From contig NC_068998.1 of NCBI RefSeq assembly GCF_001194135.2, positions 39,303,584 through 39,356,236 of the forward strand: a DNA stretch of 52,653 nt. The letters are read 5' to 3'. The notes under the pieces were generated by a model. The model had not been told where the DNA came from, made no database searches, and saw only the letters and a program-made list of their open reading frames with translations. The translations under genes and the position numbers were made by a program. Within the stretch, counting starts at the first letter, position 1. The number at the start of each line of letters is the position of its first letter. Below are positions 1 through 52,653 of the stretch, piece by piece. The stretch is from Octopus bimaculoides. Taxonomy: Eukaryota.

Positions 1-49
<49 letters not shown>

Positions 50-102
50 GGTATGTATGTATATATGTATATATATATATACATATATATATGTATGTAT
101 GT
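1..102. repeat. (AC)n/(TA)n/(TATG)n microsatellite. Others include about 5470-5518, 6934-6983, 7998-8065, 8755-8791, 10611-10680, 23461-23511, 41100-41141
   Basis: Direct reading. Confidence 0.97.
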
Positions 103-1759
103 ATAGTTATTAGTGAGAGATTATCAGTCTGGGCAAAATATTTTATGTGCTCTCTGTTAGTATACCGGGCTAACAATATTGTTTAAATTAGTAAAGAACT
201 GCACATACTCTTGTGGTAGGGTCCGAGGTTTTAGTTCATCACCATTCTACATTGTAAGGCTATGGCTGTGTCCCACTTATACATATTTTTTTATATATAT
301 ATTTTTTTGTTTGTTCATTTTTCATCCATTTTGCCATGCTGTCATGGGTTGGATGAATATTTATTATTGAGGTATTATTTTACAACTGGATGCCCTTCCT
401 GTCACTAACCCTTACCTGTTATACAAGATTGGGATTCTTTTTTTCATTCTACTTGTCTGCAAAAGACCTGAGTTATAGGATGATTTGTTAACACTATGTC
501 ACCATTTTTACTCCCCAACCACATGATACCGGGTTCAGTCCCATTGCATGGCACCTTCAGCAAGTGTCTTCTACTATAGCTTTGAGCCAACCAAAGCTTT
601 GTGGGTGGATTGGTAGACAAAAACTGAAAGCTGCCCCATCATATATATATATATATGTGTGTGTGTGTGTATGTCTTTATCTGTCCCTACCACCACTTGA
701 TCACCAGTGTTAGTGTGTTTACATCCCCGTAACTTAGCAGTTCAGCAAAAGAGACCAACAAAATAAGTACTGGGGTCAATATATTCAACTAAAAATTCTT
801 CAAGGTGCCGCAGCATGGCTGCAGTCTAATGGCTGAATCAAGTAAAAAAAATAAAAGTTACACACACGCACACAATGGACTTCCACAGTTTTCAATGGCC
901 AGTTCCACTCACAAAGCATTGGCTGCTTAGGCTACAAGTAAAAGACACATGTCCAAGGTGTCATGCAGTGAAATAGAACTCAAAACCATGTGATTATGAA
1001 GGGAATTCTGTATCCATATAATCATACCTGTATGTGTGCCTGCATGATTTCATTTTACATTCATTTTTTCCCTTGCTAGCATGGGTTGGACAAGTCATAT
1101 TTCAGATCAGTTCTTGTTTGAAATCACTACCTTCTTAGATGAATCATTGAGTATATCTTGCTTGTACATTCCAGTTTCTACAGCTGGATGCTCTTCTCTT
1201 AACCAACCAATTTACAGAAAGTACTGGGTGCATTTTATCATGGCATGAGCGCTGGAGAGGATGTCTTGTTACTGGCAAGACTATAAAGTTTCCCTCTGCA
1301 GTATGTGTGTATTTAAATGTGTATGAATATTAGACACAGCCCTGGCCAATTACTTAAGAAGTTTGCTTCATAACCATGAGGTCTGGGTTCAATCCCACTT
1401 TGTGGAATTTTGAGCAAATGTCTTTTATTATAGTGTCAGGTTAACTCAAGCATTGTGAGTGAATTTGGGTCGATGGAAACTGTGTGGAAGCTTGTTGGAT
1501 GGACTGTATTTGTAATTCAAAAGGCCAGCTTTGTCACATTGTTCCATGCTGATTCTGCCTCAGAATTACATTAAGGGTATGTTTGTCTGTGTAATACTCA
1601 ACCAGCTCAGTTGTTTAAACAGTTGGAATATGCATTGTCAGAACCAACACAAAATCCACTTGACTATTTAGTTTCTACCTTGGCCACAAGGCCACAATTT
1701 TGATTGAAAGAACAATTGATTTAAGTGATTCCAGAACATCACTGGTACAATTTTAGGTG

Positions 1760-2226
1760 GAATTCTGGTTTAAACACTCCATATGACCCTTCGTAATGTC
1801 TCTATTTTTTGGAATTTTTAGAAATTTTTTTTGAATTTTGTGTTCCACACAATTATGAAAAAATTGTGTTCTACACAATTATGAAAAAGCTTTTTTTTTG
1901 TGTGTGTGTGTTTCTTTGTCACTCTGACATGTATTGATGTTTTTCAATATTTTTCTCCTCATAAACACATTTAATGGAATAGTGATGCACCCAAGGATGG
2001 TCCATTGCTGGGATTTAAGCAAAAAATTCAAATTATCCATATTATAAACTCTGACATTAAAGAAAAAATTTGAAAAAGAGTGGAACTTTTAGGATTTTTA
2101 GGGAGTGGGATTTTAAAAAATCATATGAATTCCTGTGTGTAGAACACAAATTTGCAAAAATTTTCTGAAAATTCCACAAAATAAAAAAGTTATGAGGATT
2201 TATATGGGGTGCTTAAACCAGAATTC
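1760..2226. mobile_element. Long-TIR MITE (superfamily unassigned) inserted into a SINE; partial second copy at about 25440-25745 (-)
   Basis: GAATTCTGGTTTAAACACTCCATAT ... ATATGGGGTGCTTAAACCAGAATTC with about 100 bp of imperfect arms. The host SINE sequence resumes at TTTTATTG after 2233. A 26-bp internal duplication lies at about 1839-1890. Confidence 0.75.
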
Positions 2227-2414
2227 TGCACAGTTTTATTGGCCTCTAAACAATAAAAGATAAAGTTAATCTTGGCAAGGAATAAAACCACAGCTGCAGA
2301 GTTTATCAGCTAGAATCTCTCTAATCTCCCCCTCTCTCTATCTTTATCTATCTATCTATCTTTCTGTTTCACTCTAATAGATATTCATATACTTTTATGT
2401 ACCTCTTTTTCCAG

Positions 2415-2666
2415 AATATTCTGAAGGCTTTGAAAACGATTGCAGAAGGACGTACAACAATTGTTATTGCTCACCGCCTCTCCACTGTAACTGATGCCGA
2501 TGAGATTTTAGTGTTGGACAAAGGGACCATCATTGAAAGGGGCACACACCAATACCTATTAAACCAACCTAACTCTATGTATTTGTCCATGTGGCTCCGT
2601 CAGTCCATGAATCAAGACGATTATGAGGAATTGATCAAAAATCATGATCAGAAAAACAACTCATAG
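2415..2666 (+). CDS. ABCB7: Terminal coding exon of a mitochondrial ABC transporter, ABCB7/Atm1-like; upstream exons lie outside the window
   Basis: Pyrimidine tract plus CAG acceptor ends at 2414 (phase 0). Translation [60 protein letters not shown] has the ABC H-loop (IAHRLST). As I recall the paralogues, the downstream LL-x-x-P-x-S-x-Y-x-x-MW spacing fits ABCB7 better than ABCB6. TAG stop at 2664-2666. Confidence 0.88.
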
Positions 2667-2954
2667 GGGACTATGACGACTGGTTGGCATTTCTGAAAGA
2701 TCTAGCTAAAGAAAATGATTGCGTCTAAGAAAACTTATGATTACATGTTTTGAGAAAAATCTGTTGGTAAAGTTCACAAATAGAATAAGTCTGTGTGCTG
2801 TCATGTAAAGTGCATTTTAATGTTTCAGATCAGGCTTTTTTGCAAACTTGAAAACAAAAGGCCATCCAGAAAACTTTTCTTGGTTTCTTCTTTGATGAAA
2901 TCTTGATCAAGATCCTACTCAAAATGTTAGAATCCAATTTTCCTAGCAGCACTT

Positions 2955-2992
<38 letters not shown>

Positions 2993-5181
2993 TGTTTTTA
3001 ACCATTCCACACAGTCTATTGCTGCTGGGCCTGGTGGTACTATGCGATTATGCTGCTACATTTATCAACTCTTCTGGCTATAACTTTGTTGTCAGTGTCT
3101 TAACCTTTTATCTTCTTTCATAAATGCTGTCAGCACTGTAAACTCTGTAGTCAGAAATTACGTCTTTCAAAGTTCACAGTAGCTGATTGCACTGTGTCTA
3201 ATTGCTACTAATGCTTCTGTTAGTAATACTACTGCCGTACTGTTTTAAATGTAAAATAACTTTTTTAATGTAAAATATCTAATCATCAGTGAGTTAACCT
3301 TCCCAGAGCTCACAAATTCTGTTGACATTAAATCTACTGCATAGAACTGCTTCAGTTATAGATGCTACTGTCAATGTATTAATCCTTTCATAGTCTACAG
3401 CATGGCTGTGGACTATGTGATGGCTAACTTTCTTCAATGCATATCATGTTCCCAATAGGTTAATTCTTTCATAGTCTACTACATACAAGTGGAATAAGTT
3501 AGCTGTGAGAGGGTGATTAGCTTCTGTAGACAACTCCCAAGCACTCTCCAGACCCATAGTTTGACATTTCAACTTGTCAGGCAACTTCTTTCTGCCTCTT
3601 CTACAAATAGAAAGAAAACCCTTCAATTTTACTCTAGACACAATCTTAGCTGCTAGGACCCCTTTTTTTCTTCTTGTTGATCCTCCACACCTCAACCTAT
3701 TTAGAATTTCTCAGTTTATGGTGTAACCTTACAATCCCTAGTTAGTTATTACAGCATTTTATTGTGTATATAAATGTAAGCAATACCACAAAACCCACTC
3801 AATTCTTCTCCCCCTTAACTAATGCCTCACTCTATTAACCATCTCCCTAACTCACTGCTACTATTATTTCCCCATCATTTGCTGAAACTACAAGACTACG
3901 GTGCTACACTTTATTGCAATAGCAATAGCAGCCAATTCTTAGTCTCCTCCTTTTCAGCACACACATCACTACATTCTTCCTCCAATAGACTTTACTCAAA
4001 ATGTCCTATTTCCCTTCTTCCTTCACATCACTAACTTGTTCCACTTTGTCAACTTTTTGTACTTAATTTTTGCCAATATTTACCATCATGAACTTCCTTA
4101 GATTTTACTGTTTTATTGTATGTTGCAATTTTATGGGTGAAGTCTTTTAGTTGTCTGACAAATGAATTTCTTAGACTTTTAAACAGCTCTTCCATAGAAT
4201 CATTATACATAGTCTTAAGCCAAATTTGTTCCTTAGGTTTTTAACACCAATCTCTGAACAGCAAAGTTTAATGTGTTTTACATTAGGAAGAGAGTCATGT
4301 TATCCATTAAGCACTCAAAACACACACACACACACATGCACGTGCAAAGGTGCATACACTCTTGTGTTATGAAGTGATGGATTGTCGTCACTCTTCAGAG
4401 ACCTGATCATTGACTCTGAGATAAGAAATTTTGTCAATGACAAGTTGCAGGTGTATGATAAAATATTTTTAACCCTTTATAGTACACAATTCTATAAAGA
4501 GAATCAAATGAAATTGTTGAGTGTAACAGTTTTTGAGTTTTTTTATTGTTTGTCGTCACTTTTCCACAATGTAATTTAGTTTTAACATTTAATGTCAAAC
4601 AAGTACAAAAACAAATCTATTTTATATTATAAGTCTTTAATAATTCTGTATATAATTTCTGCTGCTAATGTGTTAAAATTGTTGTAAGAAATAGAGTGAT
4701 GGTGTGTATGTCAAAATTAACAGTAAAAAGAAAGGGCAAATTTAGATGTAAATGTCTGTTAGAAGTCAATGTATTTAATAATGGCTTGTATATATAATTT
4801 ATTTTACCTGTAAATTCTATCAGCGAATAAAAATGAAAAGGGGGACAGAGTATAAAAAAATATTTTTAAAAAACACAAAAACAAAAGAGATTCTTCAAGC
4901 TGAGATATTTTGTTGAAGATAAAACCAAAATAGGTGTGTGGTAGAATCTACTAAAAGTTCTCTGTTTGAAAATATTAAGCATGATCATGTAAAATCAGAA
5001 GTCTATCCAATTTTTATAGAGACGGTGGTATGTTTAAAGTGGTGTTTTTATCACCATATTTCTATATATATATAGTAACAAACTGAGGAAAAGAAATCCT
5101 TCAAAGGGGTGTGTTAAACATCCAATTCACTGGTACGTCAGTTGGATACCATATAAATATTGGTATAATTCAATTATAAAG

Positions 5182-5478
5182 ATAAATTAGATATAGAGAT
5201 ATTCAATTGACGATCCAATAATTTATTTATATTACAATATTACATTAGATACTATGAATATAATATATAACATAAATAATTATAAAAACCATAGAAGGCC
5301 AACAAATTGTTTCGACTTATATATATTTTTTCTGATATACATAATCACAGTTCCATTATATATAAAGTCACTTTATAAATAATGGTACTGATTATATTAT
5401 ATTCATAGTATTTAATGTAATATTGTAACATAAATAAATTATTGGATTGTCAATTGAATATCTCTATATTTGATTTAT
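5182..5478. repeat. AT-rich foldback, about 84-bp inverted arms
   Basis: 5182-5265 pairs with 5395-5478 with only a few mismatches. The spacer holds a small palindrome (about 5353-5386) and a minus-strand GTCGAAACAATT motif. Confidence 0.85.
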
Positions 5479-6363
5479 ATATATATATATAATTATTATT
5501 ATTATTATTATTATTATTGACCACACATGCTCAATGTATGTGTTTTGTTTCTTCACTGGTTAAACACCCAGTGCTATGAGGGAATCATCCATGAAGCAGT
5601 GAACAAGCAAAGCAAATGCATTGAATATTTGTGCTTGATAATATTTACAACACTAGTGCTGCTTTTAATTCATAATCTAATATATATGTATAAACATATA
5701 TATGTGTGTGTGTGTGTGTGTATATACACACACACACACACACACATACTGCCATATCTATACATAACATATATACACTGCCATTAAATATACAGGTTCA
5801 GGCATGGTTGAGTGGTTAAGGAGTGTGCTTTGCAATCATATGGTTCTGGTTTTGAATCCACTACATGGCACATTTGCCAAGTGTCTTCTACTTTTACTTC
5901 AGGTTGACCATTGCCCTGTAAGTGAAATTTGACAGAAAGAAACTGTATGGAAGTCTGCTGTATGTGTGTGTGTCTTCACATTGACACTGCTGTGGGCAAC
6001 AGTAATGTTCTTTCTGTCCCACAGCTTGGTGGTCTGACATACAAAGATGTGGCCTAAAATATCTTACTTGAAAACAAGTCAGAGTTGGTATCAGGAAGGA
6101 CACCAGACTGTAGAATGATTCTTCAAGAAGTCACATCCAGCCCATGACAATGAGGAAAAAGACATGTGTAAAAGTGAAATGTTCTAAAAATTTATCAGAT
6201 TTAACAACTGCATGTTGTTCCTGGAGGTTACTGGTGATGAAGTAAATTGTTTTTACACACTGTTTGGAAGCCTCCCATCTATAGTATCTGTATTGTTTAG
6301 CCATATTTACTCTGCTTTACTTCCTTTTTTATAAGATAACAAGATATACATATATATATATGT

Positions 6364-6530
6364 GTATAAAGAAAGAAAAGGATAAAGAGATCAATGGCAA
6401 AGTTAGAATTATATTTTATGTATAAAGTCTTACAGTTGTTTCAGGGAACATCCAATGTATCCCTTCATCGGAGACGGTAATAGTAGAAGAACTTTGCCAT
6501 TGATCTCTTTATCGTTTTCTTTCTTTATAC
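6364..6530. repeat. 41-bp inverted repeat enclosing the hammerhead motif
   Basis: 6364-6404 versus the reverse complement of 6490-6530: 40/41 identical. Confidence 0.92.
6427..6475 (-). ncRNA. Minimal type I hammerhead ribozyme motif (U4C variant), probably from a Penelope-like element pseudo-LTR
   Basis: Minus strand GTCT-CCGATGA-AGGGATACAT-TGG-ATGTTCCCT-GAAA-C-AACT-G-TA-AGAC. Stem I GTCT/AGAC, core CcGATGA, 9-bp stem II with one bulge, GAAA, short stem III, GUA cleavage triplet. Confidence 0.62.
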
Positions 6531-6932
6531 ATACACATGCTAATACACGACCTATGTTATATTCCCCACTCATGTTGCTACAACGACAGGGGCAAAACTA
6601 GTCAGTATATAGCACTTACTCGGTATTACCTGTATCCTTAGGGTTCGGTTGACACCAATACCCTTCATAACCTTTATATATATATGTATATATATTCACA
6701 CATGCAGATATATACATTACATACACACACACACATACGTACATACATATATGTATCTTTTACTTTTTACTTATTTCAGTCATTAGACTGCAGCCTTGAG
6801 GAATTTTAGTCAAACTAATTGATTCCAGTACTTATTTTCTTTTTAAACCTATGCTTATTCTATCAGTGACTTTTGCTGTACTGCTAAGTTACAGGGATGT
6901 AAATGTACCAACACTGGTTGTCAAGTAGTGGT

Positions 6933-6989
<57 letters not shown>

Positions 6990-7140
6990 CAACAAATTTC
7001 TTTTAGTTTCTGTCTACCAGATCCACTCACAAGGATCTGGTTGGTCCAAGACTATAGTGGAAGACACCTAAGGTGCCACGCAGTGGGACTGAACCATGCG
7101 CTTGGGAAGCAAACTTCTTACCACACACCCATACCTATAT

Positions 7141-7997
7141 NNNNNNNNNNNNNNNNNNNNNNNNNNNNNNNNNNNNNNNNNNNNNNNNNNNNNNNNNNNN
7201 NNNNNNNNNNNNNNNNNNNNNNNNNNNNNNNNNNNNNNNNNNNNNNNNNNNNNNNNNNNNNNNNNNNNNNNNNNNNNNNNNNNNNNNNNNNNNNNNNNNN
7301 NNNNNNNNNNNNNNNNNNNNNNNNNNNNNNNNNNNNNNNNNNNNNNNNNNNNNNNNNNNNNNNNNNNNNNNNNNNNNNNNNNNNNNNNNNNNNNNNNNNN
7401 NNNNNNNNNNNNNNNNNNNNNNNNNNNNNNNNNNNNNNNNNNNNNNNNNNNNNNNNNNNNNNNNNNNNNNNNNNNNNNNNNNNNNNNNNNNNNNNNNNNN
7501 NNNNNNNNNNNNNNNNNNNNNNNNNNNNNNNNNNNNNNNNNNNNNNNNNNNNNNNNNNNNNNNNNNNNNNNNNNNNNNNNNNNNNNNNNNNNNNNNNNNN
7601 NNNNNNNNNNNNNNNNNNNNNNNNNNNNNNNNNNNNNNNNNNNNNNNNNNNNNNNNNNNNNNNNNNNNNNNNNNNNNNNNNNNNNNNNNNNNNNNNNNNN
7701 NNNNNNNNNNNNNNNNNNNNNNNNNNNNNNNNNNNNNNNNNNNNNNNNNNNNNNNNNNNNNNNNNNNNNNNNNNNNNNNNNNNNNNNNNNNNNNNNNNNN
7801 NNNNNNNNNNNNNNNNNNNNNNNNNNNNNNNNNNNNNNNNNNNNNNNNNNNNNNNNNNNNNNNNNNNNNNNNNNNNNNNNNNNNNNNNNNNNNNNNNNNN
7901 NNNNNNNNNNNNNNNNNNNNNNNNNNNNNNNNNNNNNNNNNNNNNNNNNNNNNNNNNNNNNNNNNNNNNNNNNNNNNNNNNNNNNNNNNNNNNNNNN
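7141..7997. other. Assembly gap 1
   Basis: N run. Confidence 1.
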
Positions 7998-8059
<62 letters not shown>

Positions 8060-8374
8060 TATATATTTATATATATAATACCATCATATGTAATTGTGAT
8101 ATAATTGTATATCTACAGTACTTTAGTTATTACTTCCTGTATGCACTGCTGTTGCTCAAGCCAACAAACAAACTTCTTTGTGGTCACTCAGTGTGTTAAA
8201 AATAGCAAGCAAATCTCTCAAATCACACTCTGTTTTGGGGGTAAAGTAATAAACATGAGATAATATGATGTTACATATCCCTAAAATGACAAATTAGTTA
8301 GGGCTAAAATGTCTTTGATCATAGATTTGTTTGATGAAGGCTGAGCAGGGGCTAAACAACAAGGGTCATATTTA

Positions 8375-8405
<31 letters not shown>

Positions 8406-8439
8406 CGTTTATATGTAGTTCAGCCTATGTTCGGTTATA

Positions 8440-8566
8440 CAGGGTGTCCACAAGGTCTGGGTACATGGAGTAAATAAAATCATAACATAAACAATTAAGT
8501 ATAAGAAATAATAATTTCTTAAAGTATGTGTTAATCCCCATGCACCCAGACTTTGTGGACACCCTT
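8440..8566. mobile_element. Tiny Tc1/mariner-type MITE (127 bp)
   Basis: TA + CAGGGTGTCCACAAGGTCTGGGTACATGG ... CCATGCACCCAGACTTTGTGGACACCCT; about 30-bp TIRs; right-hand G and TA lost. Confidence 0.75.
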
Positions 8567-8589
8567 CGCCATGATAGATCGCTGACCAT

Positions 8590-8751
8590 ACATTTATATG
8601 TTTTTTCTCTTTGTTTCTTTCTGTGTTCCTTTCAGTTGAAGAGCGTAGGCTCGAAACGTCAAGGACTTTCTCTATTCCCGAGCGCTATACTAATACATCC
8701 ATTTGTTGTTTACACCACCTGTCTTTGTCTGTTGTTTTTTTCGTAAATTCT

Positions 8752-8760
<9 letters not shown>
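8590..8760 (+). mobile_element. Probable Penelope-derived pseudo-LTR fragment with a hammerhead-like motif at 8629-8664
   Basis: CTTT-CAGTTGA-A-GAGC-gtag-GCTC-GAAA-CG-TC-AAGG: perfect stem II hairpin, GAAACGTC and a complementary stem I, but a non-canonical core. Confidence 0.4.
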
Positions 8761-8794
<34 letters not shown>

Positions 8795-9385
8795 TCCAGT
8801 CATTTATAGTACCATATTAAATGGACCATGTCCACACTGTCATATCTATAAAGGTTTACCTTGGTATTTCAAATGAACAAATAGATTTTGATTCCACTTC
8901 CTTCCAATTTCTTTTACTCTTTTTAGTAGTCTTTGATAATTTTTATAAAGAAATCTATTTCTCTTTCTTCTGTGGCAGCTACTGAGGAACATTTCTTGTT
9001 CATCTCCATTTATTTTTACTATGTTTTGATAAAATATATTTTTATAGCTAGATTTCACTTCTCAAATTTCACTCCAGAAATTTGGTAGGAGAGGGTTAGT
9101 CAATAATATCAACCCCAGTACTTGGCTGGTTCTTCATTTTATTGAGCTTGGAAGGGGCAGTTGATCTGAGCAGGATTTGAAATTGGAATTGTAAAAAGCC
9201 ATGATTAAACACAGTAAGGCAGTTTATCCAACACTAACAATTCTGGTTATTCATTGCTCTAATAATAATGATTTCTTTTAATAGAAATAATGATATTGTC
9301 TTTTTCATTAGGCACAAAGTTCATTATTGTTGGTGAATGAGCACATGTGACTGCAGCTGATACTAATATATTACAAGTGTTTCTA

Positions 9386-9600
9386 AGGTGGTGAGCTGGC
9401 AGAATTGTTGGCATGCCAGGCAAAATGCTTAGCAGCATTTCCTCCATCTTTACATTCTGAATTCAAATTCTGCCAAAGTCAACTTTGTCTTTCATCCTTT
9501 CAGGGTTGATAAAATAAGTACCAGTTAAGCACTGGGGTCAATATAATTGACTTACCCCTCCCCCAAAATTCCTGGTCTTGTGCCAAAATTTGAAACCAAT
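9386..9600 (+). mobile_element. tRNA-derived SINE (family C). Further copies at about 10296-10930 (-, split), 20603-20805, 29957-30168 (-), 30691-30897, 33406-33585, 34190-34325 (-), 35198-35381 (-), 36395-36500 (-), 43665-43883
   Basis: GGTGGTGAGCTGGCAGAAT head and the conserved core GTCGACTTTGCCTTTCATCCTTTCGGGGTCGATAAAATAAGTACCAG, which from memory resembles the Nin/Deu-type SINE domain. Confidence 0.88.
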
Positions 9601-10446
9601 ATATTACTGGTGTTTCTGCACAGGCCAATATATTAGTTGTACTTGTGCCCAGGTCAACTCTTTCTTTCACTCTCCAGGGGTGAATGTTACAGATGGCCTG
9701 GGCAAATTTCTCTCAGAGAACCAAGAGGATCAAGTTATATAATGTAGAGTAGAGTATTCTACTAGAATATCTTGCATTGTGATAAATCTTTCCATCACTC
9801 TACCACCACCTATTACATTTTGTCCAACCCTGTTGCTAATGTGTAATTTCTGCTGTAATTTTTGTTAATTTAAATTAATTAATTAATTTACATTTTATTG
9901 TTGGATGTCACAGATGTTATGTGCATTCTATGTACATGTACAAATGTATGGATAATTAAACCAAATTGCTTGTGCAGCATGCTAATCTAATTAAAAACAG
10001 ACTAATTATTTTTATACTAATATTTAATGGAGAATGAAAAGGAAAAATAGTTCTTTTTTTTTTCTCCCCTCTGAAATTTATTTCTAATTTATTGTAGATA
10101 TAGTGTTTAGATTTTGTTGTTATTTATTGGTTAGCTTCAGACAGCTTTCTTTGAGCAGGCCTATTGAGTTGGAGATAGACAACAGTTTATTCATTAGGAG
10201 ATTGCTAATTAAATGGAACATTTGATCAGCTTTGCAATCATGTATCTTTTATTTGCTAATTTAAGATATAATATATATCGTCTCCATATATGTTGGTTTC
10301 GAAATTTGGTTGCTGGGGGAGGGGGCAAGTTGATTACATTGACCCCAGTGTTCAACTGGTACTTATCAACCCTGAAAGGATGAAAGACAAAGTTAACCAT
10401 GGCGGAATTTGAACTCGGAACATTAAGTCAAAAGAAATGTCACATA

Positions 10447-10608
10447 GGCGCAGGAGTGGCTGTGTGGTAAGTAGCTTGCTTACCAACCACATGGTTCTGG
10501 GTTCAGGCCCACTGCGTGGCACCTTTGGCAAGTGTCTTCTACTATAGCCTTGGGCCGACCAAAGCCTTGTGAGTGGATTTGGTAGACGGAAACTGAAAGA
10601 AGCCCGTC

Positions 10609-10676
<68 letters not shown>

Positions 10677-10886
10677 ATGTGTGCGTATATGTTTGTGTGT
10701 CTGTGTTTGTCCCGCCAACATCGCTTGACAACCGATGCTGGTGTGTTTACGTCCTCGTAACTTAGCAGTTTGGCAAAAGAGACCGATAGAATAAGTACTA
10801 AGCTTACAAAGAATAAGTCCTAGGGTCGATTTGCTTGACTAAAGGCGGTGCTCCAGTATGGCCGCAGTAAACAAGTAAAAGAGTAA
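10447..10886 (+). mobile_element. Full-length tRNA-derived SINE (family A) with internal (TA)n(TG)n, nested in a family C SINE. Other copies at about 516-857, 6757-7137 (-), 14171-14547, 30975-31326 (-), 48172-48571, plus head-only fragments
   Basis: GGCGCAGGAGTGGCTGTGTGG A box, GGTTCAGGCCC B-box-like; the host SINE is split at about 10446/10887. Confidence 0.9.
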
Positions 10887-12550
10887 AGCATTTTTCCCAG
10901 CACAGTAATGATTCTGCCAGCTCGCTACCTTGGTCTCCATGTATATTCAAGATGAGATTATTGAAAGAAATTTGACTGTTATATTAAGCAAGTCTTTTGA
11001 CCAACACAAGCCAATTGGCTGAAGTGATCCTCATTTTACAGACTAAAGGGTATGACCTAGTGGATGGTGGTCATTTAAATGCTGCATTGTACTGATTTGA
11101 CTAATTAGAAAGCTTCTTCGTTTGCTTGTTTGACATCCCATTTTAAAGAGTATAAGGAGTTTGTTGTTACATTGATTTAACTCAGTGACTTTGCAGAAGA
11201 TCCCTTAGAAGTTTGATGTTTCCATTTTAATTAAACAAAGTGTTTACTGAGGAAGATTTTGCTGTTATGTCCAGCAGATTAAGGGACTACATAAAAGCCT
11301 GCCCTTCTAAATGGATAACTTTCTCATGTTCCAGAGTTTTGTAATTTCTCTGTTTAAAACCAGATTATTATTGTTGTTATTAAGGTGGCAAGCTGGCAAA
11401 ATTGTTAGTGCATCAGATTACAATAAAGTCAGGAGTGACCTCATGATGATTCTACTTCACAACTTACTTTCAGTAACAGGTTGTGGTCATATAACTTGAC
11501 TTATCCTTGAACTGGAAAAAAATCATGAATGTCACACAATCTTTCTCAGTTTCCATTCTCTAACATCCTGAAACAAGTTGTGCTGTAGAATGACTGTGTG
11601 AAACTTTCTGGTTTTAAAATATTTTTGGAAAAACAAATGGGAATGGAAAAGCTTTATCTCTCTCCTTCTTTCTCTCAAAGAAAGTTCTATGACTAGTAGG
11701 TGAATAGAACCAATTTAGCCTTTATAATGGTATTTGGTGCCAGTACCATAGAGTGGTTGTAATTTCCTAGCAAAGTGAGTGATGCAAGTTCAGTCCTTAG
11801 TCGAACTATAATACTTTCAGTCACTAATAATACCAGCACCTCATAGTATTCAAAAGACATGGAGATGAACAGTGTACAGTACATTGACTTATCGCTGAAC
11901 ATACTACACAGAGATAAAATATTCTGTAGTAATCCAACAGCCTGTTAAGGGTTATAAAGTGTTTTTAAAATGCGTTTTGCTTGATGTAATTCTGATGCTG
12001 ACTAAGGTATATGACCTAGACTAGAAGTCCAGGTAAACCACACTAGTAGTTCATACCAATTCTTTTGGTGGTCCCAGAATGGGTTTTGTCCTGCTGTTAT
12101 TGCACAATGTAATTAAAGAAATTTATGTTTAGTGATCTATAACATTTTACTCCAGAATTTTGTGAACAACTTTCCGAGAAAGGTTGTCATTCATTGATCT
12201 AGACCATTCTAGACTGTTCTACTAAGTGTGTTTTTGTAACAATGATTTCAGATCTTGACAGTTGTCATGGTAATGGAAAAACAGTAGCAATTTGTTGTTG
12301 ATATATTGTTAGTTTTTATTTGTTAATTTTTAAAAAAATAAAATGTTATTTATTTCTATACATCAAGGACCTTGAGACTAATAAACAAATTATCATTGTT
12401 TTTGATGTTGTTATTTTTTTTCCTTCTCCAAAATAGTGGCTTGGCAAAAATGGTGGAACATCAGACAATATGTTTCCTCGGTAGGTTTTTGTCTGTCTCC
12501 TTGTGTAATGTTGGCGAATTTAGGAAAACATAGAAGTATTGAAGGATGTA

Positions 12551-12935
12551 TGGTTGGCACTCCATCGGTTTCGACGACAAGGGTTTCAGTTGATTCGATC
12601 AATGGAACAGCCTGCTCGTGAAATTAACGTGCAAGTGACTGAGCACTCCACAGACATGTGTACCCTTAACGTAGTTCTTGAGGAGATTCAGCGTGACACA
12701 GAGTGTGACAAGGCTGACCCTTTGAAATACAGGTACAACAGAAACAGGAAGAAAGAGTGAGAGAAAATTGTGGTGAAAAAGTACAGCAGGGTTCGCCACA
12801 ATCCCCTGCCAGAGCCTTGTGGAACTTTAGGTGTTTTCGCTCAATAAACACTCACAACACCCGGTCTGGGAATCGAAACTGCGATCCTACGACCGCGAGT
12901 CCGCTGCCCTAACCACTGGGCCATTGCGCCTCCAC
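12551..12935 (-). mobile_element. Full-length tRNA-derived SINE (family E) with 13-bp TSD
   Basis: Head GTGGAGGCGCAATGGCCCAGTGGTTAGGG...GTTTCGATTCC (A and B boxes); TSD ATTGAAGGATGTA at 12538-12550 and 12936-12948. Confidence 0.92.
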
Positions 12936-13668
12936 ATTGAAGGATGTAGTGTCCTGACAACTAACAACTGATGCAGATAGTTTATTCCATGCTTCATTCT
13001 TTATGTAGGGTGGTAGGGTATGATGTTTACCAGTGTGTCAAATCACAATCCCTTAATGGTAACTTTTTGATAAAAAGAGACAGATAAAATAAATATCAGA
13101 CTAAAATAAATCCTGAGTTGGTTTGATCAACTAAAGGTTTTTGAAGGTAGTGTCCCAACATAGATGTACTCAGTAACTGAAACCTAGTAAAAGAGCCAAA
13201 AAAATAATTAAACAAAAGAAATGGAAATAGAACAATAGGTTGATTGTTAACAAAACAAAACTCATCAATCAAACTCATCATCATGGGACACAGTTTAATT
13301 TGTACCTGATTAATTAAATAGCTCATCCCCACTGTCTCACCACCAGCTGTTGCATATAATTCTGTGGTAGTTTACTGCACCTTTATAAGAGATGTCACAA
13401 TATGTCATGTCTTCCTACTGACAGGTGGTGATCATACATTTCCCCACTGAACTTTGAGGGGGAAAAAAAGCTGAAGATGACAGCTGATTTTTTTTTAGAA
13501 AAAGGCCTTTTTGTGTCAACAAAAATATCCACAATACCTACTAGACAGACATGCACTCAAATACATGTCACAGACAACAAAGGCTAAGCTGTATAATATT
13601 TTGCTTTTCTCTCTCCCTCTTTCTCTCTAAATACCATCTCATTTTGCATCTTGCTTACTTTTCTCCAC

Positions 13669-13771
13669 CACTCTTATCTTCCTATTCTCCCACTTTCCCT
13701 CATCACTCTTATCTTCCTATTCTCCCACTTTCCCTCATCACTCTTATCTTCCTATTCTCCCATTTTCCCTC
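13669..13771 (+). repeat. 35-bp pyrimidine-rich tandem repeat, 3 units
   Basis: CACTCTTATCTTCCTATTCTCCCACTTTCCCTCAT x3. Confidence 0.95.
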
Positions 13772-14664
13772 CTATTTTGTCATTGCCTTACTTTCTCTCT
13801 CACTAAATACACTGTTATTTTGTCTTCAATATCACTCTTATTCCCCACCCACCATTCTTCCCACTGTATTTATTTTCTCTAACAATTAATAAAAACCATA
13901 TTTGCCACCATTTTCAATGATATTTTAAGCCATTTTTTTTTTTATGTGATAAACAATGATACATTTTCTAAACTCTCTCATAATATAGAGATGTGCTATA
14001 ATTTATTTTCTGGAAGACTCTCATATGTAAAAAAACTACAATTCTACATTTGCTGTAGAATCACTCACCCAAGATTACACTGACAACTGTACAAACATAT
14101 TGGTAAAGTTTACAAATTTGGGTAACTCCACCTTGACATGAAATGTATTCAAATTTGTGAACTTTACCAAGCACAGGCATGGCTGTGTTATAAGAAGCTT
14201 GCTTGCTAACCACATGGTTCTTGGTTCAGTCCCACTACAAGCTACTTTGGGCAAGTATCTTCTACTAAAGCCTTGGGCCAGCCAGAGACTTGCGAGTAGA
14301 TTTGATTGAGGGGAAACTGAAAGAAGCCTGTTATGTGTGTTTGTCTCCCCGTCCACCACTTGACAACCAGTGTTGGCATGTCTACAACCCCATAACTTAG
14401 CAGTTCAGCACTAGAGACTAATAGAATAAGTACCAGTCTGTAAAAAAAGATAAGTACTGGGGTCGATTCTTTCAACTAAATATTCTTCAAAGCGGTGCCC
14501 CAGCATGGCCACAGTTGAATGACTGAAACAAGAGAAAAGATAAAAGGTAAATGATTTTGGCTAACACAAGTCTCCTTGAACTCTAACTTGCTATGTACAA
14601 ATGTAGTACATCACAATAGTCTTTCTATTAGTAGCCCTTTGGCAGTTGACCCTATACATCACTT

Positions 14665-14916
14665 GTGGAGGCACATGGCTTGGTGATTAGGGTGTTGGAC
14701 TCATGATTGTAAGACTGTTTTGATTCCTGGACTGGGTGATGCATTATGTTCTTGAGCAAAATACTTCATTCACATTGCCCCAGTCCACTTACCTGGCAAA
14801 AATGAATAATCCTGCGACGGACCAGCGTCCCGTCCAGGTGGGGGATTTACACATCATAAAACTGGGAAACCTGTCCTCATGAGTTGGAAACTGGGAAACC
14901 TGTCCTTATGAGTTAG
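14665..14916 (+). mobile_element. tRNA-headed SINE with a V-domain-like segment and a 29-bp tandem duplication (14859-14916)
   Basis: GTGGAGGCACATGGC head; TGCGACGGACCAGCGTCCCGTCCAGG segment; two copies of AAACTGGGAAACCTGTCCTYATGAGTT. Confidence 0.6.
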
Positions 14917-15151
14917 GATTTTTCACACAAAAAGTATAAAACGTATTTTGACTCTCTCATCTCAGAACCTTCTCCAGAGCCTTCATACATGCAAATGTAT
15001 ATGTAACTGGAAGGACAAATCCGTATATATTCTAGTAAGTACACAAGTGTCCATATACACTGTAGATATATAGGTATGCTGTTCTTGATTCTACCTAGGT
15101 GTCCTTATTATTAAAATACCTTGATTCTGTTGGATCCTGAAAATAACTATA

Positions 15152-15454
15152 TATCATCATCATCATCGTTTAACGTCTGCTTTCCATGCTAGCATGGGTT
15201 GGACGATTTGACTGAGGACTGGTGAAACCGGATGGCAACACCAGGCTCCAATCTAATTTGGCAGAGTTTCTACAGCTGGATGCTCTTCCTAACGCCAACA
15301 ACTCAGAGAGTGTAGTGGGTGCTTTTACGTGTCACCCGCACGAAAACGGCCACGCTCGAAATGGTGTCTTTTATGTGCCACCCGCACAAGCCAGTCCAGG
15401 GGCACTGGCAACGGTCTCACTCGAAAATCCTACGGGAGCCAGTCTTCTCCCGCA
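15152..15454 (-). mobile_element. 3' end of an RTE LINE or partner SINE, runs into gap 2. Related 3' ends at about 46614-46905, 1075-1260, 29420-29550, 50270-50385, 50575-50705 and 51475-51660
   Basis: Shared catcatcgtttaacgtc...catgctagcatgggttggacg...cagctggatgcccttcctaacgccaac block with a (GAT)n tail. Confidence 0.8.
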
Positions 15455-16428
15455 NNNNNNNNNNNNNNNNNNNNNNNNNNNNNNNNNNNNNNNNNNNNNN
15501 NNNNNNNNNNNNNNNNNNNNNNNNNNNNNNNNNNNNNNNNNNNNNNNNNNNNNNNNNNNNNNNNNNNNNNNNNNNNNNNNNNNNNNNNNNNNNNNNNNNN
15601 NNNNNNNNNNNNNNNNNNNNNNNNNNNNNNNNNNNNNNNNNNNNNNNNNNNNNNNNNNNNNNNNNNNNNNNNNNNNNNNNNNNNNNNNNNNNNNNNNNNN
15701 NNNNNNNNNNNNNNNNNNNNNNNNNNNNNNNNNNNNNNNNNNNNNNNNNNNNNNNNNNNNNNNNNNNNNNNNNNNNNNNNNNNNNNNNNNNNNNNNNNNN
15801 NNNNNNNNNNNNNNNNNNNNNNNNNNNNNNNNNNNNNNNNNNNNNNNNNNNNNNNNNNNNNNNNNNNNNNNNNNNNNNNNNNNNNNNNNNNNNNNNNNNN
15901 NNNNNNNNNNNNNNNNNNNNNNNNNNNNNNNNNNNNNNNNNNNNNNNNNNNNNNNNNNNNNNNNNNNNNNNNNNNNNNNNNNNNNNNNNNNNNNNNNNNN
16001 NNNNNNNNNNNNNNNNNNNNNNNNNNNNNNNNNNNNNNNNNNNNNNNNNNNNNNNNNNNNNNNNNNNNNNNNNNNNNNNNNNNNNNNNNNNNNNNNNNNN
16101 NNNNNNNNNNNNNNNNNNNNNNNNNNNNNNNNNNNNNNNNNNNNNNNNNNNNNNNNNNNNNNNNNNNNNNNNNNNNNNNNNNNNNNNNNNNNNNNNNNNN
16201 NNNNNNNNNNNNNNNNNNNNNNNNNNNNNNNNNNNNNNNNNNNNNNNNNNNNNNNNNNNNNNNNNNNNNNNNNNNNNNNNNNNNNNNNNNNNNNNNNNNN
16301 NNNNNNNNNNNNNNNNNNNNNNNNNNNNNNNNNNNNNNNNNNNNNNNNNNNNNNNNNNNNNNNNNNNNNNNNNNNNNNNNNNNNNNNNNNNNNNNNNNNN
16401 NNNNNNNNNNNNNNNNNNNNNNNNNNNN
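15455..16428. other. Assembly gap 2
   Basis: N run. Confidence 1.
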
Positions 16429-16639
16429 ACGTATTTTGACTCTCTCATCTCAGAACCTTCTCCAGAGCCTTCATACATGCAAATGTATATGTAACTGGAA
16501 GGACAAATCCGTATATATTCTAGTAAGTACACAAGTGTCCATATACACTGTAGATATATAGGTATGCTGTTCTTGATTCTACCTAGGTGTCCTTATTATT
16601 AAAATACCTTGATTCTGTTGGATCCTGAAAATAACTATA

Positions 16640-17535
16640 TATCATCATCATCATTTAGCATCCATTTTCCATGCTGGCACAGATTAGATGGTTTGACTGG
16701 AACTGGTAAGCTAGAGAGCTGTAGCTGTACCCAGTTCCAATCAGATCTATCTTGGTCTCTATAGCTGGATGCCCTTCCTAATGTCAACCACTCCAAGAGT
16801 ATAATGGGTGCTATTAAATGTTGCAGGCACAGTTGCTTTTATGTGTCACCAGCATGGGTACTTTTATGTGTCACCGGCATGAGCGCTTTCAAGTGTCACC
16901 AGCAGGGTGCTTTTACATGTCACCATCATGTGTGCCTGATATGTGACACCACCATTGGCCATGACTATGATTTCACATGGTTAGATGAGTCTTCTTGAGC
17001 AAAGCATATCGCCAAAGGTTTTAATCACTTGTCATCACCCCCATGAGGCCCAACATTTGAAGATCATGCTTCACCATCTTGTCCTGTCTTTCTGGGTCTA
17101 CCTCTCCCACAGATTCCCTCTACAGTTAGAGATCGGCACTTCTTTATACAGCTGTCTACAGCCTACACATCACATGACCAAACAGTCATCTCTCTTGTGC
17201 ACCACATCTCATGCCTCTTATGCTCAGTTTTTCTCTCAAGATGCTTACACTCCACCGTACATGCACACTGACATTGCTCATCCAGTGAAGCACACTAGTT
17301 TCATGTCTTCCAAGTCTTTGCATGTCCTCTACAGTTACAGCCTATGTTTCACTGCCATGTAACATGGCTGTTCTTACACAGGCATCATACAATCTACATT
17401 TCACTCAGAGGGAGAGGCTCTTTGTTACCAACGAAGGTAGAAGCTCTCTGAACTTTGCCCAGTCTATTCTAATTCTAGCAGCTACACTCTCGTGGCATCT
17501 ACTTCCACTGCTGACTTGCTCACCTAGATAAAGCT
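16640..17535 (-). mobile_element. 5'-truncated RTE-clade LINE (ORF C-terminus, 3'UTR, (GAT)n tail)
   Basis: Minus-strand YLGEQVSSG...SVAARIRIDWAKFRELLP...VKCRLYDACVRTAMLHGSET; continues into the 3'UTR and ends in (CAT)n on the plus strand. Confidence 0.88.
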
Positions 17536-18914
17536 ATCAGCTACTTCTAGGTATCCCCCACTTATTTTAAATCACAAAATGGGCTTCTGCACAGTTTGTC
17601 TAACAAATTCCCTCACAAGGTATTGATCAACCCAGATCTATAGAAGACACTTGCCCAAGTTGCTGTGCAGTAGAATTGAACCCCAGACTAGGTGAATTCG
17701 AAGCAGGCATTTAACTACACAACCATACCTGCATCTTTACGTTTTTTCTATTTTCTTTTTTTTTTTTTTTTTATATATATTTACATCTTAAATTTTTGAA
17801 AACTAACATATGATAGAGAATTCTGTTGTGGTAATTATCAATAAAGAGATGGTGTGAAGGACTAAGAAAGGGAAGAGAGGTTTAAAAAATAAAGGGGAAA
17901 TATTAAATGATAAAACTTAGTTCTGTTTCACTACTGAGATGTATTTACCATTATTATCAATCGTTTGAATTATTAATATTCACACCAGCCCAACAAGATG
18001 GCTTCTACATGGTTACTAAACAGTAGCTTCCACATCACATCCCTGTACTCATTTAAAAAAAAAGGATAAATTGGATAATGTATACCTAGATATACTATAT
18101 ATATAAGAAGACGAGATGATGATGAGTTAAATATATTTAATCATAGGCCGACTCAATCTTGTATTAAACAACTATTTTCCTTTTTTCCACATGACAACAC
18201 CATGTTGAAAATATTTAGCTAAGGGAGGCAACTCTACCTGAACATATTTTAAGGCTTAGATAGAGCATAAGAACCTGTTGAGTTTTACCGGGAATGAAAC
18301 TTCGTAGATATACCTTAAAATTTATTAGTATTATTTAGTAGATAATCTTTTAATGTGAAGTATGTTTGTCTGTGTGTTGTTTAGCCCAGAGTTGCCTCTG
18401 ATGTACTAGACGCATCGCATAGTTTGTTTTTTCTTCTTGAAATACTGTAAATCTGTTTCTCTTTTGACGAAAGGGTGTGTTTAGAGACGCCTCTGTGTTT
18501 GTGTGTTTCGTTGTGATGGAAAAAAACTTTTTTTCAGAATATTTTGCATAATAATTGTTTAAGAAATCTGGACATCTTTCTTACTGCTAACCATTCAACT
18601 TCAAATTACAATTGTTAAATGTTGGAAGTCAGGTAGACTAAGATGTACATATAGTTTTAACGTATACAGTGGAAGTTTTGAACTAATATCTTGTGGTTAG
18701 TAATCCATTACCTTAAATTTGATGCCATTAAGTCATTAAACATTATTTTACTGGGTTTAGTCTTTGGATTGTAAAATTCAAGGCTTTATTGATACTCATG
18801 TTCGAGTGTCTTGAATTTTGTTATACACTTGTATGATTAATAAAACAAGGCAAATAATAGTTGTTTTTTAAAATTACATTCCTAAATTGTGAACTTTAAA
18901 ACATTTTTTTTTAA

Positions 18915-19134
18915 CTCTTTAGTGTTTAAACTGACCATATCCAGCCAAAATATTCTATCTGTTTTATCTTCAAACTGGTCAGATATTGTCTTTCATTGCT
19001 ACATTATAGTGTCGTTTTGAAAATAAACAATCACATCATTGAAATCTCAAAGCCATGAAATAATGTATGATTAATTTAAAATGGTGTGAATATATAAGCT
19101 TTACATTTGACAGAATAATATGAATACTAAAGGG
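18915..19134. mobile_element. piggyBac-type MITE, copy 1
   Basis: TTAA on both sides (18911-18914, 19135-19138); TIR CTCTTTAGTGTT / AATACTAAAGGG. Confidence 0.85.
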
Positions 19135-19224
19135 TTAAGCCAATAATTTCTTGTTTGATTGCCAGCATGCTGTGAAGTGAAAAAAAGACTGAGAACTTCA
19201 AAATTAATCTATTATAATCTAAAG

Positions 19225-19585
19225 CAGTGGTTCTCAACCAGGGTCCATATGGACCCTGAGGGTTTATATTAGATTTTTTTTTGGGGGGGGGGGGTTCATG
19301 CCACAAAATAATAAATTGGGGATCTACAACAGTATTTTAAGGGCTCCTGAAAAAATTTTGCTTTAGATGTATGTATTGATATGTATTGCCAAAACAGCTA
19401 GGTTTCTTTCTCTAGCATTTTACAAAGTTCAACCTACACAAGTTAATGTGTGAAATACAAAATAGGAATTTTGAAAGAGGATTCTATAAAACTAGTTTTT
19501 AAACATTGAATAGCTATGGAGATATACCAGAATAAAATAGTAATCAAAGGGGTTCATAGATAAAAAAAATGATTGAGAACCCTTG
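19225..19585. mobile_element. Charlie-type hAT MITE, copy 1
   Basis: TIRs CAGTGGTTCTCAACC / GATTGAGAACCCTTG; flanks ATCTAAAG and GTCTAAGC resemble the NTCTAGAN target. Confidence 0.8.
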
Positions 19586-21190
19586 GTCTAAGCTGATCAT
19601 GAGGGAGCCTTGGCATAGTCACTTGACCTATTGAAAATAGCAGCCAAATATCACCTCAAACTACAACATATCATTCACAAAGAAATTACATAGGTAATGT
19701 AGTCCTAGATACACTATTCCTGAAAAAGGAAAGGATTGGTTGGTCATGGCTTGAGTACTTTTGATGACCTTGCTCTAAACAACAACTGCTAATCTCACCC
19801 AGGTTTCTCTACTTTTCAGTATATGTGAACCTACCCCTCCTTCTGCAAACAGGTTCATGGTCACTGTGCCTCACTGTAAGACTAACAAATGACATATATT
19901 CACCCTTTTGACTAACATCTTGTTAAAGACCATTGTTAGTCATTAAATAGGTAACTTACAGTGATTGCATGCAAGAGACTTTCAAGAATGAATATTGGAC
20001 TGGAGAGAAATCTTGTTACTTTCTTTTCGATGATTTGAAGGTTTTGATAGTTGAGTGGATAAGGTTTTGGACTAACTATTCACAGGTTATTAGTTCAAGT
20101 CTGTTGCATGCATTTCATTGTATTTCTAGACTGCATTACTCACCTAGCTATTAAAAATAGAGAACAGATTAAAGAATATTTTCTTTGATTAACTGGCTTC
20201 CAAGCCACCAAAAAATTAAATAACCACCACCTTCAGGGCTAAAACATAATGAAATATCTGATATTATTGAAGAACTTTGTAGCTAACTGTAGGACTTAGA
20301 CTGGCCATGAAGAGCTTGACTTACAAGGATTATATATACAGAAAGGTAACACAATAATTAACTATTATGCACTGATAAATAGAGCTTTTAATGCAGTTAC
20401 TCAACCAGCTACAAACAGCTGCCAAATCCCCCTTAGATCACTCCCTGCTCTCTCAGAAAAAGGAAGAACACATTAGATAATACAGTCTTCGATACAGTGT
20501 CTGAGAAAAATGATGCAGGGCATAGTTGGAACACCTGTAATCACAGGGGTTGAAATGGGATAAAACATGACTTAAAAAGCATTTATTATTTTATTTGGCT
20601 AGAAGGTGTTGAGCCAGCAGAATCATTAGTGCATTGGATGAAATGTTTAGTGGCATTTCTTGAGGCTCATTTATGTTCTGAGCTCAAATTCTGCCGAAGT
20701 TGACTTTGCCTTTCATCCTTTTGGAGTTGATAAAATAAATATTAGTTGAGTACTGGCATCAATGTAATCAACACACCCTTCTCCCTAAAATTGCTGGCCT
20801 TTGAAAGAATTATTTTATTTGGTTAGGGAAACTCAAGCATGGAAAAATAATGAAATATTTGTTAATCATTCAGTGTTCCTATATTGATTATAGTGGTAAG
20901 CTGTATTTATCACTTAGACTGTAAGCTGTTTATTATTAGGCAGACTAAGCTTGGCCATGAGCATTTTGTCTTACAAGGATTGCATGAAAAGGTGACAAAA
21001 AATAAAGCTAAAAGAATAACATCAGAGAATTTCTTACGTGATGCACATTTATTCTTGAGAACTTTAGAATATTTCACCAGGGTCAAAGATGGCTGTACAG
21101 AGTCCATTATTTATATAAAAAAAAATCTTTCCATTTTCTTAAATGTTTCCATATTCATTATTCCCAGGATAACTATATAGAGTTGGTTAT

Positions 21191-23266
21191 TTATTTATAC
21201 ATAAAATGTTCCTGAAAATTATTTGCTGTCACAAAGCAGTCTATGACTTTCTCATTAAATTCTGTTATTTTCTTCACCATATTACACTCCAATGACACCA
21301 TACCCAAGGCTGTCAGGTTATCAATTTCTATGGGGTTCCGCAAAAAGGATTTTATTTTCTCTAAAGTTTTAAAACACCTTTCTGATTCCTCAGTAATCAT
21401 TGGAGTGGTGATTAGAATTTTAATAAGCTTTACAGTTTCTGAGAATGTTGTTTGTAAGTGACTCTCATTAAAAAATCTTAATAAATCTATCAGCTTTTTG
21501 GTTTGATATATATCATTCCTGGCATAGAGGACAGCAAGCTCAGTTCCAAGTTTTTCTCTGTCAAGCATAGGATATGCATCAACTGCTTGAGTTAGCTCAT
21601 AGTTAGGAAATTTTGAAAGAAATGATGAAAAGTTATCTTGTACAAGTAACTTGCTTGCTTCCAAATGATTAATAAAACTTAATCTTTCACTACATTTCAG
21701 TAAAATTATATCACACACCTCCTCGATGGTGGCTGCTTTCTCTGGACAACATTTTTTCTGTTTATTCTCAGAACAGTTTTCTTTGACTTCCACATATTCA
21801 TTGCGAATGGTTTTCATAATGTGATAAAAAGTACTTAAAGAGATGGTAGCTTTTCTAACATCAATGCTTTTGTATTCAAACTGGGAAAATAGTTCATCAA
21901 TATGAGGCATTACTTTGGAGAAAAAATAGAGCCAAAACTCAAAATCAGAATCGTTCAATATTCTTTTTATAGCTGTTGCTTTAGTTCCAATTTCTGTTAA
22001 AGTCCGTGTTTCTAATACATCACAACAAACTCTTAAAGTATCTTTCATGGCATGTATGGCATTGATTGTGAAAGTGATGTTACTTTCTTTGAAATTTGTA
22101 CAAGAAGGCACTGCCATTTGTCCTAAAATCTTCTCCAGTACTTCTGGTCGTGAAAAATAAGTCGAAATACTTGATATATCATTGAAAAATACTTTCATGC
22201 TGCTATTTTGCCATGTTGCTTTCTGAATAATTCCACAATGCTTGTGTGCATAGCAGTGAATGAAATGGGCATTTTTATACTGTTCTTTCATCAGTGTATG
22301 GACATTTGTCTTATCTCCACTTAAACTGACAGCCCCATCATATGTTTGAGCAATAAGTTTACTGGGACAATCTGGTATCAAACCATGCAACTCTTTCTGC
22401 AGCATTTCTGTCAAAGCATCAACTGTTCTATTTACGGGGTTGAAAAATCCCCAGAATCTTTCAACAGGTTTCCCATTCAGCATATATCTCAGAACCACTG
22501 CCACTTGCATTTTATCACAGACATCAACTATATCATCACACATAACAGCTAAATACTGTGCATGGCTTACCTCTTCCTTGATTTGATTTTGGCAAATACT
22601 GAGCATAGCTTCTAAGAGTTTATTCAAAATTGCTTGTGATATTCCTTCTAAAACTGTTACTGAACATATGTCAAATCTAAAACTAGAATCCAAATGAATC
22701 ATGTACTCAATTAGACCTTGAAATACATTCAAACTTTTATCCAAATGTGAATTGTCAAGTCCTCGAATATGTAAATTATATTCTCCACAAAATTTCAAAC
22801 AATTTATTATTTTGTGAAGGACATTTCTATTTTTCTTCACTCGTTCATTGTGCCATGTGACTGCGGGACTGTCATCATGATTCTGAAGGGCAGAACAAGT
22901 TGTGCAACCCAGAAGTGTTAGGTTTATCATGTTGTTCATATGCTTGCTGGATTGTTCATGTTTTCTAATCTTCTGCTGAAGACATCTTAAATCATTTACT
23001 CCAGATTTTGTCCAAAGAACATCCCCACCAAATAGTAAACATGGGTAACAATATAATGAATTTGATTTTTCACAACCACACACCCAAAGACATTTATCAT
23101 ATATGTTACAGTTGAATTGCCTCACATATTCAATACTCCTGCTTGGACCACATTTCTGCATGTTTAAATTTGGCATTGGTCTGCCTAGAGACTTGATTTC
23201 AATTTGTTCATTAAGTTTCAATTTACTGAAATCTATAGTTTGTAAATATTTAACTTTGTTTGACAT
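21191..23266 (-). CDS. hAT-transposase-derived protein (TTF-type Zn finger, DUF4371-like core, hATC dimerisation region; ZMYM1/THAP12-like), about 691 aa, probably domesticated
   Basis: Uninterrupted ORF. First true ATG (MSNKVK) at 23266; the ORF-track start at 23323 is a TTG within an acceptor-like pyrimidine tract. Motifs: WVCGC...YCYPC...W...G...HEQSSKH (TTF finger), MCDDIVD...QVAVVLRY, AQTYDGA, HFIHCYAH, TPMITEESERCFKTLEKIKSFLRN. Confidence 0.9.
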   Translation of the reverse strand: MSNKVKYLQTIDFSKLKLNEQIEIKSLGRPMPNLNMQKCGPSRSIEYVRQFNCNIYDKCLWVCGCEKSNSLYCYPCLLFGGDVLWTKSGVNDLRCLQQKIRKHEQSSKHMNNMINLTLLGCTTCSALQNHDDSPAVTWHNERVKKNRNVLHKIINCLKFCGEYNLHIRGLDNSHLDKSLNVFQGLIEYMIHLDSSFRFDICSVTVLEGISQAILNKLLEAMLSICQNQIKEEVSHAQYLAVMCDDIVDVCDKMQVAVVLRYMLNGKPVERFWGFFNPVNRTVDALTEMLQKELHGLIPDCPSKLIAQTYDGAVSLSGDKTNVHTLMKEQYKNAHFIHCYAHKHCGIIQKATWQNSSMKVFFNDISSISTYFSRPEVLEKILGQMAVPSCTNFKESNITFTINAIHAMKDTLRVCCDVLETRTLTEIGTKATAIKRILNDSDFEFWLYFFSKVMPHIDELFSQFEYKSIDVRKATISLSTFYHIMKTIRNEYVEVKENCSENKQKKCCPEKAATIEEVCDIILLKCSERLSFINHLEASKLLVQDNFSSFLSKFPNYELTQAVDAYPMLDREKLGTELAVLYARNDIYQTKKLIDLLRFFNESHLQTTFSETVKLIKILITTPMITEESERCFKTLEKIKSFLRNPIEIDNLTALGMVSLECNMVKKITEFNEKVIDCFVTANNFQEHFMYK

Positions 23267-23466
23267 TGCAGTGGAGAAGGAACAGAGCAAGCGGCAGTAA
23301 GAATGCGAGCTACATAGGAACAACAGCAGAAGAAAGAGGATAGAGAAACTAGTAGTAGATAAAGACTGGAGAAAATAGCTTTGAAGGAACTAGCAGCTTA
23401 AGGATTTGGCAGTAGAAAAAAACTATAGTTAAAGCGAAGTAGAAAAAGCATAGTAAATTTATATAA

Positions 23467-23512
<46 letters not shown>

Positions 23513-24309
23513 CGAGTTAAGAATATAGTAACCGGTCAGTGGGAATAGGACAGAAACTATTATCAGTGGAGAAACAGTAGAGGAACTGTCAGTGAAAAAG
23601 CAGCAGAGAAAGTAGCCGGGATGAAATGGCAACTTGAGGATTTGATACTAATACCACAGGGAAAAGTGAAGAAGTGGAGGGGAGGAAGAAAAAATTGATA
23701 GTGGAAGAGAAGCAGACACAGTATAGTTAAGTAACGCACATAAACATGTATGTGAGGGGTGAAGAACAATATTCTTGCATAATAACATAAAGGTAGAAAT
23801 GGGACAGAGACAATATTAGTGGAGAAGCAGTGGACGAACCGGTAACTGGAGGGTTTGAGGGAAAAGAAACAGGCAAAAGAGAAAAAGTAAGTAAAAAAAA
23901 ATAAACAACCGATCGTTGAAGAGAAGCAAAAAGCAATCTAGTGATGTAACATATATATGTAAATAAATATAGAGTGATAGAGAAAGTAAAGAACAATAAC
24001 AATTATAGATATTACAACAACATAATAGATTTCACAATGAATTAGTATAAGGCTGACCTATAGTAACAACAATGATAATAGAAACATATTGAAACCGTAG
24101 CAGTAAACATGTTATTAAAAAAATCATGTGGTATGTTACTAACTTCAGTTGGGATGCCGCAATAACATGTGTTGAGCGGCATTGAATGCAGCCGCCCTAG
24201 AATACATTGTTACCCTCCGCCGTCGTCCTAATCGCTACTGTTTAGTTTTATCATTTCATTGGTTCATTTTTAAAAAAAGCTAATATATTTCTTGTTTCGC
24301 ATTCTGAGC

Positions 24310-24590
24310 CTCACCCTTCACTGTTCATCTCTCGACACTGTTTTCTTTTTCGTTCTCACCATCTCTCGTGATTAATCTGCAAAATCTCTCTCTCGCTATC
24401 AGTCGATCTATTTAAATATTTTTCACATTACTGTCTATCATTACGCGCACCCTGCCCTACATGCATACACAAACATGTATGTACATTCATCCATGCACGC
24501 GCGCACACACCCACATCTCTCTCTATATAATAAATATATATATATCATATGCACATGTTCATATACATATACACATGCGCGCAGGCGCAG
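24310..24590 (-). promoter_or_regulatory. Putative promoter and non-coding first exon of the hAT-derived gene
   Basis: Locally CpG-richer segment; NRF1-like CGCGCAGGCGCA at 24578-24589; minus-strand GTGAG donor candidates near 24314 and 24358; matching acceptor AG at 23311-23310, about 43 nt above the ATG. Inferred, no transcript evidence. Confidence 0.35.
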
Positions 24591-24754
24591 CATCATACAA
24601 TAGTCAGATGAAAATACCTTCTTTTGTATGAGTCAGCACCTAAGACATTTGGTTCATAACTTACTAACACACAGACACACGTACTTACTTGCAACAATTG
24701 TATTGTGATAGATATATTCTTGCAATTAAACATGCACATCCGCTGTTATATATA

Positions 24755-24925
24755 TTGGTGTTTAGCCCCAATCTGACCTATGATCAAAAACATTCAAGCC
24801 GTAAACATCCCACCGTTTTATAAGTATCTAGGACGACATTATCTGATGTATCCGTTTTATTTTCTTCTAAGTCCGTAGAACGTTAAGTTGAGGGAGATTT
24901 GGCTGTTATTTCTAGCAGGTCGATA
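24755..24925 (+). repeat. Dispersed repeat family F (probably SINE-derived). Degenerate copies at about 8140-8370, 17975-18170, 19605-19790, 20430-20580, 26790-26990, 31430-31630
   Basis: Shared ttgtttagcccc...gacctatgatcaaa...tatctagga...gagggagatttggctg(c/t)tatttctagcagg. Confidence 0.7.
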
Positions 24926-25942
24926 AAGTAGGGGTTGTGCCGTTGTCTAATTATGGGTGAATCACATAAGTGATGATGTAATGAATGACGCACACAAAAT
25001 ATTCTCAATAAATTGTAATTTGCCTTAAATGGAAAAAAAAGTACAAACTTTAAAAAAAAACATGCATGGGTTTTAATGAATATATATTTACTTTTTATAT
25101 ACAAAGGAATAGAAGCGGTGGTTGTCGATAAGTGGCTGCATGTTACTTTCTATCTGAAAATTGGATGAAGTAAATTACTCCTGACGAACTGGTCATGAAC
25201 AGTGAAACTAGTAGAGTTGTTCTTCACTGTCCCATCGGAATCCGCCCACTTGGAACACCTGATATTTGATCTAATTGTCATCCTTCATACGCATCACGTA
25301 ATCATGTCAACATAGTCTTGTTTTGCATACATCGTTGGATTCTTCCATTCATTTTTTCTCTCAGCTCCTCTTGGCTCCGTCCGTCAGGCATACTGAGATT
25401 CTGCATCTAACTGAGTAAACTCGTCGGCGGAATTGTAGTACCCCATATAACTTTTTCATTTTTTGAAATTTTCAGAAAATTTGTGCTCTACACACGGGAA
25501 TACATATTGATTATGAGAAAAATTTTCTTTGAAATTTTTACCCCAACCTCCACCCCACCATAAATCCTAAAATGTCCACTCTTTTGCGAATTGATTTTTT
25601 AGAATCAGAGTTGAAAATATGGACAGTCCTTATTTTTTGCTTAAATCCCAGCAATGGACCTCTCTTGGGTGCATCATCATTCCATTAAATGAGTTTATGG
25701 GGAGAAAAATACTGACAAACATACGTGACAGAGTGACAAAGAAACGAGGAAAGAATCAGGTGGTAATAGGATCCTGACTCTAAAACCCGAACCCTAACCC
25801 TAAAACCCCAAAGCTAAAACCAGTACAAACGCCGATAGTTGTTGTTGACAAACAACGACAGTAATTTTATTCAAGGGAAAAGATCCCATTACACCGCCAG
25901 TACGTGTTGTTGACAAACCAAAGCAGTAATTGTTTTCACCTC

Positions 25943-26133
25943 AATAGACGTCAGTGATTGGTTGAAATTACGGAAATACGACAACTTTTAACATGAAATA
26001 ACTTCAAATATAGAAACTTTTCTTAACAAGGTTAAGAGAAAAAGATGTTTTATATAACACATTCTACCAGTATCCCAAGTTTGAAAGTGTTTCGTTAGAA
26101 AACAAATGGTGTCCGCCAAATCAGAAAGATCCC
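25943..26133. repeat. Dispersed repeat of about 190 bp, class uncertain; inverted copy at 45370-45559
   Basis: aatagacgtcagtgattggttgaaattac...cccaagtttgaaagtgtttcgtta...aaagatcc is present in both places. Confidence 0.8.
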
Positions 26134-26165
26134 AAACTTCTTGCAAAACAGCCTCGCCTGCCCTT

Positions 26166-26179
26166 AAAAAAAAGCAAAA
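26166..26179 (-). terminator. Pol III oligo-T terminator of tRNA-Asp
   Basis: T4 (26176-26179) then T8 (26166-26173) on the minus strand, starting about 10 nt past the tRNA 3' end. Confidence 0.8.
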
Positions 26180-26189
26180 GAACACTGGC

Positions 26190-26261
26190 CTCCCCGGCGG
26201 GGAATCGAACCCCGGTCTCCCGCGTGACAGGCGGGGATACTTACCACTATACTACCGAGGA
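26190..26261 (-). tRNA. tRNA-Asp(GTC)
   Basis: Reverse complement TCCTCGGTAGTATAGTGGTAAGTATCCCCGCCTGTCACGCGGGAGACCGGGGTTCGATTCCCCGCCGGGGAG, 72 nt. Full cloverleaf, acceptor TCCTCGG/CCGGGGA, anticodon GTC (26226-26228), intact A and B boxes. Confidence 0.97.
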
Positions 26262-26503
26262 CTGACACAAGCAACATTAGAAGCAAGCGTAGAGATATTT
26301 ATTTGACTTTATAATTGCAATAAAAAAAGCTCAAAGACATAACAAAAATTATTAAAACATTATAATCTAAATTTCATTTAATTTTATTTTAATTGTTCCT
26401 TTAAGTTTTGGATCCATTTCGAAACTGGAATGCAAAGTTACAGTAATACCAGTGATGATTAGTCGCAGCCGGCAGTTCAGCAGACATAACTAATCGAGAG
26501 AAA

Positions 26504-26573
26504 ATGGCTGTTTCGTTAAGGTCATTCTGCTCACTGTCTAGGGTTTTCCAAAAGCTCCCTAACAAAATCCCTT
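26504..26573 (+). CDS. MRPL21: MRPL21 exon 1 (mitochondrial targeting peptide)
   Basis: AAAATGG start; MAVSLRSFCSLSRVFQKLPNKIP is R/S/L-rich with no acidic residues; GTAAGT donor at 26574, phase 1, compatible with exon 2. Confidence 0.78.
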
Positions 26574-28421
26574 GTAAGTATATGTATATTTATGCCACAC
26601 TTCTTTATGCAGTGTCTATACTAATCTCGATAATGTAATTTTAAAAGTACATTTGTTCAGCGATTTTTCTTTTTGTAAATAAGTACTTTAATACTCGTGC
26701 TATGATGGTTTGCGGTCTCGCCACCGTTTCTCCCTCGCTACCCCTGTTTCCTACAAGGGCATAACACTCCAAAGGGGTATCTATATGTTGTCAACTGTTG
26801 TTAGATAAAGCAGGCAACCTAATTTCTTCCAACACACCCTATTTATTTTTAAATGAAAGATACACTTGATAATATATAAATACACGTGTCTGGAAAAAAA
26901 AAATAATAAGAGGTGGTTACGACTGAAACACACTTTATGATTAGTCTACTTTATCAAGGTATATCTCGAATAAACAATTGCAAGGGCATCAGTGAATGAT
27001 TTAAATTACTGTGTTTTCGCAAACTTACGCCATCTCTGAAGTTTGCTCAATGCAGTATTTGTATAGTCTGCTTTAATCGATCGTAAATTGTATAAGAATT
27101 AAGGTCACGGAAGAAGTCTGTTACTGCACAATAAACAGAAAAGGGGGTACCAGCAACTGATGATTTTAAAAAGATATAAGATGTTAATGCTTCTGCATTG
27201 GGATATTTCCAATATGCGGACGTCTCCAGCATGTGAACAGTCAACAAATAGTACAAGGCCATTTTTTAAAAAATTCTTCATAATAAATTTCAGAGTTTCG
27301 CAGTCAGTAAAAAATTAGTTTTTAAACTGTAGTTTACGATTTTATTGCCATCATCATCATCGCCTCAGCTTCCTTTCACACTAACCATCACAAGACTCAG
27401 TATCATCACCGTGACCACTATCAGTCACTACACGTCTTACTGCAATACTGCACCTCATTTCTGATTATGTACGGTACACAATCGCCCCAACATTGCTTTG
27501 GTAAAACTTCACTTACCAATACATTCTACAAAGATATATGAATACATAGCTAATTTAAGAAAGTGGAGAGAGAGAAAGAGAAATCAGTAAATAAATAATC
27601 AAAATAGAGGTATGCATGCACACTTCCTCAGTATACATTGTGCCAAAAATACAGCATTACTACAGGTGATTGCCTGGTTGAGGCACTGGAGCAGCCAGGT
27701 ACTCTCCCTAACGTCATCTGATACTTTGGTGAAGTTGGATGCTAATGGAGCAGTCCAGCTCTCCACACCATCTCAGCAGCTAGAGGTTGAAAAGATATAA
27801 TTTACCAACAAATTATGCTATTTCAGTATCTTGTTTAGCTATGGGATGAAGTATCCCATACTCCACTGCAGCAGTAAGGACATATGATGGAACGAGTAAG
27901 TCACTAATGGTGGTATTGGGCCTGAGATATCTGTCTCTAGCCTGCTGTTTCATCTCTCTGACTATTTTACTTTTACTACAATGACTGTTGTTCCTTTGAA
28001 CTAGCTATCTGTATATCCCTTTTCACCCACTGTCCATTCAATATAATTGTTTCACAAATGACATGTACATCATAGAATCTCCATGGTCACTTACTGGTTT
28101 TCTATTCTCATTACCACAAGCACTAACTCTAATGTATTAATGTTTTTTGCTTGTATTGAAAGAAAAGTTTCAGCTTTACACATCCTTTGTATCCAATACT
28201 TGTGTCTTGTTACCAGCCAATATTATACTTTAGGTGCTTCTCTTGCATATTATTCCTGTGCATTTAGTGTTTCTTTGTCAGCATATACTACATACCCCCT
28301 TATGTTAGCCGAGACTCTATCTAACTACATTCTCAGAATTCATTGATTGAACTAAGTAATAAAGCTTAAACAGGTTGTTTTATTACATCTTATTTGAAAT
28401 GTTCATTTATATTTTTTGTAG

Positions 28422-28512
28422 CCCCATTAACTCAAGTGATCAATATAAATGCTGTTTTGAAAGGATCCACAGATCTCAATGTAACAAGTCAATCATGTCG
28501 TTCTATGACCAA
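28422..28512 (+). CDS. MRPL21: MRPL21 exon 2
   Basis: Acceptor ttcatttatattttttgtAG, donor GTAAGT at 28513. 91 nt, phase 1 to 2, open (SPLTQVININAVLKGSTDLNVTSQSCRSMTK). It was the best-supported bridge between exons 1 and 3 among the candidates I tested. Confidence 0.68.
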
Positions 28513-28925
28513 GTAAGTATAAGGATTTCTTACAGTGACACAAGGTCACAACTATGTTAGAGGAATTGATTGAATTAACTTTGGTGTACACCTGGTGCCT
28601 TTATCAAACCTTTTATTTTAGACAATGTATATTTCAAAGTACATTATCTATGTAGCTACTATTTCAAACAGGTCAAAATTTTGTAGAGGCTCCCTATATC
28701 TATATTTTGGAGGTTATTGCAGCAGAGCCCAGCAGGGTGACCTTGAAGAATATTGAATATTATTGATTTTATGCTAAAAGTATTTTCCCTTTCCCGTTGA
28801 CTCTCTTACTCATCATCCCTACATTCCACATTTTGCCAGGAAGTATACATCAGCTTGTAATTTTCCTTTTTATTATTTGAATTGATAATCATAAACATTC
28901 ACTGTCATGGAATTCTGTTCATGTT

Positions 28926-29174
28926 CAGTGTTTCTCAACCATTTTTGACCTATGGACCCTTTTGATTCCTATTTTACTCAAATGGACTGTCTTAGCCATT
29001 CGATGTTTAAAAAAATTATATTTTTGTAATTGAATATTTTTAGGAACTGTATTAAAAAAATGGCTAAAATATTTTGTGTTATAGCAGTATGACCAATTCA
29101 TTGCAGATCAATTTTATCAGCAAAATCTTATATGGATCCCCAAGAGCCATAGGGACTCCAGTTGAGAACCACTG
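28926..29174. mobile_element. Charlie-type hAT MITE, copy 2 (opposite orientation, MRPL21 intron 2)
   Basis: TIRs CAGTGTTTCTCAACC / GTTGAGAACCACTG; interior matches copies 1 and 3; TSD not preserved. Confidence 0.78.
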
Positions 29175-30520
29175 ATTTAGACCAACATGGACACTTCTGA
29201 TAATTCTAATAAACCAAAACACATTACATTTGCAGTTCCTCATTGTAATCACTTCAATATTTATGTTGTAAAATGCAAAGTAACAAAGTAAAAGTGTCCA
29301 TAAGCCTCCTAGCAGAGGAATTTGAAGAACTGCAGTCTAATGCTAGTTTAATGGAATAATATGGATGAGACTTAAATCTCCACCTGGAAAGATCCCTTTG
29401 TCTCTTTGGTAACATTTCTGGGTAAGGGTATCCAACCATAGAAACCAAGCCAAAGCAGACTGGATCCTGGTGCAACCCTCCAGCCTATCAGCTCTGGTCA
29501 AACCTTCCAACCCATGCCAGTATGGAAAATGGATGTTAAAGGATGATGATGAATCATGCTATCCAACAACTCAACAAATCACTTTCAGTTCATGACCTAT
29601 GCACAGCATTTTTCAGTACCTTTTCTTGTTGGCTATTTTGCCTTTGTACCCACCACTTATATTGCTAATGTCTTTGAGAAGTACATGAACACCTTACATT
29701 CTCATTTCCCTTCTCCAACAAATGAAAGTGTTGTGGCTATGTAAGAAATTATGTGTCGGGCAAGTACACAGGAAATTTCTTGTAAGTCAAGTTTGAAAGC
29801 TAGTTTTCATTCCCTTTTGTGGCTATTTCATATTACTTGAATTGACTAGCATTTGAGAAGCACGATTGTCCTATCTTTCAATTTGTAGTGTTGTGTATTT
29901 ATAAGAAACTAGTCTTTTTTTCTTTTTTTATCTCAAGTATTAAGGTATGTTAATCCTTTCTACTGGAAGCACAAGGCCTCAAATTTGAGGGAAGGGATTA
30001 AGTTGATTATATCAACTCTATTACGCAACTGGTACTTAATTTATTGACCCTGAAAGCATGAAAGGCAAAGTCGGCCTTGGTGGAATTTGAACTCAGAACA
30101 TAGCGGCAGACGAAATACCACTAAACATTTTGCCTGGCATGCTAACAATTCTTCCAGCTCACCACCTTAAGGTATCACATTAATAAATGGCTCTAGAGTT
30201 AAGAAAGCACTAAATTTGAACCTATGATCATGAAATCATTATATTGTGTTCCCTGAACAAGTTACCTTACTCTAGTGATCTTTAGCTTACTTTTTTTATT
30301 GCTTCCAAGCTGTGAACTTGCTGATCAATGTAGTTAGTTTACCTGAATGAAAACCAGACTTCATTCCTGTTTTACGGTTGGGTGGTTAGTGATAAGGAGA
30401 GACATCCAGCATAAAAAAAACAATTGCATGTCCCACCCACCCTCAAAAATGTAAAATATTGTGTCTTTTTCTAGATTTTTAAAATAAAGTTGGTCTTGTT
30501 CTGCCTGAAATATTTTACAG

Positions 30521-30603
30521 ATGGCACAAATTCAAATTTGGAGTACATAAACCTTTGATTAAAAGAGAACCACCTGAGATTTTGGATGAAGAAGATAATA
30601 AAA
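30521..30603 (+). CDS. MRPL21: MRPL21 exon 3
   Basis: Acceptor tattttacAG, donor GTAAGT at 30604. 83 nt, phase 2 to 1, WHKFKFGVHKPLIKREPPEILDEEDNK, joins exon 4 in frame. Confidence 0.78.
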
Positions 30604-32623
30604 GTAAGTTTAAATCTTATCATTGTTGAATTTGTGACAATACACATCAGTATATTTATCCTCAGTTCACCCAGATGAATAAATAATATGTAACTGGCAG
30701 AAACGTTAACACTCTGGACGAAATGCTTAGTGGTATTTCGTTTGTCTTTACATTCAGACTTCAAATTCCGCCAAGGTTGACTTTGCCTTTCATCCTTTCA
30801 GGGTCAATAAATTAAGTACCAGTTGTGTACTGGGGTCGATTTAATCGACTGGCCCCCTCCCCCAAAATTTCAGGCCTTGTGCCTAGAGTAGAAAAGAATA
30901 TGTAACTATTTTTTTTTTGTGTAGCTTTAGGCATTGCACACTTCATTTAACAGTAAATGTTAACAATTTTGATATTAGACTGTGGCCATGCTGGGGCACC
31001 ACTTGCAAGGATTTAGTTGAACTAATTAGCCCCAGTACTTTTTAAATCTGGTACTTATTCTATCAGTCTCTTTTGTCGAATTGCTAAGTTACAGTGGACA
31101 TAAACACACCAACATCAGTTGTCAAGCGGTGGAAGACAAACATAGACACAAAGATACAAACTCACACACACGCGCACACGACGGGCTTCTTTCAGTTTTT
31201 GTCTATCAAATCCACTCAAGGCTGTGGTTGGCCCAAGGCTAAAGTAGAAGTGCCATGCAGTGGAGCTGAACCTGGTGCCATGTGGATGGGAAGCAAACTT
31301 CTTACCACACAGCTGCACCTGTGCCTATATTGTCTACATTTGTTTTCATGCCTTACCTGGTGAATGCCTAGAATTGAAATTTATTTCTAGTCTTTGAAAT
31401 AAGGAACCAGATAGCTGCAATTCCACTTGAAGAATAAACCAGGAATCTTAAGAGCTAACAAAGGATCTACCACACTACCCCTTAACCCATTACAAAAAGC
31501 ATCCAACTTTCAATTCGTACCCTGCTACTAGATTATGTGGTGCACCAGCCTGAGTAAGAGATGGGGTGCTCATGACTGGAGCACTTTTGATCATAGGTTT
31601 GACTGACCTAGGGCTAAACAACGACGAAGCTTGCAAAAATTTGTGTAATATGTAGTGTATAACCCTAATATTACTATTTTCAGAAATTTTAAATATAACT
31701 ATATTGATATGCTATGAACATTAAATAGGCCTTCACATACTGCGCTGTTTGGTCAACATGGGTTAGGTCATTCTATCTAATTTTGATTTTAATATTTAGT
31801 CCGCGCGAGATCGATGTAATTGACTTACTACTCCTCGCCTAAAATTGTTGGTCTTGTGGCAAAATTTGATAACAATATTTTTGAGCATGAGTTATGTCCC
31901 TTTACGGTTCTGCGACTTAAACTTTCGTCCTTTCCGAACGAGATCAGAGAAAATGATCATGAATATAAATAAACAAGAAGCTCGTTTTGCAGCCATGGTC
32001 TTGGGTTTGATTATCACACTGTGGTATCTTGGGCAAATGTCATCTTTTGTAGCCTCGGGTGGACCTATACCTTCTGAGTGAAATTAGGTGTAGAAGCCCC
32101 TCCAGTGATTGCACTTGTACTTCGAAAGGATGCAGCCTTCTCAAACTATATCACGCTGATTCTGCCCGAGAATTACGTCAAGGGTATGCGTGTTTGTGGA
32201 ATACTCAACCACTTGTACCTGAATTCAGAAGCAGGTAATTTGGTTAATCAAAGAGCTGAATTTCTAGTATACGTAACAAGAAAACAATCTGACCACAATG
32301 TAGACAGTATTAAGAGACAATATACAGAATAAAGTCGGCAGTGAGTATATACTATTACATAGTATATAGTAAGGTATTCAATTAATGACCTTAAAATTTA
32401 TACAGTACCCACTAAACAAGACTATGTTTACCAAGATGCATAGTAGCTCTGGAGTTAACATACTTGACTGTTGACCACTAGAACATAAGTTCAAATCCTG
32501 GTGAACTGTTACAACAGGGCCTAGGACGATGGTAGTGGTGGTGATGGCAGTGGCGACAGTCCTGTGTGAGAGATGTTTTCAACTGTAAAAAACCTATTAA
32601 TGTATGTACCTCTTTGTTTGCAG

Positions 32624-32787
32624 AACTGGTAGCTAGAGTGTCTGAACAGATGGCAAATCCTGATATGGGTCGGCTCTTTGCTGTTGTTTATATTCGAGGT
32701 TTACAGAGGAAAGTGACCACAGAAGACATGTTAATTGTCAGTGGCTCCTTTCCGCCTAACATTGGAGACAGGCTGAGGTTAGAAAAG
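32624..32787 (+). CDS. MRPL21: MRPL21 exon 4 (bL21 domain start)
   Basis: CAG/GTAAGG boundaries, 164 nt. LVARVSEQMANPDMGRLFAVVYIRGLQRKVTTEDMLIVSGSFPPNIGDRLRLEK contains the family motifs GRLFAVV, Q-x-KVT-x-ED and R-x-RLEK. Confidence 0.95.
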
Positions 32788-33222
32788 GTAAGGTTTCTGT
32801 TGAGTTCTTTTAATCCTCTCTTTCTCTTGTTTTCTCATCATATCAGCAGCTGCAGAGGTTAGAAAAGCCTACATTCCTGCCAAGATCTCCTCTCTAACTC
32901 CCTTCTTTATCATATTGGTGTCAAGTTGAGGCTGGAAAAAACAGTTAAATGTTTTAGTTGCAAACGTTATGCAATTGCCACTGACAAGATATCAACTAGC
33001 AATTGGATGTTGGGCCATCTATGTTCCCTACAAGCCCTCTATTGAGAATCTAAGACATTGAGTAATCCCTTCTTAATCTATATAAGTACATATTCAATTG
33101 TAAAACGATAATGATGTACTTCTTGCTGTGCCATTGATTGTAAAGCATATATTTCATGTGAGAAGCTGACACTTCTCACTTGAACTTTGACAACAACAAC
33201 ACAACTGTTCTTTCTCTTTCAG

Positions 33223-33275
33223 GTTTTGTTAGTTGGCAGCAAAGATTTCTCTCTTGTTGGTAGACCAATTTTAAG
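33223..33275 (+). CDS. MRPL21: MRPL21 exon 5
   Basis: tttctctttcAG acceptor, GTAGG donor, 53 nt; VLLVGSKDFSLVGRPIL matches the bL21 VLLVG...F-x-L-x-G-x-P-x-L motif. Confidence 0.95.
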
Positions 33276-35399
33276 GTAGGATTCCCTTTTGCTATTTCAC
33301 ATTGATTATACTCACTGACATGGATCGGTTATTTCTGTAACTGCTGACCATTTAGCGGTGTAATCACAGTTAAATCTTTTGTCAATATTGAGGAAAAGAA
33401 AACGAAGGTGGCACGCTGGCAGAATCGTTAGCATGCTGCACAAAATGCTTAGCAGCATTTTGTCTGTATGTTCTGAGTTCAAATTCTGCCAAGGTTGACT
33501 TCGTCTTTCATCCCTTCAGGGTCAATAAAATAAGTATCAGTTGAACACTGGGGGTCAATGTAAAGTTGCTGACCTTGTGCCAAACATTAAGGAAAACTGA
33601 CACAAGCAGAGTGATCTGATTTGCTTATTGCACAGCAATTATTGCAGTCAGTAGTTCAGTACCTGAACTGCACAGACATTGTGTCGCATGTTCCTTGATA
33701 TTCTGTTCCTTCAAGGCTGTGTTCCTGATCCATTGGGTTGATATTTATCTCTGGTGTTAAGTGAACAAGAGAAAAACCTCTGCTCTGAGGAAAGAAAACT
33801 AATCTGTTGTGAATAACTTTATCAGTGAGAGGAGTTTAACTTGATACTGCATACTACCAAATCACCAATCAGTTTTATCATATTGCTGCAGTGAATTAAA
33901 AAAAAAATTTGTTTCATTTTTTATTTCATTGTTTAGAAGCGGAATGGTTCTCATAATTCTTTCCAGGACCTCTGAAACCAGTGGGAGGGAGAAAGGTCTC
34001 CTCTGACTGGACATCTGGCCTAAATGCTTGCATAGAATGGATCAAAGGGTCAAGTGGTGGTGTTAAACTGAGCAAAGGATTAAATTTACCTTCCAAGTAG
34101 GCCACAATGAGATTTGAACTCAGAATGCAAAGAGCCAGAACAAAATTACAAAACTTTCTGTCCAATGCTCTAACAGTTCCATCTGCTCTAGACTGGTACT
34201 TTTATTATCAACTCCAGAAAGATGAAAGGCAAAGTTGACTTCAATAGGATTTGAACTCAGAATGTAAAGAACCAGAATAATTATCACAAGACATTTTATC
34301 CAATTTTTTAATGACTTTGCCATATTATACTGTTCTATCAATTGTGCATTGAGAGTTAAATAAAGCATGTCTGGTACCCCTATCAACTGGATCAACTCTC
34401 TTCTATTTTTTATCCATCAGTTTTTTTAAGACTAATCTATAGTAGAATGCAGAATATGTAGATACTTAGACAAAAGCTATATGAAGCAAAATAACAAATG
34501 AATAATTGAACCTGCATCTCCTCACTCATGCATTATCCATTATGCTACAGTCACTGACTTGACTCTATCAATCAAATAAGTCAGTTTGTCTGTAGGTCAC
34601 CGAGATTAGTAAATCTTAGTATTTGCTTCTCCCTGCTGACTTTTCCTCCTCCTTTTCTAATTCTAAAACCATTGACCTCTACCTAATTCACTTGGGTTGT
34701 TTAAGAAACGTATAAACTGCCCTTTTTTTACGGTGTCTGATAACCTAAGTATTGGGATTTTGACGTAGATCTCATTAGCTTCTATTTTGTCAAAGTCACA
34801 TGCTCTCTAGTTACATTTTATGCTATCTTCAAATATTTTGGTTTTATAATCCTTTTGTGTGGTTTAGTTATGTCTTCATTACTATCAACATCATCAACGT
34901 TTTTCCCAGCTGTCATGGGTTGGATGAGTCTGTTATACAACATTTCATTTGCCTTAATCTCATATGTGAGGCCTAACATTCAGAGATCTGATCTCATTGC
35001 CTCTTTCCCTGTCTTCCTCGGTTCTAACAACCTTCTACTGATAGTACACTGCTTTCATTGTCCTTTCACATGGCATGTTTATACCAGTGTAGTTGTCTGC
35101 ACTGCCTACATCAGTTGATTCTTTTAATGCCCTGCTACTCTTTCAGCACATTTGTGTTTTGCCCTTCATGATTCTTCTTCCTGTGATTATTCTTTTCTAC
35201 TCTAGGCACAAGGCCCAAAATTTTGGGGAGGGAGCCAGTCGATTAGATCGACCCCAGTATGCAACTGCTACTTAATTTATCGACCCCGAAAGGATGAAAG
35301 GCAAAGTTGACCTCGGTGGAATTTGAACTCAGAATGTAAAGACAGACGAAATATTGCTAATGTTTGTGCCAGCTCGCCGCCTGTGATTATTGCAGGCCC

Positions 35400-35850
35400 T
35401 TTGACACTGATGTGGTTGATGCTGTTCTGTTTAAAGAACAGGAAAGACATAAGCAGAATGGAGATTCCAGAGGGCTGATGTTCTGGAGATGAAGGATTGG
35501 GCACAGTGGTTGGTGTGAGGAAAGAGTTGTTGGATGCATCAAGGCTGATGTGAAGTGGAGAAACGAGTGGGATGATGATGTCTGAGTGATGGAAGTATGA
35601 AATCAGCCAGTTCCAAGGAGCAGAGACCATTATAGAAGCAAATAGAAAAGACAGAGAGAGAGGAGACAGCATGTCTGTGGTCTACAGGCTAGTGTGTGTC
35701 CATTAGTGGAATGTCAGTCATCCAAGTGGCCCTTCTCTGGATGTGGTCTAGAATATCAGTGTGCATTGCTGCAGCACTACCCCAGATGTGGGAACAGTAC
35801 TCCATTATGGGTTTCACTTGGACCTTGTAGAATGTCTGTAGCCTTCAGGA
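35400..35850 (-). mobile_element. CR1/Jockey-group LINE C-terminal fragment in MRPL21 intron 5
   Basis: FYKVQVKPIMEYCSHIWGSAA...ILDHIQRRA...HRHAVSSLSVF with stops. Confidence 0.75.
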
Positions 35851-36093
35851 GTTAAGATAAATACCTTCTGGCTCTAAAGAGAAGAGCTAAGTCTTTGGGA
35901 TGCAATCCTAGTTCTGGCAAGGATGTGTTTTCACTGGTGGGATCTTTGGTGATAGCGAAGCTCAGCATTTGATTGGCTAAAATTAATTGATACATCGTAA
36001 GGAAAATGAATAAGTTCTTTATATCGATATACTTTTTCTCTGTATCTGAGGAAAACAACTAAGTGCTTCTTGGTTTTATTTTTATTTTTCCAG

Positions 36094-36197
36094 TCGAAGT
36101 ATTGTTCGGGTTGAAGCAACTGTCATAGAAAAAACTCTGTCAAATGCTAAAGCACGTCTAAGTTATAAAGCAAGGAAACACAATCGCAAGTTTAAAT
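36094..36197 (+). CDS. MRPL21: MRPL21 exon 6
   Basis: tttatttttccAG acceptor, GTAAGT donor, 104 nt; RSIVRVEATVIEKTLSNAKARLSYKARKHNRKFK contains VRVEATVIEKT. Confidence 0.95.
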
Positions 36198-37135
36198 GTA
36201 AGTATTGCTACCTTTAAAGGAATACTTTTTTTATTTTTGTACCTATTACTAAACAGAAATAAGTCAGATGACTTGTAATGGTGTAGTTTCAGCTTCACAG
36301 TAATCTAGTCTTTTAGATAATGGTCATTTTCAAATTAAATCCGATAACCTTTTTGGCCAATTATTATTATCATTATCATCATTATTTATCATCCACTGAA
36401 AGGCTGAAAAGCAAAGTTGGCCTCAGTGGGATTTGAACTCAAGATACAGCGAGTTGAATCAAATATAAGACATTCCATCTGACACTACCAATTCACACTG
36501 CCTTACTGAACAATGTAGCTCTAGTACCTAATTCTGTACTTTTGTGTTCTTTATGTCATTCATCCTCACGGGATTGATTGACTACATACCAGTAATATAC
36601 TGAGTCTGTTTCACTTAGTTTAACAGAGTTGCTTTGGTATAATGATTAGAATGTGTATTGTGTGTACAGATATTGGTTCATGCTCCACAAGCAACCTTCA
36701 GCTAACTTTTGTCCAGTTCATGCGAGCATGGAACATGAATGTTAAATAATGATGATGGTGGTGAAACAATCTAAATCATATTAAGAATTTGGAAACATTA
36801 TTGAAATCTTTAACATAATGTAACAACATTAAATGTTAGGCTTTCATCAACCTTAACTATGGAATCAAAGCGAAGACATAATCGAAATCTTTAAACACAT
36901 TGAAACAAGCTTGAGTGTTATGCTTTAAACAATCTTGAAATGAAATGAAAAACTTCATCGAAATCTTAACATGATGAAACATTGTGATGAAGATCTATAA
37001 ATTTATTCATCAAAATAGATAAAAGAAAATTTCTATAAAACTTGGAATTTCCACAGAAGTCCCATTAGTTGTTATTACTGTAGTATTGTCAGAGTAAAAA
37101 TTATTTAATAACTGTAATTTGTTTTCTATTTTCAG

Positions 37136-37224
37136 TGTTGAAAGATCTTCAAACAGTCATTGTTATAAACAGTATAGAGGTTAATCCAAAAGGACTTATC
37201 TCTGACACATCCGACACTATATGA
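37136..37224 (+). CDS. MRPL21: MRPL21 exon 7 (terminal)
   Basis: gttttctattttcAG acceptor; LLKDLQTVIVINSIEVNPKGLISDTSDTI then TGA (QTV-x-x-INSIE motif). Seven exons total 654 nt = 217 aa plus stop. Confidence 0.93.
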
Positions 37225-37282
37225 GTTGTTTGATAGTCACTCATTCATTTATAAATTTATTATTTTGATAATGTAAATAGTT

Positions 37283-37288
37283 AATAAA
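37283..37288 (+). promoter_or_regulatory. Candidate polyadenylation signal of MRPL21
   Basis: AATAAA about 60 nt after the stop, followed by T/GT-rich sequence. Confidence 0.55.
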
Positions 37289-38480
37289 CAAATTTGATTA
37301 AACTATACTTGTTCTCTGTTAAATTGTCAGTTTAAATTCTATGTTGACCACATCATATTTAACAGAAGTGAGAGATAGATCTCTTGTCTGTATTCTTTGT
37401 GCTCTGTTCACATCTTTGTTTCGCTTTCACCTCTATAAACTCCGCCTTTATCTGACTTTCACCATTCTCCTACTACTACCTCTGTCTCACTTTTACTTTA
37501 CTCTACTCTCAGTGCTGTCCCACTTTCACCACTATATTTGAGCTGTTGTACTATTGGCAGAAACTGATTATGAAAACGTTGAATATCTGAGCTGTTCATA
37601 AAGATGGTCTGATGAGCTCATGGTAGTCTTTGCTTGAGTTTGGCCACAATGCTGCTAGTTGGCAGTATGACTGTTTAGCTGATTACTGGTAAAAACTGTA
37701 TCTGGTTTGATAATTTCATAGCTTGTCTGCTGTTCATTGTGGTGATGTATGCTATGACTATCACTTACAATGACTGCAAGAAACTCTGTGACTGCTGATG
37801 CTTTTGTTGAAGTCCTGCACCTCTAAGGACTGTGTCTACTGGCTCTGTTACCTGGGACTGGGCTGTATGCCCTGCAGCCTCTGGTACAATGACTAGTCTG
37901 GCTGTCTCCTGCACAGTAACTCAGGAAGCTCGTTAATAATGTAAGTCTGAGATTTATCTAAAGTATCATGATGAAGGTGTATCCTTCAATGGTAATGCAT
38001 CATATGAATGAATGGGGTAGTGCTACACAATTAAAAAGTTGATGAGGTAACACTACTGCTGAAATAGGTGCTCTGGCTGACTTGTCTGAAAGTTGATAAC
38101 GACATAGATATAGCTGTTGGTGCCAGTGTGTATGACTGATGAACAGCTTTTTAGCGCCATGTCGTAGTGTTGTAAAATGCAAACTGCAACATTATGTATT
38201 TATTTGGGTTACTGGCACGACATGAAAACAACACCAGGTATTTGATTAATGTTATTGATTTTCATTTATCAAATTCCATTTACAAGGTATTAGCTAACCT
38301 GAGATTATGGTAGGCTACACTGTGGCTAGGTAGTGGCTATGCAAAAATTGCTTCCATTTCAGAAATGTTACTTCTGATCATGTATCACTGAATCTTGTTA
38401 GTGAAAAACTAATACAAAGGAAACATTTTTATTTACTTCCTATTTCACTAGGAAAATTCTCCATTAGTTTTACGTTAAAC

Positions 38481-38863
38481 CAGGGGTTGGGGAACTCTTT
38501 CAACCAATTACCCCAAAATATATTTGTTTACACTGACGTTACCCCCTTGATTTGAAAGGAAGAAAATCATAGATTCTTTGAATTCAAAAAATTTATTGAA
38601 TCTATTTATGTGAAGAATATACTTATAAATATAAAAATAGTAAAACAAATGTGATAAAATAAATTTAATATGCTCATGAAATGAAAGGAGTTTTTTAGAA
38701 ACTTTTTTACTTCAGGTCTTGGAGAAATACTGTTTAATTTTGTTTCAAAATTGGGGTATTTTGATGCCAGAGCAATTTGGATATAGTCTTCAGAGTCCAA
38801 TTGATTTCTCTGCTTTGTTTTTATGTTCAAAGTAGAAAATCCTTGTTCACAAAGGTAGGTTGT
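38481..38863 (-). mobile_element. Charlie/Buster-type hAT transposon 3' end
   Basis: TTYLCEQGFSTLNIKTKQRNQLDSED matches the Buster/ZBED5-type C-terminal motif (TTYLCExGFS...K-x-RN-x-L); TIR CAGGGGTTGGGGAAC starts at 38481. Confidence 0.85.
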
Positions 38864-38864
38864 T

Positions 38865-39408
38865 CCACAGTTTCTTGGACACATGAAGTTGCACATAGGC
38901 CGACGATTGTAGTTGCTCCTGTCATGTGTCTCCGAACCTGCAAAGTTTCCCCGCAAACGTCTGCTGCCTCACCACCCATATGACATGACATATGCTTATT
39001 CAGTTCACGAAAATTGGGTGCCGGTCGAATGTCGTTCTTTGTGGGCTGGACCACAGCCGTTAAGGGCAACACACCATTTTTCTCTTCGCCTTCTCATGGT
39101 CTCAAAATACCCTCCTCTATCCATCGATTCACCTTCCCCTTGAATTCATTCCTGGCTCCTCATTTGAGGGTGTTCGTAACAGCTCACCCTGTTTCGAAAC
39201 ACCGGGGTCTCACCCTTCCAGAAGTACTCTACCGTCCATCATATGCCATTGAATTTGGTCCGAAAGTCCTCATCTTCAATGTCGCATACATTGTCCCCTC
39301 TTTCTACATGAGTTCCATTGTTGTAGCCTTCCTCCACCTCTCCATACTCATAGCACGCAGCACATCAGTCACGCCACCCAGCCAGACAATCACGTCCATT
39401 CCCACCAC
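38865..39408 (-). mobile_element. Gypsy relic: protease end and RT N-terminus, truncated
   Basis: VVGMDVIVWLGGV...CDIEDEDF...VNRWIEEGIL...VLPLTAVVQPTKNDIRPAPNFRELNKHMSCH...AYVQLHVSKKLW, with frameshifts and stops. Confidence 0.82.
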
Positions 39409-39843
39409 GGTAATCGTCCAGTATAGGGAGGTAAAAAAAGTAAATACAAAGGAAATAACTTACGCTTTACTAGTATCATCCGTACTATGTACTCTGATTG
39501 AAGTTAACTGTTTATATATAAATCACGCATGTGATTGAATATCATAGTTTCTTTCGTTTTTAATTGACGAGTGAGGATTTCGTTTTGAGGAACAATAAGT
39601 TGTTGTGCAGCCGGTCTTCCACGAGGCATTTTCGATCTCTCAAAAGAAACTACGATATTCAATCACGTGTGTGATTTATATATAAACAGTTAACTTCAAT
39701 CAAGTGTGTGATTTATTTATAAACAGCTAAAAAAAAAAAAACCCACACACATTTCAGAGTAGTACGGATGATACTAGTAAGACGTAAGTTATTTCCCTTG
39801 TATTTTTATTTACTTTTTTACCTCCTTATACTGGAAGATTACC
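39409..39843. mobile_element. 435-bp long-TIR MITE with 8-bp TSD, probably Merlin-like
   Basis: Termini GGTAATCGTCCAGTATA / TATACTGGAAGATTACC; inverted arms longer than 100 bp; perfect TSD CCCACCAC at 39401-39408 and 39844-39851. Confidence 0.9.
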
Positions 39844-40110
39844 CCCACCACTACATCAATTCCGTCCAACACTTCGTCGACAACAATCACTTGAACCTTC
39901 AATGAAGACACATGGTGCATGCTGTGCAACCTCCTCAGCTCTTTCACTATCAATTGTATTCCGTTCTCACCTCTGCACCTAACTTTCCTGCTATCCACTG
40001 CGCTCAGATGTGGGTTACCGCCCCAGCTAGTCACTAAGGTTGTAACGCAACCAGTATCCACAGGGGCTCAAGCCTCTCTCAACCCCACCTAAACGTTTAT
40101 TATTGGCAGC
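39844..40110 (-). mobile_element. Gypsy relic: aspartic protease, 5' part
   Basis: LPIINV*...APVDTGCVTTLV (DTG active-site motif) ... VDEVLDGIDVVVG, cut by the MITE insertion; stops present. Confidence 0.82.
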
Positions 40111-40171
40111 GACCGTGAATGCGCCTCTAATCGGTTGACAGAGTAGCTACAGGCGCAGTAGCTCCCCTCCA

Positions 40172-40630
40172 TCAATTTCCCTGTTTACATTGGTTAACAA
40201 TGTGCCCAGGCTGGTCACACCTGTAGCACACCACTTCCGGTTTCGGTGCCGTGTAGTCCCTGACTCTATGAGGACCCAGACACCTGCAACATGGTCCCTT
40301 CGTTGTTCGCCGAGCTTCTCTCACCTCATTCTTCTCCCTGGTAGTTTCCATTTGCCTCTTCGTCGTTTTCGTCTCTGCCATCGTACAAACTACATCGCGT
40401 GCGTTGTTCTTAGTCATGACACGAGATCGCTCTATCAACTCACTCACCAGCATGGTATGGATAACCGGTAGCTGCTGCCAACTTATTGAGATGTGATCGG
40501 GAAATCTGGTCACAAAGGCCAACCTCACAACACTCTCCATTGCCTCGCCAGAAATCCCTGCTAAAACCACCAATCTCCTAAACTCACTCGCATAGTTGTC
40601 GACATGTTCTCCGACCTGTTGTGGCAAAAC
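40172..40630 (-). mobile_element. Gypsy-type LTR retrotransposon relic: gag C-terminal half
   Basis: GEHVDNYASEFRRLVVLAG...VRLAFVTRFPD; degenerate knuckle CCRCLGPHRVRDY and intact CCHC knuckle CYRCDQPGHIVNQC. Confidence 0.85.
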
Positions 40631-41100
40631 TGAGATCTCAAACAGACGATCAGTCAATTTCATTTGCTATGCGCATGTGCAAAATCTTGAATTCCAATTT
40701 TGAAAGTATGTTCGTGTTTTTCTTATTTTGGAATTAAGAAGACAAACAAAAGTCGTTTGTTATGTGCAGATTTTAAAACCCGATCTTAGAAGCAGAAGAG
40801 TCAAAACCCGAGGATCTTATCTGATAATTTAACCAAAGTGATAAAACAAGGTATGTAAAAGGTAACTTATTTTCGCAATCCTTCGGTATTGGTAGACATC
40901 GTTCACCCACACAATTTTCCTTCATGACATGGATAAAGAGGCTAGGCTGAAACAGAGGGTGAATGACGTCGTCTCCTCGTACCAACATTCTGAAAACCAA
41001 TATCGAAATATTGCCCTTTTGGAATACAAAATTTCTGTGTACGTTTCTGTCAGCAATTATGTTTCTCTCAGACGTGCGCGCACGCACACGCATGCACACG

Positions 41101-41143
<43 letters not shown>

Positions 41144-41420
41144 TCGTTGTGGAGCAACATAGTATAACTACACATAATTAACGAAGTTTTCAGTACAAAA
41201 AATATTTGCTATTCCTAGATAAACACAACACGAAAATAATTTGTGATATGGTATCAAAATTGAAATAAATATAGAAAGCTGAAATTTAGAAAAATTAAAA
41301 AAAACCTCCTTTTACCTGAGGAATAAGAATATTTGCCAGACATTTAGCTGTTATTTCTAGCATAACGGGTTTTCTGGTGAGGGCTTGATAGTTTTTCGTC
41401 TGCTGTTTCAGGAGAAATCT

Positions 41421-41768
41421 ACGCATGCGCAAACAAACATATCCAATATATAAAACAGCCAGAGTTCTGTGCCCTTGGAAAGCCAGACGGGGCGACATCG
41501 GATGTTTTGTAAGAAAACTTGAAATTTTGGAAAAAGAAATTATTTCGGTTCCTAACCTCCGTATTTTTCTAAGTGAAATTAAAAACAACAACAAAAAAAG
41601 AAAATTCGAAAAAGCAACCCGCATTGTGTACTTTTATACTGTTTGTGATGGACAATTCCCTCACATATGCGCGCATTCTTGTGGTAAGTAGATAATATAT
41701 ATATTCTGCATTTGTAAATAGAATTCCGTGGTAACAAGACGAGAAACTGAACCATAATATATTTACAG
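41421..41768 (+). promoter_or_regulatory. Putative promoter and 85-nt 5'UTR intron of the zinc-finger gene
   Basis: NRF1-like ACGCATGCGCA at 41421-41431; GTAAGT donor at 41684 and tttacAG acceptor ending at 41768, 36 nt before the ATG. Confidence 0.45.
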
Positions 41769-41804
41769 ACATTTCTCGGCTTTCGAAATTCTTCGAGTCT
41801 AACT

Positions 41805-43232
41805 ATGGAAGATATAAGTCACTTGGAGTTCTGTAACAACACAGTCATTTATAACAATGTAGATTCAGTTCCACAGACATACAGCCGAGAGAAAGTTCTA
41901 CTTACTAAAACGTTTACGAACCGAAGTTCAGTGGAGGGAAAGAATTCAGAATATAGCTGTGAGATTTGTAAGAAAACATTCTCTTCAGAATATGAACTCT
42001 TCACGCACCAAGAAAAAATACACAATAGAGAAAAACCTTACCACTGTGAAATATGTGATAAATCTTTTGTCTCTCGCAGAAATTTAACAAGGCACAAAAA
42101 AGTACACAACGCCGAGAAACCCTATCATTGTGAAATATGCGGGAAGTTTTTTGTTTCTAACAGTAATTTAAGAAGACACACCGGAATACACACCGGAGAA
42201 AAACTTTTCCACTGTGAAATATGCGGGAAATCTTTCGTAGAACGGTCTAAGCTTACACTGCATATACGTAGTCACACGGGAGAGAAACCCTTTCACTGTG
42301 AAGTGTGTGGAAAAAATTTTGTCTCTAACGATCATTTGAAAACACACAAAAGAAGTCACACTGGAGAGAAACCCTATCACTGTGAAGTATGTGGAAAATC
42401 TTTTGTGTCAAACGATTATTTAAAATCACACAAAAGGAGACACAGTGGAGAGAAACCCTACCATTGCGAAATATGTGGAAAATCGTTTGTTGATAGTAGT
42501 AATTTAGCAACACACAAAAAAATACACACTGGAGAAAACCCTTTTCATTGTGAGATATGTGGGAAGTCGTTTATTCAGAATTCTCATCTTACCAACCATA
42601 GACGTAACCACACAGGCGAGAAACCCTATTGCTGTGATGTGTGTGGAAAATCTTTTGTCTCTAATGGACACCTAAAAGTACACAGCAGAATTCACACTGG
42701 AGAAAAACCGTTTCACTGTGGAATCTGCGGTAAATCTTTCAGGGAGAATTCTAACCTTACAATCCACAAACGATCACACACTGGAGAGAAACCTTATTAC
42801 TGTGAAACATGTGGAAAAACATTTGTGGTTAACAGTAATTTATTGAGGCACAAAAGAACGCATACTGGAGAAAAATTGTTTCACTGTGAAATTTGTGGAA
42901 AATCTTTCACCCTTAATTCGAATCTTATTATCCACAAACGTGGACATACGGGGGAAAGACCCTATCACTGTGAGATATGTGGAAAATTCTTCATTCGAAA
43001 TTTTAATCTGCTACTCCACAAACGAATACATACTGGAGAGAAACCTTATCACTGTGGAATTTGTGGAAAATCATTTTCTGTTAATTCTCGTCTTGTAGAT
43101 CACACACGTAGACACACGGGGGAAAGACCATATCGATGTGACATATGTGGCAAGTCTTTTATCAATAATTGTGATTTGAAAAAACACGAGCGAACACACA
43201 CTGGGGGGAAATCTTTTGAAGGTGAAACATGA
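41805..43232 (+). CDS. C2H2 zinc-finger protein, 475 aa, 15 tandem fingers, single coding exon
   Basis: 15 repeats of (Y/F)xCxxC(G)KxFxxxxxLxxHxxxH with TGEKP-type linkers (finger 1 has HxxxxH). Short acidic N-terminus with no recognisable KRAB, BTB or ZAD domain. Typical of the expanded cephalopod C2H2 family. Confidence 0.96.
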   Translation: MEDISHLEFCNNTVIYNNVDSVPQTYSREKVLLTKTFTNRSSVEGKNSEYSCEICKKTFSSEYELFTHQEKIHNREKPYHCEICDKSFVSRRNLTRHKKVHNAEKPYHCEICGKFFVSNSNLRRHTGIHTGEKLFHCEICGKSFVERSKLTLHIRSHTGEKPFHCEVCGKNFVSNDHLKTHKRSHTGEKPYHCEVCGKSFVSNDYLKSHKRRHSGEKPYHCEICGKSFVDSSNLATHKKIHTGENPFHCEICGKSFIQNSHLTNHRRNHTGEKPYCCDVCGKSFVSNGHLKVHSRIHTGEKPFHCGICGKSFRENSNLTIHKRSHTGEKPYYCETCGKTFVVNSNLLRHKRTHTGEKLFHCEICGKSFTLNSNLIIHKRGHTGERPYHCEICGKFFIRNFNLLLHKRIHTGEKPYHCGICGKSFSVNSRLVDHTRRHTGERPYRCDICGKSFINNCDLKKHERTHTGGKSFEGET

Positions 43233-43258
43233 AAAATCCTTCTTTTGTTGCAAGTTAA

Positions 43259-43464
43259 CTCTTTGGCATTCGAATCGGCCATATCCAGCCTAAATATTCA
43301 ACCAGTTTTATGTTAAAACTGGCCAGATTTGGCCTCTCACTTATCTTACAATGTCTTTTTAAAACTAAGCAATCACAATGACAATGTCTCTTAGCTACAT
43401 GGTTAATTCAAAACAATGTGAATAAATAAGTGTTATGCTTGACAGTAATCTGAATGCTAAATGG
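43259..43464. mobile_element. piggyBac-type MITE, copy 2, starting 26 nt after the zinc-finger stop
   Basis: TTAA then CTCTTTGGCATTC ... GAATGCTAAATGG then TTCA; interior homologous to copy 1. A partial third copy lies at about 52203-52336. Confidence 0.82.
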
Positions 43465-43523
43465 TTCAAATTTGTTAACTAAGAAATCCAAAGTGGAGAA
43501 TATATATGAAATTATTCTTAGAA

Positions 43524-43999
43524 AAGTGGTTCCCAACTAGGGTCCTTATAAGAGTTTGTCGTTAAACTTTATCTGCAATAAATTGGTTATACTTCAATAC
43601 ACAAAATATTTTAACAATTTTTTCTTTTGCACAATTTCTAATTATATTTAATTATAGAAAGACTGCTAGCTGTCAGAATCATTAGCACACTGGGCAAAAT
43701 GCTTTTAAGCATTTGGTCTGTCTTTACAATCTAAGTTCAAATTCTGCTGAGGTTGATTGTTTTTTTTTTGCCTTTCATCCTTTCAGGGTTGATAAAATAA
43801 GTACCAGTTGAGCACTGGGGTTGATGTAATCAACTAGCTCCCTTCCCTAAAATTGCTGGCCTTGTACCGAAATTTGAAAGTAATATCTAATTATAAAAAT
43901 ATAATGGGATTTTTTTAACCATCAAAGGGCTATGTGGATCCATCCAAGTAAAATAGGAATCAAAGGGGTTCATAGGTAAAAAATGGTTGAGGAACTCTG
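43524..43999. mobile_element. Charlie-type hAT MITE, copy 3, with a nested SINE (about 43665-43883)
   Basis: TIRs (c>a)AGTGGTTCCCAAC / GTTGAGGAACTCTG; perfect 8-bp TSD TCTTAGAA at 43516-43523 and 44000-44007. Confidence 0.88.
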
Positions 44000-44138
44000 T
44001 CTTAGAATGCTCATCTTGTGGTTTACAAATGTGTGCACATCTGAGAAAAAAAAATCATTAAAATATCTGGGAAAACCTTGTTTGTGAATCATAAAATGGT
44101 AGTCAACAGTTGAATAGACATTGGACTAAAACTATATA

Positions 44139-44822
44139 CAGTAATCCCTCGCCATATCGCAGTTCACCTATCATGCACTCAGTACATTGTGGTTCACCTA
44201 TCGTGCACTCAGTACATCACAGTTCACCTATCGCACACTCAGTACATTGCAATTCACCTATCATGCACTCAGTACATCACAGTTCACTTATCGCGCACTC
44301 AATACATTGTGGTTCACCTATTGTGCACTCAGTGTATCACAGTTCACCTATTGCACACTCAGTACATTGCAGTTCACCTATCATGCACTCAGTACATCAC
44401 AGTTCACCTATCGAGCACTCAGTACATCATGGTTCACCTATCGCACACTCAGTACATCACGGTTCACCTATCATGCACTCAGTACATCATGGTTCACCTA
44501 TCACACACTGAGTACATCGCGGTTCACTTATTGCGCACTCAGTACATCGCAGTTCACTTATCGTGTGCTCAGTACATCGTGGTTCACTTATCGTGCACTC
44601 AGTACATCGTGGTTCACTTATTGTGCACTCAGTACATCATGGTCCACTTATCACGTGCTCAGTACATCGTAGATTTTTCTGGCTAATATATGTAAATTTA
44701 TATCACAGACTCCAGTATATCACAGGTTTCTATGGCCAATAGGTATTTATATTTTTTTAGATTTTAATTATTTCTGTAGGAGGTTTTGGAGCATAACACC
44801 TGCGATAGCTAAGGGATTACTG
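44139..44822. mobile_element. Tigger/pogo-type MITE carrying an amplified minisatellite
   Basis: TA + CAGTAATCCCTCGCCATATCGC ... GCGATAGCTAAGGGATTACTG + TA. Confidence 0.88.
44161..44670 (+). repeat. 30-bp minisatellite, 17 units
   Basis: Consensus about (A/G)GTTCACCTATCGYRCACTCAGTACATCRY in exact 30-nt register; no unique spacers. Confidence 0.97.
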
Positions 44823-45690
44823 TAAATGTTAAATGTGCGAGAAATCCTTCATTGTGAAATAAGTCAGTACATTAATCATGTAATCTGCAAATACACTCAG
44901 TAGAAAGACCTATTCATTGTTATTTGTCAATAAAATTTCTTTGAGACGGTCTTATTAATCATGGCTTGAAAAACAGGAACAGAAGCATTTAGCTGTGAAA
45001 TCAGGTGCAAATTATTCTGAATTAAAAGCCATCTCTGTTAAACATGTACATGCATGCATGCACACACACACCATAATCATTTAACATTCATTTTCCTTGC
45101 TGGCACAGGCTTGACAGTTTCATACACATGCATGTATGTTTGCATGCATGTAAAGTGGGAATTTCCACCCAGCATATTTGAAGAATCGTCAGTATTGTCA
45201 AGTGTGATAGTTGACATGAAACCAATGGTAACATTCTGACCAGTTATATACTGTAACTAGTAATATACTGCTCAATGATGCATGTGTTTGTGTGTATTTA
45301 TATATATATATATATATATGCAGGGTGATTGAGGAGTAACTCCCTTATTTTAAAATACTTATAAATTATGGATCTTTGTGATTTGACGGCCAACACTTGT
45401 TTTCTTAACGAAACACTTTCAAACTTGGGACACTGGTAGAATGTGTCATACAAAACAACTTTTTCTCTTAGCCTTCTTAACAAAAAATTGTACATGGCAA
45501 GTTATTTCATGTTAAAGTTGTCGTATTTCTGTAATTTCAACCAATCACTGACGTCTATTCAGCTGAATACAGTCAGCGCTCTTTCGTAAACAATCATTTT
45601 TGGCCGGTCATAAAAATGTTATTCCGTGTGACATATTTCATCCGGTTTAATCGTAATTTATACGCATATATTGTTTATATAATAAATTAC

Positions 45691-46613
45691 NNNNNNNNNN
45701 NNNNNNNNNNNNNNNNNNNNNNNNNNNNNNNNNNNNNNNNNNNNNNNNNNNNNNNNNNNNNNNNNNNNNNNNNNNNNNNNNNNNNNNNNNNNNNNNNNNN
45801 NNNNNNNNNNNNNNNNNNNNNNNNNNNNNNNNNNNNNNNNNNNNNNNNNNNNNNNNNNNNNNNNNNNNNNNNNNNNNNNNNNNNNNNNNNNNNNNNNNNN
45901 NNNNNNNNNNNNNNNNNNNNNNNNNNNNNNNNNNNNNNNNNNNNNNNNNNNNNNNNNNNNNNNNNNNNNNNNNNNNNNNNNNNNNNNNNNNNNNNNNNNN
46001 NNNNNNNNNNNNNNNNNNNNNNNNNNNNNNNNNNNNNNNNNNNNNNNNNNNNNNNNNNNNNNNNNNNNNNNNNNNNNNNNNNNNNNNNNNNNNNNNNNNN
46101 NNNNNNNNNNNNNNNNNNNNNNNNNNNNNNNNNNNNNNNNNNNNNNNNNNNNNNNNNNNNNNNNNNNNNNNNNNNNNNNNNNNNNNNNNNNNNNNNNNNN
46201 NNNNNNNNNNNNNNNNNNNNNNNNNNNNNNNNNNNNNNNNNNNNNNNNNNNNNNNNNNNNNNNNNNNNNNNNNNNNNNNNNNNNNNNNNNNNNNNNNNNN
46301 NNNNNNNNNNNNNNNNNNNNNNNNNNNNNNNNNNNNNNNNNNNNNNNNNNNNNNNNNNNNNNNNNNNNNNNNNNNNNNNNNNNNNNNNNNNNNNNNNNNN
46401 NNNNNNNNNNNNNNNNNNNNNNNNNNNNNNNNNNNNNNNNNNNNNNNNNNNNNNNNNNNNNNNNNNNNNNNNNNNNNNNNNNNNNNNNNNNNNNNNNNNN
46501 NNNNNNNNNNNNNNNNNNNNNNNNNNNNNNNNNNNNNNNNNNNNNNNNNNNNNNNNNNNNNNNNNNNNNNNNNNNNNNNNNNNNNNNNNNNNNNNNNNNN
46601 NNNNNNNNNNNNN
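45691..46613. other. Assembly gap 3
   Basis: N run. Confidence 1.
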
Positions 46614-46911
46614 GCTTTCCATGCTAGCATGGGTTGGACGATTTGGCTGAGGACTGGTGAACCAGATGGCTACACCAGGCTCCAATCTGATTTGGCAGTT
46701 TCTACAGCTGGATGCCCTTCTTAACGCCAACCACTCCGAGAGTGTAGTGGGTGCTTTTACGTGCCACCGGCACGAAGGCCAGTCAGGCGGTACTAGCAAC
46801 GGCCATGCTCAAAATGGTGTATTTTACATGCCACCTGCACAGGAGCCAGTCCAGCGGCACTGGCAACGACCTCGCTCGAATGTCTTTTCACGTGCCACCG
46901 ACACAAGTGCC

Positions 46912-48140
46912 AAGAGGATATTTCTATTTCATCAAGAAAAAAAATTTCTAAAACTTCCGATTAACAAAGCAAAATTCTTTTGTACATCGTATGGAAGGCC
47001 TATTATTTCAATCATGTAGAACCAAATCAAGGATCATTCAATAAAGATCATGTCCTGAAATAGGTGTTCAATATCCATAAAAACCCATTGCATCACCATT
47101 ACCTAGTGGATTTTGAAGGGGATCTGTTAAACATTATTAAAAATATGAAGTTTAACACCACCCAATGGGAAACAATGAACACATGAAGTTGCACAGCCTA
47201 ATTAAAAAAAAATTAAACAGTAATCTGGGATTCCTGAACACATTGACAAAACTGGTAACTTATATAATCTTGACTTTGACTCTTACAGAGCTCCTTTTAA
47301 ATATGGAATGTTACACATACTATAAATGGACATTTATATCTAATCTGAATAGCATTAATTTGGAGGGTCAAAGACTTGTTAGTAAATTTAAGTTAGAACA
47401 CATCACATAAACCTGATTTTGTGAATAATTCTGTGATTAAACTCATTTGCCTAAGTCACATATAGGATAAGTCAAAAAAACAATTGACTGTATTATGTGT
47501 GTGCTTATAAGTAAAATTGAACTAAACTTGTCAAATTTCAAAGCAATTGAATGGTTTAAGGCCATAGCAAAATAGAAAGCTTGCTAAATTTATACAAATA
47601 GTAACCTATTTATTACTCTTTTTTTACCATTACCCTCCTCGACTAGGCTCTTATTTTTACTATGAAAATTTTACAACCATCTAAGCATACAATATTAGTG
47701 GTTAGAAAAGTGATTATTGAATTCTCACGAATGTCCCAGTATTATCTGGATAATTCAGAGATTGCTCCCCCTCCTAATTAGGCACATACAAAAAGATGAA
47801 GCATAGTCATAAGAAGTTTAACCTTGGGAACAATTGTAACATTCCATACAACTGTGAGGGAACTCCTATAATAAACAACTAAACCAATATAAATTATGAA
47901 AGCAAAATTAAGGGAGTCATGTTCCTTCTTTTGAATTCAAAAGAAAAATATCTGCATTTGTTGACTAAATTCATCTGGGACCTCAAAGCAAGGACTATAG
48001 ACTATTCTCTTTTGTGGAGAGTGGGCAGTTGCTGCAATTTGTGCTCTGTAAAAGCACTGGAAATTCTCAATTGTAAATACAATTTAATGAGTAAGCATGA
48101 TGTGTTATTGAGTCATTGTTCACATATTTAATAAGACCTT
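46912..48140 (+). mobile_element. Decayed, internally deleted Penelope-like retroelement (N-terminal/RT part and GIY-YIG C-terminus)
   Basis: Frameshifted pieces IVWKAYYF...LVDFEGDLLNIIKNMKF, IDKTGNLY, SINLEGQRLVSKFKL, KPDFVNN, IEWFKAI..KFIQ, then TKFIWDLK...YSLLWRV...CNLCSVKALEIL...SHCSH, which resembles the PLE endonuclease tail (WxLK..W..CNLC..CRH). Confidence 0.75.
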
Positions 48141-49715
48141 AAAATTTCCATATAAAAATCCTTCATATATAGGTGCAGGAGTGGCTATGTGGTAAGAAGC
48201 TTGCTTTCCAACCACATGGTTCCAGGTTCAGTCTCACTGCATGGTACCTTGGGCAAGTGTCTTCTACTATAGCCTCGGGTCGACCATAGCCTTGTGAGTG
48301 GATTTGGTAGATGGAATGTGAAAGAAGCCCGTCGAATATATATATATATATATATGTATGTATTTGTGTGTTTGTGTTTGCCCCCTCCCCCCACCATCAC
48401 TTGACAACTGATATTGGTGTGTTTACGTCCCTGTCACTTAACGGTTTGGCAAAAGAGACTGACAGAATAAGTTCTAGGCTTACAAAGAATAAGTCTTGGG
48501 GCCGATTTGTTTGTCTAAAGGCAGTGCTCCAGCATGGCCACAGTCAAATGACTGAAACAAATAAAAGAATATAACATAACTAAGTCTAATTAAGATTAAT
48601 ACCTGTGTTCTCTTATGGATTCTCCTACTCACTGCTTGAATGTTCTCTTATGTAACATATCAAGTACTTATTTCTTAAGTAATTTTTTAACTAATCCTTA
48701 ACTGTTGCAGCTAATTTATTGCAATTTGATTTAACTGTAGTAAACCTAGTATTTTTGGAATGTACTATAGAAATAGGCAATAATTTATAATTTTCATATA
48801 TGTTTATTATATACGCAGTAGAACCCTCATCCATACCCCATTTTTTCAGCATTTAATTACTTTCAAATTTCTTCTCTGTATTAATATAGCTGCACACTAC
48901 CCTTCCACTGCTTATAGCAGTAAATTTCCTTTTTCTGTGTTAACATACTTTAAACATTGTTAACTTACTTTAAAACTTGATGACATTTTGACCCGTCAGG
49001 GGCTGTGACATTGACAAGTTTATATCATTGACAAGTATATATCAAAGAAACTAATTTGATGTCAGTCATTGGCAATCTCTATGAACTGTATTGTCCGAAT
49101 GGAGAATTCTTGATGTTTATAACCCTGATACTATACAACTCTTCCTCCACCTCAGTATTTGCTTTTTGAAAACTCTGAAAATCTACCATAATAACTTTAA
49201 GATCTGATGAGAATAGTTGAGGACAAACTATTTAATTGATTGATTAATAAACTAATAATGCATACAAAGCAATGTATAGCAATGAAACAGTCTCTCTAGC
49301 CATTCAAAACGATTGTAATCTTGAATAAAGTTATGTAATGGCATCTTCATTTTTCAGTCTGATTGCCATTATACTCTGCAATAAGTGTACCAACCAATTA
49401 ATTAGTGAATCTCTTTGAATCTACAGTTTGTATGGATTTAACCTCCATGGATTCTCATCTTCATTAGCCAGGTTTTTTGCATGGAGTGCTGACTGAGGTA
49501 ATCACTTGCATTTCTTCAATTCCAACTTTCTATCACTCTCACACACATTTATTGTCTGTTTTACAAAGGGTTAGGCAGATACAGTTTGAAGCAGCATTTT
49601 GTTGCTGGATGCTTTTCCTGTCAACACTTAGCTGTTTTTCAAGTAAGGGCTTTTTTTTCATTTCACTGTACAAAGCAACTGTGCATTCAAGTATACATAC
49701 ATGTGTATGTCTCTC

Positions 49716-49753
<38 letters not shown>

Positions 49754-51169
49754 GTGTGTGTATTGCACAATGACTTCCATACAGTTACCATCTACCTGTT
49801 CCAATTAGAGGCATTGCTTAGCCCAAGGCTTATAGAAGATACCAGCTCTAGGTGCACACAGTGAGACTGATTCCTAAACTATTTCTTGTAAATGCAGTAA
49901 TTATAGTGTGTGATTACATCTTGTTGGTGTGTGATTGTGATTAAGCCCCAAAAACTGTGAGATAATATGAATATTTCATGTCCATTGTGTAATGATGTAA
50001 GAAGGAATTTGAAGAGATGAGGAGGATTGGACAAAATTTTAGGTATCTTTAATTAGTAGTCATTATGTAATGAAACTTGTTATCAGGCATGGCAGTGTAA
50101 TAAAAAGTTTGCTTCTGAACCGCGTGGTTCCAGGCTCAGTCCTACTGTATGGCACCTTGGACAAGTGTCTTTAGCTATAGCTTTGGGCCAACCAGTCTTG
50201 TGATTAGATTTGAGAGATGAAAAATAAAAGAAGCTCGTATGTATGTAAGTACATTATATATATTGTTTAACGTCTGCTTTCCATAGTGGCATGGGTTGGA
50301 CAATTTGACCAGAGCTAACAAGCTGGGAGATGCACCAGAGTCCAGTCTAATTTGGCATCGTTTCTATGGCTGGATGCCCTTCCTATATATCTATATATAC
50401 GAACATACAAACCTGTGAAAAAGGTGAATCCAGGAAGTCATGGGACAAGGTGGTGAAGTATGGTCTTTCAATGTTGAGTCTCGCAGAGAAGAGGACAAGT
50501 GATTGAGACCTTTGGTGATTTGCTGTGTTTGAGAAAACAAAGCTAAGTGAGATCGTAGTTGTGGTTGGTATTAGGATGGGCATCCAGCTGTAGAAACTAA
50601 GCCAAAACAGACTGGAGCCCAGTCCAGTTCTCCAGCTTACCAGCTCATCATGGGTAAAACGGTTGTCTTACCCATGCTAGCATGGAAAACAGACACTAAA
50701 TGATGACATATATGATGGACTTTTTTCAGTTTCTATCTACCCAATCTACTCACATGGTTTTAGTTGATCCAAAGCGACATTAGGAGACATTTGACTAAGA
50801 TACCATGCAATGAGACTGAACCTGCAACCATGCAGTTGGAAAGCAAACTTTGTAAACACACAGCCATGTCACCCACATGAAATACAATAGCCAACTTAGC
50901 ATTAAACACCCAAACCCTTAACCTTTTTGATGTCAATCTGCCTGAAACTGCCCCTGGTTTTATGATATAAACATCCTGTTTAAGATAATCTAAATTAAAA
51001 CCTTCCATCAAAATATATTCTGACCATCAGGTTAATTATGACGAAGTTATGTTACTAAATACTTTGTATTTCTGTAGATAAAAAGAAAATTAAATGTGAA
51101 GAGATCAAAGAAAAACATTTAAAAATAAAAAGAAGATCTGAAGATTCTCATATCTTATAAACAAGTACG

Positions 51170-52200
51170 TACACTTTTATACCCTTCGGTATATTGCTCA
51201 GGTACTCAATATATCTTTCTTACATACCCTTATACCCATCAGTATATCTTTCATATACCCCTATAACCATCAGTATCTCTGTCGGTGTAATATTTGTCTC
51301 AGTATATTTCTCACACCCTTATGTCTATATACTTATAATATTCTCTCAAGGTACCGCTCACATATCCCTTTACCCATCAGTATATCTTTCACAACTCCTG
51401 TACCCATTGGTACGTCACTCACATATGCCAGTACCCGTCAATAAAATAGTTTTCTCAGTAGACCACTGGTGATGGTGCTGTGTAAAAAGTAGCCAGTACA
51501 CTCTGTAAAGTGATTGGTGTTAGCACATCCAGCCATAGAAATCAAATCAAAACAGACTATGGAACCTGGTGCTGCTCCTGACCTTGCCAGTTCCTGCCAA
51601 GCTGTACATCCCATCCCAGTATGGAAAACTGATGTTAAATGTTGATAGTGATGATGATCTCTCACATACCCCTATATCTATCACTATGATATCTTAGTTT
51701 ATCAATCACATACCCCTGTTGTTGTTGCATTCCCTTGCTTACGACGTCGAGGGTTCCAGTTGATCCGATCAACGGAACAGCTTGCTCATGAAATTAACGT
51801 GCAAGTGGCTAAGCACTCCACAGACATGTGTACCCATAACGTAGTTCTCGGAGATATTCAGCGTGACACAGTGTGACAAGGCTGACCCTTTGAATTACAG
51901 GCACAACAGAAACAGGAAGTAAGAGTGAGAGAAAGTTGTGATGAAAGAGTACAGCAGGGTTTGCCACCATCCCCTGCCGGAGCCCCGTGGAGCTTTAGGT
52001 GTTTTCGCTCAATAAACATTCACAACGCCCGGTCTGGGAATCGAAACTGCGATCCTATGACCGCGAGTCCGCTTGCCCTAACCACTGGGCCATTGCGCCT
52101 CCACTACATACCCCTGTACCCATATGTATAAAACAACTTTTCTCAGTATATCCCTCACATACACTTATACTCATCACTCTTATATCTCTTATATACCCTT
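51170..52200 (+). repeat. Degenerate minisatellite of about 31 bp, interrupted by two retroposon insertions
   Basis: Recurrent CAGTATATCTTTCACATACCCCTATACCCAT variants on both sides of the inserts at about 51475-51660 and 51720-52104. Confidence 0.7.
51720..52104 (-). mobile_element. Full-length family E SINE with 12-bp TSD and (CAA)n tail
   Basis: Highly similar to 12551-12935; TSD ACATACCCCTGT at 51708-51719 and 52106-52117. Confidence 0.92.
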
Positions 52201-52349
52201 AACCCATTTGTATTTAAATTGACCATATCAGGCCCCAAAATTCTACCTGTTTTAAGTTCAAACCATCCAAATCCAGCCTTTCACACTTACCCTAAAATGA
52301 CATTCTAAAAATATACAATCATATCATCAAAACCTTGTACTTATGGGAA

Positions 52350-52653
52350 TCTTCTTCTTCTTGCCTTTAACCCTCCAACGCGGAGTATAGGCCACTTATA
52401 ATTGAATTCAATGTCGCATAATTTCTCGCTTCTGTACTTATACTCTGTCATGAATGTCCCCCTTTCTCTAGTTCCTTTTGTGTTGATCTATGCCACGAGT
52501 TCTTAGGCCTACCCCTCTTTCTATATCCATCCGGATTCCACTGTAAAGCACTTTTCGCTACATTTTGTGTGTCCTTTCTAATTGTGTTACCAATCCACTT
52601 CCACTTTTTCTTAAATATTTGCTCCCTAATCGAAACTTGATTTGTTCTTTGCC
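52350..52653 (-). mobile_element. Second RTE lineage 3' end with (AAG)n tail, continues beyond the window
   Basis: QRTNQ...KKKWKWIGNTIRK...ALQWNPDGYRKRGRPKNSW on the minus strand. Confidence 0.85.

What the first reader, a model, noticed from the sequence alone, without database searches (positions are those of the whole stretch)
21191..23266. Probably domesticated hAT transposase: intact ORF and DDE acids, but no TRW motif and no TIRs
Seen: 691 codons without a stop, in a window where every other transposon ORF is broken. The candidate catalytic acids are retained (MCDDIVD, TYDGA, ESERCF) along with CxxH (HCYAH). The segment that in this family normally reads roughly P-x-x-x-x-TRWN is replaced by MAVPSCTNFKESN, and AHxLNL has become AHKHCG. 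I see no TIRs or 8-bp TSD in either flank. There is a host-like acceptor 43 nt above the ATG, upstream donors, an NRF1-like site and AATAAA at 21053-21048. Known: the R-W pair (Hermes R318/W319) is needed for hAT hairpin chemistry, and ZBED/ZMYM/THAP12 genes are domesticated hATs. Inference: a lineage-specific, catalytically impaired DNA-binding or chromatin protein under purifying selection.
Basis: partly seen in the sequence, partly recalled or inferred. Interest (0 to 1): 0.7.

Follow-up and report, generated by a model that had tools for sequence, protein, structure and literature searches.

The report
Octopod-specific domesticated hAT transposase gene
A jumping-gene enzyme (hAT transposase) that inserted beside the MRPL21 gene in an ancestor of octopuses and argonauts has been kept there ever since as an ordinary single-copy host gene under strong selection, having lost its transposon ends and one key catalytic-site tryptophan while keeping its metal-binding acids.

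Summary
A 691-codon ORF lies on the minus strand at 21191-23266. Its predicted fold matches Hermes hAT transposase.

It keeps the residues that align with Hermes D180, D248, E572, C265 and H268 (here D244, D310, E629, C338, H341). The Hermes R318/W319 column reads K393/E394, and the family's QLNL motif reads KHCG. There is no TIR/TSD signal above chance.

The domestication reading is strongly supported:
- Intact orthologues sit head-to-head with MRPL21 in O. vulgaris, O. sinensis and Argonauta hians (two contigs). A fourth octopus contig of unknown species is colinear with the window.
- dN/dS is 0.09-0.17 overall, including the zinc-finger N-terminus. The RNase H core is lowest at 0.05-0.07.
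- Similarity to Argonauta stops at the CDS edges.
- Neutral drift would have introduced about 28 stop codons per lineage.

The W and QLNL losses are shared by Octopus and Argonauta and occur in none of about 95 other homologues. Most of those homologues keep every motif.

"Catalytically impaired" is still inference. In the domesticated hAT Kat1, the equivalent Trp is dispensable for cleavage. Expression and splicing were not testable here.

Verdict: a new, apparently undescribed member of a well-known kind (domesticated hAT transposases). Interest is moderate.

The parts
21191..23266 (-). Complete single-exon CDS of the domesticated hAT (ZMYM1-like/Tip-like) transposase gene, 691 aa plus stop
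   Evidence: The ORF is intact, orthologues are intact in 4 other species/contigs, dN/dS is 0.09-0.17, and the predicted fold matches Hermes.
22940..23050 (-). N-terminal CCHH zinc finger (C73-x2-C76-x26-H103-x5-H109), TTF/BED-like; the presumed DNA-binding module
   Evidence: C73, C76 and H109 are invariant and H103 is >=90% conserved across 40 homologues. Spacing confirmed. pLDDT is 85-94. omega for aa 1-120 is 0.06-0.19.
22232..22561 (-). RNase H-like catalytic core (aa 236-345), containing D244, D310 and C338-x2-H341
   Evidence: Beta strands 239-275 and 304-309 in the AF2 model. This is the most constrained region, omega 0.045-0.067.
22535..22537 (-). Codon D244, first catalytic Asp. It corresponds to the first D of the family DETTD motif and presumably to Hermes D180
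   Evidence: The Hermes profile alignment begins downstream of this residue, so the equivalence to D180 rests on the motif's position, not on a direct alignment.
22337..22339 (-). Codon D310, second catalytic Asp (family YDGA motif; presumably Hermes D248)
22244..22255 (-). C338-Y-A-H341, the retained CxxH motif (Hermes C265/H268)
22232..22243 (-). KHCG, replacing the family's QLNL motif immediately after CxxH
   Evidence: The family residues are 87-95% conserved. Octopus has KHCG and Argonauta has EHSG.
22085..22090 (-). K393-E394, occupying the Hermes R318/W319 column. The Trp is 100% conserved in 83 reference family members
21380..21382 (-). Codon E629, the catalytic Glu (Hermes E572) within ESERCF
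21290..21514 (-). C-terminal hAT dimerisation region (aa 585-659)
   Evidence: Pfam PF05699 scores 18.6 bits, below the cut-off. The region is colinear with relatives that pass the cut-off.
23310..23311 (-). AG of a candidate 3' splice acceptor, preceded by a polypyrimidine tract, 43 nt upstream of the ATG (use untested)
   Evidence: Conserved among Octopus species but not in Argonauta.
24309..24314 (-). GTGAGG, a candidate splice donor of a putative non-coding first exon (use untested)
21048..21053 (-). AATAAA, a candidate poly(A) signal about 140 nt after the stop codon
   Evidence: Conserved in three Octopus sequences but not in Argonauta.
24579..24588 (+). NRF1-like GCGCAGGCGC in the intergenic region shared with MRPL21
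   Evidence: one mismatch to GCGCATGCGC. It could just as well serve MRPL21.
26190..26261 (-). tRNA-Asp(GTC), a syntenic landmark between the gene and MRPL21
   Evidence: Also present in the O. vulgaris and O. sinensis loci, absent from the Argonauta loci.
26504..26617 (+). First coding exon of MRPL21 (MAVSLRSF...; the 3' limit is approximate), divergent from the hAT-derived gene
   Evidence: A Ribosomal_L21p gene is called at the same relative position in L001, L003, L004 and L005.

Best explanation
This is a domesticated hAT transposase gene.

A ZMYM1-like/Tip-like hAT element (TTF/BED-like zinc finger, DUF4371/RNase H core, hAT dimerisation domain) inserted next to MRPL21 before the Octopus-Argonauta split. 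It then lost its terminal inverted repeats and has persisted since as a single-copy, single-exon host gene (shown).

On the stem lineage about a quarter of the family's near-invariant positions were replaced. The replacements cluster in five motifs, including the R-W motif and the QLNL motif that flank the active site. The new residues were then frozen by purifying selection (shown).

The protein most likely works as a zinc-finger DNA-binding, dimerising nuclear protein that recognises specific DNA sites and no longer carries out transposition. Loss of the Trp used for hairpin formation and strand transfer, together with the remodelling next to the catalytic His, probably cripples or alters the second chemical step (inferred).

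The strictly retained D-D-E and CxxH residues and the very low omega of the RNase H core leave open whether the site still binds metal and nicks DNA.
For: Fold and family:
- AF2 model pLDDT 82, pTM 0.70.
- The top 11 Foldseek hits are Hermes, probability 1.00.
- The family profile hits Hermes at E 2e-5 with motif-level register.

Orthology and synteny:
- Intact ORFs lie head-to-head with Ribosomal_L21p in O. vulgaris, O. sinensis and A. hians, two contigs.
- The window's MRPL21 exon 1 starts at 26504.
- The O. vulgaris locus is colinear with the window over about 18 kb.

Selection:
- NG86 dN/dS is 0.16-0.17 within Octopus and about 0.10 for Octopus-Argonauta.
- Fisher p ranges from 9e-10 to 1e-93. 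Simulated neutral drift gives P(no stop) = 0.001 at the within-Octopus distance and 0 at the Argonauta distance.
- All domains are constrained, and the RNase H core is lowest.
- Nucleotide similarity to Argonauta begins 5 nt before the ATG and ends 7 nt before the stop.

Not mobile:
- No TIR/TSD signal above chance.
- One copy in the window and in each locus.
- One protein cluster per annotated octopus genome.

Motif pattern:
- D244, D310, E629, C338 and H341 are kept. R-W becomes K-E (Octopus) or K-G (Argonauta). QLNL becomes KHCG or EHSG. These changes occur only in the cephalopod clade among about 100 homologues.
- Of 153 conserved family columns, 107 are kept and 38 are changed in all five cephalopod sequences, mostly to the same residue in both genera.
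Against: - No expression data could be obtained. The one non-genome contig (L002) is colinear with genomic DNA, including the putative intron, so it is not evidence of a spliced transcript.
- Both NCBI gene models start at M189 and omit the zinc finger. A shorter isoform cannot be excluded, although aa 1-188 are under selection.
- dS for Octopus-Argonauta (about 1.45) is near saturation, so that omega is approximate.
- Loss of the Trp does not prove loss of cleavage, as the Kat1 W576A mutant shows.
- DNA binding by the zinc finger is inferred from conserved Cys/His residues only.
- Only two deep lineages (Octopus, Argonauta) were available. No squid, cuttlefish or Nautilus locus could be inspected.
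Confidence: 0.7

Rival explanations
1. The gene is domesticated but still catalytically active. The protein would be a host-controlled DNA nickase or endonuclease, as Kat1 is in Kluyveromyces, that uses its intact DDE/CxxH centre on specific genomic targets. It would have lost only the ability to integrate.
For: - All five catalytic-centre residues have been retained across a divergence with dS of about 1.45. Degenerate decapod relatives lost one or two of them: Homarus D->E; Macrobrachium C lost and E->D; Panulirus D->N and E->G.
- The RNase H core is the most constrained region, omega 0.045-0.067.
- In Kat1 the Trp equivalent to Hermes W319 is dispensable for cleavage, hairpinning and in-vivo function, while CxxH is essential (PMC4763223).
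Against: - The Trp is 100% conserved in 83 reference family members. In cephalopods it is E in Octopus but G in Argonauta, so the site looks relaxed and not re-purposed.
- The four residues directly following the catalytic His are all replaced (QLNL -> KHCG/EHSG). So are further near-invariant positions around the RW motif (T392, F396, R399).
- According to a review abstract seen (PMC4091102), most domesticated transposases have lost endonuclease activity.
- Catalytic acids sit in the most conserved structural blocks and may be retained for folding alone.
Confidence: 0.2
2. It is an autonomous or recently immobilised hAT transposon copy whose ORF is intact simply because the insertion is young.
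For: - The ORF is intact with a DDE triad.
- The family is a large transposon family: 5,278 representative clusters.
- Most relatives keep all catalytic motifs.
Against: - The same locus and orientation are found in four species, including Argonauta at dS of about 1.45.
- No TIR/TSD signal.
- Single copy.
- dN/dS is about 0.1-0.17.
- Clade-specific loss of the invariant Trp.
Confidence: 0.02
3. The domestication is much older and is shared with decapod crustaceans, or an already-domesticated gene moved horizontally between crustaceans and cephalopods. On this view the cephalopod gene and the motif-degenerate lobster, prawn and spiny-lobster genes form one gene family.
For: - In the NJ tree the cephalopod clade attaches to Panulirus P0041 in 94 of 100 bootstraps, then to Macrobrachium and Homarus. 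All of these are degenerate at catalytic positions.
- The decapod proteins are the closest named relatives at 43-55% identity, whereas the mollusc Aplysia is only 28% identical.
Against: - The decapod loci have different neighbours and no MRPL21. The Panulirus copy sits among other transposon ORFs and needs a multi-exon model.
- The decapod sequences carry different lesions from the cephalopod ones.
- All of these are long branches, so long-branch attraction in a simple NJ tree is likely.
- A short-branch relative with intact motifs and unknown host (P0003, 53%) lies in the same subclade.
Confidence: 0.05
4. It is a decaying transposon relic whose long ORF is a chance survival.
For: Pfam matches are weak and several family motifs are degenerate.
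Against: - Simulated neutral evolution gives P(no stop) = 0.03, 0.001 and 0 at the three observed distances.
- ORFs are intact in five independent sequences, with only in-frame indels.
- dN/dS is far below 1.
Confidence: 0.01

Closest known systems
Human ZMYM1 (C-terminal hAT-derived part) and invertebrate 'ZMYM1-like' proteins
   Same: - The architecture is the same: TTF/BED-like CCHH finger, DUF4371, hAT dimerisation region.
[quoted passage not shown]
- The ZMYM1 C-terminus is described as hAT-derived and closest to plant hAT elements (PMC3212892), and the family here also reaches plant TTF-type proteins.
   Different: - ZMYM1 is eutherian-specific and is fused to MYM zinc fingers. This gene has no MYM fingers, is restricted to octopods as far as found, and sits at a different locus. 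It is an independent domestication.
- No direct sequence comparison with human ZMYM1 was run.
Kat1 (Kluyveromyces lactis hAT transposase 1)
   Same: It is a domesticated hAT at a fixed locus with retained DDE and CxxH. Kat1 shows that a domesticated hAT can work without the Trp equivalent to Hermes W319.
   Different: - Kat1 still has that Trp naturally, still recognises TIR-like sequences, and has a demonstrated function in mating-type switching.
- Here the Trp is naturally absent, no target sites are known, and no activity has been shown.
DAYSLEEPER/SLEEPER (angiosperms) and the vertebrate ZBED genes
   Same: These are lineage-specific domesticated hAT transposases that keep a zinc finger and the hAT dimerisation domain, and that are single-copy, syntenic and under purifying selection.
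   Different: - From my own knowledge, not tested here: SLEEPER and most ZBED genes have lost catalytic acids and carry a canonical BED finger.
- This protein keeps D-D-E and CxxH, and no Pfam zf-BED match was found at E<=1.
Hermes transposase (Musca domestica), structures 2BW3/4D1Q/8EDG
   Same: It is the best structural match. The sequence motifs C265/H268, R318/W319 and E572 align in register with the family profile.
   Different: - Hermes is an active Ac-group transposase with TIRs.
- Sequence identity is only 12-14%.
- The octopus protein lacks the W319 equivalent and has no TIRs.
Tip group of hAT transposons (Tip100, BuT2, hAT-4_BM)
   Same: BuT2 is reported to carry DUF4371 and hATC (PMC3942097). 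Plant TTF-type/DUF4371 proteins are detectable relatives.
   Different: - Those are mobile elements with TIRs and 8-bp TSDs.
- Placement of this gene within the Tip group, as opposed to Buster, was not tested, because no reference sequences were available.

Membership tests
hAT superfamily transposase (protein homology) | Hermes-like fold: an RNase H core interrupted by a large all-alpha insertion domain | tested here: met
   The top 11 Foldseek hits are Hermes chains, E 2e-7 to 6e-6, probability 1.00, 509-557 aligned columns. The model has pLDDT 82.2.
hAT superfamily transposase (protein homology) | C-terminal hAT dimerisation region (PF05699) | tested here: met
   The window protein alone scores 18.6 bits, below the 21.4 cut-off. 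It is nonetheless colinear over its full length with relatives that pass (P0003 34.2 bits, P0006 37 bits). The family profile aligns this region to Hermes.
hAT superfamily transposase (protein homology) | DDE catalytic triad plus CxxH motif | tested here: met
   D244, D310, E629, C338 and H341 are retained in all five cephalopod sequences. The first two Asp are assigned by motif position, because the Hermes profile alignment starts downstream of them.
hAT superfamily transposase (protein homology) | Conserved R-W dipeptide (Hermes R318/W319) | tested here: not met
   K393/E394 in Octopus and K/G in Argonauta. The Trp is 100% conserved in 83 reference homologues.
Mobile hAT element | Terminal inverted repeats of 10-25 bp flanked by an 8-bp target-site duplication | tested here: not met
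   1 candidate against a mean of 2.1 in shuffles, within 3 kb on each side. The weak bracketing inverted pair is not supported by blastn.
Mobile hAT element | Multiple, insertionally polymorphic copies in the genome | not testable with these tools
   No octopus genome could be scanned. Indirect evidence: one copy in the window and in each 22-kb locus, and one protein cluster per annotated genome.
Domesticated (exapted) transposase gene | An orthologous, syntenic position conserved across species that diverged long ago | tested here: met
   The gene lies head-to-head with MRPL21 in the window, O. vulgaris, O. sinensis and A. hians. Octopus-Argonauta dS is about 1.45.
Domesticated (exapted) transposase gene | An intact ORF under purifying selection | tested here: met
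   dN/dS is 0.09-0.17 and all regions are below 0.23. The neutral simulation excludes chance survival of the ORF.
Domesticated (exapted) transposase gene | Expression and a host function | not testable with these tools
   No RNA-seq data were accessible. The existence of NCBI gene models (P0117, P0119) is only indirect evidence.
Tip (Tip100/BuT2) group of hAT; ZMYM1-like | Architecture of TTF-type CCHH finger, DUF4371 and hATC | tested here: inconclusive
   The CCHH finger is conserved. DUF4371 scores only 14.9 bits in the window protein but 48.8-230.9 bits in relatives. DUF4371 is not exclusive to the Tip group (my own knowledge).
Tip (Tip100/BuT2) group of hAT; ZMYM1-like | Phylogenetic placement with reference Tip transposases as opposed to Ac or Buster | not tested
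ZBED (BED-finger) domesticated hAT genes | Pfam zf-BED domain | tested here: not met
   No zf-BED match at E<=1. The finger has BED-like CCHH spacing, but the relatives' source names call it TTF-type.

The most novel reading that the evidence does not exclude
Octopods carry a host-encoded hAT-derived enzyme that still cuts or nicks DNA. Its D-D-E/CxxH centre is intact and its RNase H core is the most constrained part of the protein, but its hairpin and strand-transfer apparatus has been remodelled. It would then be a programmed DNA-breaking or transposon-policing factor in a cephalopod lineage, comparable in kind to Kat1, RAG1 or PiggyMac.
Probability: 0.15. Interest if true: 0.8.

Novelty: new member of a known kind. 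Interest (0 to 1): 0.5.

Why it matters
Domesticated transposases are a recurrent source of new regulators and, more rarely, of programmed DNA-cutting enzymes. Well-documented cases in molluscs are few. A metazoan-wide survey of transposon-derived transcription factors was built on BED, THAP, CENPB and similar domains, and it reported no full-length hAT transposase associated with the Octopus ZBED genes (PMC10027918). It would therefore have missed this gene.

Here the full standard of evidence short of expression is met: synteny, selection, loss of transposon ends, and lineage-specific remodelling. That makes this a clean octopod-specific example.

The combination of strictly retained catalytic acids with natural loss of the invariant Trp is a useful natural experiment. 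It bears on which hAT active-site elements are needed for which step.

The analysis also shows that both NCBI gene models for this locus omit 188 N-terminal codons, including the zinc finger, that are under selection.

Tried and rejected
- **Pfam and PDB searches with the single sequence** gave only sub-threshold hits. The family alignment was needed to get a signal.
- **TIR candidates** from the repeat finder (I5, I9, I11, I14, around 19.6-20.4 kb and 24.8-24.9 kb) were rejected. Blastn supports neither the pairings nor any repeat family, and the TIR+TSD scan is at chance level. A first pure-Python version of that scan timed out.
- **L002 as a transcript** was rejected as expression evidence. 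It is colinear with genomic DNA across the proposed intron, and it ends in a dispersed repeat.
- **A disrupted N-terminus in O. sinensis**, suggested by the 503-aa model, was rejected. The full ORF is intact with only a 3-bp in-frame deletion.
- **P0117 as a second locus** was rejected. It equals window residues 189-691 exactly.
- **Shared synteny with decapod homologues** was tested and rejected.
- **TIRs on the contig of the closest relative with intact motifs** (L006) were not found. The contig is short, so this is uninformative.
- **Literature searches for the SRA run identifiers**, meant to identify the host species of L002 and L006, found nothing.
- **The whole-locus tblastx** between Argonauta and the window was mostly low-complexity noise. 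Only the MRPL21 exon-1 hit was useful.
Full report
**Observation**

It lies on the minus strand from ATG 23266 to the stop at 21191 and has 691 codons. On its own the protein gives only sub-threshold Pfam matches: Dimer_Tnp_hAT 18.6 bits against a cut-off of 21.4, and DUF4371 14.9 against 32.1. A single-sequence PDB search found nothing useful. The hAT assignment therefore had to be established by other means.

**Family**

A database search returned 115 homologues, most about 700 aa long and colinear from end to end. They include:
- an octopus cluster at 94% identity;
- Argonauta hians at 74%;
- proteins of unknown host with intact motifs at 47-53%;
- decapod crustacean 'ZMYM1-like' proteins at 43-55%;
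- many insect proteins at 33-40%;
- Aplysia at 28%;
- plant TTF-type proteins at about 21%.

An exhaustive HMMER search found 5,278 representative clusters at E<=1e-3 and 364 at E<=1e-30. The next representative after the query's own cluster is only 43% identical. Relatives pass Pfam's DUF4371 and hATC thresholds.

A profile of 40 members hits Hermes transposase at E 2e-5, with the motifs in register:
- family C..H on Hermes C265/H268;
- family TRW on R318/W319;
- family AERCFS on E572.

An AlphaFold2 model built from that alignment is confident (pLDDT 82.2, pTM 0.70), and its top 11 PDB matches are all Hermes chains. The protein is a hAT-superfamily transposase homologue with an N-terminal C-x2-C-x26-H-x5-H finger.

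The literature places DUF4371+hATC elements such as BuT2 and Tip100 in the 'Tip' group (PMC3942097). It also describes the ZMYM1 C-terminus as hAT-derived and closest to plant elements (PMC3212892). I did not test subgroup placement with reference sequences.

**Motifs**

The motif states were tabulated across about 100 homologues.
- The window protein keeps D244 (family DETTD), D310 (YDGA), C338/H341 (HCYAH) and E629 (ERCFS).
- The column of Hermes R318/W319 reads K393/E394.
- The QLNL motif that follows the catalytic His reads KHCG.
- Argonauta shares both lesions (K/G and EHSG).
- No other homologue has this pattern, and more than 85% keep every motif.

I then examined the 153 alignment columns that are at least 85% conserved in 83 reference members. 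In the five cephalopod sequences, 107 are kept in all five and 38 are changed in all five. The changed columns usually carry the same residue in Octopus and Argonauta. They cluster at residues 164-180, 199-214, 342-352, 385-401 and 682-685. This indicates a burst of change on the stem lineage followed by stasis. The zinc-finger ligands are among the retained positions.

**Orthology and synteny**

In every genome locus the gene lies head-to-head with a Ribosomal_L21p (MRPL21) gene:
- Argonauta hians, two contigs;
- O. vulgaris;
- O. sinensis.

In the window the first MRPL21 exon starts at 26504 on the plus strand, 3.2 kb from the ATG. A tRNA-Asp lies between them. That tRNA is also present in the two other Octopus loci but not in Argonauta.

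The O. vulgaris locus is colinear with the window over about 18 kb at 87-93% identity, interrupted only by dispersed repeats. Against Argonauta, nucleotide similarity (76%) begins 5 nt before the ATG and ends 7 nt before the stop, with nothing alignable in the flanks.

The 503-aa NCBI models are truncated annotations. P0119 is the O. sinensis model. P0117 is identical to window residues 189-691. The O. sinensis N-terminus is intact in frame with only a 3-bp deletion.

There is one copy in the window and one in each fetched locus.

**Selection**

Nei-Gojobori dN/dS values:

| Comparison | dN/dS | dS |
|---|---|---|
| window vs O. vulgaris | 0.17 | 0.078 |
| window vs a more distant octopus contig (L002) | 0.16 | 0.18 |
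| Octopus vs Argonauta | 0.09-0.10 | about 1.45, near saturation |

- Fisher tests of dN against dS give p from 9e-10 to 1e-93.
- A substitution-only neutral simulation expects 3.5, 7.3 and 28 stop codons at the three distances, with P(no stop) of 0.03, 0.001 and 0.
- All regions are constrained. The 188 codons missing from the NCBI models have omega 0.11-0.22. The RNase H core has omega 0.045-0.067, the lowest of any region.

**Not a mobile element**

A systematic search for an 11-nt TIR plus an 8-bp TSD within 3 kb on either side gave 1 hit, against a mean of 2.1 in shuffles. The inverted pairs reported by the repeat finder are weak and are not supported by blastn.

**Regulatory claims**

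The acceptor-like AG at 23311-23310, the donor-like GTGAGG at 24314-24309, the AATAAA at 21053-21048 and an NRF1-like site at 24579-24588 all exist. They are conserved only among the closely related Octopus sequences. In Argonauta an 18-nt tandem repeat abuts the ATG. The Logan contig L002 is colinear with genomic DNA through the proposed intron, so it is not a spliced transcript. Expression therefore remains untested.

**Origin**

A bootstrap NJ tree recovers the cephalopod clade in 100 of 100 replicates. It attaches that clade to motif-degenerate decapod genes (Panulirus in 94 of 100 replicates, then Macrobrachium and Homarus), within a subclade that also holds short-branch sequences with intact motifs from unknown hosts. 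The decapod loci are not syntenic with the cephalopod locus, and their lesions differ. I read this as independent fates of related elements, with long-branch attraction a likely contributor. A crustacean-like source element, meaning horizontal transfer before domestication, is possible but unproven.

**Mechanism**

Shown: the gene is a fixed, single-copy, selectively maintained derivative of a hAT transposase. It retains the zinc finger, the RNase H core and the dimerisation region, and it lacks transposon ends.

Inferred: it acts as a DNA-binding, dimerising nuclear protein that no longer transposes.

Whether it is catalytically dead is open. The invariant Trp and the residues next to the catalytic His are gone. 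However, in the domesticated hAT Kat1 the equivalent W576A mutant still cleaved DNA, formed hairpins and supported mating-type switching; it lost only strand transfer. CxxH, which is retained here, was essential (PMC4763223). The intact D-D-E/CxxH set and the very low omega of the core keep a nickase or endonuclease role alive as the main rival, at about 0.2.

**Novelty**

Searches of the paper library found no description of this gene. A metazoan survey of transposon-derived transcription factors did not recover a full-length hAT transposase associated with the Octopus ZBED genes (PMC10027918). Databases label the orthologues 'hypothetical', 'uncharacterized' or 'ZMYM1-like'. It is a new member of a well-known kind, domesticated hAT transposases. 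It is of moderate interest, and would be of higher interest if the catalytic centre proves active.

Noticed in passing
window 21191-23266; proteins P0117 and P0119: Both NCBI gene models for this locus are 503 aa and start at the M189 equivalent. P0117 is identical to the window's residues 189-691; P0119 is the O. sinensis model. They omit 188 N-terminal codons, including the zinc finger, that are intact in every species and under purifying selection (omega 0.11-0.22). Either the annotation is truncated or a shorter isoform exists.
   Followed up: partly
L007 (Homarus P0004), L008 (Panulirus P0041), Macrobrachium P0019: Decapod crustacean 'ZMYM1-like' relatives are the closest named homologues at 43-55% identity. 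Each carries different lesions in catalytic residues: D->E; D->N and E->G; CxxH lost and E->D. They lie at non-syntenic loci. They may be decaying copies or independent domestications. They group with the cephalopod clade in an NJ tree, possibly through long-branch attraction.
   Followed up: partly
L001 9838-9993, and the equivalent position in L004: In Argonauta hians an 18-nt tandem repeat (TCCTCTCTCTGCCTCGGG, 8.7 copies, 98% matches) ends about 10 nt upstream of the gene's ATG. It replaces the polypyrimidine/AG acceptor-like sequence seen in Octopus.
   Followed up: partly
L001 and L004 (Argonauta hians contigs BAAFZT010000063.1 and BAAFZT010000133.1): Two Argonauta contigs carry near-identical copies of the gene (dS 0.019), both next to MRPL21. 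They are probably uncollapsed haplotigs and not a duplication.
   Followed up: no
window 26190-26261 (-): A tRNA-Asp(GTC) gene lies about 240 nt upstream of the MRPL21 start. It is conserved at the same place in O. vulgaris and O. sinensis but is absent within 10 kb in Argonauta.
   Followed up: yes
window 41805-43232 (+): An intact 475-aa ORF encodes about 15 tandem C2H2 zinc fingers (zf-C2H2 E 6e-84). It is presumably a member of the expanded octopus C2H2 ZNF gene family.
   Followed up: partly
window 40172-40663 (-): A 163-aa ORF ends in a CCHC zinc knuckle (PF00098, E 3.8e-6). It looks like a retroelement gag fragment, and three NRF1-like GC-rich motifs lie nearby at 40671-41430.
   Followed up: partly
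window 20603-20756, 9384-9583, 29973-30168, 30694-30900, 33405-33563, 35186-35372, 43668-43865: A dispersed SINE-like repeat of about 150-200 bp has at least seven copies in the window, at 70-83% identity to copies in the O. vulgaris locus. One copy sits about 450 nt downstream of the gene's stop codon, where the Logan contig L002 ends.
   Followed up: no
window 44187-44686 (+): A tandem repeat is open in two reading frames (FTYRALSTSQ... and VHLSCTQYIT...). It is most likely a minisatellite and not a gene.
   Followed up: no
window ~7100-8050, ~15450-16430, ~45690-46620: Three runs of N, each about 1 kb, mark assembly gaps. They are flanked by microsatellites (TA/TG/CA repeats). The window comes from a scaffolded draft assembly.
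   Followed up: no
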